64,000 bases of DNA from Escherichia phage PBM-1. Positions within the stretch are counted from its first letter, which is position 1; the number at the start of each line of letters is the position of its first letter. The stretch lies in the sequence record PV029540, one strand, 5' to 3'. Positions 1 through 64,000 of the stretch are shown piece after piece. A program made the position numbers and the translations under genes. The notes beneath the pieces are model-generated. The model was not told the origin of the DNA. It worked only from the letters and a program-made list of their open reading frames with translations, and did no database searches.

Positions 1-56
1 ACTGGCCATTCACACTTTTCGCAGTGGGCATTTTTAAGAATACTTGTTTGGCTCAT
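1..56 (-). CDS. hypothetical protein, N-terminal part only (continues past window start)
   Basis: Minus-strand ATG near 56 overlapping the stop of the upstream gene (ATGA coupling); truncated by the window edge. Confidence 0.25.
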   Translation of the reverse strand, partial: MSQTSILKNAHCEKCEWP

Positions 57-265
57 AACCATGTAACCTTTAAACAATATTCTTCTACGTGTTGTTTACG
101 ACCTTTCTTATCAATAAAGGTATATTCAACGAATGTTCCAATATAGTCTTTATCTACACCATGTGGACTATTAATTGGGCATTTAGTACGGCAAATGCGT
201 TCCCATTGACGAATAATTTCCACTTTGTTTTTAGGATCAAACGGATGCGGGTAATGTACTTTCAT
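53..265 (-). CDS. hypothetical protein (70 aa)
   Basis: ORF in the co-directional early gene chain; overlaps neighbour stop. Confidence 0.45.
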   Translation of the reverse strand: MKVHYPHPFDPKNKVEIIRQWERICRTKCPINSPHGVDKDYIGTFVEYTFIDKKGRKQHVEEYCLKVTWL

Positions 266-716
266 AATCCACCACTATTAAATCAATATCAGGAGTAAAC
301 ATGTCGATTAATTTAGAAACCTTATCCCAATCGCCGCCAGCAATACCGCAACCTATACGTGGAATGTAAATTACTGGTTTAAACAAAAGGGTTTCTGCCT
401 GTAGATTTAATTCTATCATGCAGTTTACTAAAGCACCATAATCAAGATTAGGACCCGGTTCGTATTGCGTATACAGGTTATAGCATATACCAAATCCCGT
501 AGGACTATGTTTAAAAACAATAGACATATCGCCTAATTTATCACGAGAACCGTACTCGGTAGTGGTTTTATCTATTTCTAAAATTTTGGGATAGGCTCTT
601 GCTAATTGACCCGCTACGCCAGAGCCCATTGTGTGGAAGCAATTGCACCCGTGCGCAATAATATTACCTTGAAGAAATAGGGCGACAATATCGCCCTTGA
701 TATATTTTACAATCAT
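237..716 (-). CDS. macro-domain-like protein (putative ADP-ribose binding/processing)
   Basis: 159 aa; N-terminal GDI..AHGCNC..GSGVAGQ and C-terminal IPRIGCGIAGGDW motifs resemble the two glycine-rich macro-domain motifs (compare E. coli YmdB); by-eye call. Confidence 0.55.
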   Translation of the reverse strand: MIVKYIKGDIVALFLQGNIIAHGCNCFHTMGSGVAGQLARAYPKILEIDKTTTEYGSRDKLGDMSIVFKHSPTGFGICYNLYTQYEPGPNLDYGALVNCMIELNLQAETLLFKPVIYIPRIGCGIAGGDWDKVSKLIDMFTPDIDLIVVDYESTLPASV

Positions 717-1060
717 CTAGTACTCAATCCTCGATTATAAGAATCTACTAAACGGTCAACCATTGAATGACAAGCGGCTTTATCTTTCTCCTCCGCAACT
801 GAACATTCTAAGGTATTCCACTTTTTAGCATATCGTTTTAACAATGTATCATTTTTGTATCTGCTTGATTTATCTCTTTCTCCGTCTTTATATGCATATA
901 TTAATTTCTGCGCAAATTCAGCTTGGCATGCTTTATTTTTCCCACAATAATCCGCGGCAGTACGGTTTACATACTCTCTAATTTCAGTATATGATGTATC
1001 TGCTAACGCAGAAGCAGAAAATGAAATTAATCCTATACATAAAACCAAAATTTTAGTCAT
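713..1060 (-). CDS. predicted secreted/periplasmic protein
   Basis: 115 aa; hydrophobic N-terminus MTKILVLCIGLISFSASALA looks like a cleavable signal peptide; 4 Cys in mature part. Confidence 0.55.
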   Translation of the reverse strand: MTKILVLCIGLISFSASALADTSYTEIREYVNRTAADYCGKNKACQAEFAQKLIYAYKDGERDKSSRYKNDTLLKRYAKKWNTLECSVAEEKDKAACHSMVDRLVDSYNRGLSTR

Positions 1061-1598
1061 TTACTATTTCCAAAAGTTTATTATTTTTAAGGTAATTAGC
1101 CTTTTCTAGGACTTCAGAAGCATATTTAGAACCTGCTTTAACATTCCATCCCGAATTATAAGAGGATATCGCCTTTCTTATATCGCCCTTATGTATATTT
1201 AACCAATAAGAAAGTTCAATGTACGCCCAGGAAGCTGAATTGGACCGTTTATTCAACATTCTTTTTATTTCAGCATCGGTCATATTATAACCAAGTTCCT
1301 TAACTCTTGCTCGCATAGTAGGCAAATAATTTTGGAACATTCCATAGGCATGATGCTTTGGTTTAGATTTTAAATTAACTCCGGCAGAGCTTTCTTGCCA
1401 CAAAATAGCAGCCATTATATGACCCAATCCGCTCTTATGGATGTTTTTGTGTGTTTTATATTTTCCATCCTTAGAAAATTGTTCCCCGAATTGATATGCG
1501 TAGCGCATGTTATCGAGTTGGACATTACTGAAAGTATGCTCGGAGCTATGCGCCATCATTGAAATGGCCAATAGACCAGCGAGTAGTGCTTTTCTCAT
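1053..1598 (-). CDS. predicted periplasmic lytic transglycosylase-like protein
   Basis: 181 aa; signal-peptide-like N-terminus MRKALLAGLLAISMMAHS; SLT-like motifs ILWQESS and YGMFQ. Confidence 0.55.
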   Translation of the reverse strand: MRKALLAGLLAISMMAHSSEHTFSNVQLDNMRYAYQFGEQFSKDGKYKTHKNIHKSGLGHIMAAILWQESSAGVNLKSKPKHHAYGMFQNYLPTMRARVKELGYNMTDAEIKRMLNKRSNSASWAYIELSYWLNIHKGDIRKAISSYNSGWNVKAGSKYASEVLEKANYLKNNKLLEIVND

Positions 1599-1605
1599 GC
1601 TTACC

Positions 1606-2067
1606 TCATTGAGTTTTAATTACTGCTTTAGAAGCCTTTCCTGGTAAACGACGACTGTTAATAATTGCCATCCTACATTGAAGTGACGGGTCTTTGAACT
1701 TCGCATTAGGTTTACAAACTGTAAATCCAAGCCAAAGATTTCCATCTGTGATTTCTAAACGTCCAGGACGGTATTCAACCCCATCAATAAAATCCTCATC
1801 AATGTCAGGACGCGGAGGCATACTCAGGAATTCATTAACTTCTAAAACATGGTCTTTTATTTTGTGGAATAATTCAAAAACATATGTCTCATCAATCTCC
1901 CGTTGAATTGCACGATCAAGAAGATGTTGAGAATATTTTAGATGAAACGATGAGACCCCTGCTGCTTTTGATGCCTCACGAATCTCATTGTTAATTTGAC
2001 GAAACTCCGACTCAAAGTGACGACGAAGCTTATTTCGACGGATAAAAACTTCTGTGTTGATAGTCAT
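1606..2067 (-). CDS. regB: RegB sequence-specific endoribonuclease
   Basis: 153 aa, near-identical to remembered T4 RegB (MTINTEVFIRRNKLRRHFESEFRQ...). Confidence 0.9.
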   Translation of the reverse strand: MTINTEVFIRRNKLRRHFESEFRQINNEIREASKAAGVSSFHLKYSQHLLDRAIQREIDETYVFELFHKIKDHVLEVNEFLSMPPRPDIDEDFIDGVEYRPGRLEITDGNLWLGFTVCKPNAKFKDPSLQCRMAIINSRRLPGKASKAVIKTQ

Positions 2068-2126
2068 GTTATTCTCCTCTTAACTGATAGAAAAATTATA
2101 CCACAGTCAAGAGGAAAAGTAAACAG

Positions 2127-2405
2127 TTATTCTTTAAATCTAATCAATTTATTCATAGACTTTGAAACTTCTGCACGGACCTCATGTAAGTTTTTAAGCT
2201 GTTCAAGACGCTGCTCATAGTAAGCAATTTCATCTTCTTCGAGACAGTCCTGTGAATCTTCTTTAAGATAACGTGCATAGTCCTGGAAAGCTTTACGGAC
2301 TACTTCTTGGAAGTCATCAAGACTTTGAATTTTCTTAGGAGCAACAGATACACGACGAGGGGCAGTATAATACTCATAACCAAACCCTGCGCTTAATTGA
2401 GCCAT
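2127..2405 (-). CDS. hypothetical protein (92 aa from second Met)
   Basis: ORF 2127-2447; internal ATG at 2405 overlaps upstream stop (TAATG coupling). Confidence 0.5.
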
Positions 2406-2707
2406 TAATATTTTTCCTCTGGTTGGAACACAGCACGACAAGCCCACATACTAGCTTCTTTGAGTTTCGTTTTAGCAATAGTTAACTGATCGAGGCTTTC
2501 AGCATAATTCTTTGCGAATTCGTAGTCTTCACAATTATCTAGTGCTTCCCAGAATTCATCATATAAAGCGTCAAAGATAAGTCCTAAACGAACTTCAGCG
2601 TCTTTGATAGCATTCACTTTATCGATTTTCTCTTCAGTGTGCGGCTTATAACCTTTAATATCTTCAATCATATTTGACTTCCTCGCCCGTTCCCAAATCA
2701 TATTCAA
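2405..2707 (-). CDS. hypothetical protein (100 aa)
   Basis: ORF in co-directional early chain. Confidence 0.5.
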
Positions 2708-2885
2708 CTAAACGAATAGGTTCATAAATGCCATATCCCTGAACAGAAATTTCTGTCGTAGGATAAATTCCACTAATATCACCCATATTCCACGCTTCAT
2801 TAAATTGCTGTTCGCCTGAATTACTAAACCATTCTGCGAAAGCATTTAACACATCTTTAGAACCTTCAATAATTATCTTTGCCAT
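2664..2885 (-). CDS. hypothetical protein (73 aa)
   Basis: ORF in co-directional early chain. Confidence 0.45.
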   Translation of the reverse strand: MAKIIIEGSKDVLNAFAEWFSNSGEQQFNEAWNMGDISGIYPTTEISVQGYGIYEPIRLVEYDLGTGEEVKYD

Positions 2886-3259
2886 TACAAGCTCTCAGTA
2901 AAGGTACGAGCGATAACGTCGCGCTGCTGTTCCGGAGTCAGAGAGTTAAAGCGAACTGCATAACCGGATACACGGATGGTCAGCTGCGGATATTTTTCCG
3001 GATGCTTAACTGCATCTTCCAGCGTTTCACGACGCAGAACGTTAACGTTCAAGTGTTGACCACCTTCAATTTTAACTGTAGGTTGTGTTTCAATTTCAAT
3101 TTCACGGGCATGCAAACCATAGAAAATTTCTGGGTCTACAAAAGAGTCCTCTTTAAAGGTTTTAGAGACAATAATTCGTGCTTGAATACCATCTTCAAAA
3201 TAAATAGTACCTTTATGTGTGCCTTCAAGAATTTGATATGCTTTCATATACCCTCTCAA
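2885..3259 (-). CDS. GrcA/YfiD-like autonomous glycyl radical cofactor
   Basis: 124 aa; C-terminal ~60 aa ([63 protein letters not shown]) matches E. coli GrcA glycine-radical domain; T4 is known to encode such a protein (Y06I). Confidence 0.85.
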
Positions 3260-3585
3260 TTAGAAAATAAATTTATCCAAGATTGCTCTTTAATTAAAAA
3301 TGGCTCAGAATCATATGCCATCAAACTTTGGGTGATTAGTCCTTTAAAAGGTCCATCAATAAATTCCATGGTAAAATATGGAATTTTATTCATTAATCTT
3401 GCATTAGGAGCAGTGCACAAAACTCTGCATCCTTTGAATACGCCTTTTTGTAATTTGTATTGCTTAGGATAAAATTCGCTCAAGACGTTGTTATTTGCCA
3501 AAATTTCAAAATGATTCACCAACTTATTTTTAATAGTTTTTGGTGAAAAATAAAGATATTCGAAAAGCTGTGTGTCTGTCATCAT
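3256..3585 (-). CDS. hypothetical protein
   Basis: ORF 3256-3636; likely start at the MM pair coupled to upstream stop. Confidence 0.5.
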
Positions 3586-4124
3586 TGCATTCCGATTACG
3601 AAAAACTGCGGACGAGTAATACCACCGATGCAGCATTTACTATTGCAACAGTATTGTACAGTTTCAATATGAATATCGTAAATTTTATCCATATCAGGAG
3701 ATTTAACAGGCTCATCGATTATATACAGAATTCGAGAAAGCGTTAAACCTCTGAACTTGCTACCTCTATTACCAACAAAACTACGGACAGAATCAGTAAA
3801 TAAACGGAATCGAATATCATCGCTAGAATAACGAGAAAATTCTTTTTTAATGTGGTCCGCAGAAATTTTAGCGTAAGATGAAGTATTAGAAAGAACAATA
3901 ACTGTTCCACCGTCATACAACCAATTAGCAGCAAAGTTAGTCACAGCAATTGATTTACCGGATTGACGTCCACCATCTAGTCGAAGTGTGCAGTATTCTT
4001 TAAATAAATGTGGCGAATCAGGTACATAAAATCCACTATTACAAATTTCTTCTACTCTAGCATCAGAATGGTGTGTAAAAACATTCATCAGGGATAGATA
4101 AGGACCAGTTAAAAATGTTCTCAT
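3582..4124 (-). CDS. hypothetical P-loop NTPase-like protein
   Basis: ORF 3582-4172; Walker A-like GGRQSGKS and Walker B-like ILYIIDEP; start set at Met17 to avoid overlap with denV. Confidence 0.45.
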   Translation of the reverse strand: MRTFLTGPYLSLMNVFTHHSDARVEEICNSGFYVPDSPHLFKEYCTLRLDGGRQSGKSIAVTNFAANWLYDGGTVIVLSNTSSYAKISADHIKKEFSRYSSDDIRFRLFTDSVRSFVGNRGSKFRGLTLSRILYIIDEPVKSPDMDKIYDIHIETVQYCCNSKCCIGGITRPQFFVIGMQ

Positions 4125-4134
4125 TTTGTTATCT

Positions 4135-4686
4135 CTAAATTTGGGCCATTCCATGGCGCATGAATTTTCCATTTCTGTATTTACCCATTACCGCACTTGG
4201 GCTCGACCTTATTACAGGTTGGCGGGAATCCCTCATAGAATCATGAGGTCCAGCTTGTTCCCATGTTATTTGAATGTAAATATTTTTGCCGTAGTATTTA
4301 TACCAGTGTGGCTTCATTAAAATTTTTTCATCGAGTCGTTGTTGACTCAACTTAATAGCTGATTTGCATGGGTTATAATCATTTTTCCATTCTGCTGGAA
4401 TATCGCTGATGTCAGGAACTTCAGTATCTTTTATACTAAACCCACGTTTTAAGCATTCCATTATAATGTCTGATTGACGCTTTCGCAAAAATTCTAACTT
4501 ATCGTAAAAGAACGTGACATGACCAGAACCTAAAATAAACTCGGAAGATATTTTAAAATCTTTAACCCGTTTACCATTTGCCACGTGTTTACGAACTATA
4601 CCAAAAACACGTGGCAATTCACGGTATTCCGCAATTAAATGTTGGTCAGCAAGTTCAGATACTAAAGTCAAATTAATACGAGTCAT
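4135..4686 (-). CDS. denV: endonuclease V (pyrimidine dimer DNA glycosylase), C-terminally extended relative to T4
   Basis: First ~136 aa about 75% identical to remembered T4 DenV ([17 protein letters not shown]...WYKYYGK); ORF continues ~45 codons beyond the T4 stop position. Confidence 0.8.
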
Positions 4687-4689
4687 TTT

Positions 4690-4740
4690 ATCTCTCCAAG
4701 TAACTGTGAATATACTATCACAATTCTAGGAGAAAATAAA
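4690..4740 (-). promoter_or_regulatory. sigma70-type early promoter-like element upstream of denV
   Basis: Minus strand GTTTAT-N18-TAGTAT then GGAGAG SD; near-duplicate of the element at 5050-5100. Confidence 0.4.
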
Positions 4741-4743
4741 CTG

Positions 4744-5046
4744 TTATTTACCTTTAATTACTTTAGCTGCTTCGATAGCCGCTTGCTGAAGGTCATCCAT
4801 AGACATACCGAATTTAGAAGCAAAGTTATCAATTTTCTTTTCGACAGCATTCAAAGGCTTGGCCTGTTTACCTTCATTAGCGCCAGGAAGAGCGAGAATA
4901 CGCTCTTTGTCAATATAAAGGCTTACAAGTTTCTTACGGTCTTTATCGGACAAATCGTGAAATGAATGGGCCTTTTTATTTATAGCGGCTTCTAATTTAC
5001 CTGCACTCACTCGCGCTTCAGTAATAAATTCTTGATATGTTTTCAT
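4744..5046 (-). CDS. ipII: internal protein II-like (capsid-targeted internal protein)
   Basis: 100 aa; N-terminal MKTYQEFITEA capsid-targeting sequence; position between denV and e. Confidence 0.7.
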   Translation of the reverse strand: MKTYQEFITEARVSAGKLEAAINKKAHSFHDLSDKDRKKLVSLYIDKERILALPGANEGKQAKPLNAVEKKIDNFASKFGMSMDDLQQAAIEAAKVIKGK

Positions 5047-5049
5047 ATG

Positions 5050-5100
5050 TTTCCTTTAAATATTTTAATTAGTAATTGTGAATATATTATCGCAGTTTTA
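5050..5100 (-). promoter_or_regulatory. sigma70-type early promoter-like element upstream of ipII
   Basis: Minus strand GTTTAT-N18-TAATAT; ~40-nt repeat shared with 4690-4740. Confidence 0.4.
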
Positions 5101-5117
5101 GGAGAAAATAAACAACT

Positions 5118-5648
<531 letters not shown>

Positions 5649-6089
5649 TTAAAAGAGGTTGTTCATTATTCTGTAAAGTGAAGGACCCATCACATATTGC
5701 CACTGAGTACGAGGAATAAGAGCAAAAGCATCCATCTCTGGAATCATAACGCCATCTTTATTTTCAAAATAAGACTCGCAATGGCAATTTCTAAACATCT
5801 CATGCTCTACTGGAATCGTATAATAAAATAACTGTAAGTCTTTATTACTAGAATATTTAAATACACCTAAGTCTTCTAGAAGGTCTGGATTATAATTGCT
5901 AAAGCCAGTCTCTTCTAAGCATTCTCTTCGTGCTGCATCTAGTGCGCTTAAATCAGAACTTTCTACACGCCCCTTTGGAATATCCCAGCGATGTGCCATC
6001 ATTCCATGTTTACGAGAACCAGTAACTCGTCCCATAAATAAATCTTTATCTTCTGTCATAAAGATAATACCAGCTGATAGTGTTTTCAT
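5649..6089 (-). CDS. nudE: Nudix hydrolase
   Basis: ORF 5649-6104; start at Met6 with AGGAAA SD and ATGA overlap with upstream stop; Nudix-box-like RECLEETG; position next to e. Confidence 0.8.
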   Translation of the reverse strand: MKTLSAGIIFMTEDKDLFMGRVTGSRKHGMMAHRWDIPKGRVESSDLSALDAARRECLEETGFSNYNPDLLEDLGVFKYSSNKDLQLFYYTIPVEHEMFRNCHCESYFENKDGVMIPEMDAFALIPRTQWQYVMGPSLYRIMNNLF

Positions 6090-6574
6090 TTTAATTTCCT
6101 GCATTCAGTGATAAAATTATTTAAATTTTGAGCATATTTCTTTTCATCAAAAATCTTTTGTTGTCTGCGCATCCGCCATGGCATTTCAATGAACATGTAC
6201 CATATTCCTGATAATATTGATGCTGTAAAAATATTAACAAGTATGGTTAAAAGAATCCAATCTCCTATTCTGTCCATTGGATTTTTTATAAAAAAGTAAA
6301 ATACGAATGATGACACAGGAAGACTAATGATATACCACAGAATCATAATCTTATCTGTGAACCATTCAGCATTCGTTAACTTAGCACGACCATTATGAAT
6401 ACACACGAATTTATCATCTGTTACAGTAGATGGCTTAACTGCTTGATATCCCATTCTAAACTCCCTAATTAATCGTTTCTTTGTATCTTCAGAACAGCCG
6501 CTCCAGTCAACTCTATCAACTGAAATGCCATCGTCCCCATCATCTAAATCATACCAGTGAGTTTTTAAAATCAT
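6086..6574 (-). CDS. hypothetical membrane protein
   Basis: 162 aa; hydrophobic segments; ATGA coupling at both ends. Confidence 0.55.
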   Translation of the reverse strand: MILKTHWYDLDDGDDGISVDRVDWSGCSEDTKKRLIREFRMGYQAVKPSTVTDDKFVCIHNGRAKLTNAEWFTDKIMILWYIISLPVSSFVFYFFIKNPMDRIGDWILLTILVNIFTASILSGIWYMFIEMPWRMRRQQKIFDEKKYAQNLNNFITECRKLK

Positions 6575-6945
6575 TTAATTTTCCTACAATCACTCACAAA
6601 CTCTTCCATTGATTCTTTTTCAATATAAGACATATAGCTATTATATTCCTTTAATTGTATTTTGTAATCCTTTTTTCTTTGCCAATTTATTTTAAAATTA
6701 TCATAATGAAAATATAACATGGTACCAAAGAATGAAAATAATGAAATTGCTATAGTATAATGAAGTTCACTCCAAACTTCTATTATATCTACTATACCGC
6801 TGACGTTACTGCGGATGTTTAAAATAAAACAGTCAATTAACAATCCAATAAAACTACCCGCAAGAGCTGCAGCCAATGCCACAGCAAAAATTGAAAATGA
6901 CTCAGAAAAAGAATATTTGACTTTATTTAGTTTTGGCTTTTGCAT
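6571..6945 (-). CDS. hypothetical membrane protein
   Basis: 124 aa; hydrophobic segments. Confidence 0.55.
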   Translation of the reverse strand: MQKPKLNKVKYSFSESFSIFAVALAAALAGSFIGLLIDCFILNIRSNVSGIVDIIEVWSELHYTIAISLFSFFGTMLYFHYDNFKINWQRKKDYKIQLKEYNSYMSYIEKESMEEFVSDCRKIK

Positions 6946-7319
6946 CGTGATTCCTTAACAAATTTCATAATTTCATCAAATTCATACATATCTAGCTTAA
7001 GCTGGTGTTCCTTTTTAATCTTTTTACACTGAGCTTTCCAATCACGTACACGTTTACGATAATGTCTTCCTTGATACCAGTATCCTACCCAATTTACAGG
7101 TACTAATAAAAGCGGAACTACCAATGGAAGAATTAGTGTTGCTCCAAATATTACACCAGATTCAATATCAGTCATAACGTCTATAACCATTCCAGCAATC
7201 ACCAAAATCACAAATGATACAGCTACCACAGGACCTATTAACACATCAGTAGAAATTAGCTGACGCTTTGGTTCATACTTCACAGGTTTACTTGGAAGGT
7301 ATAGTGATGGCTTTGACAT
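6927..7319 (-). CDS. hypothetical membrane protein
   Basis: ORF 6927-7340 begins at a non-ATG codon; first ATG is Met8; two hydrophobic helices. Confidence 0.5.
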   Translation of the reverse strand: MSKPSLYLPSKPVKYEPKRQLISTDVLIGPVVAVSFVILVIAGMVIDVMTDIESGVIFGATLILPLVVPLLLVPVNWVGYWYQGRHYRKRVRDWKAQCKKIKKEHQLKLDMYEFDEIMKFVKESRCKSQN

Positions 7320-7902
7320 ATTCTCTACATTCCTTAACAAATTTTTCTAATAATAAATCGCTTTCAAAATTGGGATTTTCTACGAATTTATCAAAAAGAT
7401 CATCAACAATAGTTAAGATATTCTTTTTACTAAGAATACGCTTATTTTCATATTTTGTTTCAGAGTCAACTATAAGAGTAAAGAAATATTTCTTTCCCTG
7501 AAATTTTACCGTAGTATCAATATAAAATAAATTTGATTTTTGTAAATTACGTTTAAACCATGCATCACTTAAACTATAAACGCCAAGATAATCATAATCG
7601 TCGTTTAAATAACAAACCGTCCATTCAGGGGAAATGAAATCAGTAAATTCAACATCAAAATCACACGTCAATGAATGAATTGATTCAATACTGTTAATGA
7701 GTATTCCAGGACGTATTAAAGACTTTTTACCTCTATAAAATCTTCCAGAAAGACTTTCATCAGTTTCATATGAAGACCCCCAATAGTAATTACGTCCTTC
7801 TGCCATGCGTTTAAGAGCATTTAGTAATTGGTCTGGAACATCAACCTGTCTTTGGAACTCTTCAAACATTGAATTGAAATCACTTTGCATTTTCATTTTC
7901 AT
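7288..7902 (-). CDS. hypothetical protein (204 aa)
   Basis: ORF in early chain. Confidence 0.55.
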   Translation of the reverse strand: MKMKMQSDFNSMFEEFQRQVDVPDQLLNALKRMAEGRNYYWGSSYETDESLSGRFYRGKKSLIRPGILINSIESIHSLTCDFDVEFTDFISPEWTVCYLNDDYDYLGVYSLSDAWFKRNLQKSNLFYIDTTVKFQGKKYFFTLIVDSETKYENKRILSKKNILTIVDDLFDKFVENPNFESDLLLEKFVKECREYVKAITIPSK

Positions 7903-7943
7903 TCCTATTTACTCCAAGTATAAGGGGCCGAAGCCCCTTATCA

Positions 7944-8537
7944 TTATTTCAGAGAATTAATGTATTCCTGAACATCGGCAGAGGTAGTTTCAACCCCAGA
8001 AATATTACCATTAAAGGTTTCAACTCGAGCAAGGGTATCTTCAATATCAACCTTAGTCAGTGCTGCAATTTCAACTACATCATCGGCAGTACTAATTCCA
8101 AGGGCATTTGCCGCACGAGTTTCACGGATATATTCCAATTTAACTGCAAGCTCTTGACGAGCATCATCTAACTCAACTACTTTCTTGGCGATTTCAATTC
8201 GCATTTCAGCATAACCGTCAGCCTTAGTAGTCAACTGCTCAGCTGTTCGACGATATAGTAAACCGAGTTTAGCATGCATTGTTACATCTTGACCTTCGGA
8301 AAGAAGTTTACGAATTTCACGCTCTTTTGATTCAGCCTGTCGATTCTTTTCGACAATAAGTTCACGAATACGTTTTTCTTCATTAATAGATTTAACAGAA
8401 GCAGTTTTTAGATCTTTAATTTTATCAAGCAGTTTTGCTGCTGCAGCAGTATACTGTTCTTCAACAGATAGATTTTTAGCCATAGCAGAACCAAGTTTAG
8501 TGCGAATAAACTCAACAATTTTCTTTAGTGTGTTCAT
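7944..8537 (-). CDS. hypothetical coiled-coil protein (197 aa)
   Basis: Charged heptad-like sequence; GC hairpin immediately downstream. Confidence 0.55.
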
Positions 8538-8579
8538 AGTATTTCCTTAGGTTGATTAAAAATAAAATCTGTGGAAGAA

Positions 8580-9110
8580 TTATATCATGCTATTTAAGAG
8601 GTGTAAACTATTTTTAATTTTACAAATTCGTTCAGCTTCTTCAACAGCGGCGGCGATAATGCTTTTAGCTATAGGAGTACTAATACTAGTAGCTTTTACA
8701 CTTAACACGATTTCTTTATCTTTACCAGGCCAACCCCACGTTTTTTCACCGTGAGTGCCTTTAATTACAGCAGACACCTCAAGTGAGCATCCATTATCAC
8801 ATGTTTTTACATTAACAACCCAAGGGTCACTTTTCTCAACCGGTTTATCAATCGGTTTATCCCAGTAAATATTAAGAATACGTGGGACATCAAATTTAGC
8901 AGGGCAAATCTTAACCGTAAGACCTTCGCTTTCTAGCCAATTAATAAGAGGGCGTTCATACATGCGGCGATGTGGGCTTCGGACTCGACAAGCCTTGTGC
9001 CCATTGCTTGCGGCTTCACTAAGCTGTTCTAATACCTGCTTTTGCATTATTGATAAGATACCATCAAAAGATTTTTCGGAAGTTTCATTCAGTTCTGTAT
9101 AAAGAGACAT
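8580..9110 (-). CDS. hypothetical protein (176 aa)
   Basis: ORF in early chain. Confidence 0.55.
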   Translation of the reverse strand: MSLYTELNETSEKSFDGILSIMQKQVLEQLSEAASNGHKACRVRSPHRRMYERPLINWLESEGLTVKICPAKFDVPRILNIYWDKPIDKPVEKSDPWVVNVKTCDNGCSLEVSAVIKGTHGEKTWGWPGKDKEIVLSVKATSISTPIAKSIIAAAVEEAERICKIKNSLHLLNSMI

Positions 9111-9165
9111 AACGGTTTCCTCAAGTTACAGGCTCATAATATCTCAATCATGAGCCTATGTAAAC

Positions 9166-9429
9166 TTATTTCATATTATTGAAATATTCTTCTGCGATTT
9201 CGTCGTTATCGTGGTAAACTTTAGAAGACAGTTTAACATAACCTTCAGCAGTGAACATATTAATCACAACCTTTACAGTATACCACTGACCGTCTTCATT
9301 ACCCATTACTGCGTAAGTTTCAAACATCGGATGATCAGGACCGATAACTTTAATATCATTCACTGTACGACCGAAATCTTCTGAAACGCATTTCATAAAG
9401 AAGTTGAACAGTTCGCCGTAATTATCCAT
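9166..9429 (-). CDS. hypothetical protein (87 aa)
   Basis: ORF 9166-9549; upstream 120 nt is a conserved promoter element, so start placed at Met41 with GGAGAA SD. Confidence 0.5.
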   Translation of the reverse strand: MDNYGELFNFFMKCVSEDFGRTVNDIKVIGPDHPMFETYAVMGNEDGQWYTVKVVINMFTAEGYVKLSSKVYHDNDEIAEEYFNNMK

Positions 9430-9469
9430 TTCATTCTCCAAGTTGTTTTCTGTATCAGTAGTTGATAGT

Positions 9470-9530
9470 TGTATAGTACCATGGAAGAACAGAGATGTAA
9501 ACAGTTTTGTGAAAAAATTTTTAGGGAATT
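9470..9530 (-). promoter_or_regulatory. T4-type early promoter
   Basis: Minus strand A/T-rich UP region, GTTTACA, 17-18 nt spacer, TACTATA. Confidence 0.5.
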
Positions 9531-9658
9531 CTAGGGCAGGGATGGGCAATTAAAGGATAGGATAATATATTATAAAGGGTATAAACTAAATGATGCCTAG
9601 AGAGGTCCAGAAAGGCCTAGATACCAAAAAGCCCTATCATTTAGATAGGGATTTAAAA

Positions 9659-10222
9659 TTATTTACCTAGTTTAGTTATTATAGCTTCTGCAGCAGCTTT
9701 TAGCTTAGATGCAGTGTTAATACGATTTTTAATTTCAGTATACGCATCGCCAAGAACATCAAGGCTATCAGAATAAACACTTACACTATTGCGTTCGCTA
9801 TTTGAAATAGAACCTTTAGTTTTACGATCAAAATCGGTGTACACGTCTTGAAGATCGCGGGCTGCCTTCTTTGCATCATCCAATGCATCAAGAGCTTTAT
9901 TCAAAGCATTAACGTATTTTTTAGTGTCGAACATATTCTTAGAAATTTTAACAGGTGCACGTTCAGGAGTAGCTAATACAGATTTAGGAACCTGAGCGCC
10001 AGATGCCAATTTCTTAGAAATTTTGAAAAATGCTTTATTGAATTTATTTTCTTGACTCATTGTAAAAGAACTATTATCGATGTTGTACATTTCAATAGCT
10101 TTAGCTTTCCACTTAAGAAAATCGCCGCGGTCTTTTGGGTCCAAGTGGAAGAATACTTTAGTAAGATCTGCTTCAGATGGTAATTTTGCTGCTTCGGTTA
10201 AAAATTCTGCATAGGTTTTCAT
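9659..10222 (-). CDS. internal-protein-like capsid-targeted protein (187 aa)
   Basis: N-terminal MKTYAEFLTEA matches the T4 capsid-targeting consensus; hairpin terminator downstream. Confidence 0.65.
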   Translation of the reverse strand: MKTYAEFLTEAAKLPSEADLTKVFFHLDPKDRGDFLKWKAKAIEMYNIDNSSFTMSQENKFNKAFFKISKKLASGAQVPKSVLATPERAPVKISKNMFDTKKYVNALNKALDALDDAKKAARDLQDVYTDFDRKTKGSISNSERNSVSVYSDSLDVLGDAYTEIKNRINTASKLKAAAEAIITKLGK

Positions 10223-10312
10223 TTAAAATCCTTGAAATAATCTATCGGTTGGTTATTAATTATTTATTACTTTGTTATTATCCGTAACAGCGTTATCCGA
10301 GTGATTCAAACT

Positions 10313-10340
10313 AAAAAGCCCCAACCTTTCGGCTGGGGCT
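10313..10340 (-). terminator. rho-independent terminator
   Basis: Minus strand AGCCCCAGCC-GAAAGG-TTGGGGCT hairpin followed by TTTTT. Confidence 0.6.
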
Positions 10341-10347
10341 AAGAATG

Positions 10348-10821
10348 TTATTTGATTTGTTTAGCAGACCAAATGCGGTCTTTAATAATTTTTTGGATGT
10401 CTTCAACATACTCAAGAGAGTGAACATGTGGGTTATCTTTGAAACTATAAGCACGGGCTAACTTTTGGCCTTCGGTTTTGATTACTAAAAGCTCTTTAAG
10501 GATAGCTTCATATTTAGCGATAATTCCTTTAACGATATTTTTTTCTTGTGCAGCTTTAGGATCTGCTTTAGGAGCAGGTTTACCCGAAGCCTTTGCAAAA
10601 GCAGCGCCAGTAGCAACTAAACTTTTCCAGGCCATACTAACTGCATTTCCCGTAAATCCTTCTGCTTTCATGTCGCGAGCAAACTGGAATCGTGATTCGT
10701 CAGAAGCATCTTTATAGGAATATTTACCCGCTGCAATGGCTGCTTTTGCGACAGCTTGAATTTCGGTGCTAGATGCTTCATTTAACACCGCTTCATTTAA
10801 AAATTGAGCATATGATTTCAT
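10348..10821 (-). CDS. internal-protein-like capsid-targeted protein (157 aa)
   Basis: N-terminal MKSYAQFLNEA capsid-targeting-like sequence; late-promoter TATAAATA upstream on minus strand; hairpin terminator downstream. Confidence 0.65.
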   Translation of the reverse strand: MKSYAQFLNEAVLNEASSTEIQAVAKAAIAAGKYSYKDASDESRFQFARDMKAEGFTGNAVSMAWKSLVATGAAFAKASGKPAPKADPKAAQEKNIVKGIIAKYEAILKELLVIKTEGQKLARAYSFKDNPHVHSLEYVEDIQKIIKDRIWSAKQIK

Positions 10822-10851
10822 CTTATTTCCTGTTTTAATTCGTGGATTTAA

Positions 10852-10859
10852 TATACTAC
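10852..10859 (-). promoter_or_regulatory. late promoter (TATAAATA) upstream of IP-like gene 10348-10821
   Basis: Exact TATAAATA on minus strand ~35 nt upstream of the ATG. Confidence 0.5.
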
Positions 10860-10872
10860 TGTATTTATACTA

Positions 10873-10900
10873 AAAAGCCCCAACCTTTCGGTCGGGGCTA
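10873..10900 (-). terminator. rho-independent terminator after the tRNA/stable-RNA transcript
   Basis: Minus strand GC hairpin (GCCCCGACC..GGTTGGGGC) followed by TTTTT. Confidence 0.6.
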
Positions 10901-11210
10901 AGCCTTGCGGCAACCTTGTCGGGGTTCCACCTGCTAAGGCAAGTGTTTGTACGAAACGCCGGGATTCGAACCCGGTTATTAAGCAGTTGACGCTACTCAA
11001 TATTTTTAAAAGGCCATATCTCGACCATATCCGAACGTTCCGTCAAAAACGCTACTCGGCTTACGGCAAAGATATTTCCTCGAATCGATAATTCTGCGCG
11101 CCGTTTCTGCTGTGATGTAAGGGGACATTAACAGATCATAAAGATTTGTTAATGCCAGTCCTTACCCAGGGAACATCAGTCCGACGACTTACCGGTAGCG
11201 ACCCGGTTTC
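10900..11210 (-). ncRNA. possible small stable RNA(s) or degenerate tRNA downstream of the tRNA cluster
   Basis: ~300 nt without ORFs between gene 11211-11561 and a terminator; tRNA T-arm-like CCGGG-TTCGAAT-CCCGG near 10959-10975 but no complete cloverleaf found. Confidence 0.3.
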
Positions 11211-11561
11211 TTAATATTCTTTTAAAGCATCAATCTGTTCACGGCGTTTACGCCATAAATCAATTACTTCATACGCAGATTCAGCATTTCGAATTGGACG
11301 GCATTTATATAAAGACTTGTGATTTTGATATTGCGTAGATAATGGAATTTTATCTAAAAGGTCTTTACGTTCAAAGTATTCGTAACCATCTAAGCCAAAT
11401 GAACGATTTTTGAGAAATTGCCAATGACCATATTCGTTTTCGACATAAACATAATCCGCGTGTTGATAAAGCAAATTAATTACACGTTCAGAAATAATAG
11501 TGTCATTGTGATTAAAATAAAATGTTAAATCATGAACTACTAAATAAACATTACCTTTCAT
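11211..11561 (-). CDS. hypothetical protein (116 aa)
   Basis: ORF just downstream of tRNA cluster in transcription direction. Confidence 0.45.
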   Translation of the reverse strand: MKGNVYLVVHDLTFYFNHNDTIISERVINLLYQHADYVYVENEYGHWQFLKNRSFGLDGYEYFERKDLLDKIPLSTQYQNHKSLYKCRPIRNAESAYEVIDLWRKRREQIDALKEY

Positions 11562-11577
11562 ATTTTCCTCACTTAAT

Positions 11578-11653
11578 TGGTCGAGGCAGTAGGGATCGAA
11601 CCTACGACCTAGGACTTAGAAGGTCCTTGCTCTTCCTTCTGAGCTATGCCCCG
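11578..11653 (-). tRNA. tRNA-Arg (anticodon TCT)
   Basis: Manual cloverleaf: acceptor CGGGGCA/TGCCTCG, anticodon stem AGGAC/GTCCT, loop CTTCTAA, T-loop TTCGATC, encoded CCA. Confidence 0.75.
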
Positions 11654-11657
11654 TAAT

Positions 11658-11733
11658 TGGGGTGACCGATGGGAGTCGAACCCATGACTACGAGAATCAC
11701 AATCTCGAGTTCTACCAACTGAACTACGGCCAC
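11658..11733 (-). tRNA. tRNA-His (anticodon GTG)
   Basis: Manual cloverleaf: anticodon stem CGAGA/TCTCG, loop TTGTGAT, T-arm ATGGG-TTCGACT-CCCAT, encoded CCA. Confidence 0.7.
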
Positions 11734-11846
11734 ATTAATACCTACTCCAACAATCAAGATGTCTTCACACGAAATTAAGAGAAGAGTGATCAGTTCAACC
11801 CTATAATCGCGTCAAGTAGATATTAATGTGACAGTTGTCACAAATT

Positions 11847-11922
11847 TGGCGGACGTGATAGGATTCGAACCTATAACCAATCGCTTAACAGGCGATCGCT
11901 CTGCCATTGAGCTACACATCCA
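11847..11922 (-). tRNA. tRNA-Asn (anticodon GTT)
   Basis: Manual cloverleaf: anticodon stem ATCGC/GCGAT, loop CTGTTAA, T-arm ATAGG-TTCGAAT-CCTAT, encoded CCA. Confidence 0.7.
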
Positions 11923-11926
11923 AATT

Positions 11927-12012
11927 GGTGGGGAGTGATGGAGTCGAACCACCCGAGTCGCAATGACAATGGATTTACAGTCCACACCGCTACCTCTACG
12001 GGATAACTCCCC
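11927..12012 (-). tRNA. tRNA-Tyr (anticodon GTA), long variable arm
   Basis: Manual cloverleaf: acceptor GGGGAGT/ACTCCCC, anticodon loop CTGTAAA, ~86 nt. Confidence 0.7.
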
Positions 12013-12018
12013 TTAATT

Positions 12019-12093
12019 TGGTGGCCCTGGGTGGAATTGAACCACCATCTGGCGATTATGAGTCGCTTGCTTGAACCTTCCAGCTACAGGGCC
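12019..12093 (-). tRNA. tRNA-Met or Ile2 (anticodon CAT)
   Basis: Manual cloverleaf: acceptor GGCCCTG/CAGGGCC, anticodon loop CTCATAA; not initiator-like. Confidence 0.65.
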
Positions 12094-12094
12094 T

Positions 12095-12170
12095 TGGTGC
12101 TGATTGACGGAATCGAACCGCCGACCTTCTCATTACAAGTGAGTTGCTCTACCTACTGAGCTAAATCAGC
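12095..12170 (-). tRNA. tRNA-Thr (anticodon TGT)
   Basis: Manual cloverleaf: acceptor GCTGATT/AATCAGC, anticodon loop CTTGTAA. Confidence 0.7.
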
Positions 12171-12175
12171 AAAAC

Positions 12176-12265
12176 TGGCGGAGGCGATAGGATTTGAACC
12201 TATGAGTCGCCGGAGCGACTGCCGGTTTTCAAGACCGGTGCATTAAACCACTCTGCCACGCCTCC
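12176..12265 (-). tRNA. tRNA-Ser (anticodon TGA), long variable arm
   Basis: Manual cloverleaf: anticodon stem CCGGT/ACCGG, loop CTTGAAA, ~90 nt. Confidence 0.7.
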
Positions 12266-12271
12266 AAATAT

Positions 12272-12880
12272 TTATATATTGTTAATTTGATTTAGAATTC
12301 TTTTTGCTTGAGTATGACTTACGCCAATATGCTTAGCATATTTAGATAATTCGCCTCGTTTAGAAAAATCATATAATTTAGAAATTTCTATTCTTCTTTT
12401 TCTTTCATCCGCAGAAACTTTTGCTTCGTTTGCTTTTGCTATTTTACGTTTAGCTTCTTGAGAATGAGTTTTACCAGCAAAGCCATTCTTCATTAATCCA
12501 TTTGAAGACCATCCTTTTAATTTTCCGTTAGAATGTGCCTTTTTAACACCCAATGAAATTAATTCACGTTGCTGATCTGTCATAGGATAATTATTTATAT
12601 GATCCCATCCACCTTCACCACCAAGTTTTAAATTATACACATCTGATCTATTTAAAAACTCTTCTGTGACAATATTTTTCTCGGCTTCAAGCATAGATTC
12701 TTTATCATCAAAATACTCTAATATTTCTTTAGAAAAATTTTCTATACCATACTTATCTTGGGCTCTTTTTAATAATTTACCGGAACCCATATATCCATCA
12801 TCTAAATTTTCGGTAGAATGCACACCAATATAAATTTTATTATTAATTTTATTTGTTATTTTATAAAGATAAAAATGCAT
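12272..12880 (-). CDS. GIY-YIG homing endonuclease (SegB-like)
   Basis: ORF 12272-12922; GIY-YIG motif YLYKITNKINNKIYIGVHS near N-terminus if started at Met15; embedded in tRNA cluster as segB is in T4. Confidence 0.75.
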   Translation of the reverse strand: MHFYLYKITNKINNKIYIGVHSTENLDDGYMGSGKLLKRAQDKYGIENFSKEILEYFDDKESMLEAEKNIVTEEFLNRSDVYNLKLGGEGGWDHINNYPMTDQQRELISLGVKKAHSNGKLKGWSSNGLMKNGFAGKTHSQEAKRKIAKANEAKVSADERKRRIEISKLYDFSKRGELSKYAKHIGVSHTQAKRILNQINNI

Positions 12881-12926
12881 ATCAGTCCCTAATAAAGAAC
12901 TGAGCGTCTCACGACGAGTCATAAAT

Positions 12927-12981
<55 letters not shown>

Positions 12982-12995
12982 GCCATTATACGATA

Positions 12996-13082
12996 TCCGC
13001 AAATTTGGTGCGAGAAGTGGGACTCGAACCCACAAGGAAATCATTCCGCAGCATTTTAAGTGCTGTGCCTTTACCAATTTGA
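12996..13082 (-). tRNA. tRNA-Leu (anticodon TAA), long variable arm
   Basis: Manual cloverleaf: acceptor GCGAGAA/TTCTCGC, anticodon stem CAGCA/TGCTG, loop CTTAAAA, T-arm GTGGG-TTCGAGT-CCCAC; lies under the spurious plus ORF 12926-13225. Confidence 0.7.
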
Positions 13083-13098
13083 CCATTCTCGCGCTATA

Positions 13099-13707
13099 TT
13101 ATTTATTACGTGAAAAAGATTGTTCTATCAGCTCTGGACACTTTCGTTCTATCCATTTTCTAGCTTTTTGTGGGCTTATACCTATTATTTTAGCAGCTTT
13201 ACTAACCCATCCAAATTTAGAATAATCAATTTTAACTAATTCTTCGTAAATTTCATCAGTTAAAATGTTTTCATTAATATTTACCAGTAAATGATATAAT
13301 TTATTATCATTAGCAATTTTAATGAATCTTTTATAGTTTCCGCCTTTACTTAAACCTAATGAAGTAATTGCAGATGATATAGTAGCCGAATTTAATAATG
13401 CGTTTAAAATTTCTTCATCACTAACATTATAACGCTTTTTATTATTTTTAATATTTTTACCAGCAAAAGTATCAGTTTGCGAATGGCAATTTGGACATAA
13501 TAATCTTAAATTTGATTTAAGATGATTTTTATTATTTCCGTCAATATGGTCTAATTGCAGAACAATATGTTTATTTTGCCATTTTGAAATTTTACAAATT
13601 GCGCACTCATATGGAAAAATATTTTCTTTTATTATTTTATCTTTCAGCTTTCCTGTACTAAAATTTGGATGTTTTCCTTCAAAAATTTCAGCTAATTTAG
13701 TATCCAT
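13099..13707 (-). CDS. HNH homing endonuclease
   Basis: ORF 13099-13731 (first codon TTG); HNH/zinc-finger signature CAICK...LQLDHIDGNNKNH...CPNCH. Confidence 0.7.
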   Translation of the reverse strand: MDTKLAEIFEGKHPNFSTGKLKDKIIKENIFPYECAICKISKWQNKHIVLQLDHIDGNNKNHLKSNLRLLCPNCHSQTDTFAGKNIKNNKKRYNVSDEEILNALLNSATISSAITSLGLSKGGNYKRFIKIANDNKLYHLLVNINENILTDEIYEELVKIDYSKFGWVSKAAKIIGISPQKARKWIERKCPELIEQSFSRNK

Positions 13708-13817
13708 AATATGATTCCCAATTATTAACAAAGGCTCTTAAGCAAGAACCCTTGATGATAGAGGGTATTAATCAGTACGGTATGAGTTAATAATAACAAA
13801 TAATTCTTAAAGCATAT

Positions 13818-14111
13818 TTACCATTTATGATAATACATATTTACGATGCATTCAAGATCTAAAGGATTCTTGAAAATATCATATTCAAGAGGACCTTTTT
13901 CCGTTTCAATAAAGAAATCAAAGTTAACTGTGTTAAATTTACGGTCTTCCTTCACTAATTTAACTTGAGAAGATGAACGGTCAATGTAAACCTTTTCAAC
14001 TTCAAAACATGTTAAAATGCCATAATCATCAATCAAGGCTTTAGCCGCGTCTTGATCATATTTATATCCATTTTCAATAGACGATACTTTAGCATAAAGA
14101 ATCATCATCAA
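13818..14111 (-). CDS. hypothetical protein (97 aa)
   Basis: ORF; ATGA coupling with upstream gene. Confidence 0.5.
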   Translation of the reverse strand: MMMILYAKVSSIENGYKYDQDAAKALIDDYGILTCFEVEKVYIDRSSSQVKLVKEDRKFNTVNFDFFIETEKGPLEYDIFKNPLDLECIVNMYYHKW

Positions 14112-14515
14112 CCTCTATCAACAATAGCATGAGTATGGGCATTTACGATTTGCCACCAGTCGAAACGATTAGAACCGTATTCTGGTTTATTTTCATTTTC
14201 TTTAATGATATCACGCAGTTTATCTTCCGTTTCAGCATACGCAATTAAATCATCATATCCACCGCAAGGATAATAATTATCACCTGCGAATAAAAGAAAA
14301 TTTACCTTAGATGGGTTTACGTAATAATGGTCTTTAGGATATTTAGTTCCTCTCCAATCAGTTACTTCAACATAACGATAAGAAAATCCATTTTTACTTT
14401 CAATCCAACTCCACGCTTCAAAAGGAGTATTAAAAACTTTATCAGGTATTAAATTACCTTCAAAATGAGAAGGATTTGCATAATCCCCAGCATAAACATA
14501 ATATTCGTTACTCAT
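14108..14515 (-). CDS. hypothetical protein (135 aa)
   Basis: ORF; aromatic-rich, no recognisable motif. Confidence 0.5.
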   Translation of the reverse strand: MSNEYYVYAGDYANPSHFEGNLIPDKVFNTPFEAWSWIESKNGFSYRYVEVTDWRGTKYPKDHYYVNPSKVNFLLFAGDNYYPCGGYDDLIAYAETEDKLRDIIKENENKPEYGSNRFDWWQIVNAHTHAIVDRG

Positions 14516-14701
14516 TTATTCACCTTTAGAAATTTTATCCATAACGATAGCAATTAAACCAATTAAAAATGCTACTACAAGTGAAAAAACATTTTCTGCC
14601 GTAGTCAATAATCCGCATATAAATCCAACAAACATTGAAAAACTGAAAGCGGAAGCAGAAATTGCAATAGCAACATTTCGAATTAATTCACAACGTTTCA
14701 T
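14516..14701 (-). CDS. small hydrophobic membrane protein (~61 aa)
   Basis: ORF 14516-14806; upstream part is a promoter element; start at Met36 with GAGGAG SD. Confidence 0.4.
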   Translation of the reverse strand: MKRCELIRNVAIAISASAFSFSMFVGFICGLLTTAENVFSLVVAFLIGLIAIVMDKISKGE

Positions 14702-14710
14702 TTTATTCTC

Positions 14711-14770
14711 CTCAGTAGTTGATAGGGTAATAGTATCACTACCCCATCTAAAAGTAAACTTATTTTTTAC
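14711..14770 (-). promoter_or_regulatory. T4-type early promoter
   Basis: Minus strand GTTTAC-N18-TACTAT upstream of small membrane ORF. Confidence 0.5.
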
Positions 14771-14993
14771 GAAAAATTGATTTATTTTCTGCTGCCCATT
14801 TTTCAATAACTACAGCAGGACCAGTAACAACAATTTTATCACCGTAATCTTCTGCGGCGAGTTGACCGAAATTATCTAATGCATCACGAAGAACTCCATG
14901 AGGCATTTCACCCATTTTATCTTTCTTGCCGGTGTAAATAAACTCAACTTTTACATCAGAAGATTCAGCGATAAACTCTTTGAAAGTTTTCAT
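14760..14993 (-). CDS. internal-protein-like capsid-targeted protein (~77 aa)
   Basis: N-terminal MKTFKEFIAES capsid-targeting-like sequence from Met5; conserved early promoter upstream. Confidence 0.6.
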   Translation of the reverse strand: MKTFKEFIAESSDVKVEFIYTGKKDKMGEMPHGVLRDALDNFGQLAAEDYGDKIVVTGPAVVIEKWAAENKSIFRKK

Positions 14994-15019
14994 TTTAGTT
15001 TCCATTCGATTGTTTTGTT

Positions 15020-15080
15020 TTGATAGGGTAATAGTATCACAACTAAAACCCTATGTAAACAACTTTGTGAAATTATTTTA
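15020..15080 (-). promoter_or_regulatory. T4-type early promoter
   Basis: Minus strand GTTTACA-N17-TACTAT upstream of IP-like gene; shares ~30 nt with 15350-15410. Confidence 0.5.
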
Positions 15081-15330
15081 AATCTTCTAATCGTTTCTTC
15101 ATCTTAGAACCATTTTTAGCAATTTCTCCTGCATCGGAGCATAACGCTAAAAGTGCTTTAACTTTAGTTTGGTCTCCTTTAAAAGATGAAGGATCGACTG
15201 CAGCAGCAAGTTCTTTAATACGAGAGAAAAGACGCTCAGCTTCAGCTAAAGCCATTCCAAGCTTTACTTCCATACCGTGGGAAGATTCAGTGATAGTAGT
15301 TTTTGCAGCAAACTCTTTGAAAGTTTTCAT
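15073..15330 (-). CDS. internal-protein-like capsid-targeted protein (85 aa)
   Basis: N-terminal MKTFKEFAAKT capsid-targeting-like sequence; conserved early promoter upstream, near-duplicate of the one at 15020-15080. Confidence 0.6.
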   Translation of the reverse strand: MKTFKEFAAKTTITESSHGMEVKLGMALAEAERLFSRIKELAAAVDPSSFKGDQTKVKALLALCSDAGEIAKNGSKMKKRLEDLK

Positions 15331-15349
15331 TTTATTTTCCTAATTAATT

Positions 15350-16099
<750 letters not shown>

Positions 16100-16100
<1 letters not shown>

Positions 16101-16825
16101 TATAGTACCTTTAGTGTATTTTTAATTTTAGAAAAAAGTTCTTCAAGAGAACCATCGTTTGTAATTACTAAATCGCCATCACGAATTGGCAATCCAGCTT
16201 CTGTAATATGAGTATCATTGGATTTTTGACCAGGACGAACTACATGAATTACTGTAGCACCCATCGCCCTAGCCGCATCCATTTCATGATCTTGACGAGT
16301 ATCAGGAACGATATAATAATCATAACCTGAGTTAAATTTATCAAGATAATCTAAAGCAAATAATTTTACCCAATACATGCGGTCGAAGTTATTAACAATC
16401 AAATCCGTACCTAGGGCTTGCATCAGACGACGGACTGACCATTGATCTTCAATATTATTTATAATGTCAGTAATCTTGTTAAATGCTACGAAATTAATTG
16501 ATTCTTTTCCTTCGTCATCAAAAACAAACACACCTTTAATTGGGCTTTTACTATTAAGATAGCAAAATGCTTGTTCCATAATCGTAATTACTTCTAATTT
16601 AGTCAGATTTAAATTAGTCTCACGATCATAGTCAATTCCTTCAAACTCTTTACGAGTTAAACAAGGATAGTCAGTGTTTGCTGCAAATACGCCCCATGCA
16701 TAAGCCAATGCATCCTTAATAGGACCAGCAAGTTGATATTTAGCTGCAGAATAATTATTCATGATAAAATCTGCAGTAGTATCTTTTCCACTACGCTTTA
16801 CACCACTTAAAAAGATTAGTTTCAT
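16100..16825 (-). CDS. 1: deoxynucleoside monophosphate kinase
   Basis: 241 aa; P-loop GVKRSGKDT; matches T4 gp1. Confidence 0.9.
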
Positions 16826-16874
16826 ATGTTTCTCCTCAAATTTAGTTAAGATTATAACACATGAAACTGAAGCA

Positions 16875-17405
16875 TTAAACTTCTGCTATAATTTTACCAT
16901 CTTTTTCTACTTGAAAATACGTATAAGGAATCGTTGCTGTGCATACTAAAGCTGGGTCTGAATCTTCCGTGTAGCTAAATTCTACTTCAGATAGGTCAGA
17001 AACCCAGGGCTTATAAAAATTTATTGACATCACGATTTCAGTTTTACTATTATCTAAAATGTAAAGCGTAATGTATTCAGGACCTGTTTTTTGGGCAGTA
17101 TTTTCACCTGTAAGATAGTTACTAGTTCCTAGCATCCATTCATACATTCCTATCCACGACTTAAGCTCTTCATCAACTATAAATCTCACGATGAGTGGAT
17201 CGTATTCAAATGTAACTCCTGGACGTTGTGCTCTGCCTAGTCCAAACGGCCCAGTCACGGTATCAGTAACAGGTATCCTAATTCCTGGAATAGGAACTGA
17301 CTGAGCATTTAAAGTAAAAGCAGATGTAGTGTTACTATGTGGTATTGATACTACAAAGTTAGTTGTATTTGCTTGGTTAAAAATTTGTTGCAGTGCTTGC
17401 GACAT
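16875..17405 (-). CDS. 3: gp3 tail tube terminator / tail completion protein
   Basis: ORF 16875-17486; 176 aa from Met28 (MSQALQQIF...) with GAGGA SD. Confidence 0.8.
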   Translation of the reverse strand: MSQALQQIFNQANTTNFVVSIPHSNTTSAFTLNAQSVPIPGIRIPVTDTVTGPFGLGRAQRPGVTFEYDPLIVRFIVDEELKSWIGMYEWMLGTSNYLTGENTAQKTGPEYITLYILDNSKTEIVMSINFYKPWVSDLSEVEFSYTEDSDPALVCTATIPYTYFQVEKDGKIIAEV

Positions 17406-17511
17406 ATATTCCTCATAATGCTTTATAAATGTTGGTGGTATAATGGGTCTAAGTCCCTTCCATTCAATTCCAATTAGAACAAACAATAGAAAAGAATGGA
17501 AGATAATAGAA

Positions 17512-18336
17512 TTAGATATTTGACCAGACTTTGTTTGCAGAGAAACGTTTTCCTTTTGAAACGAACTGCTGAAGTGGCATTAACACAACGTTCGCCCAGT
17601 CTTTCGGGGCGATTTCAACAAGGCTACCCATAATATTACCAGGTATATATGCCTTAATCATTTGGTCTGCACCTCTAAATCCTTTCACTTGACTCCAATC
17701 AATTTTTAATTTCGTTTTATTAGTAATAGTAGGTGTATTTGAATATTGCTTTAAAAGCTCTTCTAGAAATTGCTGACGAGCTTTAGGTGGAATATAGTGC
17801 AAGTTCAATCCATACATTAAATTATGTTTACCTAAACCAAGGTAAATTATCAAAGGAAATTTATCCCAGTAAGGAAGAGTTTCCTTGTGTTTAGCATCAT
17901 AAGCAAAAGCATATATTCGTCCCGGCTGCGGGCGAACAACTTTATGTCCTTTTACTTGCTTAATAGTTTCAGCAAACCACTTTCTGGTTTTATTATTAAT
18001 TGCTGCGCCTTCATTACGAATTTTATCACGCAATGTTTGCCTGAATGAATTTATCATAAGCAGTTGTCTTTCTTGCTTATTGAGTTTATTCATTGGTTTT
18101 GATTCAAGCTTTTGAATCTTTTCAGCTGTTTTAATTCCTGAAGCATATTTTGACATTGCCGAAGTAAACGTAGAGTATTTGATTCCTCTTTCTTCAGCAA
18201 ATTTCTTTCCTGTCATTCCTTTTGCTTTGGCCTTTTTGTATTCAAGACCTATCTGAATCCATTTCTTTTCGTTTAATGATTGCTTAACCTTTGGAACTTG
18301 GGGAGTGCTTTCATTAATTATTTGAAAAATAGCCAT
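17512..18336 (-). CDS. 2: gp2 DNA end protector
   Basis: 274 aa, size and position as in T4. Confidence 0.8.
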
Positions 18337-18788
18337 TATGCCCCCTTAAAGCCAAGAGCTCGTAATCCATCTTCTGTTAAAATTCTAAATTTTATTCCAC
18401 GCTTTTCAGCTAAAGATTGCGCTGCTTTCCATTTGTCAGTATTAACGGAATATGTATAAATTTCATTCATAAATCTTTTCTTCGCTGCAGTTGTTAGATG
18501 TGCCGGTTTAACTGGTGGTTGTGTTTCTTTTTTAGGTTTTATTTCAATAAAAAATTCTTGTCCAGAAGAATCTTTCATCCAAATATCCATGAAGTATCTA
18601 CGTTTTTTCCCTTCTGCATTACAAAAATAAGGAATTACTGCTGTTTCACTACCCCATGCAATAATTTCTGGATTTTTATCTAACCATTCAAAAAAGAATT
18701 TTTCCCAATTTGATCTATACGTAATTTTTTTAGGGTCACCTCTATATTTTGATATATTTTTAGGAACCCATTTTCCAGAATATGCCAT
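18336..18788 (-). CDS. 4: gp4 head completion protein
   Basis: 150 aa, size and position as in T4. Confidence 0.8.
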
Positions 18789-18799
18789 TGGATTCTCCT

Positions 18800-18807
18800 T
18801 ATAAATA
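18800..18807 (+). promoter_or_regulatory. late promoter (TATAAATA) for gene 53
   Basis: Exact TATAAATA ~30 nt upstream of gene 53. Confidence 0.6.
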
Positions 18808-18814
18808 GATAATA

Positions 18815-18822
18815 TATTTATA
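18815..18822 (-). promoter_or_regulatory. late promoter (TATAAATA) for genes 4-2-3
   Basis: Exact TATAAATA on minus strand in the divergent 4/53 intergenic region. Confidence 0.55.
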
Positions 18823-18835
18823 AACAGGAGGGCCC

Positions 18836-19426
18836 ATGCTCTTTACATTTTTTGATCCGATTGAATATGCGGCCAAAACGGTGAATAAAAACGCGCCGAC
18901 TATTCCTATGACAGATATTTTTAGAAACTATAAAGACTATTTCAAACGTGCTCTTGCGGGATACCGCTTACGTACTTATTATATTAAAGGTTCACCGCGC
19001 CCGGAAGAATTAGCAAATGCTATATATGGAAATCCGCAGTTGTATTGGGTTTTATTGATGTGTAATGATAATTATGATCCGTATTATGGATGGATTACTT
19101 CGCAAGAAGCTGCTTATCAAGCATCTATACAAAAATACAAAAACGTAGGTGGAGACCAAATAGTATATCATGTGAATGAAAACGGTGAAAAATTTTATAA
19201 TTTAGTATCATACGATGATAATCCATATGTTTGGTATGACAAAGGCGATAAAGCTAGAAAATATCCTCAATATGAAGGAGCACTTGCTGCGGTCGATACG
19301 TATGAAGCTGCTGTTCTTGAAAATGAAAAACTTCGTCAAATAAAAATAATAGCAAAATCAGACATCAATTCATTTATGAACGACCTTATACGTATAATGG
19401 AGAAATCTTATGGAAATGATAAGTAA
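18836..19426 (+). CDS. 53: gp53 baseplate wedge protein
   Basis: 196 aa; late promoter upstream; precedes gene 5. Confidence 0.9.
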   Translation: MLFTFFDPIEYAAKTVNKNAPTIPMTDIFRNYKDYFKRALAGYRLRTYYIKGSPRPEELANAIYGNPQLYWVLLMCNDNYDPYYGWITSQEAAYQASIQKYKNVGGDQIVYHVNENGEKFYNLVSYDDNPYVWYDKGDKARKYPQYEGALAAVDTYEAAVLENEKLRQIKIIAKSDINSFMNDLIRIMEKSYGNDK

Positions 19427-21137
19427 TAACCTTAATTGGTTTGTTGGTGTTGTTGAAGATAGAATGGACCCATTAAAATTAGGTCGTGTTCGTGTTCGTG
19501 TGGTTGGTCTGCATCCACCTCAAAGAGCGCAAGGTGATGTAATGGGTATTCCAACTGATAAATTACCGTGGATGTCAGTTATTCAACCCATAACTTCCGC
19601 AGCAATGTCTGGAATTGGAGGCTCCGTTACTGGTCCTGTAGAAGGAACTAGAGTCTATGGTCATTTTTTAGACAAATGGAAAACTAACGGAATTGTCCTT
19701 GGCACGTATGGTGGAATAGTTCGCGAAAAACCTAATAGACTTGAAGGATTTTCTGATCCGACTGGACAGTATCCTAGACGTCTAGGAAATGATACTAACG
19801 TATTAAACCAAGGCGGAGAAGTAGGATATGATTCGTCTTCTAATATTATCCAAGATAGCAATCTAGACACTGCGATAAATCCCGATGATAGACCGCTATC
19901 AGAAATTCCAACTGATGATAATCCAAATATGTCAATGGCTGAAATGCTTCGCCGTGATGAAGGATTAAGACTAAAAGTTTATTGGGATACCGAAGGATAT
20001 CCGACAATTGGTATTGGTCATCTTATCATGAAGCAGCCAGTTCGTGATATGACCCAAATTAATAAAGTTTTATCAAAACAAGTTGGTCGTGAAATTACTG
20101 GAAATCCAGGTTCTATTACAATGGAAGAAGCGGTAACTTTATTTGAACGTGATTTGGCTGATATGCAACGTGACATTAAATCACATTCTAAAGTTGGCCC
20201 AGTTTGGCAGGCAGTTAATCGTTCTCGTCAAATGGCATTAGAAAATATGGCATTTCAGATGGGCGTTGGTGGTGTAGCTAAATTTAACACAATGTTAACT
20301 GCTATGTTAGCTGGAGATTGGGAAAAGGCATATAAAGCTGGTCGTGATTCATTGTGGTATCAACAAACAAAAGGCCGTGCATCTCGTGTTACCATGATTA
20401 TTCTTACAGGTAATTTGGAATCATACGGTATTGAAGTGAAAACACCGTCTAGGTCTTTGTCAGCAATGGCTGCTACTGTAGCAAAGTCTTCTGATCCAGC
20501 TGATCCTCCTATTCCGAATGATTCGAGAATTTTATTTAAAGAACCTGTTTCTTCATATAAAGGTGAATATCCGTATGTTCACACAATGGAAACTGAAAGC
20601 GGTCATATTCAGGAATTTGATGATACCCCTGGGCAAGAACGATACAGATTAGTTCATCCGACTGGAACATATGAGGAAGTATCACCCTCAGGAAGAAGAA
20701 CAAGAAAAACTGTTGATAATTTGTATGATATAACAAATGCTGATGGTAATTTTTTGGTAGCCGGTGATAAAAAGACTAACGTCGGTGGGTCAGAAATTTA
20801 TTACAACATGGATAATCGTCTCCACCAAATAGATGGAAGCAATACAATATTTGTACGTGGCGATGAAACTAAGACGGTTGAAGGTAATGGAACTATCCTA
20901 GTCAAAGGTAATGTTACTATTGTAGTTGAAGGTAATGCTGACATTACAGTTAAAGGAGATGCTACCACTTTAGTTGAAGGAAACCAGACTAATACAGTAA
21001 ATGGAAATCTTTCTTGGAAAGTTGCTGGGACAGTTGATTGGGACGTTGGTGGTGATTGGACGGAAAAAATGGCATCTATGAGTTCTATTTCATCTGGTCA
21101 ATACACAATTGATGGATCGAGGATTGACATTGGCTAA
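19410..21137 (+). CDS. 5: gp5 baseplate hub / tail-associated lysozyme
   Basis: 575 aa; N-terminal OB domain, central lysozyme domain, C-terminal VxGxxxxx beta-helix repeats. Confidence 0.97.
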   Translation: MEMISNNLNWFVGVVEDRMDPLKLGRVRVRVVGLHPPQRAQGDVMGIPTDKLPWMSVIQPITSAAMSGIGGSVTGPVEGTRVYGHFLDKWKTNGIVLGTYGGIVREKPNRLEGFSDPTGQYPRRLGNDTNVLNQGGEVGYDSSSNIIQDSNLDTAINPDDRPLSEIPTDDNPNMSMAEMLRRDEGLRLKVYWDTEGYPTIGIGHLIMKQPVRDMTQINKVLSKQVGREITGNPGSITMEEAVTLFERDLADMQRDIKSHSKVGPVWQAVNRSRQMALENMAFQMGVGGVAKFNTMLTAMLAGDWEKAYKAGRDSLWYQQTKGRASRVTMIILTGNLESYGIEVKTPSRSLSAMAATVAKSSDPADPPIPNDSRILFKEPVSSYKGEYPYVHTMETESGHIQEFDDTPGQERYRLVHPTGTYEEVSPSGRRTRKTVDNLYDITNADGNFLVAGDKKTNVGGSEIYYNMDNRLHQIDGSNTIFVRGDETKTVEGNGTILVKGNVTIVVEGNADITVKGDATTLVEGNQTNTVNGNLSWKVAGTVDWDVGGDWTEKMASMSSISSGQYTIDGSRIDIG

Positions 21138-21171
21138 TATACTTCCAATGAGCGCTGATTTAGGAGAATCC

Positions 21172-21666
21172 ATGGAAGGTTCTTCTATCGACGTCACCTT
21201 TACCGCTCAATTAGAAACAGGTGAAACGTTAGTATCTATAAATATAACTAGTTACGAAGAAACTCCTGGGGTTTTAGTAGAAGAAAATCGTTTATATGGA
21301 ACGTATGAATCTGTGTTTGGATTTGGAAATGATGCGTTGAAATATCGTTTAGATAATGAATTTAAAACTGCTGCTTCATGGGAAGACCTTCCAACTGATT
21401 CTAATACCCAATTGTATTTATGGAAAGCTCCTCAGAACCTCCAGAAGACATTCACTTACGAAGTAACATTAATATATGACTACCAAGAACAAAGTGAATC
21501 TGGAGGTTCTGGTAGTAATTCTAGGTCATCTTCTGATACCACTGAACCAACTGATCCTCCAGCTCCAATAAGAAAAACTCTTGTTAAAAATTATACAAAA
21601 ACTATAGTTGGAAATTGGAGTCGTTGGGCTAATAAATTGAGAAGCTACGTGTATGAGAGGCAATAA
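21172..21666 (+). CDS. 5.1: gene 5.1-like hypothetical protein
   Basis: ORF 21109-21666 overlaps gene 5; Met22 has strong SD TAGGAGA; start ambiguous. Confidence 0.6.
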
Positions 21667-21960
21667 ATGTCAGGATTAAGCTATGATAAGTGTGTTACTG
21701 CTGGCCATGAAGCATGGCCTCCAACAGTTGTGAATGCTACACAAAGTAAAGTATTCACTGGAGGAATTGCTGTTCTCGTAGCAGGCGATCCAATTACAGA
21801 ACATACAGAAATTAAAAAGCCATATGAAACACATGGCGGAGTGACACAACCTAGAACTTCTAAGGTATATGTCACTGGAAAGAAAGCTGTTCAAATGGCT
21901 GATCCAATATCATGCGGTGATACTGTGGCTCAGGCATCATCTAAAGTATTCATTAAATAG
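21667..21960 (+). CDS. 5.4: gp5.4 PAAR-repeat spike tip protein
   Basis: 97 aa, matches T4 gp5.4 size and position. Confidence 0.85.
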
Positions 21961-21968
21961 GATTTAAA

Positions 21969-23951
21969 ATGGCAAATACCCCTGTAAATTATCAATTAAC
22001 AAGAACAGCAAATGCTATTCCCGAGATATTCGTCGGGGGTACATTTGCTGAAATAAAACAAAACCTCATTGAATGGCTTAATGGCCAAAATGAATTTTTG
22101 GATTATGATTTTGAAGGCTCAAGATTAAACGTTCTGTGTGACCTTTTGGCTTATAATACATTGTACATTCAGCAGTTTGGTAATGCTGCCTTGTATGAAA
22201 GCTTTATGCGTACTGCTAATTTACGTAGTTCAGTAGTTCAAGCTGCACAAGATAATGGATATTTACCTACTTCAAAATCAGCTGCTCAAACTGAAATTAT
22301 GCTAACTTGTACAGATGCATTGAATAGAAATTACATTACTATTCCTCGTGGTACTCGCTTTTTAGCATATGCAAAGGATACTTCCGTTAATCCTTACAAC
22401 TTTGTATCTACCGAAGATGTTATTGCTATTCGTGATAAAAATAACCAATATTTTCCACGTTTAAAATTGGCCCAGGGGCGTATAGTAAGAACTGAAATCA
22501 TTTATGATAAATTAACACCTATTATCATTTATGACAAAAATATAGATAGAAACCAAGTTAAACTATACGTTGATGGAGCAGAATGGATTAACTGGACAAG
22601 AAAGTCAATGGTTCATGCTGGTTCTACATCAACAATTTACTACATGCGTGAAACTATTGATGGAAATACTGAGTTTTATTTTGGTGAAGGCGAGATTTCT
22701 GTTAATGCGGCAGAAGGAGCATTGACTGCTAATTATATTGGAGGTCTTAAACCTACCCAGAACTCTACGATTGTTATTGAGTACATCAGTACTAACGGTG
22801 CAGATGCGAATGGCGCAGTCGGATTTTCATATGCAGATACATTAACAAATATAACTGTCATCAACATTAATGAAAATCCAAACGATGACCCAGATTTTGT
22901 TGGGGCAGATGGCGGCGGCGATCCAGAAGATATTGAACGTATTCGCGAATTGGGTACTATTAAACGCGAAACCCAGCAACGTTGCGTAACTGCAACTGAC
23001 TATGATACATTCGTTTCAGAGAGATTTGGTTCTATTATTCAAGCGGTTCAGACGTTCACTGATTCTACTAAACCCGGTTATGCATTTATTGCTGCTAAAC
23101 CTAAATCAGGTCTGTATTTAACTACCGTACAGCGTGAAGATATTAAAAATTATCTCAAAGACTATAATTTAGCTCCTATTACACCGTCAATTATTTCTCC
23201 TAATTATCTTTTTATTAAGACTAATTTAAAAGTCACATATGCTTTAAATAAGCTGCAAGAATCCGAACAGTGGCTCGAAGGTCAAATAATTGATAAAATT
23301 GATCGTTATTATACCGAAGATGTAGAAATTTTTAACTCATCTTTCGCTAAATCTAAGATGTTGACATATGTAGATGATGCAGATCATTCTATCATTGGTT
23401 CATCAGCGACAATTCAAATTGTTCGTGAAGTACAAAACTTCTATAAAACGCCTGAAGCAGGTATTAAATACAATAATCAAATAAAAGATCGTTCTATGGA
23501 ATCTAATACGTTTTCATTTAATTCTGGACGAAAGGTTGTAAATCCTGATACTGGTTTAGAAGAAGATGTATTATATGACGTTCGCATAGTATCAACAGAC
23601 CGAGATTCTAAAGGAATTGGTAAAGTTATTATTGGTCCATTTGCTTCTGGCGATGTTACAGAAAATGAAAACATTCAGCCATATACAGGCAACGATTTTA
23701 ACAAATTAGCAAATTCTGATGGACGCGACAAATACTATGTTATCGGTGAAATAAATTATCCAGCTGATGTGATTTATTGGAATATCGCTAAAATTAATTT
23801 AACATCTGAAAAATTTGAAGTTCAGACCATCGAATTATATTCTGACCCAACCAATGATGTTATCTTTACTCGCGACGGTTCACTGATTGTATTTGAAAAT
23901 GACTTACGTCCACAATACTTAACTATCGATTTGGAGCCTATATCACAATGA
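21969..23951 (+). CDS. 6: gp6 baseplate wedge protein
   Basis: 660 aa as in T4. Confidence 0.9.
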   Translation: MANTPVNYQLTRTANAIPEIFVGGTFAEIKQNLIEWLNGQNEFLDYDFEGSRLNVLCDLLAYNTLYIQQFGNAALYESFMRTANLRSSVVQAAQDNGYLPTSKSAAQTEIMLTCTDALNRNYITIPRGTRFLAYAKDTSVNPYNFVSTEDVIAIRDKNNQYFPRLKLAQGRIVRTEIIYDKLTPIIIYDKNIDRNQVKLYVDGAEWINWTRKSMVHAGSTSTIYYMRETIDGNTEFYFGEGEISVNAAEGALTANYIGGLKPTQNSTIVIEYISTNGADANGAVGFSYADTLTNITVININENPNDDPDFVGADGGGDPEDIERIRELGTIKRETQQRCVTATDYDTFVSERFGSIIQAVQTFTDSTKPGYAFIAAKPKSGLYLTTVQREDIKNYLKDYNLAPITPSIISPNYLFIKTNLKVTYALNKLQESEQWLEGQIIDKIDRYYTEDVEIFNSSFAKSKMLTYVDDADHSIIGSSATIQIVREVQNFYKTPEAGIKYNNQIKDRSMESNTFSFNSGRKVVNPDTGLEEDVLYDVRIVSTDRDSKGIGKVIIGPFASGDVTENENIQPYTGNDFNKLANSDGRDKYYVIGEINYPADVIYWNIAKINLTSEKFEVQTIELYSDPTNDVIFTRDGSLIVFENDLRPQYLTIDLEPISQ

Positions 23952-26900
23952 CAGTAAAAGCACCTTCAGTCACTAGTCTCAGAATTTCCAAGTTATCCGC
24001 AAATCAGGTGCAAGTACGCTGGGATGACGTTGGTGCTAATTTCTACTATTTTGTAGAAATCGCTGAGACAAAAACAAACTCGGGGGAAAATCTCCCGAGT
24101 AATCAATATAGATGGATTAACTTAGGATATACTGCAAATAACAGCTTCTTTTTTGACGATGCTGACCCATTGACATCATACATTATTAGAGTAGCTACAG
24201 CTGCACAAGATTTTGAGCAGTCTGATTGGATTTATACCGAAGAGTTTGAAACTTTTGCTACAAATGCTTATACATTTCAAAACATGATTGAAATGCAATT
24301 AGCTAATAAATTCATTCAGGAAAAATTTACTCTTAATAATTCTGACTATGTTAATTTTAATAATGACACTATAATGGCTGCATTGATGAATGAATCATTC
24401 CAATTCAGCCCATCATATGCTGATGTTTCATCAATAAGTAATTTTATTATTGGTGAAAATGAGTATCATGAAATACAAGGTTCTATTCAGCAAGTATGTA
24501 AGGATATTAATCGAGTTTATTTGATGGAATCAGAAGGGATTCTATATCTTTTTGAGCGTTATCAACCTGTAGTTAAAGTATCCAATGATAAAGGTCAAAC
24601 CTGGAAAGCTGTAAAGCTCTTCAATGACCGTGTAGGATATCCTTTATCTAAGACTGTATATTACCAATCTGCGAGCACAACATATGTTCTAGGATACGAC
24701 AAGATTTTCTATGGCCGCAAATCTACTGATGTTAGATGGTCAGCTGATGATGTCAGATTTAGTTCGCAGGACATAACATTCGCTAAACTTGGTGATCAAC
24801 TTCATTTGGGATTTGATGTTGAAATCTTTGGTACTTATGCTACATTACCTGCAAACGTGTATCGTATAGCTGAAGCTATTACTTGCACCGATGATTACAT
24901 TTACGTTGTCGCCAGAGACAAAGTTAGATACATAAAAACGAGCAATGCACCTATAGATTCTGATCCATTATCTCCAACATATTCAGAAAGGCTATTTGAA
25001 CCTGATACTATGACTATAACTGGAAATCCTAAAGCAGTATGCTATAAAATGGATTCTATCGGTGATAAAGTTTTTGCTCTTATTATTGGCGAAGTTGAAA
25101 CATTAAATGCTAATCCTAGAACATCAAAAATAATTGATTCTGCTGATAAAGGAATATATGTTTTAAATCATGACACAAAAACATGGAAAAGAGTTTTTGG
25201 CAACACTGAAGAAGAAAGAAGACGTATTCAACCAGGGTATGCGAATATGTCAACTGATGGTAAATTAGTTTCTCTATCTTCGAGTAATTTTAAATTTTTA
25301 AGTGATAATATTGTTAATGACCCTGAAACTGTAGCAAAATATCAGTTAATCGGTGCCGTTAAATATGAATTTCCTCGTGAATGGTTAGCTGATAAGCATT
25401 ATCATATGATGGCATTTATAGCAGATGAAAAGTCTGATTGGGAAACTTTTACGCCTCAGCCGATGAAATACTATGCAGAACCATTCTTTAACTGGTCTAA
25501 AAAGTCTAATACACGGTGCTGGATAAACAACTCTAATAGGGCTGTAGTAGTTTATGCAGATTTAAAATATACTAAAGTTATTGAAAATTTTCCAGAAACA
25601 TCGCCAGATAGATTAGTTCATGAATACTGGGATGACGGCGATTGCACTATAGTAATGCCAAACGTTAAATTCACGGGATTTAAAAAATATGCGTCTGGGA
25701 TGCTTTTTTATAAATCCTCTGGTGAAATAATTTCTTATTATGATTTTAACTATCGAGTGAGAGACACGGTTGAAATAATTTGGAAGCCAACTGGAATATT
25801 TTTAAAAGCATTTTTACAAAACCAAGAGCATGAAACTCCTTGGTCACCAGAAGAAGAGCATGGATTAGCTGACCCTGATTTAAGACCATTGATTGGCACA
25901 ATGATGCCTGATTCTTATTTACTACAAGATTCGAATTTTGAGGCATTTTGCGAAGCATATATTCAATATCTTTCTGATGGATATGGAACTCAGTATAACA
26001 ATTTACGAAATTTAATTCGTAACAAATATCCACGAGAAGAGCATGCATGGGAATATTTGTGGTCAGAGATATATAAAAGAAACATTTATTTAAATGCTGA
26101 CAAACGTGATGCTGTTGCAAGATTTTTTGAATCACGTAGCTATGATTTTTATTCTACTAAAGGAATTGAAGCATCATATAAATTTCTTTTTAAAGTTCTT
26201 TATAATGAAGAAGTTGAAATTGAAATTGAATCTGGTGCTGGTACTGAATACGATATAATCGTTCAATCTGATTCTTTAACTGAAGATTTGGTAGGACAAA
26301 CGATTTATACAGCTACAGGAAGATGTAATGTTACTTATATAGAAAGAAGTTATTCTAATGGTAAATTGCAATGGACCGTAACTATTCATAATCTTTTGGG
26401 AAGATTAATTGCTGGTCAAGAAGTTAAAGCAGAAAGACTTCCGAGTTTTGAAGGCGAAATTATTCGTGGTGTTAAAGGAAAGGATTTGCTTCAAAATAAT
26501 ATAGACTATATTAATAGAAGCCGATCATATTATGTAATGAAAATTAAATCCAATTTACCTTCTTCTCGCTGGAAATCTGACGTTATTCGTTTTGTTCATC
26601 CAGTAGGATTTGGATTTATAGCAATTACCCTTTTAACGATGTTTATTAATGTTGGTTTAACTCTTAAACACACAGAGACTATAATTAATAAATACAAAAA
26701 CTACAAATGGGATTCTGGATTGCCTACTGAATATGCTGATAGAGTAGCTAAATTAACTCCAACTGGCGAAATTGAACATGATTCAGTAACAGGAGAAGCA
26801 ATTTATGAACCTGGCCCAATGGCTGGTGTAAAATATCCTCTTCCTGATGACTATAATGCTGAAAATAATAATTCAATATTTCAAGGTCAATTGCCTTCTG

Positions 26901-27046
26901 AACGACGCAAGTTAATGAGTCCTCTATTTGACGCATCTGGAACAACATTTGCACAGTTTAGGGATTTAGTTAATAAACGTCTAAAAGATAATATAGGAAA
27001 TCCAAGAGACCCTGAAAATCCAACACAGGTTAAAATAGATGAATGA
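23948..27046 (+). CDS. 7: gp7 baseplate wedge protein
   Basis: 1032 aa as in T4. Confidence 0.9.
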   Translation: MTVKAPSVTSLRISKLSANQVQVRWDDVGANFYYFVEIAETKTNSGENLPSNQYRWINLGYTANNSFFFDDADPLTSYIIRVATAAQDFEQSDWIYTEEFETFATNAYTFQNMIEMQLANKFIQEKFTLNNSDYVNFNNDTIMAALMNESFQFSPSYADVSSISNFIIGENEYHEIQGSIQQVCKDINRVYLMESEGILYLFERYQPVVKVSNDKGQTWKAVKLFNDRVGYPLSKTVYYQSASTTYVLGYDKIFYGRKSTDVRWSADDVRFSSQDITFAKLGDQLHLGFDVEIFGTYATLPANVYRIAEAITCTDDYIYVVARDKVRYIKTSNAPIDSDPLSPTYSERLFEPDTMTITGNPKAVCYKMDSIGDKVFALIIGEVETLNANPRTSKIIDSADKGIYVLNHDTKTWKRVFGNTEEERRRIQPGYANMSTDGKLVSLSSSNFKFLSDNIVNDPETVAKYQLIGAVKYEFPREWLADKHYHMMAFIADEKSDWETFTPQPMKYYAEPFFNWSKKSNTRCWINNSNRAVVVYADLKYTKVIENFPETSPDRLVHEYWDDGDCTIVMPNVKFTGFKKYASGMLFYKSSGEIISYYDFNYRVRDTVEIIWKPTGIFLKAFLQNQEHETPWSPEEEHGLADPDLRPLIGTMMPDSYLLQDSNFEAFCEAYIQYLSDGYGTQYNNLRNLIRNKYPREEHAWEYLWSEIYKRNIYLNADKRDAVARFFESRSYDFYSTKGIEASYKFLFKVLYNEEVEIEIESGAGTEYDIIVQSDSLTEDLVGQTIYTATGRCNVTYIERSYSNGKLQWTVTIHNLLGRLIAGQEVKAERLPSFEGEIIRGVKGKDLLQNNIDYINRSRSYYVMKIKSNLPSSRWKSDVIRFVHPVGFGFIAITLLTMFINVGLTLKHTETIINKYKNYKWDSGLPTEYADRVAKLTPTGEIEHDSVTGEAIYEPGPMAGVKYPLPDDYNAENNNSIFQGQLPSERRKLMSPLFDASGTTFAQFRDLVNKRLKDNIGNPRDPENPTQVKIDE

Positions 27047-28043
27047 TTCAAGTGTTATCTATCGTGCGATAGTTACTTCAAAATTTAGAACAGAAAAAAT
27101 GTTGAATTTTTATAATTCAATTGGGAGTGGTCCGGATAAAAACACTATCTTTATCACATTTGGAAGATCAGAACCGTGGTCATCAAATGAAAATGAGGTG
27201 GGCTTTGCTCCACCTTATCCAACTGATTCTGTATTGGGTGTAACTGACATGTGGACTCATATGATGGGAACCGTAAAGGTTCTTCCATCTATGCTTGATG
27301 CGGTTATTCCTCGTAGAGATTGGGGAGATACTAGATATCCGGATCCATACACATTTAGAATTAACGATATTGTAGTATGTAACTCAGCTCCTTACAATGC
27401 TACTGAATCAGGCGCAGGCTGGCTAGTATATCGTTGTTTAGATGTTCCTGACACAGGAACATGCTCAATAACATCTTTGACTGACAAGGATGAATGTATT
27501 AAGTTAGGTGGAAAATGGACTCCTTCTGTTAGGTCAATGACTCCTCCTGAAGGTCGAGGAGACGCGGAAGGAACAATCGAACCTGGAGACGGATATGTTT
27601 GGGAATATCTTTTTGAGATTCCGCCTGATGTATCTATAAATAGATGCACAAATGAATATATCGTAGTTCCTTGGCCTGAGGAATTAAAAGAAGACCCAAC
27701 TAGATGGGGGTATGAAGATAATCTCACTTGGCAACAAGATGATTTTGGATTAATTTATCGCGTTAAGGCAAATACTATCCGTTTTAAAGCATATTTAGAT
27801 TCAGTTTACTTTCCTGATGCTGCATTACCGGGAAATAAAGGATTTAGACAAATATCAATAATCACCAATCCTCTTGAAGCTAAAGTTCATCCAAATGACC
27901 CAAACGTTAAAGCTGAAAAGGATTATTATGATCCGGAAGATTTAATGAGGCATTCGGGCGAAATGATTTATATGGAAAATAGGCCACCTATTATCATGGC
28001 AATGGATCAAACAGAAGAAATCAATATTCTGTTTACATTTTAA
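27039..28043 (+). CDS. 8: gp8 baseplate wedge protein
   Basis: 334 aa as in T4. Confidence 0.9.
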   Translation: MNDSSVIYRAIVTSKFRTEKMLNFYNSIGSGPDKNTIFITFGRSEPWSSNENEVGFAPPYPTDSVLGVTDMWTHMMGTVKVLPSMLDAVIPRRDWGDTRYPDPYTFRINDIVVCNSAPYNATESGAGWLVYRCLDVPDTGTCSITSLTDKDECIKLGGKWTPSVRSMTPPEGRGDAEGTIEPGDGYVWEYLFEIPPDVSINRCTNEYIVVPWPEELKEDPTRWGYEDNLTWQQDDFGLIYRVKANTIRFKAYLDSVYFPDAALPGNKGFRQISIITNPLEAKVHPNDPNVKAEKDYYDPEDLMRHSGEMIYMENRPPIIMAMDQTEEINILFTF

Positions 28044-28048
28044 ATTAA

Positions 28049-28072
28049 GGGAGCCCATGGGCTCCCTTTTTT
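28049..28072 (+). terminator. rho-independent terminator after gene 8
   Basis: Palindrome GGGAGCCCATGGGCTCCC followed by TTTTTT. Confidence 0.65.
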
Positions 28073-28075
28073 CTT

Positions 28076-28083
28076 TATAAATA
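28076..28083 (+). promoter_or_regulatory. late promoter (TATAAATA) for gene 9
   Basis: Exact TATAAATA after the gene 8 terminator. Confidence 0.6.
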
Positions 28084-28107
28084 CTATAAACTCATAAGGA
28101 AACCGCT

Positions 28108-28974
28108 ATGTTCATTCAAGAACCAAAGAAATTGATTGATACCGGCGAAATTGGTAACGCTTCTACTGGTGATATCTTATTCGACGGTGGTAATAAAATT
28201 AATAGTGATTTTAACGCAATTTATAATGCGTTTGGCGATCAGCGCAAAATGGCAGTAGCAAATGGCACTGGAGCAAATGGCCAAATTATCCATGCTACTG
28301 GATATTATCAAAAGCACTCTATAGCAGAGTACGCAACTCCAGTAAAAGTTGGCACTAGACATGATATTGATACCTCTACTGTAGGTGTTAAAGTTATCAT
28401 TGAAAAAGGCGAACTTGGCGACTGTGTTGAATTTATTAACTCAAATGGATCAATATCAGTTACTAATCCTTTAACAATTCAGGCTATTGATTCAATCAAA
28501 GGTGTTTCGGGTAATTTGGTAGTAACTAGCCCATATAGTAAAGTTACTTTACGATGTATTTCATCTGATAATTCTACATCTGTTTGGAATTATTCTATTG
28601 AAAGTATGTTTGGACAAAAGGAATCACCAGCTGAAGGTACATGGAATATTTCTACATCTGGATCAGTTGACATTCCACTATTTCACCGTACTGAATATAA
28701 CATGGCTAAATTGTTAGTTACGTGCCAATCGATAGATGGAAGAAAAATTAAAACAGCAGAAATAAATATTCTTGTGGATAATGTTAATTCAGAGGTCATT
28801 TCTTCTGAATATGCTGTCATGCGAGTTGGGAATGAAACTGAAGAAGACGAAATCGCTAATATTGCATTTAGTATTAAAACAAATTATGTAACAGCGACTA
28901 TAAGTTCTTCAACTGTCGGTATGAGAGCAGCAGTTAAAGTTATCGCTACGCAGAAAATCGGGGTGGCTCAATAA
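28108..28974 (+). CDS. 9: gp9 baseplate protein (long tail fibre socket)
   Basis: 288 aa as in T4; terminator and late promoter upstream. Confidence 0.9.
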   Translation: MFIQEPKKLIDTGEIGNASTGDILFDGGNKINSDFNAIYNAFGDQRKMAVANGTGANGQIIHATGYYQKHSIAEYATPVKVGTRHDIDTSTVGVKVIIEKGELGDCVEFINSNGSISVTNPLTIQAIDSIKGVSGNLVVTSPYSKVTLRCISSDNSTSVWNYSIESMFGQKESPAEGTWNISTSGSVDIPLFHRTEYNMAKLLVTCQSIDGRKIKTAEINILVDNVNSEVISSEYAVMRVGNETEEDEIANIAFSIKTNYVTATISSSTVGMRAAVKVIATQKIGVAQ

Positions 28975-30779
28975 TGAAACAAAATATTAATATCGGTAAT
29001 GTTGTTGATGATGGTACCGGTGACTACCTGCGTAAAGGTGGTATAAAAATAAATGAAAACTTTGATGAACTTTATTATGAACTTGGCGATGGAGATGTTC
29101 CATATTCAGCCGGTGCCTGGAAAACTTATAATGCTTCATCCGGTCAAACATTAAAAGCTAAGTGGGGAAAATCATACGCTATTAATACCTCTTCTGGAAG
29201 AGTAACTTTACAACTTCCTAAAGGAACTGTTAATGATTATAATAAAGTAATTAGAGCTAGGGATGTATTTGCAACATGGAACATTAATCCAGTTACTTTA
29301 GTAGCTGCTTCTGGGGATACAATTAAAGGGTCGTCATCGTCAGTTGAAATTAATATTCAATTTAGTGATTTAGAGCTTGTTTATTGCGCTCCAGGACGTT
29401 GGGAGTATGTCAAAAACAAGCAAATTGATAAAATTATTAGTTCAGATATTAGTAATGTAGCTCGCAAAGAATTTTTAGTAGAAGTTCAAGGACAAACTGA
29501 CTTTTTAGATGTTTTCCATGGAACTAGTTATAATGTCAATAACATCAGAGTAAAACACCGCGGTAACGAATTATATTACGGCGATGTATTTAGTGAAAAC
29601 AGTGACTTTGGCTCTCCGGGGGAAAATGAAGGAGAATTAATTCCTCTTGATGGATTTAATATTAGGTTAAGACAGCCTTGTAATATTGGCGACACTGTTC
29701 AAATTGAAACGTTTATGGATGGTGTATCACAATGGAGAAGTTCATATACAAGACGCCAAATAAAAGTATTAGATTCAAAACTAACATCAAAGACTTCTTT
29801 AGAAGGAAGCATTTATGTTACTGATTTATCGGCGATGAAATCAATTCCATTCTCTGCGTTTGGATTAATTCCTGGCGAACCCATTAATCCTAATTCTCTC
29901 GAGGTTCGTTTTAATGGAATTTTACAGCAACAGGCTGGAACAGCTGGGTATCCTCTGTTTTTGTGCGAAGGCGCTAATTCAGATACGCAAGAAGGATGTA
30001 TATCTCTTGGTGGCGAATGGAAAGAATCAAACACAGATTATTCTATAGAATATGAAGAGGGAAAACCTACAAGTCTTTTATTTGATAGAAAATTTGAATC
30101 AGGCGATATAATCGTTATAACGTGGTTCAATAATGATTTAGGAACTCTTTTAGAAAAAGATGACATCATTGAATTAACGGATGACCGTTATGTTAGTAAA
30201 GGATCATCTACCGAAGTTACTGGCGATGTAGCCTTAACAGATTTTGATAAAATTGGTTGGCCAAATGTTGAAAAAGTTGATTCTTATACTAGAACGTATA
30301 ATTCAATATCATCTATTTTCGATAGCATTTATCCTGTAGGTTCAATTTATGAAAATGCTATAAACCCAAATAATCCGGTGACTTATATGGGGTTTGGTTC
30401 GTGGAAATTATTTGGTAAAGGACAAGTTTTAGTAGGATGGAATGATGATGTTACGGATCCAAACTTTGCTTTAAACAATAATGATTTAGATTCTAGTGGA
30501 AATCCTTCACACACTGCCGGTGGAACAGTTGGAACAACATCAGTAACGCTTGAAACCGCAAATCTTCCTGCGACTAAAACTGATGAAAGAGTTTTAATTG
30601 AAGATGAAAATGGATCAGTTATTATTGGAGGTTGTCAATATGACCCAGATGAAACTGGTCCTATATATACAAAATATCGTGAAGACTATGCAACAACAAA
30701 CTCTTCACATACTCCTCCTACTAATATTAGTAATATTCAACCGTCTATTACTGTATACCGTTGGATAAGGATTGCATAA
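28974..30779 (+). CDS. 10: gp10 baseplate wedge protein
   Basis: 601 aa; position. Confidence 0.9.
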
Positions 30780-31438
30780 TGAGTTTACTTAATAATAAAG
30801 CGGGAGTTATTTCCCGCTTAGCGGATTTTCTTGGTTTTAGAACTAAGAAAAATGATATTTCGATTATGAATAATCAGCCAGTAGGCGCTGTAACAATTTC
30901 ACAAATATCAAAAGGTTTTTATGATTCAAATGTAGAATCTGCTATCAATGACGTTAGAAATATGGCAGAGCAACCGGTTGGAGCTGTATTAGTTAATATA
31001 AGCGGCGTATCTCCTACTGGCGTGCAACAAACCGACTATTGGTCATTTGAAGGAACTGTTACTGATACTTCAGTCAAATCAGGTGACCCAGTTATTGTTA
31101 ACATGTTTGGTATTCCAGTTAAAGCTACTAATGGAATGACTTCAATTGAATTTACTAGTGCCGTTAGAATAGCTCTACAGGAAATGGTTGTAAAATTTAT
31201 TGCAATTGATTCATTTGAAGACCATCCTACCATAGGAAATAAAATACAAGTTAAGTATTTAGATAACCAAGAACATATCTTAGAACAATACTCTGATAAA
31301 GGAATTACTTTCAAACAGGAAATAATTTCTCCTTCTAAACCTGGGTATGGAACTTGGCAATTATTAGGTGCGCAAACTGTTACGCTAGATAGTCACACAC
31401 AACCTACAGTATTTTATTATTTTGAGAGAGTAGCATGA
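30779..31438 (+). CDS. 11: gp11 baseplate wedge protein (short tail fibre attachment)
   Basis: ORF 30761-31438 starts at TTG; true ATG at Met7 gives 219 aa ([20 protein letters not shown]...). Confidence 0.9.
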
Positions 31439-32985
31439 GTAACAATACATATCAGCACGTATCAAATGAATCAAAGTATGTTAAATTCGATCCTACTGGA
31501 TCGAATTTTCCTGGCACTGTTACGACAGTACAGTCTGCATTATCAAAAATAAGTAATATCGGCGTAAATGGTATTCCTGATGCAACTATGGAAGTTAAAG
31601 GAATAGCAATGATTGCGTCAGAACAAGAGGTTTTAGATGGAACTAATAACTCTAAAATCGTTACACCAGCTACATTAGCAACAAGATTATTGTATCCAAA
31701 TGCTACTGAAACTAAATATGGTTTAACGCGTTATTCAACAAATGAAGAAACATTAAAAGGCTCAGATAATAATTCATCAATAACACCACAAAAACTGAAA
31801 TACCACACTGACGATGTGTTCAAAAATAGATATTCGTCTGAGTCATCAAACGGGGTTATTAAAATATCATCTACACCTGCAGCTTTGGCTGGAGTTGATG
31901 ATACTACTGCGATGACTCCGCTAAAAACCCAAAAACTTGCAATAAAATTAATTTCGCAAATAGCTCCTTCAGAAGACACTGCAACAGAATCGGTGAGAGG
32001 AGTAGTTCAATTATCTACTGTTGCACAAATTCGTCAAGGAACTCTCCGCGAAGGATATGCAATTTCCCCGTATACCTTTATGAATTCTGTTGCAACACAT
32101 GAATATAAAGGTGTTATACGCCTAGGAACGCAGACTGAAATTAATAATAATTTGGGTGGTGTTGCAGTAACAGGTGAAACACTAAATGGTCGAGGAGCTA
32201 CCGGTTCTATGCGTGGAGTAGTTAAATTAACGACGCAAGCCGGTATTGCCCCTGAAGGTGATAGCTCTGGAGCATTAGCATGGAACGCAGATGTAATTAA
32301 TACTCGTGGTGGACAAACTATTAATGGTTCTTTAAATTTAGACCATCTTACAGCAAATGGAATTTGGTCACGCGGTGGAATGTGGAAAAATGGCGATCAA
32401 CCTGTTGCCACTGAAAGATATGCGTCCGAAAGGGTTCCAGTTGGAACTATTATGATGTTTGCGGGTGATTCAGCACCTCCAGGTTGGATTATGTGTCACG
32501 GTGGAACCGTGTCAGGTGACCAATTTCCTGATTATAGAAACGTAGTTGGATCAAGATTTGGTGGTGATTGGAATAATCCTGGTATTCCTGATATGCGAGG
32601 TCTTTTCGTCAGAGGAGCCGGTACTGGCGGTCATATTTTAAATCAACGAGGACAAGATGGTTATGGAAAGGATAGACTTGGTGTAGGATGTGACGGAATG
32701 CATGTTGGTGGTGTCCAGGCACAACAAATGTCATACCATAAACACGCCGGTGGTTGGGGAGAATATAACAGAAGTGAAGGCCCATTTGGCGCGTCAGTTT
32801 ATCAAGGATATCTTGGAACTAGAAAATATTCCGACTGGGATAATGCTTCATACTTCACTAATGATGGATTTGAATTAGGTGGACCGAGAGATGCTCATGG
32901 TACACTTAATCGTGAAGGATTAATTGGTTATGAAACTAGACCATGGAATATATCATTAAACTATATTATTAAAATTCATTACTAA
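31435..32985 (+). CDS. 12: gp12 short tail fibre
   Basis: 516 aa; N-terminus [26 protein letters not shown]. Confidence 0.9.
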
Positions 32986-32994
32986 GGATTACAA

Positions 32995-34452
32995 ATGATT
33001 GAATTAAAAGAGTTACCTTTTGTTGATAGCGCTCCTGACGAAGGTCAAGAGCGTATTTCATGGATTAAAAATGGTGAAGAAATATTAGGAGCTAGTACTA
33101 AGTATGGAAATGATGGATCAATGAATAGACCTATTGTTTCCGTGTTTAAAAATGTCGAAGTTCTTGATGAAAATGTGGGAATTCTTAAAACTGCCATTGA
33201 AACATCACAGAAAGATATTAAAACAATTCAAGGAGTTTTAGATGTATCAGGAGATATAGAAGCACTAGCACAGATCAGTGTTAATAAAAATGACATATCA
33301 AATTTAAAGACACTTACTAATGAACACACTGATATATTAACTGGAACTAATAATACAGTTGACAAAATTATTGCTGATATAGGTCCATTTAATGATGAAG
33401 AAAACTCTGTTTACAGAACAATTAGAAATGATTTATTGTGGATTAAACAGGAATTAGGACAATATTCTGGTCAAGACATTAACGGTCTTCCTGTTGTTGG
33501 TAATGCTAGCACAGGAATGAAACACAGAATAATAACAAATAGTACGTTATTATCTTCACAAGGCATTCGTTTAAGCGAATTAGAAACTAAATTTACTGAA
33601 TCTGACGTAGGATCATTAACTGTTGAAGTTGGTAAATTACGCGATGAACTTGGTAATAAACCGGTAGATTTTGGGCCAAATATTTATAATAGATTAAACA
33701 CCATAGATGATAAACAAACTTTAATAAATTCTGATATAGCAGAAATTAAATCTTCTATTGGATACCCAGAAAATGTTTCTATAATAACAGAAATTAATAA
33801 TAACAAAAGTAGCATTGAAGCTATTAATAATGAATTAAATCAGAGTGAAGGTGTTAAACAGCGCTTAACGGCTATTGAAACTTCTATAGGTTCAGATGAT
33901 ATTCCTTCTAGTATTAAAGGAAAAATTAAAAATCACACAACTTCTATTGAGTCTTTAAATGGAATTGTCGGTGAAAACACTTCGTCTGGTTTAAGAGCAA
34001 ATGTTTCGTGGTTAAATCAAATTGTTGGAACTGACTCCAGCGGAGGACAACCGTCTCCTTCTGGATCTCTATTAAATAGAGTTTCAGTGATTGAAGGAGA
34101 AGTTTCAGTTTTAAACAATAATGTTCAAAATATACAAGTTGAAATAGGAAATAATAGAACAGGAATTAAAGGTCAAGTTATTGAACTTACTTCACTTATA
34201 AATGGAAATAATCCTGACGGATCAACTGTTGAAGAACGAGGATTAACTAATTCTGTAAAAACGAATGAAACTAACATTGCGGCAGTCACACAGGAAGTAA
34301 ATACAGTTAAAGAAAATATATCCTCTTTACAGAGTAGTGTTCAAGATCTACAAGAAGCAGGTTATATTCCTGAAGCTCCAAAAGATGGCCAAGCTTACGT
34401 TCGTAAAGACGGCGAATGGGTATTGCTTTCTACCTTTTTATCACCAGCATAA
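32995..34452 (+). CDS. wac: fibritin (whisker antigen control)
   Basis: 485 aa; coiled coil; C-terminal foldon [27 protein letters not shown]. Confidence 0.95.
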
Positions 34453-34483
34453 CATGGGGCCGCAAGGCCCCAAAGGATTTTAA

Positions 34484-36185
<1,702 letters not shown>

Positions 36186-36226
36186 TAAATATTATAAACT
36201 AATTAAAGCCCAGATTAGGAGAAATC

Positions 36227-39367
<3,141 letters not shown>

Positions 39368-39395
39368 TATTAAAGCATATTAAAGAGGATTAAAA

Positions 39396-41375
39396 ATGAC
39401 TTTATTATCTCCGGGCATTGAGCTCAAAGAAACTACGGTTCAAAGCACCGTGGTTAATAACTCTACTGGTACAGCAGCTTTGGCCGGTAAATTCCAGTGG
39501 GGTCCTGCTTTTCAAATTAAACAGGTTACAAATGAAGTAGATTTAGTTAATACTTTTGGTCAACCTACAGCTGAAACTGCTGACTATTTTATGTCTGCAA
39601 TGAATTTCTTACAATACGGAAATGATTTGCGAGTTGTGCGTGCTGTCGATAGAGATACCGCTAAAAACTCATCTCCGATTGCCGGTAATATTGAATACAC
39701 TATTTCTACCCCAGGTAGTAACTACGCGGTTGGAGATAAAATCACGGTTAAGTATGTTTCAGAAGATGTTGAAACAGAATGTAAAGTTACCGAAGTAGAT
39801 GCTGATGGAAAAATTAAGAAAATTAATATTCCTACCGCAAAAATTATCGCTAAAGCGAAAGAAGTAGGCGAATATCCAGCATTAGGTTCTAACTGGACCG
39901 CGGAAATTTCTTCGTCTTCCTCTGGTTTAGCTGCAGTAATAACTCTTGGAAAAATTATTACTGATTCTGGTATTTTATTAGCTGAAATTGAAAATGCTGA
40001 AGCTGCTATGACAGCTGTTGACTTTCAAGCAAATCTCGAAAAATATGGAATTCCAGGAGTAGTAGCTCTTTATCCAGGCGAGTTGGGCGATAAAATCGAA
40101 ATTGAAATCGTATCTAAAGCTGACTACGCAAAAGGTGCTTCTGCATTACTTCCAATTTATCCAGGTGGCGGAACACGCGCATCTACTGCCAAAGCAGTGT
40201 TTGGATATGGACCACAAACTGATTCACAATACGCTATCATAGTTCGTCGCAATGATGCTATTGTTCAAAGCGTTGTTCTTTCGACAAAGCGAGGTGAAAA
40301 AGATATTTACGATAGTAACATCTATATTGACGACTTTTTCGCAAAAGGTGGTTCAGAATATATTTTCGCAACTGCACAAAACTGGCCAGAAGGCTTCTCT
40401 GGAATTTTAACTCTGTCTGGTGGATTATCATCAAATGCTGAAGTAACAGCAGGAGATTTGATGGAAGCTTGGGACTTCTTTGCTGACCGTGAATCTGTTG
40501 ATGTTCAGTTGTTTATTGCGGGTTCTTGTGCTGGTGAATCTTTAGAAACAGCATCTACTGTCCAAAAACACGTCGTCTCAATTGGGGATGCTCGCCAAGA
40601 TTGCTTAGTACTGTGCTCGCCACCGCGTGAAACTGTAGTTGGAATTCCTGTAACTCGTGCTGTTGATAACTTAGTCAATTGGAGAACCGCATCAGGTTCA
40701 TACACTGATAATAACTTTAATATCAGTTCAACCTACGCAGCAATTGATGGTAACTACAAGTATCAGTATGACAAATATAATGATGTAAATCGTTGGGTTC
40801 CATTAGCAGCTGACATTGCTGGTTTATGCGCGAGAACTGATAACGTTTCTCAGACTTGGATGTCTCCAGCTGGTTATAATCGTGGCCAGATTCTTAACGT
40901 TATTAAACTTGCTATTGAAACTCGCCAAGCTCAGCGCGACCGTTTATATCAAGAAGCTATCAACCCAGTAACTGGTACAGGTGGTGATGGTTACGTATTG
41001 TATGGTGATAAAACAGCTACTTCTGTTCCTTCTCCATTTGATCGTATTAACGTTCGTCGTCTGTTTAATATGTTGAAAACGAATATCGGACGTAGTTCAA
41101 AATATCGTTTGTTCGAATTAAACAACGCGTTTACTCGTTCATCGTTCCGCACAGAAACTTCCCAGTACTTGCAGGGAATTAAAGCTCTCGGTGGAATTTA
41201 TGAATATCGTGTAGTTTGCGATACAACAAATAACACTCCGTCAGTAATTGATAGAAATGAGTTTGTTGCAACATTCTACATCCAACCGGCGCGCAGTATA
41301 AATTATATTACTTTGAATTTCGTCGCAACTGCTACTGGTGCAGATTTCGATGAGTTAACTGGTCTTGCAGGTTAA
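39396..41375 (+). CDS. 18: gp18 tail sheath protein
   Basis: 659 aa as in T4. Confidence 0.95.
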   Translation: MTLLSPGIELKETTVQSTVVNNSTGTAALAGKFQWGPAFQIKQVTNEVDLVNTFGQPTAETADYFMSAMNFLQYGNDLRVVRAVDRDTAKNSSPIAGNIEYTISTPGSNYAVGDKITVKYVSEDVETECKVTEVDADGKIKKINIPTAKIIAKAKEVGEYPALGSNWTAEISSSSSGLAAVITLGKIITDSGILLAEIENAEAAMTAVDFQANLEKYGIPGVVALYPGELGDKIEIEIVSKADYAKGASALLPIYPGGGTRASTAKAVFGYGPQTDSQYAIIVRRNDAIVQSVVLSTKRGEKDIYDSNIYIDDFFAKGGSEYIFATAQNWPEGFSGILTLSGGLSSNAEVTAGDLMEAWDFFADRESVDVQLFIAGSCAGESLETASTVQKHVVSIGDARQDCLVLCSPPRETVVGIPVTRAVDNLVNWRTASGSYTDNNFNISSTYAAIDGNYKYQYDKYNDVNRWVPLAADIAGLCARTDNVSQTWMSPAGYNRGQILNVIKLAIETRQAQRDRLYQEAINPVTGTGGDGYVLYGDKTATSVPSPFDRINVRRLFNMLKTNIGRSSKYRLFELNNAFTRSSFRTETSQYLQGIKALGGIYEYRVVCDTTNNTPSVIDRNEFVATFYIQPARSINYITLNFVATATGADFDELTGLAG

Positions 41376-41383
41376 TTGATTAT

Positions 41384-41397
41384 GGGGCTTCGGCCCC
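41384..41397 (+). other. GC hairpin with UUCG tetraloop after gene 18
   Basis: GGGGC-TTCG-GCCCC directly after the gene 18 stop, covering the first codons of the HNH ORF. Confidence 0.6.
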
Positions 41398-41414
41398 TAT
41401 TCTCGAGGAAACAA

Positions 41415-42032
41415 GTGATTATTTCTAAGTTTGTTAAAGTGAAAATTGTACCATCAAATTTTAAACATTATCAATCAAAGGGTTATAAATTAACACCTCT
41501 TGGAGCGGTTAAACACGGATTTAGGTATTATGAAATTGATGTTAAAGTTGAAGACATTAAAGGTAATACCGCGTATGTAAAATGCCGTTGCGATAAATGT
41601 GGAATTGAATATAACCAACGCATTGGAAGAAACACTGATATTTGTCGTGATTGCCGTCATAAAGATAAAATGCGCAATAATTCATATGGTTCCGCGAATA
41701 AAGGAAAAACAGTAGAATGTATGCATGGCGTAAATCATCCAAGATGGAACCCAAATAAATCTGAAATGCGTGAATATATTTCATTGGTATATAAAGAAAC
41801 TCGTAAGCATAAGAAAATTTGGTCAAAATGGCCAAATGCTGATAAAATAGGAGTGTGCGGTACAAAAGGTGCTTACCAACTTGATCATAAGGTATCTATC
41901 AAATACGGTTTTGATAATTTAATTCCTGCTGAAATAATTGGCGGTATTAATAATTTAGAAATAATCACTTGGGAATCTAACCGAGAAAAATCAAAAAGAA
42001 ATAGTGTAGATCTTTGGGATTTACTAGAATGA
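41415..42032 (+). CDS. HNH homing endonuclease inserted between genes 18 and 19
   Basis: ORF 41376-42032 (first codon TTG, inside a GC hairpin); GTG at 41415 has GAGGA SD; CxxC...CxxC zinc-finger-like motifs and HNH-like YQLDHKVSIKYGFDN...N. Confidence 0.7.
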   Translation: MIISKFVKVKIVPSNFKHYQSKGYKLTPLGAVKHGFRYYEIDVKVEDIKGNTAYVKCRCDKCGIEYNQRIGRNTDICRDCRHKDKMRNNSYGSANKGKTVECMHGVNHPRWNPNKSEMREYISLVYKETRKHKKIWSKWPNADKIGVCGTKGAYQLDHKVSIKYGFDNLIPAEIIGGINNLEIITWESNREKSKRNSVDLWDLLE

Positions 42033-42039
42033 TTCTAAA

Positions 42040-42057
42040 GGCCTGTTTCGGCAGGCC
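42040..42057 (+). other. hairpin after the HNH gene
   Basis: GGCCTG-TTTCGG-CAGGCC just after the HNH stop and before the gene 19 late promoters. Confidence 0.5.
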
Positions 42058-42058
42058 A

Positions 42059-42066
42059 TATAAATA
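42059..42066 (+). promoter_or_regulatory. late promoter (TATAAATA), distal, for gene 19
   Basis: Exact TATAAATA right after the hairpin that follows the HNH gene. Confidence 0.55.
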
Positions 42067-42117
42067 CACTATATCCTTAATTCTTTAATTCTATATGCCC
42101 TAGGTTAAACATAGGGA

Positions 42118-42125
42118 TATAAATA
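42118..42125 (+). promoter_or_regulatory. late promoter (TATAAATA), proximal, for gene 19
   Basis: Exact TATAAATA ~15 nt upstream of the gene 19 ATG. Confidence 0.6.
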
Positions 42126-42139
42126 CTACAGAGGCTAAT

Positions 42140-42631
42140 ATGTTTGTAGATGATGTAACACGAGCGTTTGAATCTGGTGATTTTGCTCGACCTAACTTAT
42201 TCCAAGTAGAAATTTCTTATCTTGGACAAAATTTTACGTTTCAATGTAAAGCCACTGCTTTACCAGCTGGCATTGTAGAAAAAATTCCAGTCGGATTCAT
42301 GAACCGTAAAATTAACGTAGCAGGCGATCGTACATTCGATGACTGGACTGTTACAGTAATGAACGATGAGGCACATGATGCTCGCCAGAAGTTTGTTGAT
42401 TGGCAAAGCATTGCTGCTGGGCAAGGGAACGAAATTACTGGTGGAAAACCAGCAGAATATAAAAAGAGCGCTGTTGTTCGCCAATATGCTCGTGACGCTA
42501 AAACTGTAACAAAAGAAGTCGAAATTAAAGGCCTGTGGCCTACTAACGTGGGTGAACTTCAATTAGATTGGGATTCAAACAATGAAATCCAAACATTTGA
42601 AGTAACTCTTGCTCTCGATTATTGGGAATAA
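42140..42631 (+). CDS. 19: gp19 tail tube protein
   Basis: 163 aa; two late promoters upstream. Confidence 0.95.
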   Translation: MFVDDVTRAFESGDFARPNLFQVEISYLGQNFTFQCKATALPAGIVEKIPVGFMNRKINVAGDRTFDDWTVTVMNDEAHDARQKFVDWQSIAAGQGNEITGGKPAEYKKSAVVRQYARDAKTVTKEVEIKGLWPTNVGELQLDWDSNNEIQTFEVTLALDYWE

Positions 42632-42663
42632 AATGAATGGGGAGAAATCCCCATCCTGCTTAA

Positions 42664-44288
<1,625 letters not shown>

Positions 44289-44289
<1 letters not shown>

Positions 44290-44546
44290 TGGAAGGTTTA
44301 ATTGAAGCTATTAAATCAAACGACCTCGTAGCCGCTCGTAAATTCTTTGCTGAAGCCATGGCTGCAAGAACGATTGATTTAATTAAAGAAGAAAAAATCG
44401 CTATCGCTCGTAATTTCTTAATCGAAGGTGAAGAACCTGATGATGAGGATGACGAAGACGAGGATGATGACGAAGATAGCGATGATAAAGACGACAAAAA
44501 AGACAAAGACTCTGACGAAGATGACGAAGACGAGGATGATGAATAA
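44289..44546 (+). CDS. 67: gp67 prohead core protein
   Basis: 85 aa; highly acidic D/E-rich C-terminal half; position. Confidence 0.8.
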
Positions 44547-44971
44547 TGCTTCTGATCCCTGAAACTCATGAATTAGTTCTCGAGAATGTCGAAGCACTTA
44601 TTCCTGAAGCACAGGGTCGCTTTGACGAATTGTCTTCTGCTTTAAATAAAGACGATATAAATACAATTGTCGAGAATATGCTTGATGATGAAACTGATTT
44701 AGCGATTGCATTAGCTTCTATTAATGAAGATATGCCGCTAAATGAATTCATCGTTAAACATGTTTCTGCTCGTGGTGAAATTACACGTACTAAAGACCGC
44801 AAGACGCGTGAACGTAATGCATTTCAAACCACCGGGCTGTCTAAAGCAAAACGTAGACAAATTGCTCGCAAAGCTACCAAAACGAAGATTGCCAACCCAG
44901 CAGGTCAATCTCGTGCTCAGCGTAAGCGTAAAAAAGCTCTTAAACGCCGTAAAGCATTAGGATTAAGCTAA
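44546..44971 (+). CDS. 68: gp68 prohead core protein
   Basis: 141 aa; position. Confidence 0.8.
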
Positions 44972-45603
44972 TGAATGAACCCCAATTACTAATTGAAACT
45001 TGGGGTCAACCTGGCGAAATTATTGATGGTGTGCCAATGCTTGAATCTCATGATGGAAAAGACCTCGGTTTAAAACCTGGTTTATACATCGAAGGAATAT
45101 TCATGCAAGCGGAAGTCGTCAATAGAAATAAACGTCTTTATCCAAAACGCATATTAGAAAAAGCGGTAAAAGACTATATCAATGAGCAAGTTTTAACAAA
45201 ACAAGCTCTCGGAGAATTAAATCATCCTCCACGCGCTAAAGTTGACCCGATGCAAGCCGCTATCATTATAGAAGATATGTGGTGGAAAGGAAATGACGTA
45301 TACGGACGAGCTCGTGTTATTGAAGGTGACCATGGTCCTGGAGATAAATTAGCAGCTAATATTCGTGCCGGATGGATTCCAGGAGTTTCTTCTCGTGGAT
45401 TAGGTTCATTGACTGACACAAATAAAGGTTATCGTATCGTAAACGAAGGATTCAAATTAACTGTAGGTGTTGATGCAGTATGGGGTCCAAGTGCTCCAGA
45501 TGCATGGGTAACCGTGCTTTTCCGCGGTTTTTCTTATAATAATAAGCGAAATCACGACGCCAGTATCCAGATTTCGCGTTATCAATACACAATACAATTT
45601 TAG
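44971..45603 (+). CDS. 21: gp21 prohead core protease, C-terminus replaced by read-through into antisense rnh
   Basis: Position and size fit T4 gp21 through about aa 181 (~45513); the remaining 29 aa are the reverse-complement reading of rnh codons. Confidence 0.7.
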   Translation: MNEPQLLIETWGQPGEIIDGVPMLESHDGKDLGLKPGLYIEGIFMQAEVVNRNKRLYPKRILEKAVKDYINEQVLTKQALGELNHPPRAKVDPMQAAIIIEDMWWKGNDVYGRARVIEGDHGPGDKLAANIRAGWIPGVSSRGLGSLTDTNKGYRIVNEGFKLTVGVDAVWGPSAPDAWVTVLFRGFSYNNKRNHDASIQISRYQYTIQF

Positions 45604-45808
45604 TGTATCCAAGAGTTTTTGCTTTTTTAACATTGAACTTAATTGAGTTCAATATCAAATGACGAACCATTGATAAATTAATTTTTTCTTTATCTGGGAA
45701 GTTTACCAGAGCAGTTGAAAGCGCAATCTGACTAAAGTCAATTAAGCAAATTCCTTCTTTGTAATCTTCATCCAGCATCATTTCTAAATCCATATGAACC
45801 TCGTTCAA
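45452..45808 (-). pseudogene. rnh: RNase H (rnh) 5' fragment: first ~94 codons only
   Basis: From Met6 (45793) matches T4 RNase H MDLEMMLDEDYKEGICLIDFSQ...KKNRGKAR, then diverges at ~45512 into antisense of gene 21; full rnh is 305 aa. Confidence 0.85.
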
Positions 45809-45819
45809 TTAGTGAGATT

Positions 45820-45865
45820 TCTATTATATACTATCTAAATCTTAAAGTAAACAAGTATAAATACT
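45820..45865 (-). promoter_or_regulatory. early promoter for rnh
   Basis: Minus strand GTTTAC-N16/17-TATATAAT upstream of the rnh start. Confidence 0.5.
45856..45863 (+). promoter_or_regulatory. late promoter (TATAAATA) for gene 34
   Basis: Exact TATAAATA ~35 nt upstream of the gene 34 ATG. Confidence 0.6.
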
Positions 45866-45897
45866 TATTATTGAAAACACAATAGGAGCCCGGGAGA

Positions 45898-48800
45898 ATG
45901 GCCGAGATTAAAAGAAAGTTCAGAGCAGAAGATGGTCTGGACGCAGGTGGCGATAAAATAATCAACGTAGCTTTAGCTGATCGTACCGTAGGAACTGACG
46001 GTGTTAACGTTGATTACTTAATTCAAGAAAACACAGTTCAACAATATGATCCAACTCGTGGATATTTAAAAGATTTTGTAATCATTTATAATAATCGTTT
46101 TTGGGCAGCAACGGATAATATTCCAAAACCTGCTGGAAGTTTTAATAGAATTCGTTGGAAAGCATTACGTACTGATGCTGTATATACAACCGTATCATCT
46201 GGACCGTATCAATTAAAATCCGGAGAAGCAATTTCAGTAGATACATCAGTTGGTAATGACATTGAGTTTACTTTACCACCTTCTCCGCTCGATGGAGAAA
46301 CAGTAATAATTCAAGATATCGGTGGAAAACCTGGTATAAATCAGGTTAAAATAAGTTCTTCAAATCAGAGCATTGTTAATTTTAGAGGTGAACAAGTACG
46401 TTCAGTTTTAATGACTCATCCAAAGTCACAGATGATATTCATTTTTAATAATCGTTTGTGGCAAATGTATGTTGCTGATTATAGCAGAGAAGCTGCAATT
46501 GTTACTCCATCGACTGCATATCAAGCACAATCTAATGATTTTATTGTGCGTAGATTTACTTCCGCAGCGCCGATTAATATTAAACTTCCGAGATTTGCTA
46601 ATCATGGCGATATTATTAATTTCGTTGATTTAGATAAATTAAATCCACTTTATCATACAATTGTCACGACATATGATGAAACAACTTCAGTACAAGAAGT
46701 TGGAACTCATTCCATTGAAGGCCGTACATCTATTGATGGTTTCTTGATGTATGATGATAATGAGAAATTATGGAGATTATTTGACGGGGATAGTAAAGCA
46801 CGTTTACGTGTTATAACAACTAATTCTAATATTCGTCCAAACGAAGAAGTTATGGTATTTAGTGCGAATAATGGAACAACTCAAACAATTGAACTTCAGC
46901 TTCCGACCGATATTTCCATTGGCGATACTGTTAAAATTTCCATGAATTACATGAGAAAAGGCCAAACAGTTAAAATCAAAGCTGCCGGTGAAGATAAAAT
47001 TGCTTCTTCAGTTCAATTGCTGCAATTCCCAAAACGTTCAGAATATCCACCTGAAGCTGAATGGGTGACTGTTCAAGAATTAGTTTTTAACGGTGAAACT
47101 AATTATGTTCCAGTTTTACAACTTGCTTATATCGAAGATTCTGACGGAAAATACTGGGTTGTACAGCAAAACGTTCCAACAGTTGAAAGAGTCGATTCTT
47201 TAAATAATTCTACTAGAGCAAGATTAGGCGTAATTGCTTTAGCTACACAAGCTCAAGCTAATGCTGATTTAGAAAATTCTCCACAAAAAGAATTGGCAAT
47301 TACTCCAGAAACGTTAGCTAATCGTACTGCTACAGAAACTCGCAGAGGTATCGCAAGAATAGCAACTACTGCTCAAGTTAACCAGGATACTACATTCTCT
47401 TTTGCTGATGATATTATCATCACTCCTAAAAAGCTGAATGAAAGAACTGCTACAGAAACTCGCAGAGGTGTTGCTGAAATTGCTACGCAACAAGAAACTA
47501 ATGCAGGAACCGATGATACTACAATCATCACTCCTAAAAAGCTTCAAGCTCGTCAAGGTTCTGAATCATTATCTGGTATTGTAACCTTTGTATCTACTGC
47601 AGGTGCTACTCCAGCTTCTAGCCGTGAATTAAATGGTACGAATGTTTATAATAAAAACACTAATAATTTAGTTGTTTCACCTAAAGCTTTAGATCAGTAT
47701 AAAGCTACTCCAACACAACAAGGTGCAGTAATTTTAGCAGTTGAAAGTGAAGTAATTGCTGGACAGAGTCAAGAAGGATGGGCAAATGCGGTTGTAACGC
47801 CAGAAACGTTACATAAAAAGACATCAACTGATGCAAGAATTGGTTTAATTGAAATTGCTACGCAAAGTGAAGTTAATACAGGAACTGATTATACTCGCGC
47901 AGTCACTCCTAAAACTTTAAATGACCGTAAAGCAACTGAAAGTTTAAGTGGTATAGCTGAAATTGCTACGCAAGTTGAATTCGACGCAGGCGTCGACGAT
48001 ACTCGTATCTCTACACCATTAAAAATTAAAACCAGATTTAATAGTACTGATCGTACTTCTGTTGTTGCTCTATCTGGATTAGTTGAATCAGGAACTCTCT
48101 GGGACCATTATACCCTTAATATTCTTGAAGCAAATGAGACACAGCGTGGTACACTTCGTGTGGCTACACAAGTTGAATCTGCTGCAGGAATATTAGATAA
48201 TGTTCTAATAACTCCTAAAAAGCTTTTAGGTACTAAATCTACTGAAGCGCAAGAAGGCGTTATTAAAGTTGCAACTCAATCTGAAACTGTAGCTGGAACG
48301 TCAGCAAATACTGCTGTATCTCCAAAAAATTTAAAATGGATTGTGCAGAGCGAACCTACTTGGGCAGCAACTACTTTGGTAAGAGGTTTTGTTAAAACTT
48401 CATCTGGTTCAATTACATTCGTTGGTAATGATACAGTTGGTTCAACGCAGCCATTAGACTTGTACGAGAAAAATAGCTATGCAGTATCACCATATGAATT
48501 AAACCGTGTATTAGCAAATTATTTGCCGTTAAAAGCAAAAGCTGCTGACGCAAATTTATTAGATGGTCTAGATTCATCTCAGTTCATTCGTAGGGATATT
48601 GCCCAGACAGTTAATGGTTCACTAACCTTAACCAAACAAACGAACCTGAGTGCCCCTCTTGTATCATCTAGTACTGCTACGTTTGGTGGATCAGTTTCAG
48701 CAAATAGTACACTAACTATTTCTAATACTGGAACGGCAACTCAATTAATTTTTGAGAAAGGACCTCAAACTGGAACAAACCCGACTCAAACAATGACTGT

Positions 48801-49767
48801 AAAAGTGTGGGGAAATCAATTTAGCGGGGAGTCAGACACAACACGTTCTACTGTATTTGAAGTTAGTGATGAAACTTCTAGTCATTTTTATTCTCAGCGT
48901 AATAAAGCTGGTAATATAACATTTAATATCAACGGTACAGTAACACCGATAAATGTGAATGCTTCAGGAACATTGAATGCGAATGGCGTTGCAACATTTG
49001 GTAATTCAGTCACTGCAACTGGTGAAATTATTTCTCGAAGCGCAAATGCTTTCCGTGCTATTAATGGAAATTACGGTTTCATTATTCGTAATGACGGGTC
49101 AGTAACGAATTTTATGCTTACTGCATCAGGCAATCAAACTGGTGGATTTAATGGATTGCGTCCATTGTCCATTAATAATCAATCTGGGCAGGTCACAATT
49201 GGTGAAAGCTTGATCATTGCTAAAGGTGCTACTATAAATTCAGGTGGTTTAACTGTTAACTCGAGAATTCGTTCTCAAGGTGTTAAAACATCTGATTTAT
49301 ATACCCGTGCGCCGACATCTGATACTGTAGGATTCTGGTCAATCGATATTAATGATTCAGCCACTTATAACCAGTTCCCGGGTTATTTTAAAATGGTTGA
49401 AAAAACTAATGAAGTTACTGGACTTCCATACTTAGAACGTGGCGAAGAAGTTAAATCTCCTGGTACATTGACTCAGTTTGGTAACACACTTGATTCACTT
49501 TACCAAGATTGGATTACTTATCCAACGACTCCAGAAGCACGTACCACTCGCTGGACACGTACATGGCAAAAAACTAAAAACTCTTGGTCAAGTTTTGTTC
49601 AGGTATTTGATGGAGGTAACCCTCCTCAACCTTCGGATATAGGAGCAATTCCATCTGATAATGGAATAATAGGTAATCTTACTATTCGTGATTTCTTACG
49701 AATTGGTAATGTTCGCATTATTCCTGACCCAGTGAATAAAACTGTTAAATTTGAATGGGTTGAATAA
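45898..49767 (+). CDS. 34: gp34 long tail fibre proximal subunit
   Basis: 1289 aa as in T4; late promoter upstream. Confidence 0.95.
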   Translation: MAEIKRKFRAEDGLDAGGDKIINVALADRTVGTDGVNVDYLIQENTVQQYDPTRGYLKDFVIIYNNRFWAATDNIPKPAGSFNRIRWKALRTDAVYTTVSSGPYQLKSGEAISVDTSVGNDIEFTLPPSPLDGETVIIQDIGGKPGINQVKISSSNQSIVNFRGEQVRSVLMTHPKSQMIFIFNNRLWQMYVADYSREAAIVTPSTAYQAQSNDFIVRRFTSAAPINIKLPRFANHGDIINFVDLDKLNPLYHTIVTTYDETTSVQEVGTHSIEGRTSIDGFLMYDDNEKLWRLFDGDSKARLRVITTNSNIRPNEEVMVFSANNGTTQTIELQLPTDISIGDTVKISMNYMRKGQTVKIKAAGEDKIASSVQLLQFPKRSEYPPEAEWVTVQELVFNGETNYVPVLQLAYIEDSDGKYWVVQQNVPTVERVDSLNNSTRARLGVIALATQAQANADLENSPQKELAITPETLANRTATETRRGIARIATTAQVNQDTTFSFADDIIITPKKLNERTATETRRGVAEIATQQETNAGTDDTTIITPKKLQARQGSESLSGIVTFVSTAGATPASSRELNGTNVYNKNTNNLVVSPKALDQYKATPTQQGAVILAVESEVIAGQSQEGWANAVVTPETLHKKTSTDARIGLIEIATQSEVNTGTDYTRAVTPKTLNDRKATESLSGIAEIATQVEFDAGVDDTRISTPLKIKTRFNSTDRTSVVALSGLVESGTLWDHYTLNILEANETQRGTLRVATQVESAAGILDNVLITPKKLLGTKSTEAQEGVIKVATQSETVAGTSANTAVSPKNLKWIVQSEPTWAATTLVRGFVKTSSGSITFVGNDTVGSTQPLDLYEKNSYAVSPYELNRVLANYLPLKAKAADANLLDGLDSSQFIRRDIAQTVNGSLTLTKQTNLSAPLVSSSTATFGGSVSANSTLTISNTGTATQLIFEKGPQTGTNPTQTMTVKVWGNQFSGESDTTRSTVFEVSDETSSHFYSQRNKAGNITFNINGTVTPINVNASGTLNANGVATFGNSVTATGEIISRSANAFRAINGNYGFIIRNDGSVTNFMLTASGNQTGGFNGLRPLSINNQSGQVTIGESLIIAKGATINSGGLTVNSRIRSQGVKTSDLYTRAPTSDTVGFWSIDINDSATYNQFPGYFKMVEKTNEVTGLPYLERGEEVKSPGTLTQFGNTLDSLYQDWITYPTTPEARTTRWTRTWQKTKNSWSSFVQVFDGGNPPQPSDIGAIPSDNGIIGNLTIRDFLRIGNVRIIPDPVNKTVKFEWVE

Positions 49768-49775
49768 GAGGTATT

Positions 49776-50891
49776 ATGGAAAAATTTATGGCAGAGTTTG
49801 GACAAGGATATGTCCAAACGCCATTTTTATCGGAAAGCAATTCAGTAAGATATAAAATAAGCATAGCGGGCTCTTGCCCGCTTTCTACTGCAGAGCCATA
49901 TGTTAAATTTCAGGATAATCCCATTGGAAATCAAACATTTAGTGCAGGTCTTCATTTAAGAGTTTTTGACCCTTCTACGGGAGCATTAGTTGATAGTAAG
50001 TCATATGCTTTTTCTGCTTCAAACAATACAACATCTGCCGCTTTTGTCAGTTTTATGAATTCTTTGTCAAACAATAGACTTGTTGCTATATTAACTAGCG
50101 GAAAGGTTAATTTTCCTCCTGAAGTGGTATCTTGGTTAAGGGGAGCAGGAACTTCAGTTTTTCCATCAGATTCAGTATTGTCAAGATTTGACGTATCATA
50201 TGCTGCTTTTTATACTTCTTCTAAAAGAGCTATTGCATTAGAGCATGTTAAACTAAGTAATAGAAAAAGCACAGATGATTATCAAACTATTTTAGATGTT
50301 GTATTTGATAGTTTAGAAGACGTCGGAGCTACGGGATTTCCTAAAAGAACATATGAAAGTGTCGAGCAATTTATGTCAGCGGTTGGTGGAACTAACAACG
50401 AAATTGCGCGATTACCAACTTCAGCTGCTATAAGTAAACTATCTGATTATAATTTAATTCCTGGTGATGTTCTTTATCTTAAAGCACAGTTATATGCTGA
50501 TGCTGATTTACTTGATCTTGGAACTACAAATATATCTATCCGTTTTTATAATGCATCAAATGGATATATTTCTTCAACACAGGCTGAGTTTACTGGGCAA
50601 GCTGGGTCATGGGAATTAAAGGAAGATTATGTAGTTGTTCCTGAAAATGCAGTCGGATTTACTATATATGCGCAGAGAACTGCTCAAGCTGGTCAAGGCG
50701 GACTGAGGAATTTAAGCTTTTCTGAAGTATCAAGAAATGGCGGCATTTCAAAACCTGCCGAATTTGGCGTCAACGGTATTCGCGTTAATTATGTCTGTGA
50801 ATCGGCTTCACCTCCAGATATAATGGTACTTCCTACACAAGCCTCTTCTAAAACTGGCAAAGTGTTTGGGCAAGAATTTAGAGAAGTTTAA
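49776..50891 (+). CDS. 35: gp35 long tail fibre hinge protein
   Basis: 371 aa; position. Confidence 0.9.
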   Translation: MEKFMAEFGQGYVQTPFLSESNSVRYKISIAGSCPLSTAEPYVKFQDNPIGNQTFSAGLHLRVFDPSTGALVDSKSYAFSASNNTTSAAFVSFMNSLSNNRLVAILTSGKVNFPPEVVSWLRGAGTSVFPSDSVLSRFDVSYAAFYTSSKRAIALEHVKLSNRKSTDDYQTILDVVFDSLEDVGATGFPKRTYESVEQFMSAVGGTNNEIARLPTSAAISKLSDYNLIPGDVLYLKAQLYADADLLDLGTTNISIRFYNASNGYISSTQAEFTGQAGSWELKEDYVVVPENAVGFTIYAQRTAQAGQGGLRNLSFSEVSRNGGISKPAEFGVNGIRVNYVCESASPPDIMVLPTQASSKTGKVFGQEFREV

Positions 50892-50897
50892 ACTGAG

Positions 50898-50920
50898 GGA
50901 GCCTTCGGGTTCCCTTTTTC
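50898..50920 (+). terminator. rho-independent terminator after gene 35
   Basis: GGGAGCC-TTCG-GGTTCCC hairpin followed by TTTTT. Confidence 0.6.
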
Positions 50921-50923
50921 TTT

Positions 50924-50931
50924 ATAAATAA
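50924..50931 (+). promoter_or_regulatory. late promoter (TATAAATA) for gene 36
   Basis: Exact TATAAATA after the gene 35 terminator. Confidence 0.6.
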
Positions 50932-50953
50932 TATTAAAATAAAGGGGCATATA

Positions 50954-51604
50954 ATGGCTGATTTAAAAGTAGGTTCAACTGTGGGTGGATCTGTCATTTG
51001 GCATCAAGGAAATTTTCCATTGAATTCAGCCGGTGACGATGTACTCTACAAATCATTTAAAATATATTCAGAATATAATAAACCACAGGCAGCTGATAAC
51101 GATTTCGTTTCTAAAGCTAATGGTGGTACTTACACCGGTCCAATTACTATTAATTACGGGGTAAATAGTTATCTTCAATTAAGTAATAATGAAACCCCCA
51201 TTCGAATTCGTTCTGGTGGCGGTACCGGCAATACTCTTGTAGTTGGCGGCTCTTCTGGCGGTATTAGTTTTAGACCTGCAGGTAGTGAAATCACTACTGG
51301 ACAAATTACTATTACGCCAGAAGGTTTGACAACATTTACCAGGGCTGTAACGGCTCCATCTGTAACTGTTACATCTACTCCTTCAGCAGCATCTGATGTT
51401 ACTCGTAAAGATTATGTCGATGGAGCAATAAATACTGTTACGGCAAATGCGAATTCTAGAGTTTTGCGTAAAGGTGACACCATGACAGGTAATTTAACAG
51501 CGCCAAACTTTTTCTCGCAGAATCCTGCATCTCAACCCTCGCATGTTCCACGATTTGACCAAATCGTGATTAAGGATTCTGTTCAAGATTTCGGCTATTA
51601 TTAA
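50954..51604 (+). CDS. 36: gp36 long tail fibre distal connector
   Basis: 216 aa; position; terminator and late promoter upstream. Confidence 0.9.
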
Positions 51605-51612
51605 GAGGACTT

Positions 51613-54597
51613 ATGGCTACTTTAAAACAAATACAATTTAAAAGAAGCAAAACTGCAGGTCAACGTCCTGCTGCTTCAGTATTAGCCGAAGGTGAATTGG
51701 CTATTAATTTAAAAGATAAAACAATTTTCACAAAAGATGACTCAGGCAGTGTTATAGAATTAGGTTTAAAATATGGAGGAACAATTGATGGTTCTTTAAC
51801 TGTTAATGGAAGTATAATTGGAAATTTAACAGGTAACGCTGCAACTGCAACGAAATTGCAAACACCTAGGAAAATTAATGGTATATCTTTTGATGGGTCA
51901 AAGGACATTACCTTAACTCCATCTGACATAAATGTCAATAGCACAACGTTTATAAAAAATAACGGCGAATTACCGGTTGATGCTAATTTAGATGAGTATG
52001 GGCCTGTTGAAGAATATCTTGGAGTTTGGTCGAAAGCAACTTCAACCAACGCTCAACCAGCAAATAAATTTCCAGAAAAAAATGCCGTAGGTGTGCTAGA
52101 AGTATTTGTGGCCGGTCAATTTGCTGGTACTCAGAGATATACAACCAGATACGGAAATGTTTATATTCGTTCCTTGACTGCTACATGGAACGGAGTAAAT
52201 GGTCCGTGGAGTGTGTGGCGAAATATTCAATCCGGTACTCGTCCACTGTCAACAACAATTGATCTTAATGATCTAGGAGGTGCTGAACACTTTGGCTTGT
52301 GGAGGAATAGTTCAAATTCCATTGCTACCTTTGACAGAAATTTCCCAGAAGAGGGGTCGTCCGCTCAAGGTCTTTTGGAAGTATATGAAGGTGGAAACTA
52401 TTCTCGCACACAGAGATATACAACCAGATTTGGTGTTGTTTATACTCGCTGTCTTACTGCTGCGTGGAATGCTTCTGCGCCTAAATGGGGACCGTGGCAA
52501 CAAGTCGGTAATGTCACACCGGCGACTTTCTATGACGGAGACCTGAATGATTTTAAAACTCCTGGGTTATATAATATTTTAGGTACTGATGCCGTTATTA
52601 ACTGTCCTACAGGTGAAGGTTTACCAGCCGTTATTGTTGGTTTGCTGGAAGTTAAACAGCGTGCTTCTGGTGGTGCTATTTTCCAAAAATTTACTACTGC
52701 CGGAACAGGTACAACTACTCGCGGACGTATTTTTGAGCGTGCATACACTAATGGTGTTTGGGGTACATGGAACGAAGTATATACATCTTATTCTCTGCCA
52801 ATTACTTTGGGTATGGGTGGTATTAAAGCTCAATTAGCGGAGTTAGATTGGCAAGCCTTTGATTTTGTCCCTGGTAGTATGTTTAGCGTTCCTTTGAATA
52901 AAATAAAGAACATGCCAGCAAATATGGATTGGGGGACGATTGATGGAAACTTGGTTATGTTTTCTGTCGGTCCTAGCGAACATACTAGCACAGGGCGTAC
53001 TGTTCAGGTTTGGCGTGGTACTGTATCCCAGACAAACTACCGTTATTTTGTCGTTCGTGTATTCGGTAATTCAGGAAATAGAACTTGCACAGTTCGTCGT
53101 GTTGTTCTTGAAGATGGTCGCCACAAATGGACAGCGCAGCAAGATTTTAATGGCGCAGTTAACTTCGGTGCTCCTACCAATTTTAACTCTACTGTTAACC
53201 TTAATAACACTACCACTTTTAAAACAGAAGTTAAATTCCGCTCATTGAATGCATTTAAAATGTACGGCGGTAAGTTTGGCGCAATTTTCCGTAATGATGG
53301 AGAGAGTCTTTATATTCTTTCCACCGACGAAGATGATCAAGATGGAAACTTTAATACAAATAGACCTTTCCGTTATGAATTGAGAACTGGTGATGTTACT
53401 TTAGGTGGTACTAGTGGTGCTAACGTTTTAAAATTAAAACGTGATTCTCTCACCGCATTTTTTGGTGGTGATATTAATATAAAAGGCTTGATGACTTTTG
53501 ACGCTGGACGTTTAGGATCACGAGATTATTTTAAATTTAACCATTGGGGTGATAGTAATAATGCGCGTGATAACATTATTCAGTTAGAAGACAGCAAAGG
53601 AGTTCATTTTTCTACTGAACGTACTTTAGCGACTGGTGCAATTAAAACTAAATTCTTTGGTGAAGTTGAATCCGATGGTAGATTGATTATTAAACGTCCG
53701 GGTGATTCTATTGTATTATCAGCACCTGCTAGTAATTCTTTGCATATTCGTGGTGACGTAGACGGGACTAATAACTGGTATATTGGTAAGGGTGGTGATG
53801 ATAATGGATTAGCGTTCTATAGTTATGCTACTAATGCTGGTGTATACATTACAAACGCAGGAGATATCACGCTAAGTCCAAAAGGCGTCGAAATGGCTCA
53901 TGTTAATAACGTTCGATTATATGTTCATGGTGAACGTTGGACCGCTAGTCAACCAGGTGATTGGGGCAACCAATGGCGAGTAGAAGCGCCAATATTCGTC
54001 GATCATGGTTATGTTGGACCAGATAGTTATTATCCAATTATTAAAGGAAGAAGTGTAGTCACCAATCAAGGGTTTGTAACTGCCGTCGATCTTGGTATTC
54101 GTCGTATCCCTAATAATTGGGGACAAGCAATTATTCGTGTTGGATCTGCGGAGGCTTCTCCTGATGCTGGTCATCCTAACGCGATATTCGAGTTCCACTA
54201 TGATGGGTTCTTTTATGCACCAGGAAATGGAAGTTTTAATGATGTGTATATTCGTTCCGATGGTCGTCTTAAGATTAATAAAAAAGAGCTAGAAAACGGA
54301 GCGGTTGAAAAAGTTTGCCGACTGAAAGTTTATACTTACGATAAAGTTAAGTCTATTAAAGACCGTAGTGTTATTAAACATGAAGTTGGTATTATTGCGC
54401 AGGATCTTGAAAAGGAATTGCCAGAAGCTGTATCTAAAGTTGAAGTTGATGGATCTGATGTTCTGACAATTTCTAACTCTGCTGTGAATGCTCTTTTAAT
54501 TAAGGCCATTCAGGAAATGAGCGAAGAAATTAAAGAATTGAAAACACCTTTCTTCACTAAAATTGCTCGTAAAATTAGAAATTATTTTAAATTCTAA
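51613..54597 (+). CDS. 37: gp37 long tail fibre distal subunit with C-terminal intramolecular-chaperone-like domain
   Basis: 994 aa; N-terminal 50 aa conserved with T4 gp37; C-terminal ~110 aa carry an auto-processing chaperone-like signature ([16 protein letters not shown]). Confidence 0.85.
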
Positions 54598-54629
54598 CAA
54601 CACGGGGCTTTGCCCCTTTGGAGAAAATT

Positions 54630-55430
54630 ATGGCAGTAGTTGGTGTTCCTGGTTGGATTGGAAGTTCATCCGTAAATGAAACAGGACAACGATGGATGAG
54701 TCAAGCGGCTGGTCAATTAAGATTGGGTGTTCCTTGCTGGATGAGTCAATTTGCAGGTCGCTCAAGAGAAATTATTCACACACTTGGAGCAGACCATAAC
54801 TTCAATGGTCAATGGTTCCGAGATAGATGTTTTGAGGCAGGTAGTGCACCTATAGTGTTTAATATCACCGGAAATTTGGTATCATATTCTAGAGATGTTC
54901 CTTTATTCTTCATGTATGGAGATACACCAAATGAATATGTTCAGTTGAATATTAGCGGTGGAGCTCATATGTGGGGCAGAGGTGGACAAGGTGGATGGAC
55001 TCATTCTGGTGGGGATGGTAATGGTCAACAGGGTGGGCATTGTATTCAAAATGACATTGGTGGTCGATTAAGAATTAATAATGGTGGAGTAATTTGTGGC
55101 GGTGGCGGCGGTGGCGGCGGTATCGCTTATCGTCCTCACTCTGGTGCAAACTGGCAAGATATTGGTGGCGGTGGAGGAAGACCATTTGGCCCAGGAGGTG
55201 GCGGTGGTTATTCAGGAGGCGCTGCTTCTTACGATGGCCCAGGAGGTGGTTATAATTATGGTAATGCTCACTCCGGTCAGGGTGGTGATGCTGGTGCAAA
55301 TGGACAAAATGCCTGGTATGATGGCGGTAAAGTACTAAAAGTCGGCGCTGGCGGCGCTGCTGGTTATGCCGTCATAGGATCAGCACCAACATGGCAAAAT
55401 GTTGGAATAATATATGGTCCAAGAGTATAA
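54630..55430 (+). CDS. 38: gp38 receptor-binding adhesin (T2-type, glycine-rich motifs)
   Basis: ORF 54618-55430 starts at TTG; ATG at Met5 with GGAGAA SD; conserved N-terminal [13 protein letters not shown]...; C-terminal poly-Gly islands separated by short variable segments. Confidence 0.85.
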
Positions 55431-55461
55431 TTTTGAATAAATATCCTTAAAAGGAGGGTCT

Positions 55462-56118
55462 ATGGCAGCACCTAGAATATCATTTTCGCCCTCTGATATT
55501 CTGTTTGGTGTTCTAGATCGCTTGTTCAAAGATAACGCTACCGGGAAAGTTCTTGCTTCCCGGGTAGCTGTCGTAATTCTTTTGTTTATAATGGCGATTG
55601 TTTGGTATAGGGGAGATAGTTTCTTTGAGTACTATAAGCAATCAAAGTATGAAACATACAGCGAAATTATTGAAAAGGAAAGAAATGCACGCTTTGAATC
55701 TGTCGCCCTGGAACAACTCCAGATAGTTCATATATCATCTGAGGCAGACTTTAGTGCGGTGTATTCTTTCCGCCCTAAAAACTTAAACTATTTTGTTGAT
55801 ATTATAGCATATGAAGGAAAATTACCTTCAACAATAAGTGAAAAATCACTTGGAGGATATCCTGTTGATAAAACTATGGATGAATATGCAGTTCATTTAA
55901 ATGGACGTCATTATTATTCCAACTCAAAATTTGCTTTTTTACCAACTAAAAAGCCTACTCCCGAAATAAATTACATGTACAGTTGTCCATATTTTAATTT
56001 GGATAATATCTATGCTGGAACAATAACCATGTACTGGTATAGAAATGATCATATAAGTAATGACCGCCTTGAATCAATATGTGCTCAGGCGGCCAGAATA
56101 TTAGGAAGGGCTAAATAA
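55462..56118 (+). CDS. t: holin
   Basis: 218 aa, near-identical to T4 holin T. Confidence 0.95.
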   Translation: MAAPRISFSPSDILFGVLDRLFKDNATGKVLASRVAVVILLFIMAIVWYRGDSFFEYYKQSKYETYSEIIEKERNARFESVALEQLQIVHISSEADFSAVYSFRPKNLNYFVDIIAYEGKLPSTISEKSLGGYPVDKTMDEYAVHLNGRHYYSNSKFAFLPTKKPTPEINYMYSCPYFNLDNIYAGTITMYWYRNDHISNDRLESICAQAARILGRAK

Positions 56119-56391
56119 TTATTTGTTCGTATACATCTCTAGATATCGATATACACCCTCAAAACCCTCGTTGAATTCGTCGATGAGGGTTTTCTTATCT
56201 TCTTGAGTTAATTCAGAAACAATTTTACGGAATGAATTCTGATTTAACTTTCTACCTTCATGCGTTACTCCAATCTCATTCAGAAATGCAATAAAATTAG
56301 CGCGATTCTCAACAATATCTTCTCTGGAAAATTTAATCAAAATAGACGCAACAGTAATAATTTCACGAACTGTATCAATATTTTTATTCAT
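56119..56391 (-). CDS. asiA: anti-sigma70 factor AsiA
   Basis: 90 aa matching T4 AsiA (MNKNIDTVREIITVASILIKFSRED...). Confidence 0.9.
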   Translation of the reverse strand: MNKNIDTVREIITVASILIKFSREDIVENRANFIAFLNEIGVTHEGRKLNQNSFRKIVSELTQEDKKTLIDEFNEGFEGVYRYLEMYTNK

Positions 56392-56403
56392 TAACTATAC
56401 CAC

Positions 56404-56556
56404 TCAATTAGTTGACTTTGTTATAATATCATCAGACGCTTGATTTGTAAACTGGTCTGTGGTATTTTCTTCAAAAATTTTTTCTACGAATTCCTTGAAC
56501 GACTTACGTTCCTGAGCTACATTATGCTCGATTACTTTTTCAAGATTATGACTCAT
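56404..56556 (-). CDS. small hypothetical protein (~50 aa)
   Basis: Hand-found ORF below the 60-aa track cutoff; ATG overlaps arn stop (ATGA); coordinates approximate. Confidence 0.3.
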   Translation of the reverse strand: MSHNLEKVIEHNVAQERKSFKEFVEKIFEENTTDQFTNQASDDIITKSTN

Positions 56557-56831
56557 TCGAAATAATCTTCAATTTCATAATCAAGGACATAAATCATTAT
56601 AGTTTTTAATACATCATCAATACTTTTTCCTGGAGCTGGAATTACGTAAAAATATCCTGCTTTTGAGAGGTCTTTATAAGTTCCAACCAAGAAATCATTA
56701 TTCTCAAGATGCAGTTCTTCAACTAATTCATTAACAATTGAGTGGTATAAATTTGGTAGAAACTTATATAGCTTTTCTAGAATATCAATTTTGATTGTGT
56801 ATTGAACCACAGATTGAGAATCAATAATCAT
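56553..56831 (-). CDS. arn: Arn-like anti-restriction protein
   Basis: 92 aa acidic protein at the arn position between asiA and motA. Confidence 0.65.
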   Translation of the reverse strand: MIIDSQSVVQYTIKIDILEKLYKFLPNLYHSIVNELVEELHLENNDFLVGTYKDLSKAGYFYVIPAPGKSIDDVLKTIMIYVLDYEIEDYFE

Positions 56832-56908
56832 AGACCTTCCCCTTATGTTTCTGTTTGCGATTAGATTCTTTAAACGCTTTCTTCTTATCCTTATGGACAG
56901 AAGCTTTA

Positions 56909-57133
56909 TTAAAATTGTGTTTTGCGACTAAATTGTTCATAGTGCTGAATTACCTCTCTCAAACACTTGCATGTGAATGAAAACTTTTTAGCTACACCAC
57001 ATTCAAATATATGTTCTCTTAAATCACGTGTGTCAGTATATCCCATCTCAACAATAAAATGTCTTATTAGATTTTTATCTTTATCATTGAGAGAATTAAA
57101 ATAATCGGATTTTGAATTAATTTCCCTGGCCAA
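56909..57133 (-). CDS. hypothetical protein (74 aa)
   Basis: ORF between arn and motA. Confidence 0.5.
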   Translation of the reverse strand: MAREINSKSDYFNSLNDKDKNLIRHFIVEMGYTDTRDLREHIFECGVAKKFSFTCKCLREVIQHYEQFSRKTQF

Positions 57134-57413
57134 ATTGAATCACCTTCAGTTGACGTTTTAGTTCTTTTATCATTTCTTCGTTCATCGCAATATAAAGATC
57201 GCGTAAAGCAGGTTTTAACATTCCATTTACTGGAGAACTAAATGGACATACATAATCTTTTCCTACGAGCTTTTTGGTGAATTCCATATCACAGAACTGA
57301 AATGCCGGTTCATTGGCATAAATTCCCCAATTAGATGACATCATTTTATTGGCATATTCCAACGCCTGGATTTGATTCTTAATTCCATCAATTTGAAACT
57401 TTTTAATATTCAT
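57117..57413 (-). CDS. hypothetical protein (98 aa)
   Basis: ORF between arn and motA. Confidence 0.5.
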   Translation of the reverse strand: MNIKKFQIDGIKNQIQALEYANKMMSSNWGIYANEPAFQFCDMEFTKKLVGKDYVCPFSSPVNGMLKPALRDLYIAMNEEMIKELKRQLKVIQFGQGN

Positions 57414-57874
57414 TAGTAAAGGTCCTCAGAGTAAAGTTCTTTTTCACTACCACCGCGTTCAATACGTACTTGTCCGGCGTAAGTTGCAATAATCATTGCT
57501 TCTTCACGTGTCCAGTAATTGCTATACTGATCAATAAACCCTTGGTCATCATCACAAACTTGCTGAGTAACTAATTGAGGTTTAACTACATCTAAAACTT
57601 CTGCCATATCTTTAGAATAATGACGAGCACCTGGAATAACAAGAGTTCGTCCATCTTTTAATTTAAAACGGTTGGCGGCACAAACAATTCGTCGTTGATA
57701 CTTTTGGTTTTCATCCCAGTATGCGGTCTGCCAACAGATTTCAGGAACTTCTTTCAGAATATCTTCTTCTGTGCATTTATAACCATGTGCTTTAAATTTT
57801 TCAACAAGACTTTCTGGAGTTTCACGAGATAAAGGAACATTCAGCATTTTTAAACGATTAATAAATGGGTTCAT
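57413..57874 (-). CDS. hypothetical protein (153 aa)
   Basis: ORF; TAATG coupling with neighbours. Confidence 0.55.
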
Positions 57875-58200
57875 TTAAACCATCCTTTAATACGCTGCCA
57901 CAGAGTTTTCTGTTGAGCTTTGTTAACACCAATTGAGCGAATAACTGGTTGAGATTCCTGGAATTCTTTATAATCAGCAAGGTAAATTTCGTAAGCTGCA
58001 TCCGTAAATGAACTTATCGCCGCCATAAAATTATTGCGAATACCTACTGGTGCATCTTTACTTTCACGAATAATCATGTATTTACCAGTCTTAATCTTTA
58101 CGATAGTTCCAAGATAAGCTCCATGATACCAGATATCCCACCCCTCTTGAGTGGGTTCTGCACAACGACGAAGTTCATTAACAATTTCTAACTTGTTCAT
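57871..58200 (-). CDS. hypothetical protein (109 aa)
   Basis: ORF; ATGA coupling. Confidence 0.55.
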
Positions 58201-58210
58201 TATTTATTCC

Positions 58211-58846
58211 TCACAGTTCAGATGCTACGGTGATTACTGCTTCAATGTTTTCTGCCGAGCGTTTAATGTCAAGATACACATTGCCGTTTTTAGCGATTTT
58301 ACATGACATTCCAATATTAGTAAATTTCTGAATATGGTGTTCCATCATTTTGTATCCAAAAATTCGCATATTTCCATTGTTATTAATTTCAAAATTACGA
58401 ATTCCGTGAGTGCGTTTTTCTAAAATAGCAAGATAGTTACTGCGGTAAGTTTCAACCTTTTTAAGAACAAATCCATTTTCATCTAAAAGTTTTAGCATAA
58501 GGTCTTTATCTTCTTCCATATCGGAAGTAATCTCACGAGCTTTACGAGTTGCTCGTTTTTTCAGTAGTTCAGGAGCATTTTCCTGTGCATATAAAGTTGC
58601 TGCATTTGAAATAATATCCTGAGCTTCTCCTGTAATGATTAATCCATCACCAGATTTCTCTACCAGACCTTTTTTAATCAATACCCCAATATTACTATTA
58701 ACTACTGCATTACCTAAATCTGGATGCACCTCACGAACTTCTGCGGCTGTAATGAAATCTTTCTTAGCAATGGTAATTAAAATCGCAGCAGTTTTTTCAT
58801 TCAGAACATCGTTAGAAGCTTTGATGATGTAAGTTACTTTAGACAT
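58211..58846 (-). CDS. motA: MotA middle-transcription activator
   Basis: 211 aa matching T4 MotA (MSKVTYIIKASNDVLNEKTAAILITIAKKDF...). Confidence 0.9.
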   Translation of the reverse strand: MSKVTYIIKASNDVLNEKTAAILITIAKKDFITAAEVREVHPDLGNAVVNSNIGVLIKKGLVEKSGDGLIITGEAQDIISNAATLYAQENAPELLKKRATRKAREITSDMEEDKDLMLKLLDENGFVLKKVETYRSNYLAILEKRTHGIRNFEINNNGNMRIFGYKMMEHHIQKFTNIGMSCKIAKNGNVYLDIKRSAENIEAVITVASEL

Positions 58847-58869
58847 TTTAATCTCCGTTTCAGTTCATT

Positions 58870-58925
58870 TATTTGATAGGTCTATAGTATCATGTTTAAA
58901 GCAGAAGTAAACACTTTTTTGCACT
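58870..58925 (-). promoter_or_regulatory. T4-type early promoter upstream of motA
   Basis: Minus strand GTTTAC-N18-TACTAT. Confidence 0.5.
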
Positions 58926-58951
58926 CTTTTTCAAGAGCTCTAATAAAGTAC

Positions 58952-59179
58952 TTACTTAATGTTCAGATTACGAACTTCGATTTCGTCTTCATGGGCAAAA
59001 TCAAACTGTTTGAATTCTGTGTCACCTTTAAATTTAAAAATCATTGTGAAGAAAGTCAGAACACCAGGTTTTTCTTCACGAACTCCACAGATGTCATATT
59101 CAATACCATCTACAACCAGTTTGTTAGCAGTCAGAGCATTTTTAGCTTTAACGATTTCGTTTTCGATTTTAAATTTCAT
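58952..59179 (-). CDS. hypothetical protein (75 aa)
   Basis: ORF with conserved early promoter upstream. Confidence 0.5.
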   Translation of the reverse strand: MKFKIENEIVKAKNALTANKLVVDGIEYDICGVREEKPGVLTFFTMIFKFKGDTEFKQFDFAHEDEIEVRNLNIK

Positions 59180-59214
59180 TTTTGTATCTCCGGGTTGTTT
59201 GTTTCAGTTCATTT

Positions 59215-59280
59215 ATTTGATAGTTGTATAGTACCACAGTATGCTTTGGTTGTAAACCGTTTTGTGAAAAAATTTTTGAA
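59215..59280 (-). promoter_or_regulatory. T4-type early promoter
   Basis: Minus strand AAAAATTTTTTCACAAAAC-GGTTTACA-N17-TACTATA. Confidence 0.5.
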
Positions 59281-59286
59281 ATAAAA

Positions 59287-59310
59287 AAGGGAGAGCCGAG
59301 GCTCTCCCTA
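59287..59310 (-). terminator. rho-independent terminator downstream of gene 52 unit
   Basis: Minus strand GGGAGAGCC-TCGG-CTCTCCC hairpin followed by TTTTTT. Confidence 0.6.
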
Positions 59311-59313
59311 AAA

Positions 59314-59463
59314 TTACTGCATGACTGTGATAACTGTCATGATAACACGTTGAATTCCGAACGCAAGAAGACCTCCTGCTACGGCAGGAACAACACCTAA
59401 ACCCGCCAGTAAAATGCCACCAGATACTAATGCAGCGCTTGTAATACCTATGAATGGACTCAT
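59314..59463 (-). CDS. small hydrophobic membrane peptide (~49 aa)
   Basis: Hand-found ORF below track cutoff; ATG overlaps gene 52 stop (ATGA); Gly/Ala-rich helix; coordinates approximate. Confidence 0.35.
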   Translation of the reverse strand: MSPFIGITSAALVSGGILLAGLGVVPAVAGGLLAFGIQRVIMTVITVMQ

Positions 59464-60788
59464 TTGATTTCCTCTAAATCTTTGGTGTATTCTGTAACTA
59501 CATCAGTAGTTTTCCAATATTCGTTTTCTTCTTTTTTAGCTTTAGCTTCTTCAGCAAGTTTCTTTGCTTCGTCGGAAGTCATATGAAAAATATTCATTCC
59601 AACTAGTTTATCAACATAAGAAGAATACATATCAATTTTAGAAAGTTCTTCGGTCAGTTCTTTGCGAGTTTTACCTTGTACAACAATTTCACCTGAAATT
59701 ACTTTCTTAATGAAATGCGCCTTGGCAAAGGCTAAACGAAATGCTGATTCAGTTTCTTTGATTTTGTTATCAATTCGTTTTTGGACATAAGTTTTACGAA
59801 CTTCAACGAAGTCTTTGATTAAATCAACTACGTTATCGTAAACTTGTAGTTTTCCTTTCTCATTAATAACGGTAATATTCTGGGAACGACGCTCAATCAA
59901 CCCGAAGTCTTTCATAATTTTTGCATGGCGTTCTTCTTCGTTATCGCTCAAGGAATATTCTTTACGGAATTTAACTTTGAAGCCAAAACCATGCTCACCA
60001 CAAGCATCATCCCATGTAATGAAGCCTTTATCTTCAAGCGGGTCTAAGATTTTACTCACATAAGTTTCACGATCATACTTATACGGAATCTCAGTGATAT
60101 GCATTTGAGTTCGTGAAGTAAACTTGTACGTTCCACGAATTTCATATTGACCGTCAATTTCAACGACTTCACCGCGAAATTCTGGAAATTCTACCTTCGG
60201 TTTAGTTACTTTCTTTCCTTGAAGAGCTTGCAATACAGCTTTCTTGACAGAAGAAACACTATGAGGAAGAATATAAGTTGCATAACCAGTTGCAATACCG
60301 GAAACACCATTAAGAAGAACAGTAGGAATAATAGGCAAATAGAAAGCAGGCGGAATGTGTTCTTTATCTTGATGTACCGGAGCATATTCAGTATCTTTAT
60401 ATACGCTATAGAAATTTTTACTTACACGAGCAAAAATATAACGACTTGCCGCTGCTTTTTGAACGGTACGAGAACCAAAGTTTCCTTGACCATCTAACAG
60501 AGGAAAGTTATTATTCCAAGTATTAGCCATCAAAGCACCTGCGTCTTGTGCAGAGTTTTCACCATGATGATATCCAAGGTCTGCTACACCACCTGCAATA
60601 GAAGCGAGTTTGTGAAACTTATCTTTATTTCCTCGTGCCAAATCAAGAGCTCGAGCAATAACAAATCGTTGAACTGGCTTAAATCCATCAATCATATTTG
60701 GGATAGCACGATTTTCAACCGTGTACATAGCATAAGCCAATGCTTCGTTATCAATGATACTTTTTAAATCGCGATTATTCAGTTGCAT
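59460..60788 (-). CDS. 52: gp52 DNA topoisomerase II medium subunit
   Basis: 442 aa; gyrase A-like motifs; size as in T4. Confidence 0.95.
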   Translation of the reverse strand: MQLNNRDLKSIIDNEALAYAMYTVENRAIPNMIDGFKPVQRFVIARALDLARGNKDKFHKLASIAGGVADLGYHHGENSAQDAGALMANTWNNNFPLLDGQGNFGSRTVQKAAASRYIFARVSKNFYSVYKDTEYAPVHQDKEHIPPAFYLPIIPTVLLNGVSGIATGYATYILPHSVSSVKKAVLQALQGKKVTKPKVEFPEFRGEVVEIDGQYEIRGTYKFTSRTQMHITEIPYKYDRETYVSKILDPLEDKGFITWDDACGEHGFGFKVKFRKEYSLSDNEEERHAKIMKDFGLIERRSQNITVINEKGKLQVYDNVVDLIKDFVEVRKTYVQKRIDNKIKETESAFRLAFAKAHFIKKVISGEIVVQGKTRKELTEELSKIDMYSSYVDKLVGMNIFHMTSDEAKKLAEEAKAKKEENEYWKTTDVVTEYTKDLEEIK

Positions 60789-60792
60789 AAAT

Positions 60793-60933
60793 TTACCATA
60801 CTAGTGAATGTAGTGCCATAATAACATCAGAAATGAAAAGCACGACTTGAATTAATCCGAACATTACTCCATAATATAGTGCTACCAATAAAGTAGCAAG
60901 GGCTAATGAATAGCCCAAGATTTTCTTAATCAT
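60793..60933 (-). CDS. small hydrophobic peptide (~46 aa)
   Basis: Hand-found ORF below track cutoff, upstream of gene 52; coordinates approximate. Confidence 0.25.
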   Translation of the reverse strand: MIKKILGYSLALATLLVALYYGVMFGLIQVVLFISDVIMALHSLVW

Positions 60934-61083
60934 TAGTAGATAACAACACAAATGTTAAATATGCACACATACCCTGAGATAAAGCTTGTGAAAACACGCT
61001 GTTAGCATCGGTGCAGATAGTTAAAACACATGCTACTATCCAACAAATCATTGAAATAATTCCAATAATTTTCGTAATATTCA
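60925..61083 (-). CDS. small hydrophobic peptide (~52 aa)
   Basis: Hand-found ORF below track cutoff; coordinates approximate. Confidence 0.25.
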
Positions 61084-61180
61084 TAATATTCTCCTCGATT
61101 GTTTTTAAAACCTAAAACACCGAAATTTTTAAGATTGTTACGATAGAACTGCATCACATGTTCGTTATGGAAATTACTCA

Positions 61181-61636
61181 TTAGTATACCTGCAAAACAA
61201 ATTTAAAGTTATCAGCCAACATACGGTTCATTTCTTCAAGTGTTTGATACTCAGAATGATGATTACGAGTAAACGCTAAAGCTAACTGACCTTTTCCAAA
61301 TCCAGTCGTTAGAGGTTTCATCTTAGAAGCAGGCAAATAAAATACTGTGTATGGAACATTATTATTTGCAATAGTACGCGCAAGCTGAGACCGACGTTGA
61401 CGAATATGACTTAGAACTGCACTGAACCCTTGCTTAGAACGCTGATTACCTACATAAAATCGCGCAGATACACATGGACTATCAAATGGACCACCAAATT
61501 TGCTCACTAAAAAGTAAAATCCAGGTTTAGACAAAATGTCTTTATGTGGAGTTCCAAAAACCCATTCACCGCCCTTGATTGTACCAATAACAGTTGCGCC
61601 TGCATTATTCAGATCAGTAACAGTCATGTATTTCAT
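61181..61636 (-). CDS. ndd: Ndd nucleoid disruption protein
   Basis: ORF 61181-61684; 151 aa from Met17 ([19 protein letters not shown]...) matching T4 Ndd. Confidence 0.85.
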
Positions 61637-61696
61637 ATTAATTTCCTCTAAATTATTTTCTACTCCAAGGCCGCATGAATACACACGGCCGATAAA

Positions 61697-61912
61697 TTAA
61701 TCGTCGCAGTCGACGCTCAATTCCCAAAACTCTTCTACGGTATATGTTTCAGTATCATTTTCAATACAGAAACGTTTATTACTGTTGTTTTCTAAAGTAG
61801 CGTTAACTGTCATTTTCTCGCTAGTGCTCTTAAGAGGTGAAATACGAATTAACTGATCACCATTATCTAAACAAAAAATTTCACCAACTTTTACATCTTT
61901 AAAAATTTTCAT
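61697..61912 (-). CDS. hypothetical protein (71 aa)
   Basis: ORF with GAGGTG SD. Confidence 0.5.
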   Translation of the reverse strand: MKIFKDVKVGEIFCLDNGDQLIRISPLKSTSEKMTVNATLENNSNKRFCIENDTETYTVEEFWELSVDCDD

Positions 61913-61920
61913 AATTCACC

Positions 61921-62031
61921 TCAAGGAGTATAAAATCCGAATGCAGTTGTTGACCATCCCATCCAATACGGAAAATTTGCACCAATGTAAAACATGAGAA
62001 TATAAAACCAACCGCTCAGCAAATTCATCAT
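61921..62031 (-). CDS. small hydrophobic peptide (~36 aa)
   Basis: Hand-found ORF; ATGA overlap with upstream stop; coordinates approximate. Confidence 0.3.
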   Translation of the reverse strand: MMNLLSGWFYILMFYIGANFPYWMGWSTTAFGFYTP

Positions 62032-62246
62032 TTTACACCATTCCAAATTGTTTCAACTACAGATTTTAAGCCATTTTGGTGAATATCCATTCCGACAACT
62101 GCCATCAAATAAATTCCAACTACAACTGAACCTAAGGCAAAAATCAGCATGAAAATGAATAAAGCCGGAAAAATATTATCGAAAAACCATTCAATAAATG
62201 TAAAAGCACTGCGTTTACGCTTCATATTTTCCTCACATAAATCCAA
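62028..62246 (-). CDS. small membrane protein (72 aa)
   Basis: ORF with a long hydrophobic helix. Confidence 0.5.
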   Translation of the reverse strand: MDLCEENMKRKRSAFTFIEWFFDNIFPALFIFMLIFALGSVVVGIYLMAVVGMDIHQNGLKSVVETIWNGVK

Positions 62247-62346
62247 AGTAAGCGTTTAATACATCAATCATTAAAACGATTGGGAATATACTCAAAACTA
62301 CTAGTATTATAACTACATTCCATATAGCTTTAACAATCTTTTTCAT
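62233..62346 (-). CDS. small hydrophobic peptide (~37 aa)
   Basis: ORF 62233-62442; upstream part is a promoter element; start at Met33. Confidence 0.4.
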   Translation of the reverse strand: MKKIVKAIWNVVIILVVLSIFPIVLMIDVLNAYFGFM

Positions 62347-62359
62347 TTTCTGTTCCTCC

Positions 62360-62420
62360 GTAGTTGATAGGATAATAATACCACAGAGGAACAGTCTTGT
62401 AAACAACTTTTTAAAAATAT
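62360..62420 (-). promoter_or_regulatory. T4-type early promoter
   Basis: Minus strand GTTTACA-N17-TATTAT. Confidence 0.5.
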
Positions 62421-62588
62421 TCGTAATAAATGTGAATACCAATCACTACCGCTGAAACTTGCGCAACCCACCACGCACAAGCAATAAGTACAGAATTCAA
62501 AATTTTCATAATAACCTCATTACAAAAGTAAATGTTAAACAAATTAATGGAATACTAATTAACCAAACAAAACACCACCACAATGAAC

Positions 62589-62852
62589 TCATAGTTCAAT
62601 CTCAGCGATTTTCATTTCATTACTATTAATAGCCGCTTTAAGACTATCTGAAAGAATTACACACCAGTGGTCATTCATATGACCATTAACTAAACGTGTA
62701 ATTTCTTCAGGAGTTGAAAAATAAGGCGTATCAGACTCCCAATGCGATAATCCCAAGCGAGTATAAATCATACCTTCATCATCGCTAGAATATTCAACTG
62801 ACACAAACTCATCAGTTATTTTATGTTTAGCGTAATAAAATTTAAATTTCAT
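62589..62852 (-). CDS. hypothetical protein (~87 aa)
   Basis: ORF 62589-62945; conserved early promoter covers the first 31 codons, so start at Met32. Confidence 0.45.
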   Translation of the reverse strand: MKFKFYYAKHKITDEFVSVEYSSDDEGMIYTRLGLSHWESDTPYFSTPEEITRLVNGHMNDHWCVILSDSLKAAINSNEMKIAEIEL

Positions 62853-62867
62853 TTTTACTCCTCCGTA

Positions 62868-62930
62868 GCTGATAGTTGTATAGTACCACAGTCCTTGTGG
62901 TATGTAAACCATTTTGTGAAAATTTTTTAA
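62868..62930 (-). promoter_or_regulatory. T4-type early promoter
   Basis: Minus strand GTTTACA-N17-TACTATA. Confidence 0.5.
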
Positions 62931-63484
62931 ATGGAAAGATACCATCCGTTGTAGTTGCTTTTTCTTACAACCTTACGAAGGTCTTCTCTATCACCGATGA
63001 ACTTCGGAGTGTACTGGATGACACCTGGATGAATTTCTTTAGTGTTGAATATAATTATACAGTCAGCGACCTGATGATTCAGAATGGGCCCTAGATTTAT
63101 TCCAGAACCGTATGGATACTCTCCGCTGCATCCTGTTGTTACAGAAATCCAACGTGAGTCAGTTTGATGTGTCTTAACTTCTACACGAAGCCCGCAGTAT
63201 CTTGGATGCGCCAATACATCCCATGCGTATGTATACGGGTCATTAACATCCTCTTGGCCTTTGTTAACATACCCGCTTAGCCAATCTGCTACAAAAAACT
63301 CTGCGTACACCGCGATACGGCATCTTTCGATGACTTCTGCTTTATCCTGATTAGGATTTTGTTTTAAAGAGTATCTTGCTGTATCAGCAATTTTGACCTT
63401 CATTTCACTAGTCAAGTCGCTGTTCGATAGGGTAAATGTCGGAATCTGAAATAGTCTCTGTAAACCTGGATTCGTTTTCTGCAT
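62927..63484 (-). CDS. denB: endonuclease IV-like (DenB)
   Basis: 185 aa, size and position as T4 denB; identity from synteny only. Confidence 0.6.
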   Translation of the reverse strand: MQKTNPGLQRLFQIPTFTLSNSDLTSEMKVKIADTARYSLKQNPNQDKAEVIERCRIAVYAEFFVADWLSGYVNKGQEDVNDPYTYAWDVLAHPRYCGLRVEVKTHQTDSRWISVTTGCSGEYPYGSGINLGPILNHQVADCIIIFNTKEIHPGVIQYTPKFIGDREDLRKVVRKSNYNGWYLSI

Positions 63485-63794
63485 TTAGACTTTCCTTTTT
63501 ACCGCTGAGATAAGCGTTATATACTTTAAGAGTGCCGTAATAAATTCGGTCATTTTCATCTAAAGACTCACGGTCAAGTTCATCGAGTTCCTTTTTATCC
63601 ATGACTATAACATCATTGCAGTAAAGAAACCCAAGTTTTTCGTGACCAAACTCAAATTTATTGCAGTACACAATATTAGCGTGATGATTTCCGTGTAGAT
63701 TAATCTCTTTTATGTCGGAATCACCGATATTCATACAATAAATCATAATTTCCCTTAAAACAAAAGGGCCGAAGCCCTTATTTAAATTGTGCAA
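63408..63794 (-). CDS. hypothetical protein
   Basis: 128-aa ORF overlapping denB 5' end out of frame; start uncertain. Confidence 0.4.
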   Translation of the reverse strand: MHNLNKGFGPFVLREIMIYCMNIGDSDIKEINLHGNHHANIVYCNKFEFGHEKLGFLYCNDVIVMDKKELDELDRESLDENDRIYYGTLKVYNAYLSGKKESLNAENESRFTETISDSDIYPIEQRLD

Positions 63795-63972
63795 TTCTTT
63801 TTTCTAAACAATCTGCATAAGATTTCATTGAGATGAGCTGCGAAAGCATCAGTTCTTGCTCAACTTCATTAATCGTTAGAAACTTTGTGCTTTCTAAAAA
63901 TTTGCTCAGTGCATTAATTTTGAGCATTAATTGATCGTATTCTTCTTTTACTCGTGCTTGATAACCTAACAT
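63778..63972 (-). CDS. hypothetical protein (64 aa)
   Basis: ORF flanked by GGGCCGAAGCCC hairpins. Confidence 0.4.
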   Translation of the reverse strand: MLGYQARVKEEYDQLMLKINALSKFLESTKFLTINEVEQELMLSQLISMKSYADCLEKRIAQFK

Positions 63973-64000
63973 AATTTTCCTTAGTTAAGGGCCGAAGCCC

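Follow-up and report, generated by a model that had tools for sequence, protein, structure and literature searches.

A diverged PBM-1 ortholog of the T4 macrodomain gene tk.4 (adfM), with a predicted Gln-type active site and a likely role against DarTG2

The interval between vs and tk.3 in Escherichia phage PBM-1 (PV029540) encodes a small stand-alone protein, and the question raised by this locus is to which family the protein belongs and upon which ADP-ribose-containing molecule it acts. The window in which it was analyzed is a stretch of 64,000 nt of that phage genome, and all positions below refer to it (Table 1). The tk-vs-regB gene cluster of T4 is transcribed early, and it is on this basis that the locus is placed in the early region. 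Macro domains are encoded by about 41% of myoviruses (PMC9503650), and one reaction of such domains is known from DarG, the macrodomain of which undoes the ADP-ribosylation of thymidine in single-stranded DNA (ssDNA) by DarT2 (PMC9411070).

Table 1. Positions of the tk.4/adfM ortholog, its motifs and its boundaries in the window.
Feature	Position	Strand	Description	Basis
tk.4/adfM ortholog, CDS	237..716	minus	159-aa stand-alone macrodomain protein	ORF, Pfam Macro, synteny
Overlap of vs stop codon and tk.4 start codon	713..716	minus	ATGA	sequence and ORF list
Overlap of tk.4 3' end and tk.3 homolog start	237..265	minus	29 nt	ORFs
tk.3 homolog	53-265	minus	70 aa, DUF7202	
Motif 1, first glycine-rich ADP-ribose-binding loop	609..653	minus	HGCNCFHTMGSGVAG, aa 22-36	invariant columns in 75-sequence alignment
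Motif 2, second glycine-rich diphosphate-binding loop	327..362	minus	PRIGCGIAGGDW, aa 119-130	
T83-Q84	465..470	minus	Q84 invariant, at the catalytic lysine position of TARG1 (K84) and DarG (K80)	
Cassette diverged from T4	218..605	.	55% DNA identity	pairwise alignment and binned identities

The identity of the gene follows from its surroundings and its sequence. PBM-1 is a T4-like phage (Tequatrovirus): positions 1-3500 of the window are 98-99% identical to many Tequatrovirus genomes, among them that of BW-1 (98.5%), which carries the same tk.4 allele, and the genes on the minus strand are arranged in the order vs.6, vs.5, vs.4, vs.3, regB, vs.1, vs, tk.4 ortholog and tk.3, an order from vs.6 to tk.3 that is common to T4, T2 and BW-1. 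The T4 gene in the slot between vs and tk.3 is tk.4 (NP_049723, 155 aa), which is annotated as 'phosphatase; contains A1pp phosphatase motif', A1pp being the older name of the macro domain. The two proteins align without gaps over 155 aa with 58% amino acid identity (E 1e-70), and the PBM-1 gene is, by its position, an ortholog of T4 tk.4/adfM, of which it represents a diverged allele. The initial annotation, which knew of no characterized macro-domain protein at this position in T4, was wrong on this point, as tk.4 with its A1pp annotation lies there and has since been named AdfM. Nor does the novelty that it implied survive, because the A1pp motif of T4 tk.4 had been recognized and a preprint has assigned the gene a counter-defence role; the gene is already known.

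Evidence that the protein is a macrodomain comes from motifs, sequence profiles and predicted structure. The two glycine-rich motifs that had been noted as arranged like those of macro domains are indeed present on the minus strand of 237-716, with the glycine loops at aa 30-36 and 121-128 and with the spacing seen in macro domains, and this two-motif arrangement is far beyond chance. In the alignment of 75 homologs that also served as the family profile, H22, G23, N25, C26, G33 and A35 of motif 1 are invariant, and these are retained in both the PBM-1 and T4 alleles together with the family invariants D49, N80, Y82, Q84, P119 and W130. Motif 2 (PRIGCGIAGGDW) is nearly identical to the corresponding segments of SCO6735 (PRIGCGLAGGTW) and BT1257 (PRIGCGLAGGKW). 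The protein matches Pfam Macro (PF01661) over profile positions 2-117 of 118 (E 1.3e-7; 32 bits, with 22 needed to pass the gathering threshold) and PHROG 335 with E 1e-71, and when used alone as a phmmer query it matches BT1257, Poa1p, SCO6735, Mtb DarG and TARG1. With the family profile, the solved structures matched were BT1257 (E 6e-19), TARG1 (2e-16), SCO6735 (6e-15), Poa1p (1e-14) and those of DarG (7e-12 and 3.5e-10).

The AlphaFold2 (AF2) model built from the family alignment (pLDDT 93.9, pTM 0.89) has alternating strands and helices, with disorder confined to the last four residues. When this model was compared with the PDB using Foldseek, TARG1, BT1257, Poa1p, DarG and SCO6735 came first, all with a probability of 1.00, the TM-scores being 0.66-0.74 when normalized to the query and 0.66-0.83 when normalized to the target; there were 162 PDB matches with E <= 0.001, and each of the 50 listed is either a macrodomain or an enzyme whose design started from the TTHA0132 macrodomain scaffold. 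Profile searches and structure prediction, both of which had been suggested as checks, gave a macro domain, and the macro-domain call stands because the profile match exceeds its cut-off and the predicted fold is macro. The nearest solved relatives (TARG1, DarG, SCO6735, BT1257 and Poa1p) and the shared P-R/x-I/L-G-x-G...W loop are those of the TARG1-like (ALC1-like) class, and the protein is a macrodomain protein of this class. As judged from the conserved motifs, ADP-ribose is most likely bound through both glycine loops.

One end of the protein resembles an enzyme of small molecules, and this counts against the removal of DarT2-added ADP-ribose from DNA: the N-terminal motif is most like that of yeast Poa1p, an ADP-ribose-1''-phosphate phosphatase. 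The phmmer match to Poa1p (6lfu, E 1.6e-9) is best in the HxCNC...G.G motif at the N-terminal end, where H22 falls at Poa1p H23 and T29 at S30 by position in that alignment, the C-terminal half being weak, and H23 and S30 are the residues picked for the Poa1p mutant structures 6lfs and 6lft. Public annotations of such proteins likewise read 'phosphatase', 'Poa1p-like' or 'O-acetyl-ADP-ribose deacetylase', and by tradition also 'RNase III inhibitor/YmdB'. It could accordingly be proposed that the protein acts on small ADP-ribose derivatives and not on nucleic acids, either as a Poa1p-like phosphatase or as an O-acetyl-ADP-ribose deacetylase, but we regard this as unlikely. The names are transferred by homology and are not tested activities, the O-acetyl-ADP-ribose deacetylase models of NCBIfam reach no more than 11-16 bits where more than 250 would be required, and the one known phenotype of the ortholog is DarTG2 sensitivity. 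To our knowledge, moreover, RNA repair in T4 (Pnkp, Rnl1) does not yield ADP-ribose-1''-phosphate.

The residues of the putative active site point elsewhere. In the alignment of the family profile with TARG1, the catalytic Lys84 of the human enzyme corresponds to the invariant Gln84 and its catalytic Asp125 to Ala126. When 40 family members were aligned by L-INS-i with T4 Tk.4, PhiKZ gp104 and PDB sequences (TARG1, Mtb and Taq DarG, BT1257), Gln84 of the PBM-1 protein, T4 Tk.4 and BT1257 shared a column with TARG1 K84, with K80 of Mtb and Taq DarG (FPTK) and with the lysine of PhiKZ gp104, and Asn25 was aligned to the Asn that is conserved in DarG, gp104 and BT1257. Default MAFFT and hhalign place the gp104 lysine two columns away from Q84, whereas L-INS-i pairs T-K with T-Q; the latter alignment appears to be the better one, although it is not proof.

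A glutamine at this position is known from SCO6735, in which Gln85 replaces the lysine, the Q85A mutant is inactive and the N27S mutant is nearly so, and for which water-mediated hydrolysis has been proposed with DarT-made thymidine-ADPr DNA as substrate (PMC9411070). The same residue pattern is present in the PBM-1 protein as Q84, N25 and G124 of loop 2. In a PDB search with aa 55-159, the loop-2 segment alone of SCO6735 was aligned and not its Gln85 region, and because a direct alignment to SCO6735 was not obtained there, Q84 is equated with Q85 by way of the TARG1, BT1257 and DarG alignments and the published structural alignment. One element of SCO6735 is lacking in the Tk.4 family, namely the extended lysine-bearing mobile loop after the Gln, as the family segment (QYEPGPN-LDY) is six residues shorter than that of BT1257 and has no lysines. 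The lysines of the SCO6735 mobile loop have been linked to DNA processivity (PMC9411070), and their absence from the family counts against the same function. By these alignments the active site of the Tk.4 family is nonetheless of the Gln type of SCO6735 and BT1257, and not of the DarG type.

The function of the T4 ortholog was recently revealed by genetics. When a T4 transposon library was screened by HIDEN-SEQ on a DarTG2 host, tk.4 was the single significant gene, a clean tk.4 knockout rendered T4 DarTG2-sensitive, and adfM (anti-DarT factor Macrodomain) was adopted as the new gene name; that ADP-ribose is taken off the DNA enzymatically 'seems likely' to these authors, whose evidence in T4 is genetic (bioRxiv 10.1101/2025.11.20.689424). 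Three roles had been offered for the PBM-1 protein in the initial annotation, and the reversal of a DarT-type host defence is the one that gains support from this screen and knockout of the ortholog (bioRxiv 10.1101/2025.11.20.689424), while the degradation of immune signals and the modulation of Alt, ModA and ModB find none. We infer that the PBM-1 allele, at 58% identity, shares the activity of the T4 allele and that the mechanism is catalysis and not DarT binding. Counting against the same function is the difference from T4 Tk.4 at 42% of residues, loop 2 included. On balance it is likely that the protein catalytically removes DarT2-added ADP-ribose from phage DNA by SCO6735-like chemistry.

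In such a mechanism, the protein would be made from the compact tk-vs-regB gene cluster and its two glycine loops would hold the ADP-ribose carried by thymidines of single-stranded phage DNA. Gln84, positioned by Asn25, would orient the distal ribose, and, with no nucleophilic lysine, water would cleave the N-glycosidic bond between ribose and base. The replication-blocking marks placed by the DarT2 of DarTG2 would thereby be lost, restoring replicable DNA and releasing free ADP-ribose. Elsewhere in the window a nudE homolog (5652-6104, minus strand) is 98% identical to T4 nudE, whose product is described in the T4 record as a Nudix hydrolase active on ADP-ribose, and by this activity NudE could consume the ADP-ribose freed by the macrodomain.

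That DNA is the sole or main substrate may not hold, because enzymes of the TARG1-like class can also use proteins and uracil-ADPr RNA as substrates. The main substrates might instead be ADP-ribosylated proteins or RNA, with the phage protein reversing the effects of host ADP-ribosyltransferase (ART) toxins directed at RNA or protein or tuning the phage enzymes Alt, ModA and ModB. T-even phages do encode these three ARTs, but their products carry arginine-linked ADP-ribose, which, as far as we know, TARG1-like macrodomains do not cleave. It has been shown that SCO6735 and TARG1 de-modify proteins too (PMC9411070), and uracil-ADPr on RNA is cleaved by TARG1, DarG and SCO6735. CmdTAC, a system that ADP-ribosylates mRNA, strongly blocks T4 in spite of its tk.4, and protein or RNA as the main substrate is considered improbable. 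A role of Tk.4 as a general eraser of RNA ADP-ribosylation, to which the CmdTAC system might have been linked, is ruled out because of this block.

Protection could also be achieved without catalysis, the protein serving as a sponge or binder of ADP-ribose-derived immune signals of the Thoeris type or blocking DarT2 directly. In vitro, DarT is inhibited even by catalytically dead forms of SCO6735, DarG and TARG1 (PMC9411070), and the sponge Acb2 (vs.4) and further anti-defence genes are encoded nearby. The residues required for catalysis in SCO6735 (the Asn, the Gln and the loop-2 Gly) are nevertheless invariant across the Tk.4 family, which favours an enzyme over a pure binder; in addition, the PBM-1 protein lacks a DarT-binding C-terminal domain, and Foldseek revealed no structural kinship with the sponges Tad1 and Tad2. 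A purely non-catalytic mode of action is therefore very unlikely, and the preferred reading is still that of an ADP-ribose-removing enzyme.

If the protein acts on the marks of DarT2, it might be asked whether it is simply a DarG without its partner. DarG was the sole PADLOC match (positions 3-144 of 329) and the top of three weak NCBIfam matches, all of which are far below their cut-offs, the DarG equivalog model NF048014 giving 27.7 bits against 250 over positions 2-142 of 338. The C-terminal DarT-binding domain is absent from the 159-aa protein, and in place of the catalytic Lys80 of DarG (FPTK) both the profile and the L-INS-i alignments have Gln84. No darT is adjacent to the gene in the window, its neighbours being vs and tk.3, or beside homologs in the three neighbourhoods examined (one bacterial and two phage-like). 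Reading the protein as an 'orphan DarG antitoxin' is ruled out, as three defining features of DarG are lacking, these being a full-length score with the C-terminal domain, Lys80 and an adjacent darT.

The same distinction affects the name AdfM. It is also used for gp104 of PhiKZ, which in vitro clears ADP-ribose from DNA modified by DarT2 and which shields PhiKZ (2026 Cell Reports paper). This protein (L004:22518-23003) matches Mtb DarG with E 9e-25, yet it is only about 23% identical to the PBM-1 protein, and for this reason the name AdfM covers two separate macrodomain lineages, the Gln-type T4 Tk.4 and the Lys-type, DarG-like PhiKZ gp104. To call the T4-type AdfM an orphan DarG is mechanistically loose, because its site is the SCO6735-like Gln/Asn and not the lysine of DarG.

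The PBM-1 gene also differs from its T4 counterpart in a manner that sets it apart from its neighbours. DNA identity to T4 is 94% in tk.3 (53-217), falls in the cassette of roughly 390 nt listed in Table 1, and returns to 85% at the 5' end of tk.4 (606-716, 111 nt) and 97% in vs (717-1060). At the protein level, vs, vs.1 and regB are 99% and tk.3 is 91% identical to T4, and of all T4 genes for which the collinear part of the window contains a homolog, tk.4 is the most diverged. The cassette is sharply bounded and allelic, as is typical of T-even mosaicism. At least 312 phage records contain the PBM-1-type allele at >=90% protein identity, at least 224 contain the T4-type allele at >=90%, with at least 159 more at 80-90%, and intermediate alleles of 73-82% identity occur in other T-even relatives. 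The two classes coexist in Tequatroviruses and are about equally common. An arms race might have driven them apart toward different DarT2 variants or substrates (uracil-ADPr RNA vs thymidine-ADPr DNA), such that the classes are not interchangeable; we give this little credence, and if true, the ~390-nt cassette would be a swappable host-range determinant. Because it differs at 42% of residues from the T4 allele that was tested, the PBM-1 allele is in any case a useful natural variant for probing the specificity of protection against DarT2.

The open reading frame of the gene runs on the minus strand from an ATG at 714-716 to a stop at 237-239. The ATGA shared with vs is present in T4 too and suggests tight packing and, probably, translational coupling of vs and tk.4. 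The overlap with tk.3 is longer than in T4, where it is just 4 nt, and the C-terminal tail concerned (residues 156-159) has a pLDDT below 50 in the AF2 model, is disordered, and is also found in P0007, a relative with 76% identity. Scans of window positions 1-3600 gave no excess of promoters (12 sites against 13.0 in shuffled sequence) or of terminators (2 against 2.3). Within the 5' part of tk.4, a near-perfect inverted repeat of 19 nt with an 8-bp stem, AGGGCGATATTGTCGCCCT (679-697), lies inside a segment showing 100% identity to T4 (681-720) and was flagged as terminator-like on both strands; the regional count of such sites is not above that of shuffled sequence.

Several neighbours of the gene are of interest in themselves. 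The vs.4 homolog (2408-2671, minus strand) matches Pfam Acb2_Tad1_hairpin (E 5e-20), a cyclic-nucleotide sponge, and the 57B homolog (15406-15861, minus strand), 99% identical to T4, is an anti-defence gene of the same early block, which we take to be Acb1. The vs.6 homolog (2888-3247, minus strand), 98% identical to T4, matches Pfam Gly_radical (E 2e-18), a glycyl-radical domain like that of GrcA/YfiD, a spare part for pyruvate formate-lyase. Among more distant genes, denV is just 78% identical to T4, and the baseplate-periphery and fibre genes (28974-34449 and scattered) include gp10 (85%), gp11 (66%), gp12 (63%) and wac (78%), set among neighbours at 98-100%. No homologs of T4 ipIII, ipI, e.7 or 5.3 were found within the window. 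The tRNA cluster (11578-13092) has nine tRNAs according to ARAGORN (Arg, His, Asn, Tyr, Met, Thr, Ser, Gly and Leu) and differs from the T4 set (Arg, Ile, Thr, Ser, Pro, Gly, Leu and Gln), with a partial match to a segB-like homing endonuclease amid the tRNAs at 12530-12880 (82% over 117 aa).

The window is collinear with T4 from tk.3 through gene 21, up to about 45513 (junction ~45500-45530). There gene 21 breaks off at about aa 181 and is directly followed by rnh and the long-tail-fibre genes 34-37 (45514-53000), whose place in other Tequatroviruses is some 45 kb distant. T4 genes 22, 23, 24 and rnlB have no match anywhere in the window, and not one of the 554 phage records that matched extends across the junction, which is probably a misassembly or concatenation, or else a large deletion in a non-viable genome.

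The value of the PBM-1 gene as a discovery is small, given a domain common in myoviruses, a T4 annotation that dates from the genome record and a counter-defence role assigned in 2025. What is added here is the structure of the allele, the assignment of a Gln-type site and the collision in the naming of AdfM.

Comparison with known systems places the protein closest to T4 Tk.4, with which it shares the vs - tk.4 - tk.3 slot, the length class, full-length homology, the first 14 residues and every residue invariant in the family, N25 and Q84 among them. The two differ in loop 2, which is GAGIGKGNW in T4 and GCGIAGGDW, the family consensus, in PBM-1, and in the four additional C-terminal residues of the PBM-1 copy that give rise to the 29-nt overlap with tk.3. 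Like yeast Poa1p (6LFQ-6LFU), the protein has the macro fold and the N-terminal motif (IHSCNCNGSWGGGIAYQLA vs AHGCNCFHTMGSGVAGQLA), but the yeast enzyme is an ADP-ribose-1''-phosphate phosphatase of the tRNA-splicing pathway and its C-terminal half aligns weakly (9.9 bits). Human TARG1/OARD1 (4J5S) is the top Foldseek match (E 6.6e-10, TM 0.71-0.83), has the PRIGCG loop and the equivalent of His22, and also strips thymidine-ADPr from DNA, while its Lys84/Asp125 dyad is replaced by Gln84/Ala126 and it has a Ser at the position of Asn25.

DarG (Mtb 5M3I, Taq 5M31) and PhiKZ gp104 have the same fold, class and conserved Asn, and both act on thymidine-ADPr in ssDNA and neutralize DarT2; they differ from the Tk.4 family in having Lys80 in an FPTK motif where the family has YTQ, and DarG has in addition a domain at its C-terminus that binds DarT and, next to its own gene, darT. 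SCO6735 of Streptomyces coelicolor (PDB 5E3B) and BT1257 of Bacteroides (2FG1/2AFC) show about 25% identity to the PBM-1 protein, and the 'mobile loop' of the phage family is shorter and devoid of lysines; SCO6735 is, moreover, a cellular protein that shields from DarT toxicity and not a phage counter-defence. These two are nevertheless the best or near-best PDB sequence matches, and like the phage protein they are stand-alone, TARG1-like macrodomains of about 150-180 aa in which a Gln with an Asn partner takes the place of the Lys, and their PRIGCG[LI]AGGxW loop is nearly identical.

What the first reader, a model, noticed from the sequence alone, without database searches (positions are those of the whole stretch)
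713..1598. Two adjacent early genes encoding signal-peptide proteins, one lytic-transglycosylase-like
Both ORFs start with classic signal-peptide-like N-termini, so the products are probably exported to the periplasm soon after infection. One has SLT-like catalytic motifs; the other is a small Cys-containing protein. Periplasmic early proteins in T-even phages include superinfection-exclusion factors such as Spackle, which inhibits the gp5 lysozyme, so this pair may act on the cell wall or on incoming phage.
Basis: inference. Interest (0 to 1): 0.45.

Follow-up and report, generated by a model that had tools for sequence, protein, structure and literature searches.

The report
T4 vs.1–vs exported cell-wall gene pair
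The two ORFs are the long-known phage T4 genes vs.1 (a lytic-transglycosylase-like cell-wall enzyme) and vs (annotated as a modifier of the host's valyl-tRNA synthetase). Both carry secretion signals and stay together as a pair across T4-like phages, which fits poorly with the cytoplasmic job in the vs annotation.

Summary
Window 1053-1598(-) and 713-1060(-) are T4 vs.1 and vs (180/181 and 114/115 residues identical to T4). Both start with a classic tripartite Sec signal peptide.

**Vs.1:** it has the GH23/SLT motifs (invariant E69-S70, GMFQ, YNxG, Y159). Its confident model matches only lysozyme-fold lytic transglycosylases. That SLT similarity was already published in 2006.

**Vs:** it is annotated everywhere as the binder of cytoplasmic valyl-tRNA synthetase. 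The mature protein is a four-helix bundle with four invariant cysteines and no detectable relatives.

**New here:**
- In 49 of 50 loci from diverse T4-like phages, a Vs-family gene follows vs.1 within -8 to +3 nt. 47 are intact, each with a signal peptide and four cysteines; five loci carry a lipoprotein box.
- In published T4 transposon data, vs and vs.1 mutants share a fitness defect that neighbouring genes lack.

**Best reading:** an early, co-translated, periplasmic lytic transglycosylase plus partner module that acts on host murein.

There is no evidence for a Spackle-like exclusion role. The conflict with the valyl-tRNA synthetase annotation is unresolved and can be tested. The genes are known; their function is not. 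Interest is moderate.

The parts
1053..1598 (-). vs.1 coding sequence (181 aa): predicted periplasmic GH23/SLT lytic transglycosylase
   Evidence: ORF. It is 180/181 identical to T4 Vs.1. Pfam SLT E 4.8e-5, above the gathering score; phrog_600 E 5.6e-69. AF2 pLDDT 88. Foldseek PDB hits are MltD, G-type lysozyme, GH23 chitinase, Slt70-type enzymes, phi6 P5 and T7 gp16.
1545..1598 (-). Vs.1 signal peptide, residues 1-18 (MRKALLAGLLAISMMAHS | SEH)
   Evidence: n/h/c layout and a -3/-1 site. Low pLDDT. The same layout with different sequence is seen in all homologues examined.
1380..1400 (-). Catalytic motif W67-Q-E69-S-S-A-G73 of Vs.1 (Glu-Ser of family-1 lytic transglycosylases)
   Evidence: W67, E69 and G73 are invariant, and S70, S71 and A72 nearly so, in 26 homologues of 41-83% identity.
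1604..1607 (-). GAGG Shine-Dalgarno of vs.1, overlapping the regB stop codon
   Evidence: The junction reads AATGAGGTAAGCATG.
1053..1060 (-). 8-nt overlap between the vs.1 stop and the vs start (ATGACTAA); probable translational coupling
   Evidence: In 50 related loci the gap is always -16 to +3 nt. No stable RNA structure forms at the junction (z 0.62).
713..1060 (-). vs coding sequence (115 aa): exported four-helix, four-Cys protein, annotated as valyl-tRNA synthetase modifier
   Evidence: It is 114/115 identical to T4 Vs. phrog_1256 E 1.6e-39. AF2 pLDDT 84, with helices 22-39, 43-63, 70-86 and 91-112.
1001..1060 (-). Vs signal peptide, residues 1-20 (MTKILVLCIGLISFSASALA | DTS)
   Evidence: pLDDT < 50. 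Among near-identical Tequatrovirus copies the only variation is in this segment (SVLA / SALA / SASALA / SASASA). Five related loci have a lipobox LSGC here. No in-frame alternative start exists before M100.
770..946 (-). Codons of the four invariant cysteines of mature Vs (C39 944-946, C45 926-928, C86 803-805, C97 770-772)
   Evidence: Invariant in alignment A1. Present as exactly four Cys in 47 of 50 downstream proteins. They sit at the two helix-turn-helix junctions of the model; the disulfide pairing is inferred.
713..716 (-). ATGA overlap between the vs stop and the tk.4 (adfM) start
2095..2123 (-). Sigma70-like promoter upstream of regB (TTTACT-17-TATAAT, TG extension); probable early promoter for regB-vs.1-vs
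   Evidence: Consensus scan only. No MotA-box promoter lies between it and vs.

Best explanation
vs.1 and vs form a co-transcribed, translationally coupled two-gene module. Both products are exported by the Sec pathway into the periplasm of the infected cell soon after infection.

Mature Vs.1 (163 aa, 18.8 kDa) is a single-domain GH23 lytic transglycosylase. It cleaves the glycan strands of host murein using Glu69.

Mature Vs (95 aa, 11.0 kDa) is a four-helix bundle, probably stapled by two disulfides. It is the dedicated periplasmic partner of Vs.1 and targets or restrains the enzyme. In some phages Vs is tethered as a lipoprotein.

Together they condition the sacculus in a way that raises phage yield, most visibly in slow-growing cells.

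- Shown: gene identity, motifs, fold, signal-peptide architecture, pair conservation.
- Taken from published data: the shared mutant fitness defect.
- Inferred: export, enzymatic activity, physical partnership, physiological purpose.
For: **Identity.** The proteins are 99% identical to T4 Vs.1 and Vs.

**Export.**
- Tripartite signal peptides.
- These are the only two of 85 window ORFs that pass a crude signal-peptide rule.
- The signal-peptide character is conserved while its sequence diverges.
- Five Vs-family proteins have a lipobox (LSGC) instead.
- Four Cys are invariant in the mature part of Vs only.
- His-tagged full-length 'Valyl' was insoluble when expressed in the E. coli cytoplasm (PMC8076793).

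**Enzyme.**
- Pfam SLT scores above its gathering threshold.
- E69-S70, GMFQ, YNxG and Y159 are invariant.
- The model has pLDDT 88 and matches only GH23 enzymes.
- No second invariant acidic residue of the G-type-lysozyme kind is present.

**Pairing.**
- In 49 of 50 IMG/VR loci encoding a Vs.1 relative (31-100% identity), the next ORF is a Vs-family protein (HMM E 1e-61 to 4e-4) with a gap of -8 to +3 nt. 47 are intact.
- The same arrangement holds in Acinetobacter phage AC4.
- Vs diverges faster than Vs.1 (mean pairwise identity 41% against 66%) but keeps its position, signal peptide and Cys pattern.

**Phenotype** (HIDEN-SEQ Extended Data Table 6, bioRxiv 10.1101/2025.11.20.689424).
- Mean insertion counts in the liquid LB control are 26.6 for vs and 22.6 for vs.1. 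Immediate neighbours range from 179 to 767.
- In M9-glucose, vs falls by log2FC -2.19 (adjusted p 0) and vs.1 by -0.87 (p 0.0055).
- On the clinical strain CFE299, vs.1 falls by -1.20 (adjusted p 0.015).
- A vs knock-out has a plaque defect on M9-glucose.
Against: - No dedicated signal-peptide predictor, localisation data or enzyme assay was available.
- The Foldseek E-values for Vs.1 are weak (about 0.01, TM about 0.5), so it is a divergent GH23 member.
- Nothing tested here shows that Vs and Vs.1 touch each other. Both mature proteins are basic (pI 8.9 and 9.65).
- The vs.1 transposon phenotype could be polar on the translationally coupled vs.
- Outside Straboviridae, and in Aeromonas phage AS-gz, the SLT gene occurs without Vs, so the enzyme does not strictly need a partner.
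- Classical genetics and biochemistry attribute a cytoplasmic function, binding valyl-tRNA synthetase, to the vs locus.
Confidence: 0.5

Rival explanations
1. The annotation is right. Vs is the cytoplasmic tau peptide that binds and stabilises host valyl-tRNA synthetase. Its adjacency to an exported SLT protein is only operon packing, and the hydrophobic N-terminus is not an efficient export signal.
For: Every annotated record and PHROG call it the valyl-tRNA synthetase modifier. UniProt-derived text quoted in PMC8076793 says it binds the host valyl-tRNA ligase. The vs knock-out is defective in minimal medium, where translation capacity could matter. From memory, tau was purified at about 10 kDa, and vs mutants interact genetically with valS(ts) hosts in vivo.
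Against: The signal peptide is conserved in type across 47 of 47 intact family members, and five loci carry a lipoprotein box, which cannot be reconciled with a cytoplasmic protein. Four invariant Cys suit the oxidising periplasm. The gene is welded to an exported enzyme in 49 of 50 loci. The 11.0-kDa size that fits tau is that of the cleaved, hence exported, form; the precursor is 13.1 kDa. vs.1 mutants share the fitness defect. I could not find how the ORF was tied to the genetic vs locus.
Confidence: 0.3
2. This is a Spackle-like superinfection-exclusion or lysis-from-without device. Vs would inhibit the tail lysozyme of incoming phages, and Vs.1 would assist.
For: Vs is a small, helical, Cys-containing, early, periplasmic protein, in broad outline like Spackle.
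Against: Vs has no sequence or fold match to any solved or predicted viral structure outside its own family. T4 already has sp. In HIDEN-SEQ, sp and imm insertions are neutral where vs and vs.1 insertions are depleted. The conserved partner of Vs is a GH23 enzyme of the phage itself.
Confidence: 0.07
3. This is an enzyme-inhibitor (effector-immunity type) pair. Vs only neutralises Vs.1 until lysis, and Vs.1 is an accessory lysis enzyme with no early role.
For: The gene order of enzyme followed by a small periplasmic or lipoprotein gene mirrors murein-hydrolase effector/immunity pairs (recalled from memory). Vs evolves faster than Vs.1. In M9-glucose, vs insertions are more depleted than vs.1 insertions (5.0 against 11.9), as expected if unrestrained Vs.1 is harmful.
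Against: vs.1 insertions are themselves about 10-fold depleted relative to neighbours in LB. This would not be expected if removing the enzyme, or both genes by polarity, were harmless. T4 already has endolysin e, a holin and spanins. No inhibitor-family signature was found.
Confidence: 0.13

Closest known systems
Family-1 (GH23, Pfam SLT PF01464) lytic transglycosylases such as Slt70, MltD and MltC/E, and the related phage domains (T7 gp16, phi6 P5)
   Same: Same catalytic Glu-Ser, GxxQ and YNxG motifs and the same lysozyme-like fold. These are the only structural matches.
   Different: Vs.1 is a minimal 163-aa mature protein with a conserved about 40-residue N-terminal extension. It is a soluble periplasmic protein, not a lipoprotein, a virion protein or a multidomain enzyme. 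The similarity is remote (about 15% identity, TM about 0.5).
'Specialised' small secreted lytic transglycosylases of secretion systems and plasmids (EtgA, IpgF/IagB, VirB1, P19). This comparison is recalled from memory and was not tested here.
   Same: A signal peptide plus a single SLT domain of about 150-200 aa. Activity is locally controlled by a partner protein, as EscI controls EtgA.
   Different: No trans-envelope machine is known to be built early in T4 infection. The partner here is an orphan four-helix, four-Cys protein.
T4 tau factor / Vs 'valyl-tRNA synthetase modifier' (the database annotation)
   Same: It is the same ORF, 114/115 identical. The mature mass of 11.0 kDa is close to the about 10 kDa recalled for tau.
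   Different: The predicted localisation (periplasm, or lipoprotein in some homologues), the disulfide-type cysteines and the obligatory linkage to an exported enzyme do not fit a cytoplasmic synthetase-binding protein.
T4 Spackle (gp61.3), a periplasmic inhibitor of the gp5 lysozyme
   Same: An early, small, helical, signal-peptide-bearing periplasmic phage protein.
   Different: No detectable sequence or structural similarity. The mutant behaviour in HIDEN-SEQ differs.
Periplasmic lysozyme or lytic-transglycosylase inhibitors (Ivy, MliC/PliC, PliG, LprI/DUF1311)
   Same: Small periplasmic or lipoprotein products with conserved cysteines that bind murein hydrolases.

Membership tests
GH23 / Pfam SLT family-1 lytic transglycosylase (Vs.1) | Profile match above the curated threshold | tested here: met
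   PF01464 scores 23.4 bits against a cut-off of 21.3, E 4.8e-5, residues 61-154.
GH23 / Pfam SLT family-1 lytic transglycosylase (Vs.1) | Catalytic Glu followed by Ser, plus GxxQ, (A/S)YNxG and a downstream Tyr motif | tested here: met
   E69 is invariant and S70 nearly so; G86, F88, Q89, Y147, N148, G150 and Y159 are invariant in 26 homologues.
GH23 / Pfam SLT family-1 lytic transglycosylase (Vs.1) | Lysozyme-like alpha-helical fold | tested here: met
   The AF2 model has pLDDT 88. The top Foldseek PDB hits are all GH23 (MltD, G-type lysozyme, GH23 chitinase, Slt), with probability 0.98-1.0 but E about 0.01 and TM 0.42-0.53.
GH23 / Pfam SLT family-1 lytic transglycosylase (Vs.1) | Non-hydrolytic cleavage of murein giving 1,6-anhydroMurNAc | not testable with these tools
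   This needs an enzyme assay. The absence of a second invariant acidic residue near E69 favours a transglycosylase over a G-type lysozyme.
Sec/SPase I secreted proteins (both products) | Positive n-region, 7-15 residue h-region, c-region with small residues at -3/-1 | tested here: met
   Vs: K3, residues 4-14, ALA|D. Vs.1: R2 K3, residues 4-16, AHS|S. These are the only 2 of 85 window ORFs that pass a crude rule.
Sec/SPase I secreted proteins (both products) | The signal is conserved in kind, not in sequence, among homologues | tested here: met
   Five Vs-family loci instead have a lipobox, LSGC.
Sec/SPase I secreted proteins (both products) | Prediction by a trained tool (SignalP), and experimental cleavage or export | not testable with these tools
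   No such tool is available here, and no localisation data were found in the literature searches.
T4 Vs valyl-tRNA synthetase modifier (tau) | Orthology with the T4 ORF named vs | tested here: met
   114/115 identical to AAD42671.1. phrog_1256 E 1.6e-39.
T4 Vs valyl-tRNA synthetase modifier (tau) | Resides in the cytoplasm, where valyl-tRNA synthetase is | tested here: not met
   This rests on prediction only: a conserved cleavable signal peptide or lipobox, four invariant Cys, and coupling to an exported enzyme.
T4 Vs valyl-tRNA synthetase modifier (tau) | Binds ValRS and alters its stability or tRNA affinity | not testable with these tools
   This needs biochemistry. The primary papers were not held.
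Spackle-type inhibitor of phage tail lysozyme | Sequence or fold similarity to T4 Spackle | tested here: not met
Ivy / MliC-PliC / PliG / LprI (DUF1311) lysozyme inhibitors | Match to the family profile | tested here: not met
   An hmmscan against Pfam at E <= 10 for T4-type Vs and 10 divergent Vs-family proteins found none of these families.
SAR (signal-anchor-release) endolysin | An uncleaved, weakly hydrophobic N-terminal transmembrane domain of about 16-20+ residues | tested here: not met
   The Vs.1 h-region is 13 residues and is followed by an A-x-S/A-x-A type cleavage site. Homologues show classical signal peptides such as MKYLLLILALVASPVWA|Y.

The most novel reading that the evidence does not exclude
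The ORF that every T4-like genome labels 'valyl-tRNA synthetase modifier' is not primarily a synthetase modifier. It is the periplasmic (in some phages lipoprotein) partner of the Vs.1 lytic transglycosylase, and the two form a previously undescribed murein-remodelling module conserved across Straboviridae. On this reading the classical tau-ValRS complex either comes from a different gene or forms when the basic 11-kDa mature protein meets ValRS after cell breakage.
Probability: 0.35. Interest if true: 0.6.

Novelty: new member of a known kind. Interest (0 to 1): 0.42.

Why it matters
The biological role of the T4 vs gene has been open since the 1960s, and a 2025 preprint that found a minimal-medium phenotype still calls it unknown. 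If Vs is exported and works with Vs.1, a label propagated into about 800 phage genomes is misleading. A conserved early periplasmic cell-wall module of T4-like phages, one with a measurable fitness effect, would then be open to direct experiment. Early, non-lytic remodelling of host murein by a virulent phage is poorly understood. It bears on burst size, lysis timing and phage performance on slow-growing hosts.

Tried and rejected
- **Vs as a remote DUF1311/LprI or other lysozyme-inhibitor relative** (an idea from memory: periplasmic, helical, four Cys): no Pfam match at E <= 10 for 11 family members.
- **SAR-endolysin reading of the Vs.1 N-terminus:** rejected. The h-region is short and a cleavage site follows.
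- **RNA structure enforcing translational coupling at the vs.1/vs junction:** none found (z 0.62).
- **MotA-dependent middle promoter in front of vs.1 or vs:** none found.
- **RegB GGAG site at the vs.1 or vs ribosome-binding sites:** absent. GGAG occurs at regB's own Shine-Dalgarno and inside the coding regions.
- **NCBIfam:** no match for either protein.
- **AFDB50 fold search:** unavailable.
- **Primary literature on how the ORF was assigned to the vs locus, and the T4 genome review:** not held. Searches for functional work on vs.1 returned only Nolan et al. 2006.
- **Profile search of the Vs family against 1.84 billion representatives:** it found only 8 small proteins (6 retrieved, all Vs-like), so no informative distant relatives.
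- **Mirror-tree correlation of Vs.1 and Vs** (r 0.69): uninformative without a control.
Full report
**What is there**

The interval 713-1598 holds exactly two minus-strand ORFs, 1053..1598 (181 aa) and 713..1060 (115 aa). The first 2.4 kb of the window is 99.4% identical to Tequatrovirus genomes. In records with T4-style annotation the two ORFs are vs.1 and vs, flanked by regB upstream and tk.4 downstream.

Against the T4 reference (AF158101.6) the products are 180/181 and 114/115 identical. So the finding concerns two long-annotated T4 genes.

**Gene organisation**

- The regB stop overlaps the GAGG ribosome-binding site of vs.1.
- The vs.1 stop and the vs start overlap by 8 nt (ATGACTAA).
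- The vs stop and the tk.4 start overlap as ATGA.
- The only good sigma70-like promoter on this strand lies upstream of regB (2123-2095; TTTACT-17-TATAAT with TG). No MotA-box promoter lies between it and vs.

Early co-transcription with regB is therefore plausible but inferred. No stable RNA structure forms at the vs.1/vs junction.

**Signal peptides**

Both proteins begin with a positive n-region, an 11-13 residue hydrophobic core and a small-residue c-region:

- Vs.1: MRK-ALLAGLLAISMMA-AHS|SEH
- Vs: MTK-ILVLCIGLISF-SASALA|DTS

Supporting points:

- A crude rule applied to 85 non-overlapping ORFs of the window selects only these two.
- The N-terminal ~20 residues have low confidence in the AlphaFold2 models, while the rest is above 90.
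- In homologues the segment changes sequence freely but keeps its character.
- Among near-identical Tequatrovirus copies of Vs, the only differences lie in the c-region (SVLA, SALA, SASALA, SASASA).
- Vs has no in-frame alternative start before Met100, so the hydrophobic segment is part of the protein.

SignalP could not be run. Export is a strong prediction, not a demonstration.

**Vs.1**

- Pfam SLT matches above its gathering score.
- In 26 homologues of 41-83% identity the invariant residues include E69 (in WQESSAG), G86/F88/Q89, Y147/N148/G150 and Y159. These are the family-1 lytic transglycosylase motifs. No second conserved acidic residue of the goose-lysozyme type is present.
- The model (pLDDT 88) matches only GH23 enzymes in the PDB: MltD, G-type lysozyme, a GH23 chitinase, Slt70-type enzymes, phi6 P5 and T7 gp16. 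The scores are weak (E about 0.01, TM about 0.5).
- The N-terminus is too short and too cleavable to be a SAR domain.
- The SLT resemblance of vs.1 was already reported (PMC1524935). No functional study turned up.
- Relatives occur in 2084 phage records, including Felixounavirus and Ackermannviridae.

**Vs**

- PHROGs and all annotated records call it the valyl-tRNA synthetase modifier. The local Pfam, NCBIfam and PDB sequence searches give nothing.
- The mature part folds as a four-helix bundle (pLDDT above 90).
- Four invariant cysteines sit at the two helix-turn-helix junctions: C39/C45 and C86/C97. The fifth Cys lies in the signal peptide and is not conserved.
- A profile search of 1.84 billion representatives finds eight small proteins; the six newly retrieved are Vs-like, and two carry a short-type Cys pattern.
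- No lysozyme-inhibitor family matches.
- Vs is thus an orphan, phage-restricted fold, and it is not Spackle-like.

**The pair is conserved**

I collected 50 IMG/VR loci that encode a Vs.1 relative (31-100% identity). In 49 of them the ORF immediately downstream (gap -8 to +3 nt) is a Vs-family protein by HMM:

- 47 are intact: 99-122 aa, with an N-terminal signal and exactly four Cys in the mature part. The Cys fall into two spacing types, C-x5/6-C ... C-x10-C and C-x5/6-C ... C-x8-C. The proteins end in Y-x-x-G-L.
- Two are truncated.
- Five loci (one of them truncated), probably Cronobacter-phage type, replace the cleavage site by a lipobox, LSGC. That is incompatible with a cytoplasmic protein.

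Acinetobacter phage AC4 shows the same arrangement. An earlier comparison had noted a barely recognisable 'vs' next to vs.1 in Acinetobacter phages (PMC4177764).

Vs diverges much faster than Vs.1 (mean pairwise identity 41% against 66%). Outside Straboviridae, and in Aeromonas phage AS-gz, the SLT gene stands alone.

**Published phenotypes**

The HIDEN-SEQ preprint (bioRxiv 10.1101/2025.11.20.689424) reports vs as the most depleted T4 gene in M9-glucose and shows a plaque defect for a vs knock-out. Its Extended Data Table 6 adds more detail:

| Condition | vs | vs.1 | Neighbouring genes |
|---|---|---|---|
| Mean insertions per site, liquid LB control | 26.6 | 22.6 | regB 179; vs.3 652; vs.4 265; tk.4 290; tk.3 767 |
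| M9-glucose | 5.0 (log2FC -2.19, adjusted p 0) | 11.9 (log2FC -0.87, p 0.0055, adjusted 0.155) | — |
| Strain CFE299 | log2FC -1.04 (adjusted p 1.0, not significant) | log2FC -1.20 (adjusted p 0.015) | — |

Insertions in sp and imm are neutral. The two genes therefore share a fitness defect that their neighbours lack.

One caveat applies. vs.1 insertions may abolish translation of the coupled vs. regB insertions, upstream in the same unit, are not depleted.

**Interpretation**

The best-supported model is an early, co-translated, exported module. Vs.1 is a periplasmic lytic transglycosylase acting on host murein. Vs is its disulfide-stabilised partner, which targets or restrains it.

| Sub-claim | My confidence |
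|---|---|
| Vs.1 has the GH23 fold | 0.95 |
| Both proteins are exported | 0.8 |
| Vs.1 is enzymatically active | 0.6 |
| The two genes are functionally linked | 0.6 |
| Vs regulates Vs.1 | 0.35 |

The physiological purpose is conjecture. One possibility is loosening of the sacculus to allow larger yields in small, slow-growing cells.

**The conflict**

The classical vs function, a roughly 10-kDa tau peptide that binds cytoplasmic valyl-tRNA synthetase and has in vivo effects on valS(ts) hosts, is known to me only from annotation, a quoted UniProt line and memory.

- The mass that fits tau is that of the cleaved form (11.0 kDa against 13.1 kDa for the precursor; pI 8.9).
- His-tagged full-length Vs was insoluble in the E. 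coli cytoplasm.

Three readings remain possible: the ORF was mis-assigned, the complex forms after cell breakage, or a fraction of Vs stays cytoplasmic. This is unresolved, and it is the interesting part of the finding.

**Verdict**

- The genes and the SLT similarity are already known. The conserved exported pairing, and its clash with the vs annotation, was not described in any paper I could search.
- Interest is moderate.

Noticed in passing
window 237-716 (-): The gene downstream of vs is tk.4, a macro-domain protein (Pfam Macro E 1.3e-7). A 2025 preprint names it AdfM, an anti-DarTG2 factor. Its start overlaps the vs stop (ATGA).
   Followed up: partly
window 2405-2671 (-): vs.4, three genes upstream of vs.1 (beyond regB and vs.3), matches the solved structure 7UQ2 'Vs.4' (E 9.9e-55). 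From memory this is the anti-CBASS nucleotide sponge Acb2.
   Followed up: partly
window 1606-2067 (-) and 2074-2077: regB (Pfam REGB_T4, E 1.4e-68) has a GGAG, the RegB cleavage motif, in its own Shine-Dalgarno region. The ribosome-binding sites of vs.1 and vs lack GGAG.
   Followed up: partly
public records: P0021, P0051, H75, H91; L004 1453-2070: Several database entries label the Vs.1-type SLT protein as 'endoribonuclease', 'RegB' or 'site-specific RNA endonuclease'. This looks like an annotation slip from the neighbouring regB gene.
   Followed up: no
L019 (vB_EcoM_005-like, 85 aa) and L039 (65 aa), ORF downstream of vs.1: Two loci carry truncated Vs genes: an internal deletion that removes the first Cys pair, and a premature stop. 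Vs is therefore dispensable or decaying in some phages while vs.1 stays intact.
   Followed up: no
L002 2321-2746 (Acinetobacter phage AC4): In AC4 the gene after the Vs homologue also starts with a signal peptide (MKLKAALLSLLLVSPFAAAWEQ). This gives three consecutive exported proteins.
   Followed up: no
window 679-697, both strands: A perfect 7-8 bp GC-rich inverted repeat (AGGGCGA..TCGCCCT) lies inside the 5' end of tk.4 and scores as terminator-like on both strands. Its significance is unknown.
   Followed up: no
Homologous-protein output for Vs (P0001-P0013): All Vs homologues carry a precomputed Pfam family, PF26829.1, which is absent from the local Pfam copy. Its name and description could not be checked.
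   Followed up: no

Follow-up and report, generated by a model that had tools for sequence, protein, structure and literature searches.

In this study we show that the C-terminal half of a known phage gene, vs.6, contains a tract of DNA that is nearly identical to the grcA gene of Escherichia coli. The window, that is, the whole stretch of DNA analysed, comprises 64,000 nucleotides of Escherichia phage PBM-1 (record PV029540). Comparisons across phage genera make it quite probable that this spare-part gene has had its C-terminal half recurrently overwritten by host grcA through recombination. The more general reading, in which host-templated conversion would keep the DNA of the vs.6 C-half matched to grcA of the enterobacterial species that each lineage mainly infects, with constant boundaries, appears on balance likely. 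T4-type phages are strictly lytic and degrade the host DNA. Nonetheless we find here, in a strictly lytic phage, 175 nt with 99-100% identity to a host gene, and sister genera carry the equivalent from their own host.

The window is a T4-type (Tequatrovirus) genome with tk.4, vs, vs.1, regB, vs.3-vs.8, denV, ipII and e in its first 6 kb, all on the minus strand; the order regB, vs.3-vs.5, vs.6, vs.7, vs.8, denV, ipII, e is reproduced in window positions 1-5,600. The phage record nearest to the locus is 99.4% identical, and the gene shares 98.3% nucleotide identity with vs.6 of T4T. At the protein level 118 of 120 amino acids agree with T4 vs.6 (NP_049730), and in both genomes the gene sits between regB and denV. 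The T4 protein Y06I has P and H where the window protein has T54 and R73, and R73 is the E. coli state. T4 vs.6 and the window copy both have an E. coli-like C-half within the run vs.8-vs.7-vs.6-vs.5 between denV and regB, and towards the 3' end of the tract their mismatches to E. coli differ slightly. PHROG 1209, the orthologous group of T4 vs.6, is matched over its full length (positions 1-121, E = 5e-63). A first, sequence-only reading of this DNA had pointed to T4 as a phage encoding such a protein, and the comparisons show the window gene to be the ortholog of that very gene, vs.6/Y06I, with a predicted product of the stand-alone GrcA/YfiD kind of glycyl-radical protein. The gene, its annotation and the biochemistry of the T4 ortholog are already known.

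The mechanical open reading frame call spans 2885-3259 on the minus strand and begins at a TTG. The true start is almost certainly not this TTG at 3259 and instead the ATG at 3247-3245, because it gives a protein of 120 aa, a Shine-Dalgarno sequence (AGAGGG) lies just before it and T4 vs.6 is annotated with the equal length of 363 nt. The coordinates 2885-3259 given by the sequence-only reading thus identified the correct frame and placed its upper end 12 nt too far. The features of the locus are as follows.

2664..2885, minus strand: vs.5 homolog, the downstream neighbour (PHROG 1986); its ATG overlaps the vs.6 stop (TAATG)
2885..3247, minus strand: vs.6/Y06I ortholog, the open reading frame of a predicted 120-aa GrcA-type autonomous glycyl-radical protein; ATG 3247-3245, TAA 2887-2885
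2885..2894, minus strand: last 10 nt of the gene (GAGAGCTTGTAA region), with phage-lineage states, where the host tract has its 3' end; differs from E. coli at 2894 and 2890
2885..3070, minus strand: C-terminal half, glycyl-radical domain, codons 60-120 plus stop; corresponds to GrcA 67-127 and PflB 697-759
2895..3069, minus strand: core of the probable E. coli-derived tract, 173/175 nt identical to E. coli grcA; mismatches at 3052 and 3023, both synonymous
2954..2974, minus strand: RVSGYAV radical motif, R92-V-S-G95-Y-A-V98; Gly95 codon GGT at 2963-2965
3071..3247, minus strand: phage-type N-terminal half, codons 1-59, AT-rich (GC 0.33, GC3 0.17), a diverged homolog of the GrcA N-half
3251..3256, minus strand: Shine-Dalgarno-like AGAGGG, 3 nt from the ATG, overlapping the TGA of the upstream gene (3258-3256); T4 is arranged alike
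3256..3636, minus strand: vs.7 homolog, the upstream neighbour (PHROG 2049)

The assignment of the product as a GrcA-type autonomous glycyl-radical protein, made earlier from the letters alone, was confirmed by several profile and structure searches. The Pfam family Gly_radical (PF01228) matches residues 60-101 (E = 2.2e-18), and in a phmmer search against the PDB residues 58-120 align to PflB 697-759 (1H16/1CM5; E = 4.8e-26), radical Gly included; Gly95 is thus present in the motif RVSGYAV, which is invariant across an alignment of 17 phage and host sequences. The YfiD structure 6OWR is matched with E = 4.6e-42. The frame stands alone, with 120 aa, no PFL catalytic barrel and the stop and start codons of its neighbours as its bounds. 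Residues E61-L120 are identical to E. coli GrcA 68-127 at 60 of 60 positions, as the sequence-only reading had supposed for the last ~60 residues including RVSGYAV; the alignment with GrcA and Y06I that it had proposed, at protein and nucleotide level, gives high identity and retains the radical glycine. E. coli GrcA/YfiD (PDB 6OWR; TIGR04365, IPR011140) is, like the window protein, a stand-alone glycyl-radical protein of ~14 kDa with the same last 60 residues; it is 7 residues longer and sits in an ung-grcA context, whereas the phage gene sits in an early-gene run. The piece that aligns to the C-terminal domain of PflB (PDB 1H16/2PFL) is the part that oxygen cleavage removes or inactivates. 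The GrcA equivalog HMM (TIGR04365) scores 154.6 bits, below its cut-off of 170 and compared with 233.9 for E. coli GrcA itself; the cut-off is missed because the N-half has diverged.

At the DNA level, window positions 2885-3069 match grcA with 97.8% identity over 185 nt in blastn, in 5,426 of 5,426 complete E. coli genomes, and all differences between phage and E. coli inside the shared stretch are synonymous. The similarity extends from a sharp onset at GAAGG, within the EGGQH motif, to the vs.6 stop, where TAATG overlaps vs.5; upstream of the tract DNA similarity to the host is undetectable, compared with 98.9% in the core. The composition changes as well: the C-half segment has a GC content of 0.484 against a window mean of 0.36, among the highest 1% of 186-nt windows, and GC3 rises from 0.17 in the N-half to 0.45 in the C-half. 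A megablast search of the whole window found no other near-identical E. coli DNA in the 64 kb, the remainder being weaker tRNA-like and prophage tail-fibre matches at 80-87%. Lineage-specific phage states persist in the last ~10 nt, for example GAGAGTCTA, which Mosigvirus, Slopekvirus and Karamvirus have in common; this places the 3' end of the tract within the open reading frame, as homologous exchange requires. The segment is widespread: 638 independent phage records, T4 included, carry it in frame, at the same position and at least 95% identical to E. coli grcA. The sequence-only reading had explained the identity by 'recent capture or strong constraint'. Of these two, recent capture is correct; the identity extends to synonymous sites (dS 0.05-0.17), which rules out constraint on its own.

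The same reading had called the N-terminal half unrelated to GrcA, which turned out to be incorrect. When the N-halves alone are compared by blastp, phage residues 22-60 align to E. coli GrcA 28-67 with 35% identity over 40 aa (E = 2e-6), the alignment to the GrcA equivalog HMM spans phage residues 20-120, and the 17-sequence alignment reveals N-half motifs common to phages and hosts (xQI near the start, ARxIV[SA]K and RE[IV]x[IV]E..P.V[KR][IV]EGGQ). Since the N-half is homologous to the GrcA N-half, the gene is best read as a full-length, old GrcA homolog with a younger, refreshed C-half, and not as a host domain fused to foreign sequence.

The donor in this window was most probably E. coli itself, as judged from mismatches in the core of the tract: 2/175 to E. 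coli, 4 to a cryptic Escherichia species, 14 to Citrobacter, 23 to K. pneumoniae and 30 to Salmonella. The dS to E. coli amounts to 0.05-0.17 in six E. coli phages, compared with 0.39 between E. coli and Citrobacter and 0.98 between E. coli and Salmonella, and phage OES_C-2 has 0/175 mismatches to E. coli. In host grcA dS between species is similar for the N- and C-halves, which implies that the host gene evolves as a unit and that the direction was from host to phage. The opposite direction, from phage to host, was considered and rejected: the private variants of the window occur in 0 of 5,426 E. coli genomes (best 97.8%), and the N- and C-half dS of the host are equal. We also rejected pflB and tdcE as donors, as they give only weaker secondary matches in E. 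coli compared with 97.8% for grcA.

A second donor is found in Klebsiella phages. The N-half of Jiaodavirus is homologous to that of the window (79% nt identity, dS about 1.1), and its locus is syntenic and adjoins regB. Over the C-half segment K. pneumoniae grcA is matched at 95-99% identity by 77 Klebsiella-phage records. The protein varies at two residues between E. coli and Klebsiella phages (LEDAVKH versus LLDAVEH). At 22 sites that are diagnostic between E. coli and K. pneumoniae, E. coli phages have the E. coli state at 21-22 and Jiaodaviruses the K. pneumoniae state at 15-19, with the exceptions at the tract edges. The core in phage KPV15 has 1/158 mismatches to K. pneumoniae as opposed to 10 to K. 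aerogenes and 20 to E. coli, while its 3' end has 9/22 mismatches to K. pneumoniae (Fisher P = 1e-8 versus the core). Another Jiaodavirus, Roth19, shows 3/113 mismatches followed by 14/67, so its tract is shorter or older. The K. pneumoniae grcA used here was taken from a PLSDB plasmid entry that is in fact a chromosome; the 80 genome loci listed contained none. By these base-level comparisons we show two donor species, with an E. coli-type tract in Tequatrovirus and Mosigvirus and a K. pneumoniae-type tract in Jiaodavirus. The capture proposed by the sequence-only reading stands as such, but that reading missed that it is not a one-off event.

The age of the tract relative to its surroundings was assessed by aligning 2.3 kb around the gene from five Tequatrovirus-type and two Mosigvirus-type copies in 60-nt windows. 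Divergence between the two clades is 6-57% in all 60-nt windows except at gene positions 180-359, where it drops to 0.3-3%. A fixed difference between the clades occurs at 170 and the next ones from 360 onwards, with none in 171-359, and the N-half has 13 fixed differences. At the rate of the N-half, 8.5 fixed synonymous differences would be expected in the C-half; only 1 was observed, in the last codon (P = 0.002). All variants within the tract are confined to one or two phages, with the E. coli state as the ancestral one. On this alignment the host-like tract is shown to be younger than its flanks. The base-level analysis as a whole is built on a small sample of about 25 phage and 83 host sequences, with low site counts (22 diagnostic sites and 7 versus 1 fixed synonymous differences).

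Homologs of vs.6 or GrcA-like genes are found in over 1,500 phage records, among them T5-like, Vibrio and jumbo phages. The GrcA-like genes of T5-like phages, Slopekvirus, Karamvirus, Krischvirus, Vibrio phages and jumbo phages have the same two-part architecture and the invariant radical domain but show no recent host tract. In Slopekvirus, Karamvirus, Krischvirus, T5-like and Vibrio phages the C-halves are 15-30% diverged from all sampled host grcA genes, and no E. coli donor was found for the divergent Krischvirus C-halves, whose best match is 73% or lower. Slopekvirus Klebsiella phages differ from Klebsiella-type hosts by 0 amino acids but by 28-32 nt, and there are uncultured phages with the Pasteurellaceae-type signature NNPDKYPQL. 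An exact host-type protein in lineages without the tract suggests selection for the host protein sequence; the same pattern would be just as compatible with older conversions after which the synonymous sites drifted. No third host-specific tract was found in IMG/VR. The candidate L132 (91% identical to Yersinia) proved to be bacterial grcA with the full host N-half on a 'viral' contig, and L173-L183 were rejected as bacterial pflB. Host matching is not universal. Tequatroviruses isolated on Yersinia retain the E. coli tract, PSE-D1 (isolated on Salmonella) and Nispero (isolated on K. aerogenes) retain the K. pneumoniae tract, and one Enterobacter phage encodes the E. coli-type variant of the protein, which is not the one found in Enterobacter hosts. 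As isolates from other hosts keep the tract of their lineage, conversion must be rare on the timescale of isolation and propagation.

How could the tract have been renewed in different lineages? A possible model starts from a gene that would be old in T4-like phages, its N-half having drifted to phage composition. Recombination of T4-type phages with homologous cloned DNA is well established. During infection, fragments of host DNA might recombine with the homologous ~185 nt of vs.6 in a process of gene conversion. The limits of the tract would then be the limits of homology between phage and host, that is, the GAAGG of EGGQH on the 5' side and the last ~10-25 nt of the open reading frame on the 3' side, and as tracts could reach only as far as homology does, their boundaries would be alike each time. 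Each conversion would raise the identity and thereby favour the next one. Purifying selection for a fit to host PFL and its activase would fix the amino acids, with synonymous sites drifting until the following conversion. A weak point of the model is that very little homology is left beyond the tract itself, about 6 nt on the 5' flank and 10-25 nt on the 3' flank, so that the initial conversion in any one lineage may have depended on microhomology or on an older copy that was more similar.

Instead of repeated exchange with hosts, a single capture from E. coli in one ancestor might have been followed by phage-phage recombination among co-infecting T-even phages. This would likewise produce an island without fixed differences among E. 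coli phages, and it is in line with the free recombination of T-even phages, with N-halves that are ~88% identical between clades and thus similar enough for crossovers, with the record Pu-Krd-SF1, which looks intermediate between the clades in its N-half, and with a derived GAG at C-segment position 177 that is found in all E. coli-type tracts except T4. However, the island ends (fixed differences at 170 and 360) where homology between phage and host ends and not at arbitrary places in the phage DNA, whereas crossovers between phages would be expected to drag flanking phage markers along, and the K. pneumoniae-type tract of Jiaodavirus would still need a second event from host to phage. Spread between phages after one capture is hence an unlikely account of the pattern, if one that deserves some weight, and recurrent overwriting by host grcA is the reading we prefer.

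Two other explanations fare worse than this. The extreme conservation of the C-domain in phages and hosts (40 invariant columns) and a C-half dN of about 0 might be taken to indicate one ancient capture of the whole grcA gene, maintained by very strong purifying selection with no later host exchange. Yet selection on the protein does not keep synonymous sites unchanged, and the tract has 2/175 mismatches and host-type codons (CTG, CGT, CCG) in a genome of 36% GC. In lineages without recent exchange, such as Slopekvirus and T5-like phages, synonymous sites are indeed 15-26% diverged with the protein conserved, and the tract is younger than its flanks; we regard an ancient capture as very improbable. 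There is scarcely any chance that the tract is an artefact, be it contamination with host DNA, an assembly chimera or a pick-up during laboratory propagation on E. coli. One unexplained junction elsewhere in the window (45,512|45,513) could raise such a suspicion, but 638 independent records have the segment in frame at the same position, no copy other than that of OES_C-2 is identical to E. coli, the copies bear private mutations, and phages obtained on Yersinia or Salmonella still have the tract typical of their lineage. Overwriting of the C-half by host DNA thus remains the explanation that we favour.

Intragenic recombination between host and phage is known for cyanophage psbA and psbD (PMC1484495). 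As with vs.6, these are host-derived metabolic genes in T4-like phages with patchy GC content and an exchange of segments between host and phage (Sullivan et al. 2006, PMC1484495; Zeidner et al. 2005). The features of psbA-type recombination, namely a segment that is closer to the host and has a break in composition, is younger than its flanks and has different donors per lineage, are found in vs.6. Unlike in psbA and psbD, however, one defined domain is exchanged in vs.6 with the same boundaries across phage genera, each donor is identifiable as a species (E. coli, K. pneumoniae) from an identity of at least 99%, and only the direction from host to phage is seen. We found no prior description of the DNA-level identity of vs.6 and grcA or of a host-specific replacement, in a search of literature that omits most subscription journals and that is hence weak evidence of novelty.

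What might the phage gain from this protein? To our knowledge biochemical evidence exists for only two spare-part proteins, T4 Y06I among them, and we know of no in-vivo role for vs.6. PMC8683613 (citing Wagner 2001, Knappe and co-workers) describes YfiD and T4 Y06I as both radicalised by PFL-AE and able to restore PFL cleaved by O2 at Gly734. In the same paper the N-half of YfiD (1-60) is disordered and needed to bind the cleaved enzyme, and the structured C-half (61-127) replaces the lost PFL segment. Since the C-half is alike and the identity to Y06I is 98%, the window protein would by default share the spare-part mechanism of Y06I and YfiD. By analogy with what that paper reports for these two proteins, host PFL-AE would install the radical on Gly95, the C-terminal domain, a duplicate of PflB ~697-759, would dock into Gly734-cleaved PFL and restore catalysis, and the N-half would aid binding to the cleaved enzyme. 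As a consequence the phage might sustain the production of acetyl-CoA and formate in micro-oxic, gut-like infections, and the reported biochemistry of the T4 ortholog makes it reasonable to suppose, as the sequence-only reading did, that fermentation by the infected host would be maintained.

A function other than PFL rescue is conceivable, for example as a decoy of PFL-AE, as a binder of intact PFL that redirects carbon flux or as a spare part for NrdD, the glycyl-radical enzyme of the phage itself. The N-half, which in YfiD governs the binding to cleaved PFL (again by PMC8683613), is only 35% identical to that of the host, the score stays below the GrcA equivalog cut-off (154.6 versus 170), and an early genomics paper, which counts vs.6 among just 11 ORFs of unknown function shared by 5/5 compared T4-like genomes, guessed at a role in nucleotide metabolism (PMC1524935). 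Nevertheless, T4 Y06I is reported to reconstitute O2-cleaved PFL in vitro, the C-domain is of the PFL type and not of the NrdD type with YfiD and PflB as the best PDB matches, and an exact match to GrcA fits a need to suit host PFL and PFL-AE. We therefore hold such another function to be improbable and keep to the rescue of cleaved PFL as the probable role.

In conclusion, the window copy adds nothing to the known biochemistry of Y06I, but the evolutionary pattern may merit a short study. If confirmed at population scale, it would be a clean and datable case of gene conversion from host to phage outside the photosynthesis genes of cyanophages. A classic coliphage gene would then record recent host history and could serve as a host marker at the level of species. 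It would also offer a tractable model for gene conversion from a host to a lytic phage and for the question why a phage needs an exact copy of the host domain and, if confirmed, a natural experiment on how exactly the phage domain must match host PFL and its activase. The finding supports the view of T-even phages as adapted to the oxygen-fluctuating conditions of the gut.

In Krischvirus phages a grcA-like gene was found at the following positions (numbers beginning with L denote the compared loci, and coordinates are those within each locus):

L012, 267-683: grcA-like gene of phage FL38
L014, 267-683: grcA-like gene of phage G2248
L015, 265-678: grcA-like gene of phage JK32

The three phages share the N-terminal part of this gene, with differences of 3-4%, and their C-terminal halves differ from one another at 24-66 of 186 nt within this single genus. 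Between FL38 and G2248 the differences lie in one 50-nt patch. No close E. coli donor was found for the C-terminal halves of FL38, G2248 and JK32, the best match being 73% or lower. In JK32 the gene is directly followed downstream by an HNH endonuclease gene.

In the RefSeq record of Klebsiella phage KPV15 (L100, 425-786; NC_055715) the grcA-like gene lacks one nucleotide in a run of T and is thereby split into two CDS, which makes this copy either a pseudogene or the product of a sequencing error. In phage OES_C-2 (L099) a deletion of 6 nt in the N-terminal half keeps the frame, and in the Klebsiella aerogenes grcA of LR134122 one extra A breaks it.

"Plasmids" in PLSDB (L097, CP125156.1; L098, LR134122.1) include whole or partial chromosomes, for example a 5.37 Mb K. 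pneumoniae record. Instead of a phage gene, several IMG/VR "viral" contigs (L132, L173-L183) carry a bacterial grcA with the full host N-terminal half, or pflB; such contigs probably consist of bacterial DNA that flanks a prophage or was misclassified. Escherichia phage Av-05 (L003, NC_025830), filed under Vequintavirinae/Avunavirus, carries a Mosigvirus-type vs.7-vs.6-vs.5 block that is 94% identical to the window, and the taxonomy or assembly of this record looks odd.

The window itself shows a sharp break at 45,512|45,513. To the left, up to 45,512, it matches the Tequatrovirus genes portal (20)-67-68-21 at 99.4% and ends within gene 21; from 45,513 it matches T4 at 89% from position 150,424 on, within rnh and then gene 34. 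About 43 kb of the usual T4 map (22, 23, 24 ... 32, 33, 59) are absent at this junction, which was bridged by none of 952 matching phage records. The break could reflect a genome with a deletion, an error in the assembly or a chimeric contig. Further features of the window are:

11,578-13,092, minus strand: nine tRNA genes (Arg, His, Asn, Tyr, Met, Thr, Ser, Gly, Leu)
51,613-55,430: gp37-like distal tail-fibre and gp38-like adhesin ORFs

Of these tRNA genes, the tRNA-Tyr region matches a tRNA-Tyr on a plasmid-sized E. coli record at 90.5%. At the DNA level the tail-fibre and adhesin ORFs match a few tail-fibre genes of E. coli prophages at 80-87%, and the GC maximum of the window (0.575, at ~55.1 kb) lies within the adhesin ORF.

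Among uncultured phages from human-associated metagenomes (IMG/VR), the copies in L122-L127, L137 and L139 bear the Pasteurellaceae-type C-domain signature LEDA[VI][NQ]NPDKYPQL. These copies are 80-84% identical at the nucleotide level to grcA of Haemophilus and Gallibacterium, and their likely host species lie outside the panel of host grcA sequences compared here.

Follow-up and report, generated by a model that had tools for sequence, protein, structure and literature searches.

The window, by which we mean the whole 64,000-nucleotide stretch of the T4-like Escherichia phage PBM-1 analysed here (PV029540), carries two genes, A and B, between the tRNA cluster and e.8. Both are complete ORFs on the minus strand and their limits are exactly those given in the earlier note. 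B is the upstream gene of the pair in the direction of transcription. In that direction, the features of the locus are:

10876..10899, minus strand: intrinsic terminator at the end of the tRNA/rnaD/rnaC unit, upstream boundary of the B cassette
10862..10869, minus strand: exact T4 late promoter TATAAATA for B, right after the terminator T-run and 41 nt 5' of the ATG
10348..10821, minus strand: gene B, complete ORF, 157 aa
10792..10821, minus strand: B leader, codons 1-10, MKSYAQFLNE/A (the slash marks the cut), predicted gp21 site L-N-E/A
10317..10340, minus strand: terminator of B, 90% identical to the rnaC terminator, of which it is a copy (repeat family D1)
10261..10268, minus strand: late-promoter variant AATAAATA for A (A for T at -13), 39 nt 5' of the ATG
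9659..10222, minus strand: gene A, complete ORF, 187 aa
10193..10222, minus strand: A leader, codons 1-10, MKTYAEFLTE/A, predicted gp21 site L-T-E/A
9632..9650, minus strand: terminator of A, with GGGCTTTTT/GGTATCTA at its end; relative to T4, the two-cassette insert has its downstream junction here

Each gene has its own terminator, as had been claimed (10340-10317 for B and 9650-9632 for A), and a third one (10899-10876) precedes B. T4 carries neither A nor B: there the GGGGCTTTTT of the rnaC terminator joins GGTATCTA directly, before e.8. In phage fD1, where B is present and A absent, the B terminator runs straight into GGTATCTA. Comparison of T4, fD1 and the window, which have neither gene, B alone and both genes, respectively, places the cassette edges exactly at GGGGCTTTTT/GGTATCTA. 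The terminators flanking the A cassette end in the same GGGCTTTTT. As for the genes of the T4 internal proteins (IPs) IPI-III, these are single-gene cassettes in variable regions. However, the IP studies cited below name two IP loci (ipI and ipII/ipIII), and the e.8-rnaC locus lies outside both. Our best explanation, which we consider likely as a whole, includes the proposal that the interval from the rnaC terminator to e.8 is a third IP hotspot, in which A and B each occupy an independent cassette bounded by terminators. This organization recalls the PeSL elements, reportedly described by Arbiol et al. in 2010 as mobile cassettes bounded by promoter/stem-loops in hyperplastic regions of T4-type genomes. 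A and B are likewise single ORFs between repeated regulatory stem-loops, present or absent among close relatives and with precise junctions. However, the repeat unit of A and B is a terminator followed by a late promoter, whereas that of PeSL elements is an early promoter plus a stem-loop.

Both ORFs begin with the T4-type capsid-targeting leader recognized in the earlier note (MKTYAEFLTEA in A, MKSYAQFLNEA in B) and both match the gp21 cleavage consensus, L-x-E/A. Compared by eye, the two leaders match that of T4 IPII/IPIII, MKTYQEFIAE/A, with 7 of 11 residues identical for A. The leader site, at residue 10, is the sole [LI]-x-E site in protein A, and B has a second predicted L-N-E/A site after residue 15. 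A six-frame search for DNA encoding M-x-x-[YF]-x-[EQ]-F finds six occurrences in the window against 1.1 expected from shuffles. Five of them are start codons of IP-like ORFs (A, B, the ipII orthologue and two in the ipI locus) and the sixth is a 7-codon chance occurrence within gene e. In nine related loci the motif is likewise confined to the starts of IP-like ORFs. The other leader-bearing ORFs of the window and its prohead genes are:

4744..5046, minus strand: ipII orthologue, MKTYQEFITE/ARV
14760..15330, minus strand: ipI-locus pair, an Ip6-like and an Ip5-like ORF
14760-14993, minus strand: Ip6-like ORF, MKTFKEFIAE/S, true start probably 14993, 94% identical to Bas37_0260
15073-15330, minus strand: Ip5-like ORF, MKTFKEFAAK...ITE/S
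44289-44546, plus strand: gene 67 (Pfam GP67, E 2e-41), prohead core
44546-44971, plus strand: gene 68, prohead core, assigned by position and size only, with no Pfam hit
44971..45603, plus strand: prohead protease gp21 (Peptidase_S77, E 3e-105), the enzyme expected to remove the leader, 3' end truncated at an assembly/deletion junction

This junction, near 45.5 kb, accounts for the lack of gene 22 in the window. The gp67 and gp68 proteins are parts of the scaffolding core into which proteins with a capsid-targeting sequence (CTS) are loaded.

The leader is kept in B-family proteins of four genera (MKSYAQFLNE, MKSYAEFLTE, MLEYSEFLKE and MKFKEFLAE) while the protein bodies diverge. It also occurs in phage-specific "dialects" common to unrelated neighbouring proteins. 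One metagenomic contig encodes MITFNEFLNES and MITFKQFLNES, the second on an ART-PolyVal protein, and phage fHe-Yen9-01 carries both MLQYNEFLKES and MLEYSEFLKEL. On metagenomic contig L009, an A-like gene adjoins an ART-PolyVal protein bearing the same leader.

The earlier note had proposed dual early/late expression, with an exact late promoter for the upstream gene. The latter is indeed present (TATAAATA, reading from 10869 to 10862 before B). The upstream region of A contains no exact TATAAATA, only the variant AATAAATA, and the case for late expression is weaker for A alone. The -13 position is given as A or T in late promoters of T4-like phages (PMC1524935). The AATAAATA variant is conserved before A in the Mosigvirus PhAPEC2, and in the Yersinia phage fHe-Yen9-01 the corresponding position before an A-like gene is occupied by an exact TATAAATA. 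Klebsiella phage KP1 repeats the terminator-TTTTTAGTATAAATA arrangement 5' of a B-like gene, also with an exact TATAAATA, and a late promoter directly behind a terminator is kept in Tequatrovirus, Jiaodavirus and Tegunavirus. Neither an early sigma-70-type promoter scoring above 8/12 nor a MotA box (middle promoter) was found in the upstream regions of A or B. The closest early promoter, at 9501-9473, is that of e.8 and lies on the downstream side of A. The late part of the proposal is therefore retained (exact promoter for B, variant for A), but the early part is unsupported since no early or middle promoter was found.

The two proteins have a common predicted architecture. In A, the leader (1-10) is followed by a helical N-domain (about 17-73), a disordered linker (74-99) and a long alpha-hairpin (100-186), with a predicted mature form of 19.7 kDa and pI 9.5; the structure model of A is poor (pLDDT 57). 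In B, the leader (1-10) precedes a small helical N-domain (about 16-75), a Pro/Lys/Ala linker and a C-terminal alpha-hairpin (88-154), and the predicted mature form is 16.0 or 15.5 kDa, pI 9.5. Their composition is like that of IPII and IPIII (pI 9.4-9.5, Lys 13-14%, Ala 12-18%). However, the published description of IPI* has helices flanking two beta sheets (PMC3012670), whereas A and B are predicted to be all-alpha, two-domain proteins. Their mature parts also differ from the T4 IPs in having no detectable similarity to them: a phmmer search with A against 1.84 billion representative proteins returned a single distant relative (P0027) and no T4 protein. Pfam, NCBIfam, PADLOC and PDB sequence searches with A and B gave nothing above noise.

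The bodies of A and B had been said not to resemble each other. Direct comparison agrees with this, as BLASTP of A against B aligns the leader alone and a profile comparison (hhalign) is not significant. However, both match the same unnamed family, phrog_2280 (PHROGs v4), A over residues 1-181 (E about 1e-54 to 9.7e-54) and B over residues 1-157 (E about 2e-61 to 1.7e-60). This family evidently also holds relatives of 177-189 aa from Klebsiella and Yersinia phages. Since the hhalign comparison is not significant, co-membership is read as remote or mosaic similarity. Together with the shared architecture and intermediate sequences that link A and B weakly, it suggests that the two proteins are probably distant mosaic paralogues rather than proteins with unrelated bodies.

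The leader, the L-x-E/A motif, the late promoters, the basic Lys/Ala-rich composition and the presence of gp21 and gp67 genes in the window all support the earlier assignment to T4-type internal proteins. A and B share with T4 IPI-III a leader of the MKT[YF]xEF type, an L/I-x-E/A site, a late promoter and this composition, and A, with 187 aa, is nearly as long as IPIII (193 aa) and has a similar pI. The description of both as uncharacterized also holds, as they are annotated as hypothetical in all of the approximately 70 record rows or regions inspected, out of 164 matching phage records for A and 511 for B. The RB33 annotation names Ip4, Ip5, Ip7 and Ip9 but gives no IP label to the B orthologue, RB33_134. 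Like Bas37_0260 (Ip6-type) and Ip4-Ip10, A and B are leader-bearing accessory proteins and they occur in the same genomes. However, Bas37_0260 and Ip4-Ip10 sit in the two recognized IP loci, are 77-158 aa long and have bodies unrelated to those of A and B. We therefore propose, as the central part of the explanation judged likely above, that A and B belong to a known class, the T4-type internal head proteins, and had so far gone without this label.

By analogy with T4 IPI-III, A and B would be packaged, cleaved and injected. Transcription would be late, driven by TATAAATA for B and by AATAAATA, read-through or both for A. The 10-residue N-terminal CTS would bring the precursors into the gp22/gp67/gp68 prohead scaffolding core, where gp21 would cut both after Glu10 and possibly B also after Glu15. 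Once mature, the two basic all-alpha proteins, of about 19.7 and 16 kDa, would stay in the head with the DNA and exit with it at infection. T4 Alt and the P1 Dar proteins are capsid-packaged and injected, and the general strategy, delivery of a ready-made protein with the DNA, would be shared. However, their targeting signals and folds are different, and A and B have no enzymatic domain.

Virion data exist for a B orthologue, g140 of Yersinia phage fD1, which was detected in purified virions by LC-MS/MS (PMC8309999 Table S3). This detection is weakly specific since 113-137 of the 277 fD1 gene products (41-49%), g140 among them, were called particle-associated (PMC8309999). No virion proteomics of an A-bearing phage was found in the literature, and nothing on RB69ORF149c or Shfl2p135; the Sfk20 paper reports SDS-PAGE only. 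Phage phiR1-RT carries neither A nor B. The leaders could also be recombination relics, in which case A and B would be ordinary late proteins of the cytoplasm and would not enter the head. The leader-coding DNA is a short repeat common to both genes (D2, 76% over 42 nt) that could have spread by recombination, and no annotator has called either gene an IP. We regard this as very improbable, given that four genera retain the leader and its L-x-E site despite divergence or exchange of the bodies, that the phage-specific dialect is common to unrelated neighbours, that a B orthologue is detected in virions and that late promoters are present and early ones absent.

If A and B are internal head proteins, the known functions of this class suggest what they might do. 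Ip1, Ip2 and Ip3 (T4 IPI, IPII and IPIII) each inhibit a distinct GmrSD type IV restriction enzyme (PMC12373910), and Bas37_0260 (Ip6-like) inhibits McrBC (10.1101/2025.11.20.689424), a precedent for novel CTS proteins inhibiting type IV systems other than GmrSD. The two genes evolve very differently. In B, the N-domain diverges about six times faster than the C-domain (dN 0.29, with dS saturated, against 0.05), and Klebsiella and Yersinia phages have another C-domain in its place. Identity is 95% or more in 163 of the 164 records of A, which is intact at this level in 161, although it spans two genera (Tequatrovirus and Mosigvirus). Its dN/dS of 0.07 (dS 0.16) indicates, at the sequence level, strong purifying selection. 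The rapid diversification typical of anti-restriction effectors is thus seen in B and not in A. However, A is absent from T4 and from most of its T-even relatives, and is frameshifted in the RB69 and vB_EcoM_G29 records.

The HIDEN-SEQ transposon screen of Bas37 separates the two genes in a similar manner. The A orthologue bas37_0243 (99% identical) had insertions at 1 of 48 TA sites and was scored "Essential", whereas the B orthologue bas37_0244 (99% identical) had insertions at 29 of 34 sites and was non-essential, as were T4 ipI, ipII and ipIII (10.1101/2025.11.20.689424). A host comparison from the same preprint shows no significant change for the B orthologue (10.1101/2025.11.20.689424); it covers B alone of the two genes, the A orthologue being absent from the library. 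A polar effect is unlikely to underlie the essential call because B tolerates insertions, as does every gene downstream as far as e. The T4 IPs are dispensable, whereas A is conserved and possibly essential, and this conservation and essential score are atypical for an internal protein.

The essential call may nevertheless be context-dependent or an artefact, since A is absent from T4 and most relatives and frameshifted in RB69 and G29. According to this explanation, to which we give somewhat less than an even chance, A is an ordinary dispensable IP, and the call might reflect a laboratory stock in which recombination of the terminator repeats on either side had removed the A cassette, or else a transposon effect peculiar to this locus. 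The screen also scored the T4 genes hoc, inh, wac, uvsW, segC and segE as essential, all of which are dispensable (10.1101/2025.11.20.689424), and the authors of the preprint do not discuss bas37_0243. The shared GGGCTTTTT ends bracketing the cassette would suit such a loss, as would the lack of A in most T-even phages. However, insertions were accepted 125 nt upstream, in B, and directly downstream, in e.8. The same method scored the three T4 ip genes correctly, and neither the intact state of A in nearly all its records nor its low dN/dS is what would be expected of an ordinary dispensable gene.

The earlier suggestion that both proteins are injected anti-defence effectors is plausible for B and doubtful for A. 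For B, given its dispensability in E. coli K-12 together with the fast-evolving N-domain, the most likely role is that of an injected inhibitor of strain-specific host defence, like Ip1-3 and Ip6, probably directed against a modification-dependent nuclease; we rate this reading at about even. For A, the strong conservation and the essential score in Bas37 make a general role more likely than arms-race anti-restriction. A could be a bulk DNA-associated core protein of IPIII size, or could protect against a function of ordinary E. coli. A more specific version, tentative and rather unlikely in our view, is that A would be the first T-even CTS-targeted internal protein required on K-12. It would either be indispensable to the head or to DNA delivery in those lineages where A occurs, or be injected to inhibit some chromosomally encoded K-12 function (not McrA, McrBC or Mrr), and its terminator-bounded cassette would move between Tequatrovirus and Mosigvirus almost unchanged.

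Alternatively, the role of A and B might be purely structural or DNA-condensing, with both packaged as core or scaffold accessories that replace IPII and IPIII in phages without those genes, and not as anti-defence proteins. In the window, ipIII is absent between the ipII orthologue and gene e, and neither ipII nor ipIII is present in Bas37. A matches IPIII in size and charge and is conserved and scored essential in Bas37, the long predicted alpha-helical hairpins resemble scaffold-like coiled coils, and IP lysines contact DNA phosphates (PMC3012670). We think this role unlikely for the pair. Both genes co-occur with Ip4 (A and B in JB75; B in RB33, teqdroes and fD1), which leaves no clean complementarity with other IP genes, and T4 needs neither of them. 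The difference in rate between the two domains of B suggests a changing partner, and the T4 IPs with assigned functions are all defence inhibitors. Substitution of IPIII by A, co-varying with loss of ipII or ipIII, showed no clean pattern in a small sample (T4, RB33, teqdroes, fD1, JB75, Bas37 and the window).

Internal proteins are a pre-loaded first line of T-even counter-defence, and the 2025 studies showed that all three T4 IPs and one Ip6-type protein block distinct type IV restriction enzymes. To these, our preferred reading of A and B as internal head proteins would add a third IP hotspot with two further leader-bearing proteins, present in hundreds of sequenced therapeutic and model phages. 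Both are ready candidates for screens like those run with ip1-10. B behaves like an arms-race gene and A like a conserved, perhaps required, component, which, if true, would widen the view of the roles of internal proteins.

Genes A and B lie on the minus strand of this T4-like Tequatrovirus and fill 9659-10821, as the earlier note had described. In database comparison, the 1.7 kb spanning them shares 99.4% identity with Shigella phage vB_SsoM_113 and 98% or more with many phages of E. coli, Shigella and Yersinia. They are flanked by e.8 on one side and by small RNAs and a tRNA cluster on the other.

Features of the A/B locus
10899-10876, minus strand: terminator upstream of B
10869->10862, minus strand: exact late promoter TTTTTAGTATAAATA, directly past the first terminator and 41 nt upstream of the B ATG
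10348..10821, minus strand: gene B, ORF of 157 aa starting MKSYAQFLNEA
10340-10317, minus strand: terminator between B and A
10268->10261, minus strand: late-promoter variant AATAAATA of A (sequence match)
9659..10222, minus strand: gene A, ORF of 187 aa starting MKTYAEFLTEA
9650-9632, minus strand: terminator downstream of A
11578-13092: tRNA cluster near A/B

The capsid-targeting leaders attributed to both proteins are of the T4 type (translations: MKTYQEFIAE/A in IPII and IPIII, MKTFKEF...ITE/A in IPI), and the motif is specific to the starts of internal protein (IP)-like ORFs. Translated in six frames, the 64-kb window has six matches to M-x-x-[YF]-x-[EQ]-F: five open the genes ipII (4744..5046), A and B and two ipI-locus ORFs, and the sixth is a 7-codon chance occurrence. 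At the DNA level the leader pattern is observed 6 times against 1.1 expected from shuffles, and across nine related loci it again falls on IP genes and on homologues of A and B, apart from the chance site in gene e, which recurs. Both leaders end in (L/I)-x-E/A, the motif at which the prohead protease gp21 cuts. B carries an additional L-N-E/A five residues past this site, and a scan of the whole of A found no further (L/I)-x-E site beyond the leader. The window encodes the prohead protease (Peptidase_S77, E 3e-105) and the core protein gp67. A and B also resemble IPII and IPIII in their basic, Lys/Ala-rich composition (pI 9.4-9.5).

Comparison of the families suggests how this leader is used. 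It is retained where protein bodies diverge or are swapped, and it varies as phage-specific dialects common to adjacent, unrelated proteins: MITFNEFLNES (A-like) stands beside MITFKQFLNES (ART-PolyVal/DUF3990 protein) on one contig, and fHe-Yen9-01 has both MLQYNEFLKES and MLEYSEFLKEL. Read by eye, the translation of Yersinia phage fD1 g140 shares about 97% identity with B. This protein is among those detected by LC-MS/MS in purified virions, where its neighbour e.8 is not listed (PMC8309999 Table S3), with the limit on specificity that the same list takes in between 41 and 49% of the gene products of fD1 (PMC8309999). Retention across swapped bodies, dialects and the listing of g140 among virion proteins are together evidence that the leader acts as a targeting signal. 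On a metagenomic T4-like contig (L009, 2092-2526), the gene after that of an A-like protein encodes an ADP-ribosyltransferase-like ART-PolyVal/DUF3990 protein, possibly a packaged enzyme comparable to T4 Alt.

T4 has neither A nor B, and its rnaC terminator GGGGCTTTTT is directly joined to GGTATCTAAG before e.8. Phage fD1 has B without A, the B terminator abutting GGTATCTAGG; RB69 has A without B; the window, JB75, PhAPEC2 and Bas37 (the sister phage KarlGJung, MZ501089) have both. The cassette junctions fall at a terminator T-run in every one of these phages, so A and B are two independent terminator-bounded modules sharing one hotspot. Two recent functional papers name two IP loci (PMC12373910); no description of this third one was found in the literature, older primary work such as Repoila 1994 not being covered. 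Nearby, a 176-aa ORF (8580-9110; phrog_6869, function not known) stands in place of T4 e.7, and a 116-aa ORF (phrog_3355, bas37_0245 in Bas37) sits between tRNA-Arg and the rnaD/rnaC region. The tRNA region (11211-13731) is unlike that of T4: two candidate homing endonucleases, recognized by eye from their motifs, interrupt the cluster (GIY-YIG segB-like, 12272-12922; HNH-like, 13099-13731). Among the tRNAs are those for His, Asn, Tyr and Met; none for Ile, Pro or Gln was detected.

The upstream gene, B, does have the exact late promoter previously proposed, and each gene its own terminator (10340-10317 for B, 9650-9632 for A). The terminators at 10899-10876 and 10340-10317 are copies (90% identical). 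In T4 relatives the -13 position, at which the promoter of gene A departs from the exact form, is reported to hold either A or T (PMC1524935). The terminator-then-late-promoter arrangement is conserved beyond the window: in Klebsiella phage KP1 the B-like gene is preceded by a terminator whose stem differs and then by the same TTTTTAGTATAAATA, and in Yersinia phage fHe-Yen9-01 the A-like gene by a terminator and TATAAATA. The late half of the "dual early/late" expression claimed for the pair is thus present; the early half is unsupported, since neither a sigma-70 early promoter (best score 8/12) nor a MotA box was found upstream of A or B.

B matches 511 phage records, mostly Tequatrovirus; Mosigvirus sequences are about 73% identical to it, and Klebsiella and Yersinia phages give partial matches. 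A matches 164 records, 163 of them at 95% identity or more. Homologues are annotated "hypothetical" in every record examined among the matches; in RB33, annotators labelled Ip4, Ip5, Ip7 and Ip9 and left the B orthologue unlabelled. Within the B family the N-domain (residues ~16-75) and a Pro/Lys/Ala linker are conserved and the C-terminal part varies from genus to genus. For A the distant relatives are only two in number: a metagenomic protein of 204 aa (31% identity, E 5e-6) and fHe-Yen9-01 gp154 (24% across the full length). Both have at the C-terminus a "...TPDLY..."-type segment that also occurs in the B-like proteins of Klebsiella and Yersinia phages. The bodies of A and B, described earlier as unlike, are indeed without a direct link by BLASTP or hhalign, but both match phrog_2280 and have the same predicted AlphaFold layout of disordered leader, small helical domain, flexible linker and long alpha-hairpin (pLDDT 73 for B, 57 for A). 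In view of the missing direct link, the two are put as probable distant mosaic paralogues. Fold and family searches gave no functional lead for either.

The two genes differ in their response to transposon insertion. HIDEN-SEQ mapped insertions in Bas37 (10.1101/2025.11.20.689424), whose locus is arranged as in the window, with bas37_0244 99% identical to B and bas37_0243 99% identical to A. In that screen bas37_0244 is non-essential (insertions at 29 of 34 TA sites), as are ipI, ipII and ipIII of T4 in the same study, whereas bas37_0243 is classed "Essential", with insertions at 1 of 48 TA sites and read counts near zero throughout all comparisons; its authors do not comment on it (10.1101/2025.11.20.689424). 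B tolerates insertions, as does every gene from A's downstream neighbour through to e, which argues against polarity. The essential call has its caveats. A laboratory stock without the A cassette would give the same pattern. T4 hoc, inh and wac are also called essential by HIDEN-SEQ (10.1101/2025.11.20.689424), and A is missing from most relatives and split by a frameshift in the records of RB69 (L011 9429-9991, ORF149c and ORF148c) and vB_EcoM_G29 (L013 401-963). Both halves are still 97% identical to A, and these frameshifts may be sequencing errors. In vB_Eco_F26 (L012), an intact A is followed by a partial copy of its 3' end. Directly downstream of the A/B locus, the e.5- and e.6-like genes bas37_0239 and bas37_0240 appear conditionally required, given strong depletion of insertions in one host comparison (log2 fold change -3.6 and -6.5) and a bas37_0240 knockout construct listed in the same paper (10.1101/2025.11.20.689424).

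Divergence was measured against Mosigvirus PhAPEC2. For B, synonymous divergence is saturated and the N-domain protein changes about six times faster than the C-domain (dN 0.29 vs 0.05). The A cassette has 97% DNA identity, dS 0.16 and dN/dS 0.07, values that indicate, at the sequence level, recent exchange between genera and strong purifying selection.

The IP complement is different in each phage examined. In the window an ipII orthologue (100 aa) immediately adjoins the lysozyme gene e (4744-5612) and ipIII is absent from the ipII-e interval; Bas37 lacks both ipII and ipIII, and a 157-aa "Ip4" takes the ipII position in JB75, RB33, teqdroes and fD1. Bas37_0260, an ipI-locus protein with a leader, inhibits McrBC (10.1101/2025.11.20.689424). 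A 77-aa ORF of the window (14760-14993, MKTFKEFIAES...) is 94% identical to it; its translation probably begins with the Met of the leader (14993) rather than at the mechanically called METK four codons upstream. A second leader-bearing ORF (15073-15330, 85 aa) is Ip5-like.

Elsewhere, a 159-aa Macro-domain protein (237-716; Pfam PF01661, E 1e-7) amid vs-region genes may have a bearing on defence, or counter-defence, that works through ADP-ribosylation, and a 218-aa ORF between genes 18 and 19 (41376-42032), with HNH-like Cys/His motifs seen by eye, is probably another homing endonuclease. At 44971-45900 the succession of genes ...20, 67, 68, 21 breaks off. The ORF of gene 21 follows T4 gp21 through "...APDAWVT" and diverges beyond, and the minus strand at 45452-45808 apparently encodes an RNase H N-terminus. 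Past the junction come a 1289-aa gp34-like ORF and the remaining tail-fibre genes, then t, motA and gene 52. Missing from the window are genes 22-33, the major capsid gene among them; because a phage without them could not be viable, the junction most likely reflects misassembly or the joining of contigs in the source record.

By analogy with T4, we consider A and B likely to be true internal proteins of the head, which would be expressed late, enter the head by means of the leader, lose it to gp21 cleavage and pass into the host along with the DNA. Our best guess for B is a strain-specific defence inhibitor of the Ip1-3/Ip6 kind. For A, a conserved general role fits the data better than an arms-race role. 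The pair belongs to the already known class of T4-type internal proteins; the points of interest are the third IP locus and the atypical behaviour of A.

Follow-up and report, generated by a model that had tools for sequence, protein, structure and literature searches.

The window analyzed here, a 64-kb stretch of the Escherichia phage PBM-1 genome (PV029540), carries three confirmed minus-strand ORFs at positions 13818-14701. There can be hardly any doubt that these are the orthologues of T4 trna.4, trna.3, and trna.2 (UniProt P13322, P13323, and P13324). The whole region is 96.4% identical to T4 at the DNA level, and the proteins are 100% (Trna.4), 98-100% (Trna.3), and 95% (Trna.2) identical to their T4 counterparts. 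An earlier note on this DNA had presented them as three unknown genes, but the T4 record X03016 has annotated them since 1985 as ORF2-4 behind the early promoter PE1. The observation holds but is not new: the genes have long been catalogued in T4, as genes of no assigned function. Each ORF is supported beyond chance by a match to a phage protein family (E = 6e-35 to 8.7e-51), in order PHROGs 1692, 1411, and 2023 and Pfam PF26870, PF26894, and PF27001; the dN/dS values and the mass-spectrometric detection of T4 Trna.2 and Trna.3, given below, also speak for real genes. Small plus-strand ORFs (30-41 aa) in the same region had no support and were dismissed, and an Rfam search returned only tRNAs.

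In transcription order the membrane peptide gene trna.4 (14516-14701, minus strand; 61 aa from its ATG) comes first, rather than following the other two as had been supposed. Its TAA directly abuts the ATG of trna.3 (14108-14515, minus strand; 135 aa). The trna.3 TGA (14108-14110) then shares 1 nt with the ATG of trna.2 (13818-14108, minus strand), giving a TGATG junction where the earlier note had read an ATGA overlap. The length of 97 aa previously given for trna.2 came from a mechanical TTG start at 14111; the ATG starts at 14108 and 14105 give 96 and 95 aa. Overlaps of 1-4 nt at this junction also occur in T4, PEi20, F48, STML-198, and SA79RD, and from the TGATG arrangement Trna.2 is predicted to be made by translational coupling to Trna.3.

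The trio is flanked upstream by the gene for a 77-aa internal, capsid-targeted protein (IP77; 14760-14993, minus strand; phrog_8111) and downstream by an HNH homing-endonuclease gene (13099-13707, minus strand; phrog_14736, E = 2.9e-123). T4 and PBM-1 share the genes, their order and junctions, the PE1 promoter, and the flanking 57B. They differ in the surroundings only, where T4 has ipI instead of the two other internal-protein genes of PBM-1 and a tRNA-Gln instead of the HNH gene. The locus of Bas37 (Escherichia phage KarlGJung, MZ501089) is identical in architecture to that of PBM-1 (tRNA-Leu, HNH, trna.2, trna.3, trna.4, IP77, IP85, 57B), with bas37_0259, 0258, and 0257 as the counterparts of the trio. 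Identity is 99.5% for HNH, 100% for Trna.4, and 95.8% for Trna.2. Bas37 differs in carrying another Trna.3 allele, which is 64% identical across the whole protein and diverges mainly in its N-terminal half.

Promoters and early expression

An early promoter equivalent to T4 PE1 lies at 14730-14759 (minus strand), with a -35 hexamer GTTTAC (14754-14759), an 18-nt spacer, and a -10 hexamer TACTAT (14730-14735) preceded by TG. The internal-protein gene upstream ends immediately next to it, with its stop codon, and the sequence between the -10 hexamer and the start codon, both included, is base-for-base the same as the T4 region annotated as PE1 (X03016). The promoter was absent from a simple, generic scan because its score of 8/12 is below threshold. 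A hairpin overlaps the -10 region (14721-14748, minus strand; -17.4 kcal/mol, z = -2.64 by RNA folding) and is annotated in T4 as a potential IpI terminator. The trna.4 Shine-Dalgarno sequence, GAGGAG, is at 14708-14713. Just downstream of trna.2, a likely equivalent of the T4 middle promoter PM2 was placed by alignment at 13790-13816 (minus strand), using the PM2 position in X03016; the intergenic sequence at 13732-13817 aligns to T4 without gaps and is almost identical.

The membrane peptide gene had been credited with an early promoter of its own. The early promoter is confirmed, but not its exclusive use by the peptide; since the membrane-peptide gene is the first to be transcribed, the promoter most likely drives all three. 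The trio almost certainly makes up the protein-coding leader of the early transcription unit under PE1, with the internal-protein locus on one side and the tRNA cluster on the other. Early expression is borne out both by the conservation of PE1 and by the classification of the T4 genes as early. In T4, trna.2 and trna.3 are early at both the RNA and protein level and trna.4 at the RNA level, and the Trna.2 and Trna.3 proteins were detected by mass spectrometry (PMC9697503). T4 Trna.4 was not detected by this method.

Features of the three proteins

Trna.4 matches phrog_1692 over its full length (E = 6e-35, residues 1-61 of 61), and its homologues all carry the precomputed Pfam assignment PF26870. 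The hydropathy profile contains two hydrophobic stretches, at approximately residues 9-33 and 37-55, between charged termini. Trna.4 is probably a 61-aa inner-membrane hairpin of two helices with both termini in the cytoplasm. Its alignment has an invariant MKRxExIRN N-terminus and invariant S22, G26, L32, E36, and M54. All features of the family (59-61 aa, two hydrophobic helices, MKRxExIRN, and placement as the first gene after the internal-protein locus) are present in PBM-1, and the synteny recurs in six other phages. In 428 of 790 records Trna.4 shows at least 99% identity, and its dN/dS against other T-even phages is 0-0.19. In STML-198, a second small membrane ORF adjoins trna.4.

Trna.3 (phrog_1411, E = 8.7e-51 for the whole protein; all homologues carry PF26894) has two domains, an N-terminal domain of aa 1-70 (14306-14515) and a C-terminal domain of aa 71-135 (14108-14305, including the stop codon). 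The C-domain, of about 65 aa, contains the block NFLLFAGDNYYPxGGYxDL...FDWWQIVNA.TH.IV, and an alignment of 18 sequences has 21 invariant columns. The domain HMM scores E = 1.4e-30, and the AlphaFold model has a mean pLDDT of 83.8. We found that many phages also encode this domain as a protein by itself, which to date had gone unremarked. Among 1.84 billion proteins, 320 representatives matched at E <= 1e-3, mostly as stand-alone proteins of 55-100 aa; in one relative the domain is joined to an HTH domain. The stand-alone proteins of about 65 aa (PHROGs 17649 and 4811) share the domain of Trna.3 residues 71-135, with the motif YLLFAGxxYYPxGGxxD...DWWQIVDxxTxxIV, and their BFVD models of 60-70 aa superpose with TM scores of 0.7-0.86 normalized to the target. 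They are single-domain proteins from many phage lineages and metagenomes, whereas Trna.3 has a variable N-terminal half in addition and occupies a fixed T-even locus. STML-198 has the C-domain alone in the trna.3 slot, and PEi20 and F48 have an additional stand-alone copy between trna.4 and trna.3. In a tblastn search with the domain consensus, nearly all matches were T-even trna.3. Seven matches of the C-domain profile to one 2031-aa protein are spurious, since that protein consists of low-complexity repeats.

The N-terminal half of Trna.3 is hypervariable among otherwise near-identical phages, an arms-race signature that is also newly noted here. Compared with other alleles, the N-domain is only 29-49% identical and the C-domain 72-88%; dN/dS is 0.30-0.69 for the former and 0.06-0.16 for the latter. 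The genes flanking trna.3 in AR1, ASO78A, and Bas37 share 92-100% identity with those in the PBM-1 window, but the N-domain itself is 29-48% identical to that of PBM-1 in AR1 and ASO78A. The dS of trna.3 is about 1, against 0.02-0.28 in the flanks, which points to old alleles swapped by recombination. We further note that the variable half is probably a diverged copy of the C-domain. The statistics of this sequence comparison are weak: hhalign aligns the N-domain with the C-domain family over 47 collinear columns (P = 2.4e-4, 44% probability), and the N-domain HMM matches stand-alone family members collinearly at E ~1e-3 among 149 sequences.

Trna.2 matches phrog_2023 (E = 7.8e-48), and its gene has the expected position directly behind trna.3, the stop codon of which overlaps the trna.2 start; homologues of Trna.2 carry the precomputed Pfam assignment PF27001. 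It is an acidic protein of 11 kDa (pI 4.8) with a dN/dS of 0.08-0.42. The predicted model is unreliable (pLDDT 48.7), a PDB profile search gave nothing at E <= 1, and hhalign found no relation to the Trna.3 C-domain (P = 0.1). The "trna.2" of the SegB paper is a different ORF, from T2L.

That no motif could be recognized in these proteins, as previously stated, held up in searches of Pfam, NCBIfam, PADLOC, PHROGs, and the PDB, and no fold match pointed to a function either. Pfam, NCBIfam, and PADLOC scans of all three gave nothing above threshold, PADLOC returned no defense-system family at E <= 0.1, and the PHROGs matched were limited to families without an assigned function. Weak matches to DUF5092, DUF7554, and TusC were far below cut-offs and were rejected. 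The PDB profile search with Trna.3 gave one chance-level match at E <= 1. On sequence grounds the trio shows no sign of an enzyme; the two soluble proteins, moreover, are of small size and acidic (pI 4.8-4.9). In the literature, the gene names and UniProt accessions led only to the SegB, DRT1, T4 omics, and HIDEN-SEQ papers.

A conserved locus beside a mobile gene

The trio is present in almost every T4-type phage. It was found in about 765-803 phage records, compared to 683 records with a gp1 at least 60% identical, and its position is kept in Tequatrovirus, Mosigvirus, Kanagawavirus, Gelderlandvirus, and Marfavirus. Across several genera the gene order is throughout 57B, internal protein(s), trna.4, trna.3, trna.2, and tRNAs. 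Between Tequatrovirus and Mosigvirus, Trna.4 and Trna.2 are 84-86% identical, while gp1 and 57A are only 59-63% identical. All three genes are under purifying selection, with dN/dS well below 1. No paralogues of Trna.2, Trna.4, or the C-domain were found elsewhere in the 64-kb window. That the genes are nearly universal, and that Trna.4 in particular hardly changes at all, would also suit a housekeeping-like role.

The earlier note saw the trio as wedged between the HNH endonuclease and the internal-protein cassettes, a location it called typical of accessory or host-takeover cargo. Read in this way, the trio would be a recently acquired mobile cargo traveling with the adjacent homing endonucleases. 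There is indeed an HNH gene on one flank and a SegB-like GIY-YIG gene slightly beyond, but the mobile insertion is the HNH gene and not the trio. The HNH gene occurs in only 63 phage records, against about 790 for the trio, which is not the co-occurrence expected of a shared cargo, and T4 has the trio without it. It sits in the tRNA-Gln slot, outside the trio, and replaces that tRNA cleanly, so that only 7 nt of its start (TGGGAAT) and 3 nt of its end are left; the position and order of the trio stay constant across genera. A mobile origin of this kind is therefore very improbable. The note had itself named conservation at this position in T-even genomes as the observation that would count against it, and since this is what we found, the argument from accessory cargo falls. 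The trio is dispensable in the laboratory; it is near-universal at a fixed locus and does not behave as variable cargo.

In transposon libraries of T4 and Bas37, trna.2, trna.3, and trna.4 are classed as "Non-essential" (bioRxiv 10.1101/2025.11.20.689424). T4 insertions in the trio were neutral on K-12, against an independently built library (Data S3, REF versus delta-rnlA), and on uropathogenic CFE299 (log2FC 0.06-0.25, not significant). For Bas37, tested on CFT073, disruption of the orthologues was likewise neutral, although bas37_0260, 0261, and 0262 next to them scored in the same screen. In the tables consulted, the RexAB, RnlAB, DarTG1/2, M9 medium, Mokosh, and other clinical-isolate screens do not report the trio. 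The trio is more conserved than some essential neighbors yet dispensable in every screen to date, which suggests a conditional function not yet sampled.

Functional readings of the trio

The neighborhood of the trio contains proven anti-defense genes, in line with the earlier note, which took this location as a reasonable place to look for an anti-defense function. 57B encodes Acb1, an anti-CBASS nuclease, and IP77 is 93.5% identical to Bas37_0260, its orthologue, which was shown to inhibit McrBC (bioRxiv 10.1101/2025.11.20.689424). Like the trio, Acb1, IPI, and Bas37_0260 are small, encoded in the early region at a conserved position, and dispensable on laboratory hosts, and IPI and Bas37_0260 undergo allele replacement between close relatives of the same kind as the Trna.3 N-domain. 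An anti-defense role is compatible with the conservation of the trio because the neighboring Acb1 gene is equally conserved. However, neither these three nor the other characterized anti-defense proteins compared (Acb2, Tad, Ocr/Arn-type mimics, and others) have sequence or fold similarity to the trio. The trio has no 2H phosphoesterase motifs and no capsid-targeting N-terminus MKT(F/Y)xEF; its proteins begin MKRCELI, MSNEYYV, and MMILYAK, and both neighboring internal-protein genes begin MKTFKEF. In the transposon screens in which Acb1 and the internal proteins scored, the trio gave no conditional phenotype.

Trna.2 has a physical connection to defense. Together with Inh, it was the only T4 protein enriched with wild-type DRT1 over a reverse-transcriptase-dead mutant (PMC13275509). 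As a pull-down result, this link does not separate a trigger from an inhibitor or a bystander.

The reading we favor, at about even confidence, is that the trio encodes non-enzymatic early proteins that bind host or host-defense components. These would help the phage only on particular hosts or under particular conditions, like the neighboring Acb1 and internal proteins. The variable half of Trna.3 would be a target-recognition surface, and Trna.2 would contact, among others, the active form of the DRT1 defense reverse transcriptase. A bolder version, which we consider unlikely, would make the ~65-aa "YYPxGG...DWWQIVD" domain of Trna.3 the core of a widespread unrecognized phage counter-defense class, either a small ligand sponge or a protein-binding module. 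This domain would have been duplicated in T-evens, with one copy diversifying to track host targets, and the co-translated Trna.2 would be a direct modulator of DRT1, as inhibitor or trigger.

Placement alone could instead point to the tRNAs, with the trio supporting the expression, processing, or protection of the co-transcribed phage tRNAs, or with the ORFs serving mainly as a translated leader of the tRNA precursor. In Tequatrovirus, Mosigvirus, and Kanagawavirus alike, the tRNA cluster invariably follows the trio without a gap in gene order and on the same strand. PE1 lies upstream of the trio and PM2 between trna.2 and the tRNAs, and early transcripts of the PE1 unit reportedly extend into the tRNA genes (Broida and Abelson, in 1985). 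The downstream tRNAs nevertheless vary (8 in T4, 9 in PBM-1, and 2 in the Mosigvirus, with Gln replaced by HNH in PBM-1) while the trio is unchanged. No RNA-binding, nuclease, or modification motif was found, both soluble proteins are acidic, and stand-alone C-domains are encoded by many phages without a known connection to tRNAs. Purifying selection acts on the amino acid sequences, so the proteins matter and not merely the act of translation. We regard a tRNA-linked role as improbable. It is similarly doubtful that the trio is a membrane module centered on Trna.4, producing an early inner-membrane change (superinfection exclusion, injection control, lysis timing, or ion homeostasis) like T4 Imm, Sp, Ac, or RI, with Trna.3 and Trna.2 as soluble partners or unrelated passengers. 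Trna.4 resembles Imm and Sp, the superinfection exclusion proteins of T4, in size, early timing, and membrane location. It is an early-expressed two-helix hairpin with charged termini, promoter-proximal and the most conserved of the three, its invariant MKRxExIRN motif would be cytoplasmic, and the extra membrane ORF of STML-198 fits the same picture. Unlike Imm and Sp, it has no known exclusion phenotype, and in the Pfam scan it matched no superinfection-exclusion or immunity family, the only hit being the sub-threshold DUF7554 (E = 0.064). Its T4 counterpart escaped mass spectrometry, and insertions were neutral in the single-infection screens, a format that would not reveal exclusion of a second phage.

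As a gene discovery the trio carries little weight, with ORFs that have been on the T4 map for forty years and are hypothetical in every T4-type annotation. The genes are, however, better candidates for follow-up than the average T4 ORFan. Trna.3 joins a constant domain common to hundreds of stand-alone proteins to a half that is swapped between near-identical phages, the same pattern as in the neighboring proven anti-restriction internal proteins. For Trna.2 there is a single, unexplained physical link to the defense system DRT1, the sole functional lead, which comes from published work. Were a function assigned here, some 800 sequenced phages and a wider domain family would gain an annotation in one step.

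Identity and layout of the trna.4, trna.3 and trna.2 genes

Three minus-strand open reading frames are tightly packed within 13818-14701, a region 96.4% identical to phage T4, where they are annotated as trna.4, trna.3 and trna.2 (ORF2 to ORF4 in X03016, a record from 1985). Protein identity to T4 is 100% for Trna.4, 98-100% for Trna.3 and 95% for Trna.2. From gene 53 through the tRNA region, T4 and the window are collinear except at a few replaced cassettes. We identify the trio as these T4 genes; the earlier note called them unknown, which holds for their function, but the genes themselves are already known. Their PHROG matches (1692, 1411 and 2023 for Trna.4, Trna.3 and Trna.2; E = 6e-35 to 8.7e-51) are all function-unknown.

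In transcription order the first gene is trna.4 (14516-14701; 61 aa from its ATG, with a GAGGAG ribosome-binding site upstream), encoding the membrane peptide that the earlier note had placed last. Its TAA directly abuts the ATG of trna.3 (14108-14515; 135 aa), whose TGA has an A in common with the ATG of trna.2 (13818-14108; 96 or 95 aa from its first or second ATG, respectively), and trna.2 is translationally coupled to trna.3. The three small reading frames reported earlier thus needed small corrections only: the 97-aa length had been counted from an upstream TTG, and the junction with the 135-aa gene is TGATG, with no ATGA overlap.

The minus-strand promoter before trna.4, as read from the sequence, has a -35 GTTTAC (14754-14759), an 18-nt spacer and a -10 TG-n-TACTAT (14730-14735), and was too weak for detection by a generic promoter scan. 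It is the early promoter that had been proposed, conserved with the annotated T4 early promoter PE1 at every base from the -10 hexamer through the start codon. In both phages the promoter overlaps a hairpin, which the T4 annotation gives as a possible IpI terminator. Early expression has been measured in T4, for trna.2 and trna.3 at the RNA and protein level and for trna.4 as RNA, its tiny hydrophobic product being missed by mass spectrometry (PMC9697503).

Beside trna.4 lies the internal-protein gene IP77 (14760-14993, minus), whose product has 93.5% identity to Bas37_0260, a protein for which inhibition of McrBC type IV restriction was recently demonstrated; the mechanical reading frame (81 aa) begins four codons too early, and the true length is 77 aa. 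The two internal-protein cassettes (15020-15090 and 15325-15410, minus) each have their own copy of one promoter and 5' leader (TTTACA - 17 nt - TACTAT with TG), and a third leader copy lies at ~62341-62421, presumably at another internal-protein gene.

Conservation of the locus and the adjacent endonuclease

Using tblastn against 50,697 phage records, with gp1 as the control query, we found trna.4 in 790 records, trna.3 in 765 and trna.2 in 803; gp1 matched 1430 records in total and 683 at 60% identity or more. Set against these 683, the counts place the trio in essentially every genome at the Tequatrovirus and Mosigvirus level and in about a hundred more. Across genera the locus has a constant order, 3 - 1 - 57A - 57B - internal protein(s) - trna.4 - trna.3 - trna.2 - tRNAs, as seen in Kanagawavirus PEi20, Marfavirus F48, Gelderlandvirus STML-198, one Mosigvirus and several Tequatroviruses.

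The neighbouring HNH homing endonuclease gene (within 13093-13740, minus; 202 aa from the ATG at 13707) exactly replaces tRNA-Gln. The first 7 nt (TGGGAAT) and last 3 nt (AGC) of the tRNA are all that is left, flanked by the conserved region downstream of trna.2 and by tRNA-Leu. Since this insertion occurs in only 63 phage records, Bas37 (Escherichia phage KarlGJung) among them, and the replacement is clean, it is the endonuclease that is mobile, and the trio is resident. The earlier note had read the location of the trio as typical of accessory or host-takeover cargo, and had named conservation at this position in T-even genomes as refuting its reading; position and order are kept across T-even genera, so this reading fails, and a mobile-cargo rationale is wrong. 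That the trio is cargo of the adjacent endonucleases is very improbable, given 63 records for the HNH gene against 765-803 for the trio and a gene order stable across genera.

Computed against other T-even phages, dN/dS was 0-0.19 for trna.4, 0.08-0.42 for trna.2, and 0.06-0.16 and 0.30-0.69 for the C-terminal and N-terminal halves of trna.3, indicating purifying selection on the trio. Between Tequatrovirus and Mosigvirus, Trna.4, Trna.2 and 57B are 84-86% identical, and essential gp1 and 57A only 59-63%. The window 57B (15403-15858, minus) is 100% identical to T4 57B/Acb1, an anti-CBASS nuclease, and its cross-genus identity of 76-85% is far above that of adjacent essential gp1 and 57A (27-65%).

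In many T-even phages trna.2 is followed directly by a fourth conserved gene, 159-171 aa long, at 3186-3701 of L006 (AR1), 3195-3710 of L007 (ASO78A), 3152-3667 of L008 (RB69-like Mosigvirus) and 3791-4270 of L005 (STML-198); it is absent from T4, Bas37 and the window. A GIY-YIG endonuclease gene (12272-12922, minus), in part 98% identical to T4 SegB, lies between tRNA-Gly and tRNA-Ser, a site different from that of segB in T4. Compared with T4, the window tRNA set is without Gln, Pro and Ile and with Met, Tyr, Asn and His. The rnaD/rnaC homologues (10867-11211) are 94% identical to T4; a 116-aa reading frame (11211-11561, minus) separates them from tRNA-Arg and has no counterpart at this site in T4.

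Protein architecture and variability of Trna.3

Trna.4 is a membrane hairpin, with hydrophobic stretches at residues ~9-33 and ~37-55 and charged ends by hydropathy; the N-terminal MKRxExIRN, S22, G26, L32, E36 and M54 are invariant across genera. Trna.2 and Trna.3 are acidic (pI 4.8 and 4.9). The Trna.2 structure model is unreliable (pLDDT 48.7), and that of Trna.3 is reasonably confident (pLDDT 83.8, pTM 0.51), with two small alpha/beta units, each strand - helix - strand - strand. As the earlier note had stated, no recognisable motif was present: Pfam, NCBIfam and PADLOC scans of the three proteins gave no match above threshold, a PDB sequence search with Trna.2 and Trna.3 found no relative, and a BFVD fold search matched uncharacterised phage proteins only. 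Their homologues in the databases have been given recent Pfam accessions (PF26870, PF26894 and PF27001 for Trna.4, Trna.3 and Trna.2) absent from the local copy scanned. A MKTFKEF-type capsid-targeting sequence, present in both adjoining internal-protein genes, is absent from all three.

An exhaustive profile search with the Trna.3 family found 320 proteins at E <= 1e-3 among 1.84 billion representatives. Outside a handful of full-length T-even-type proteins, matches span only profile positions ~64-127, and the majority of these C-domain relatives stand alone at 55-100 aa (consensus YLLFAGxxYYPxGGxxDF...DWWQIVDxxTxxIV). This widespread C-domain (residues 71-135) is a new observation; a scan of the local Pfam copy gave no match to it, and PHROGs 17649 and 4811, to which it belongs, have no assigned function. 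One relative has a fused N-terminal HTH domain. In STML-198 the trna.3 slot holds the C-domain alone (70 aa), and PEi20 and F48 carry an extra stand-alone copy of 61-63 aa between trna.4 and trna.3 (L003, 2931-3122; L004, 2952-3137), where STML-198 has a second small membrane reading frame (L005, 3104-3289). Aligned by hhalign, the N-terminal half (residues 1-70) and the C-domain family share 47 collinear columns (P = 2.4e-4, 44% probability; Trna.2 control, P = 0.1), and the N-terminal-half HMM matches stand-alone members end to end (E ~1e-3, 149 sequences). These alignments suggest, but do not prove, that the N-terminal half is a diverged copy of the C-domain.

Trna.3 is also allelically hypervariable, likewise a new observation. 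In AR1 and ASO78A, identity to the window is 91-100% for gp1, 57B, Trna.4 and Trna.2; for Trna.3 it is only 29-48% in the N-terminal half and 84-86% in the C-terminal half. The corresponding Bas37 proteins are 96-100% identical, with Trna.3 at 64.4% overall and its divergence concentrated in the N-terminal half. Only 94 of the 765 records carry a Trna.3 with 90% or higher identity to the window copy, a level reached by Trna.4 and Trna.2 in ~505-510 records each. Synonymous divergence is ~1 for trna.3 versus 0.02-0.28 for its neighbours; old alleles have therefore been exchanged by recombination. The neighbouring internal-protein locus behaves likewise, with allele replacement between close relatives.

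Transposon screens and possible function

The HIDEN-SEQ transposon study classes T4 trna.2, trna.3 and trna.4 as "Non-essential", insertions having been recovered at 92-97.5% of TA sites. The three are also unchanged relative to a library built independently (Data S3, REF vs delta-rnlA) and on uropathogenic CFE299 (log2FC 0.13, 0.25 and 0.06, respectively) (bioRxiv 10.1101/2025.11.20.689424). The Bas37 locus has exactly the architecture of the window (HNH 99.5%, Trna.4 100%, IP77 93.5% and 57B 100% identical). Its trio orthologues, bas37_0257, 0258 and 0259, are non-essential. On CFT073 they are neutral, and the flanking bas37_0260 (McrBC inhibitor), 0261 and 0262 (Acb1) score significantly (bioRxiv 10.1101/2025.11.20.689424). 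The trio is dispensable, and these negative screens lower an anti-defence reading for the tested hosts. Such a role may still hold on other hosts, since genes of this kind score on the right host only (bioRxiv 10.1101/2025.11.20.689424).

The only positive functional lead on the trio comes from a study of DRT1, in which, of the T4 proteins, Trna.2 and Inh alone showed enrichment with wild-type DRT1 versus a reverse-transcriptase-dead mutant (PMC13275509). With roughly even confidence, we propose that the trio encodes early proteins which act stoichiometrically, not as enzymes, by binding components of the host or of its defences, and which are useful on particular hosts only. In Trna.3, the variable half would form the recognition surface, and Trna.2, which would be produced in fixed ratio with Trna.3, may be its partner. 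A tRNA-linked role for the trio seems unlikely, and we consider a Trna.4-centred membrane or exclusion role similarly doubtful. Modest, testable leads come from the domain architecture of Trna.3, from its hypervariability, and from the link between Trna.2 and DRT1.
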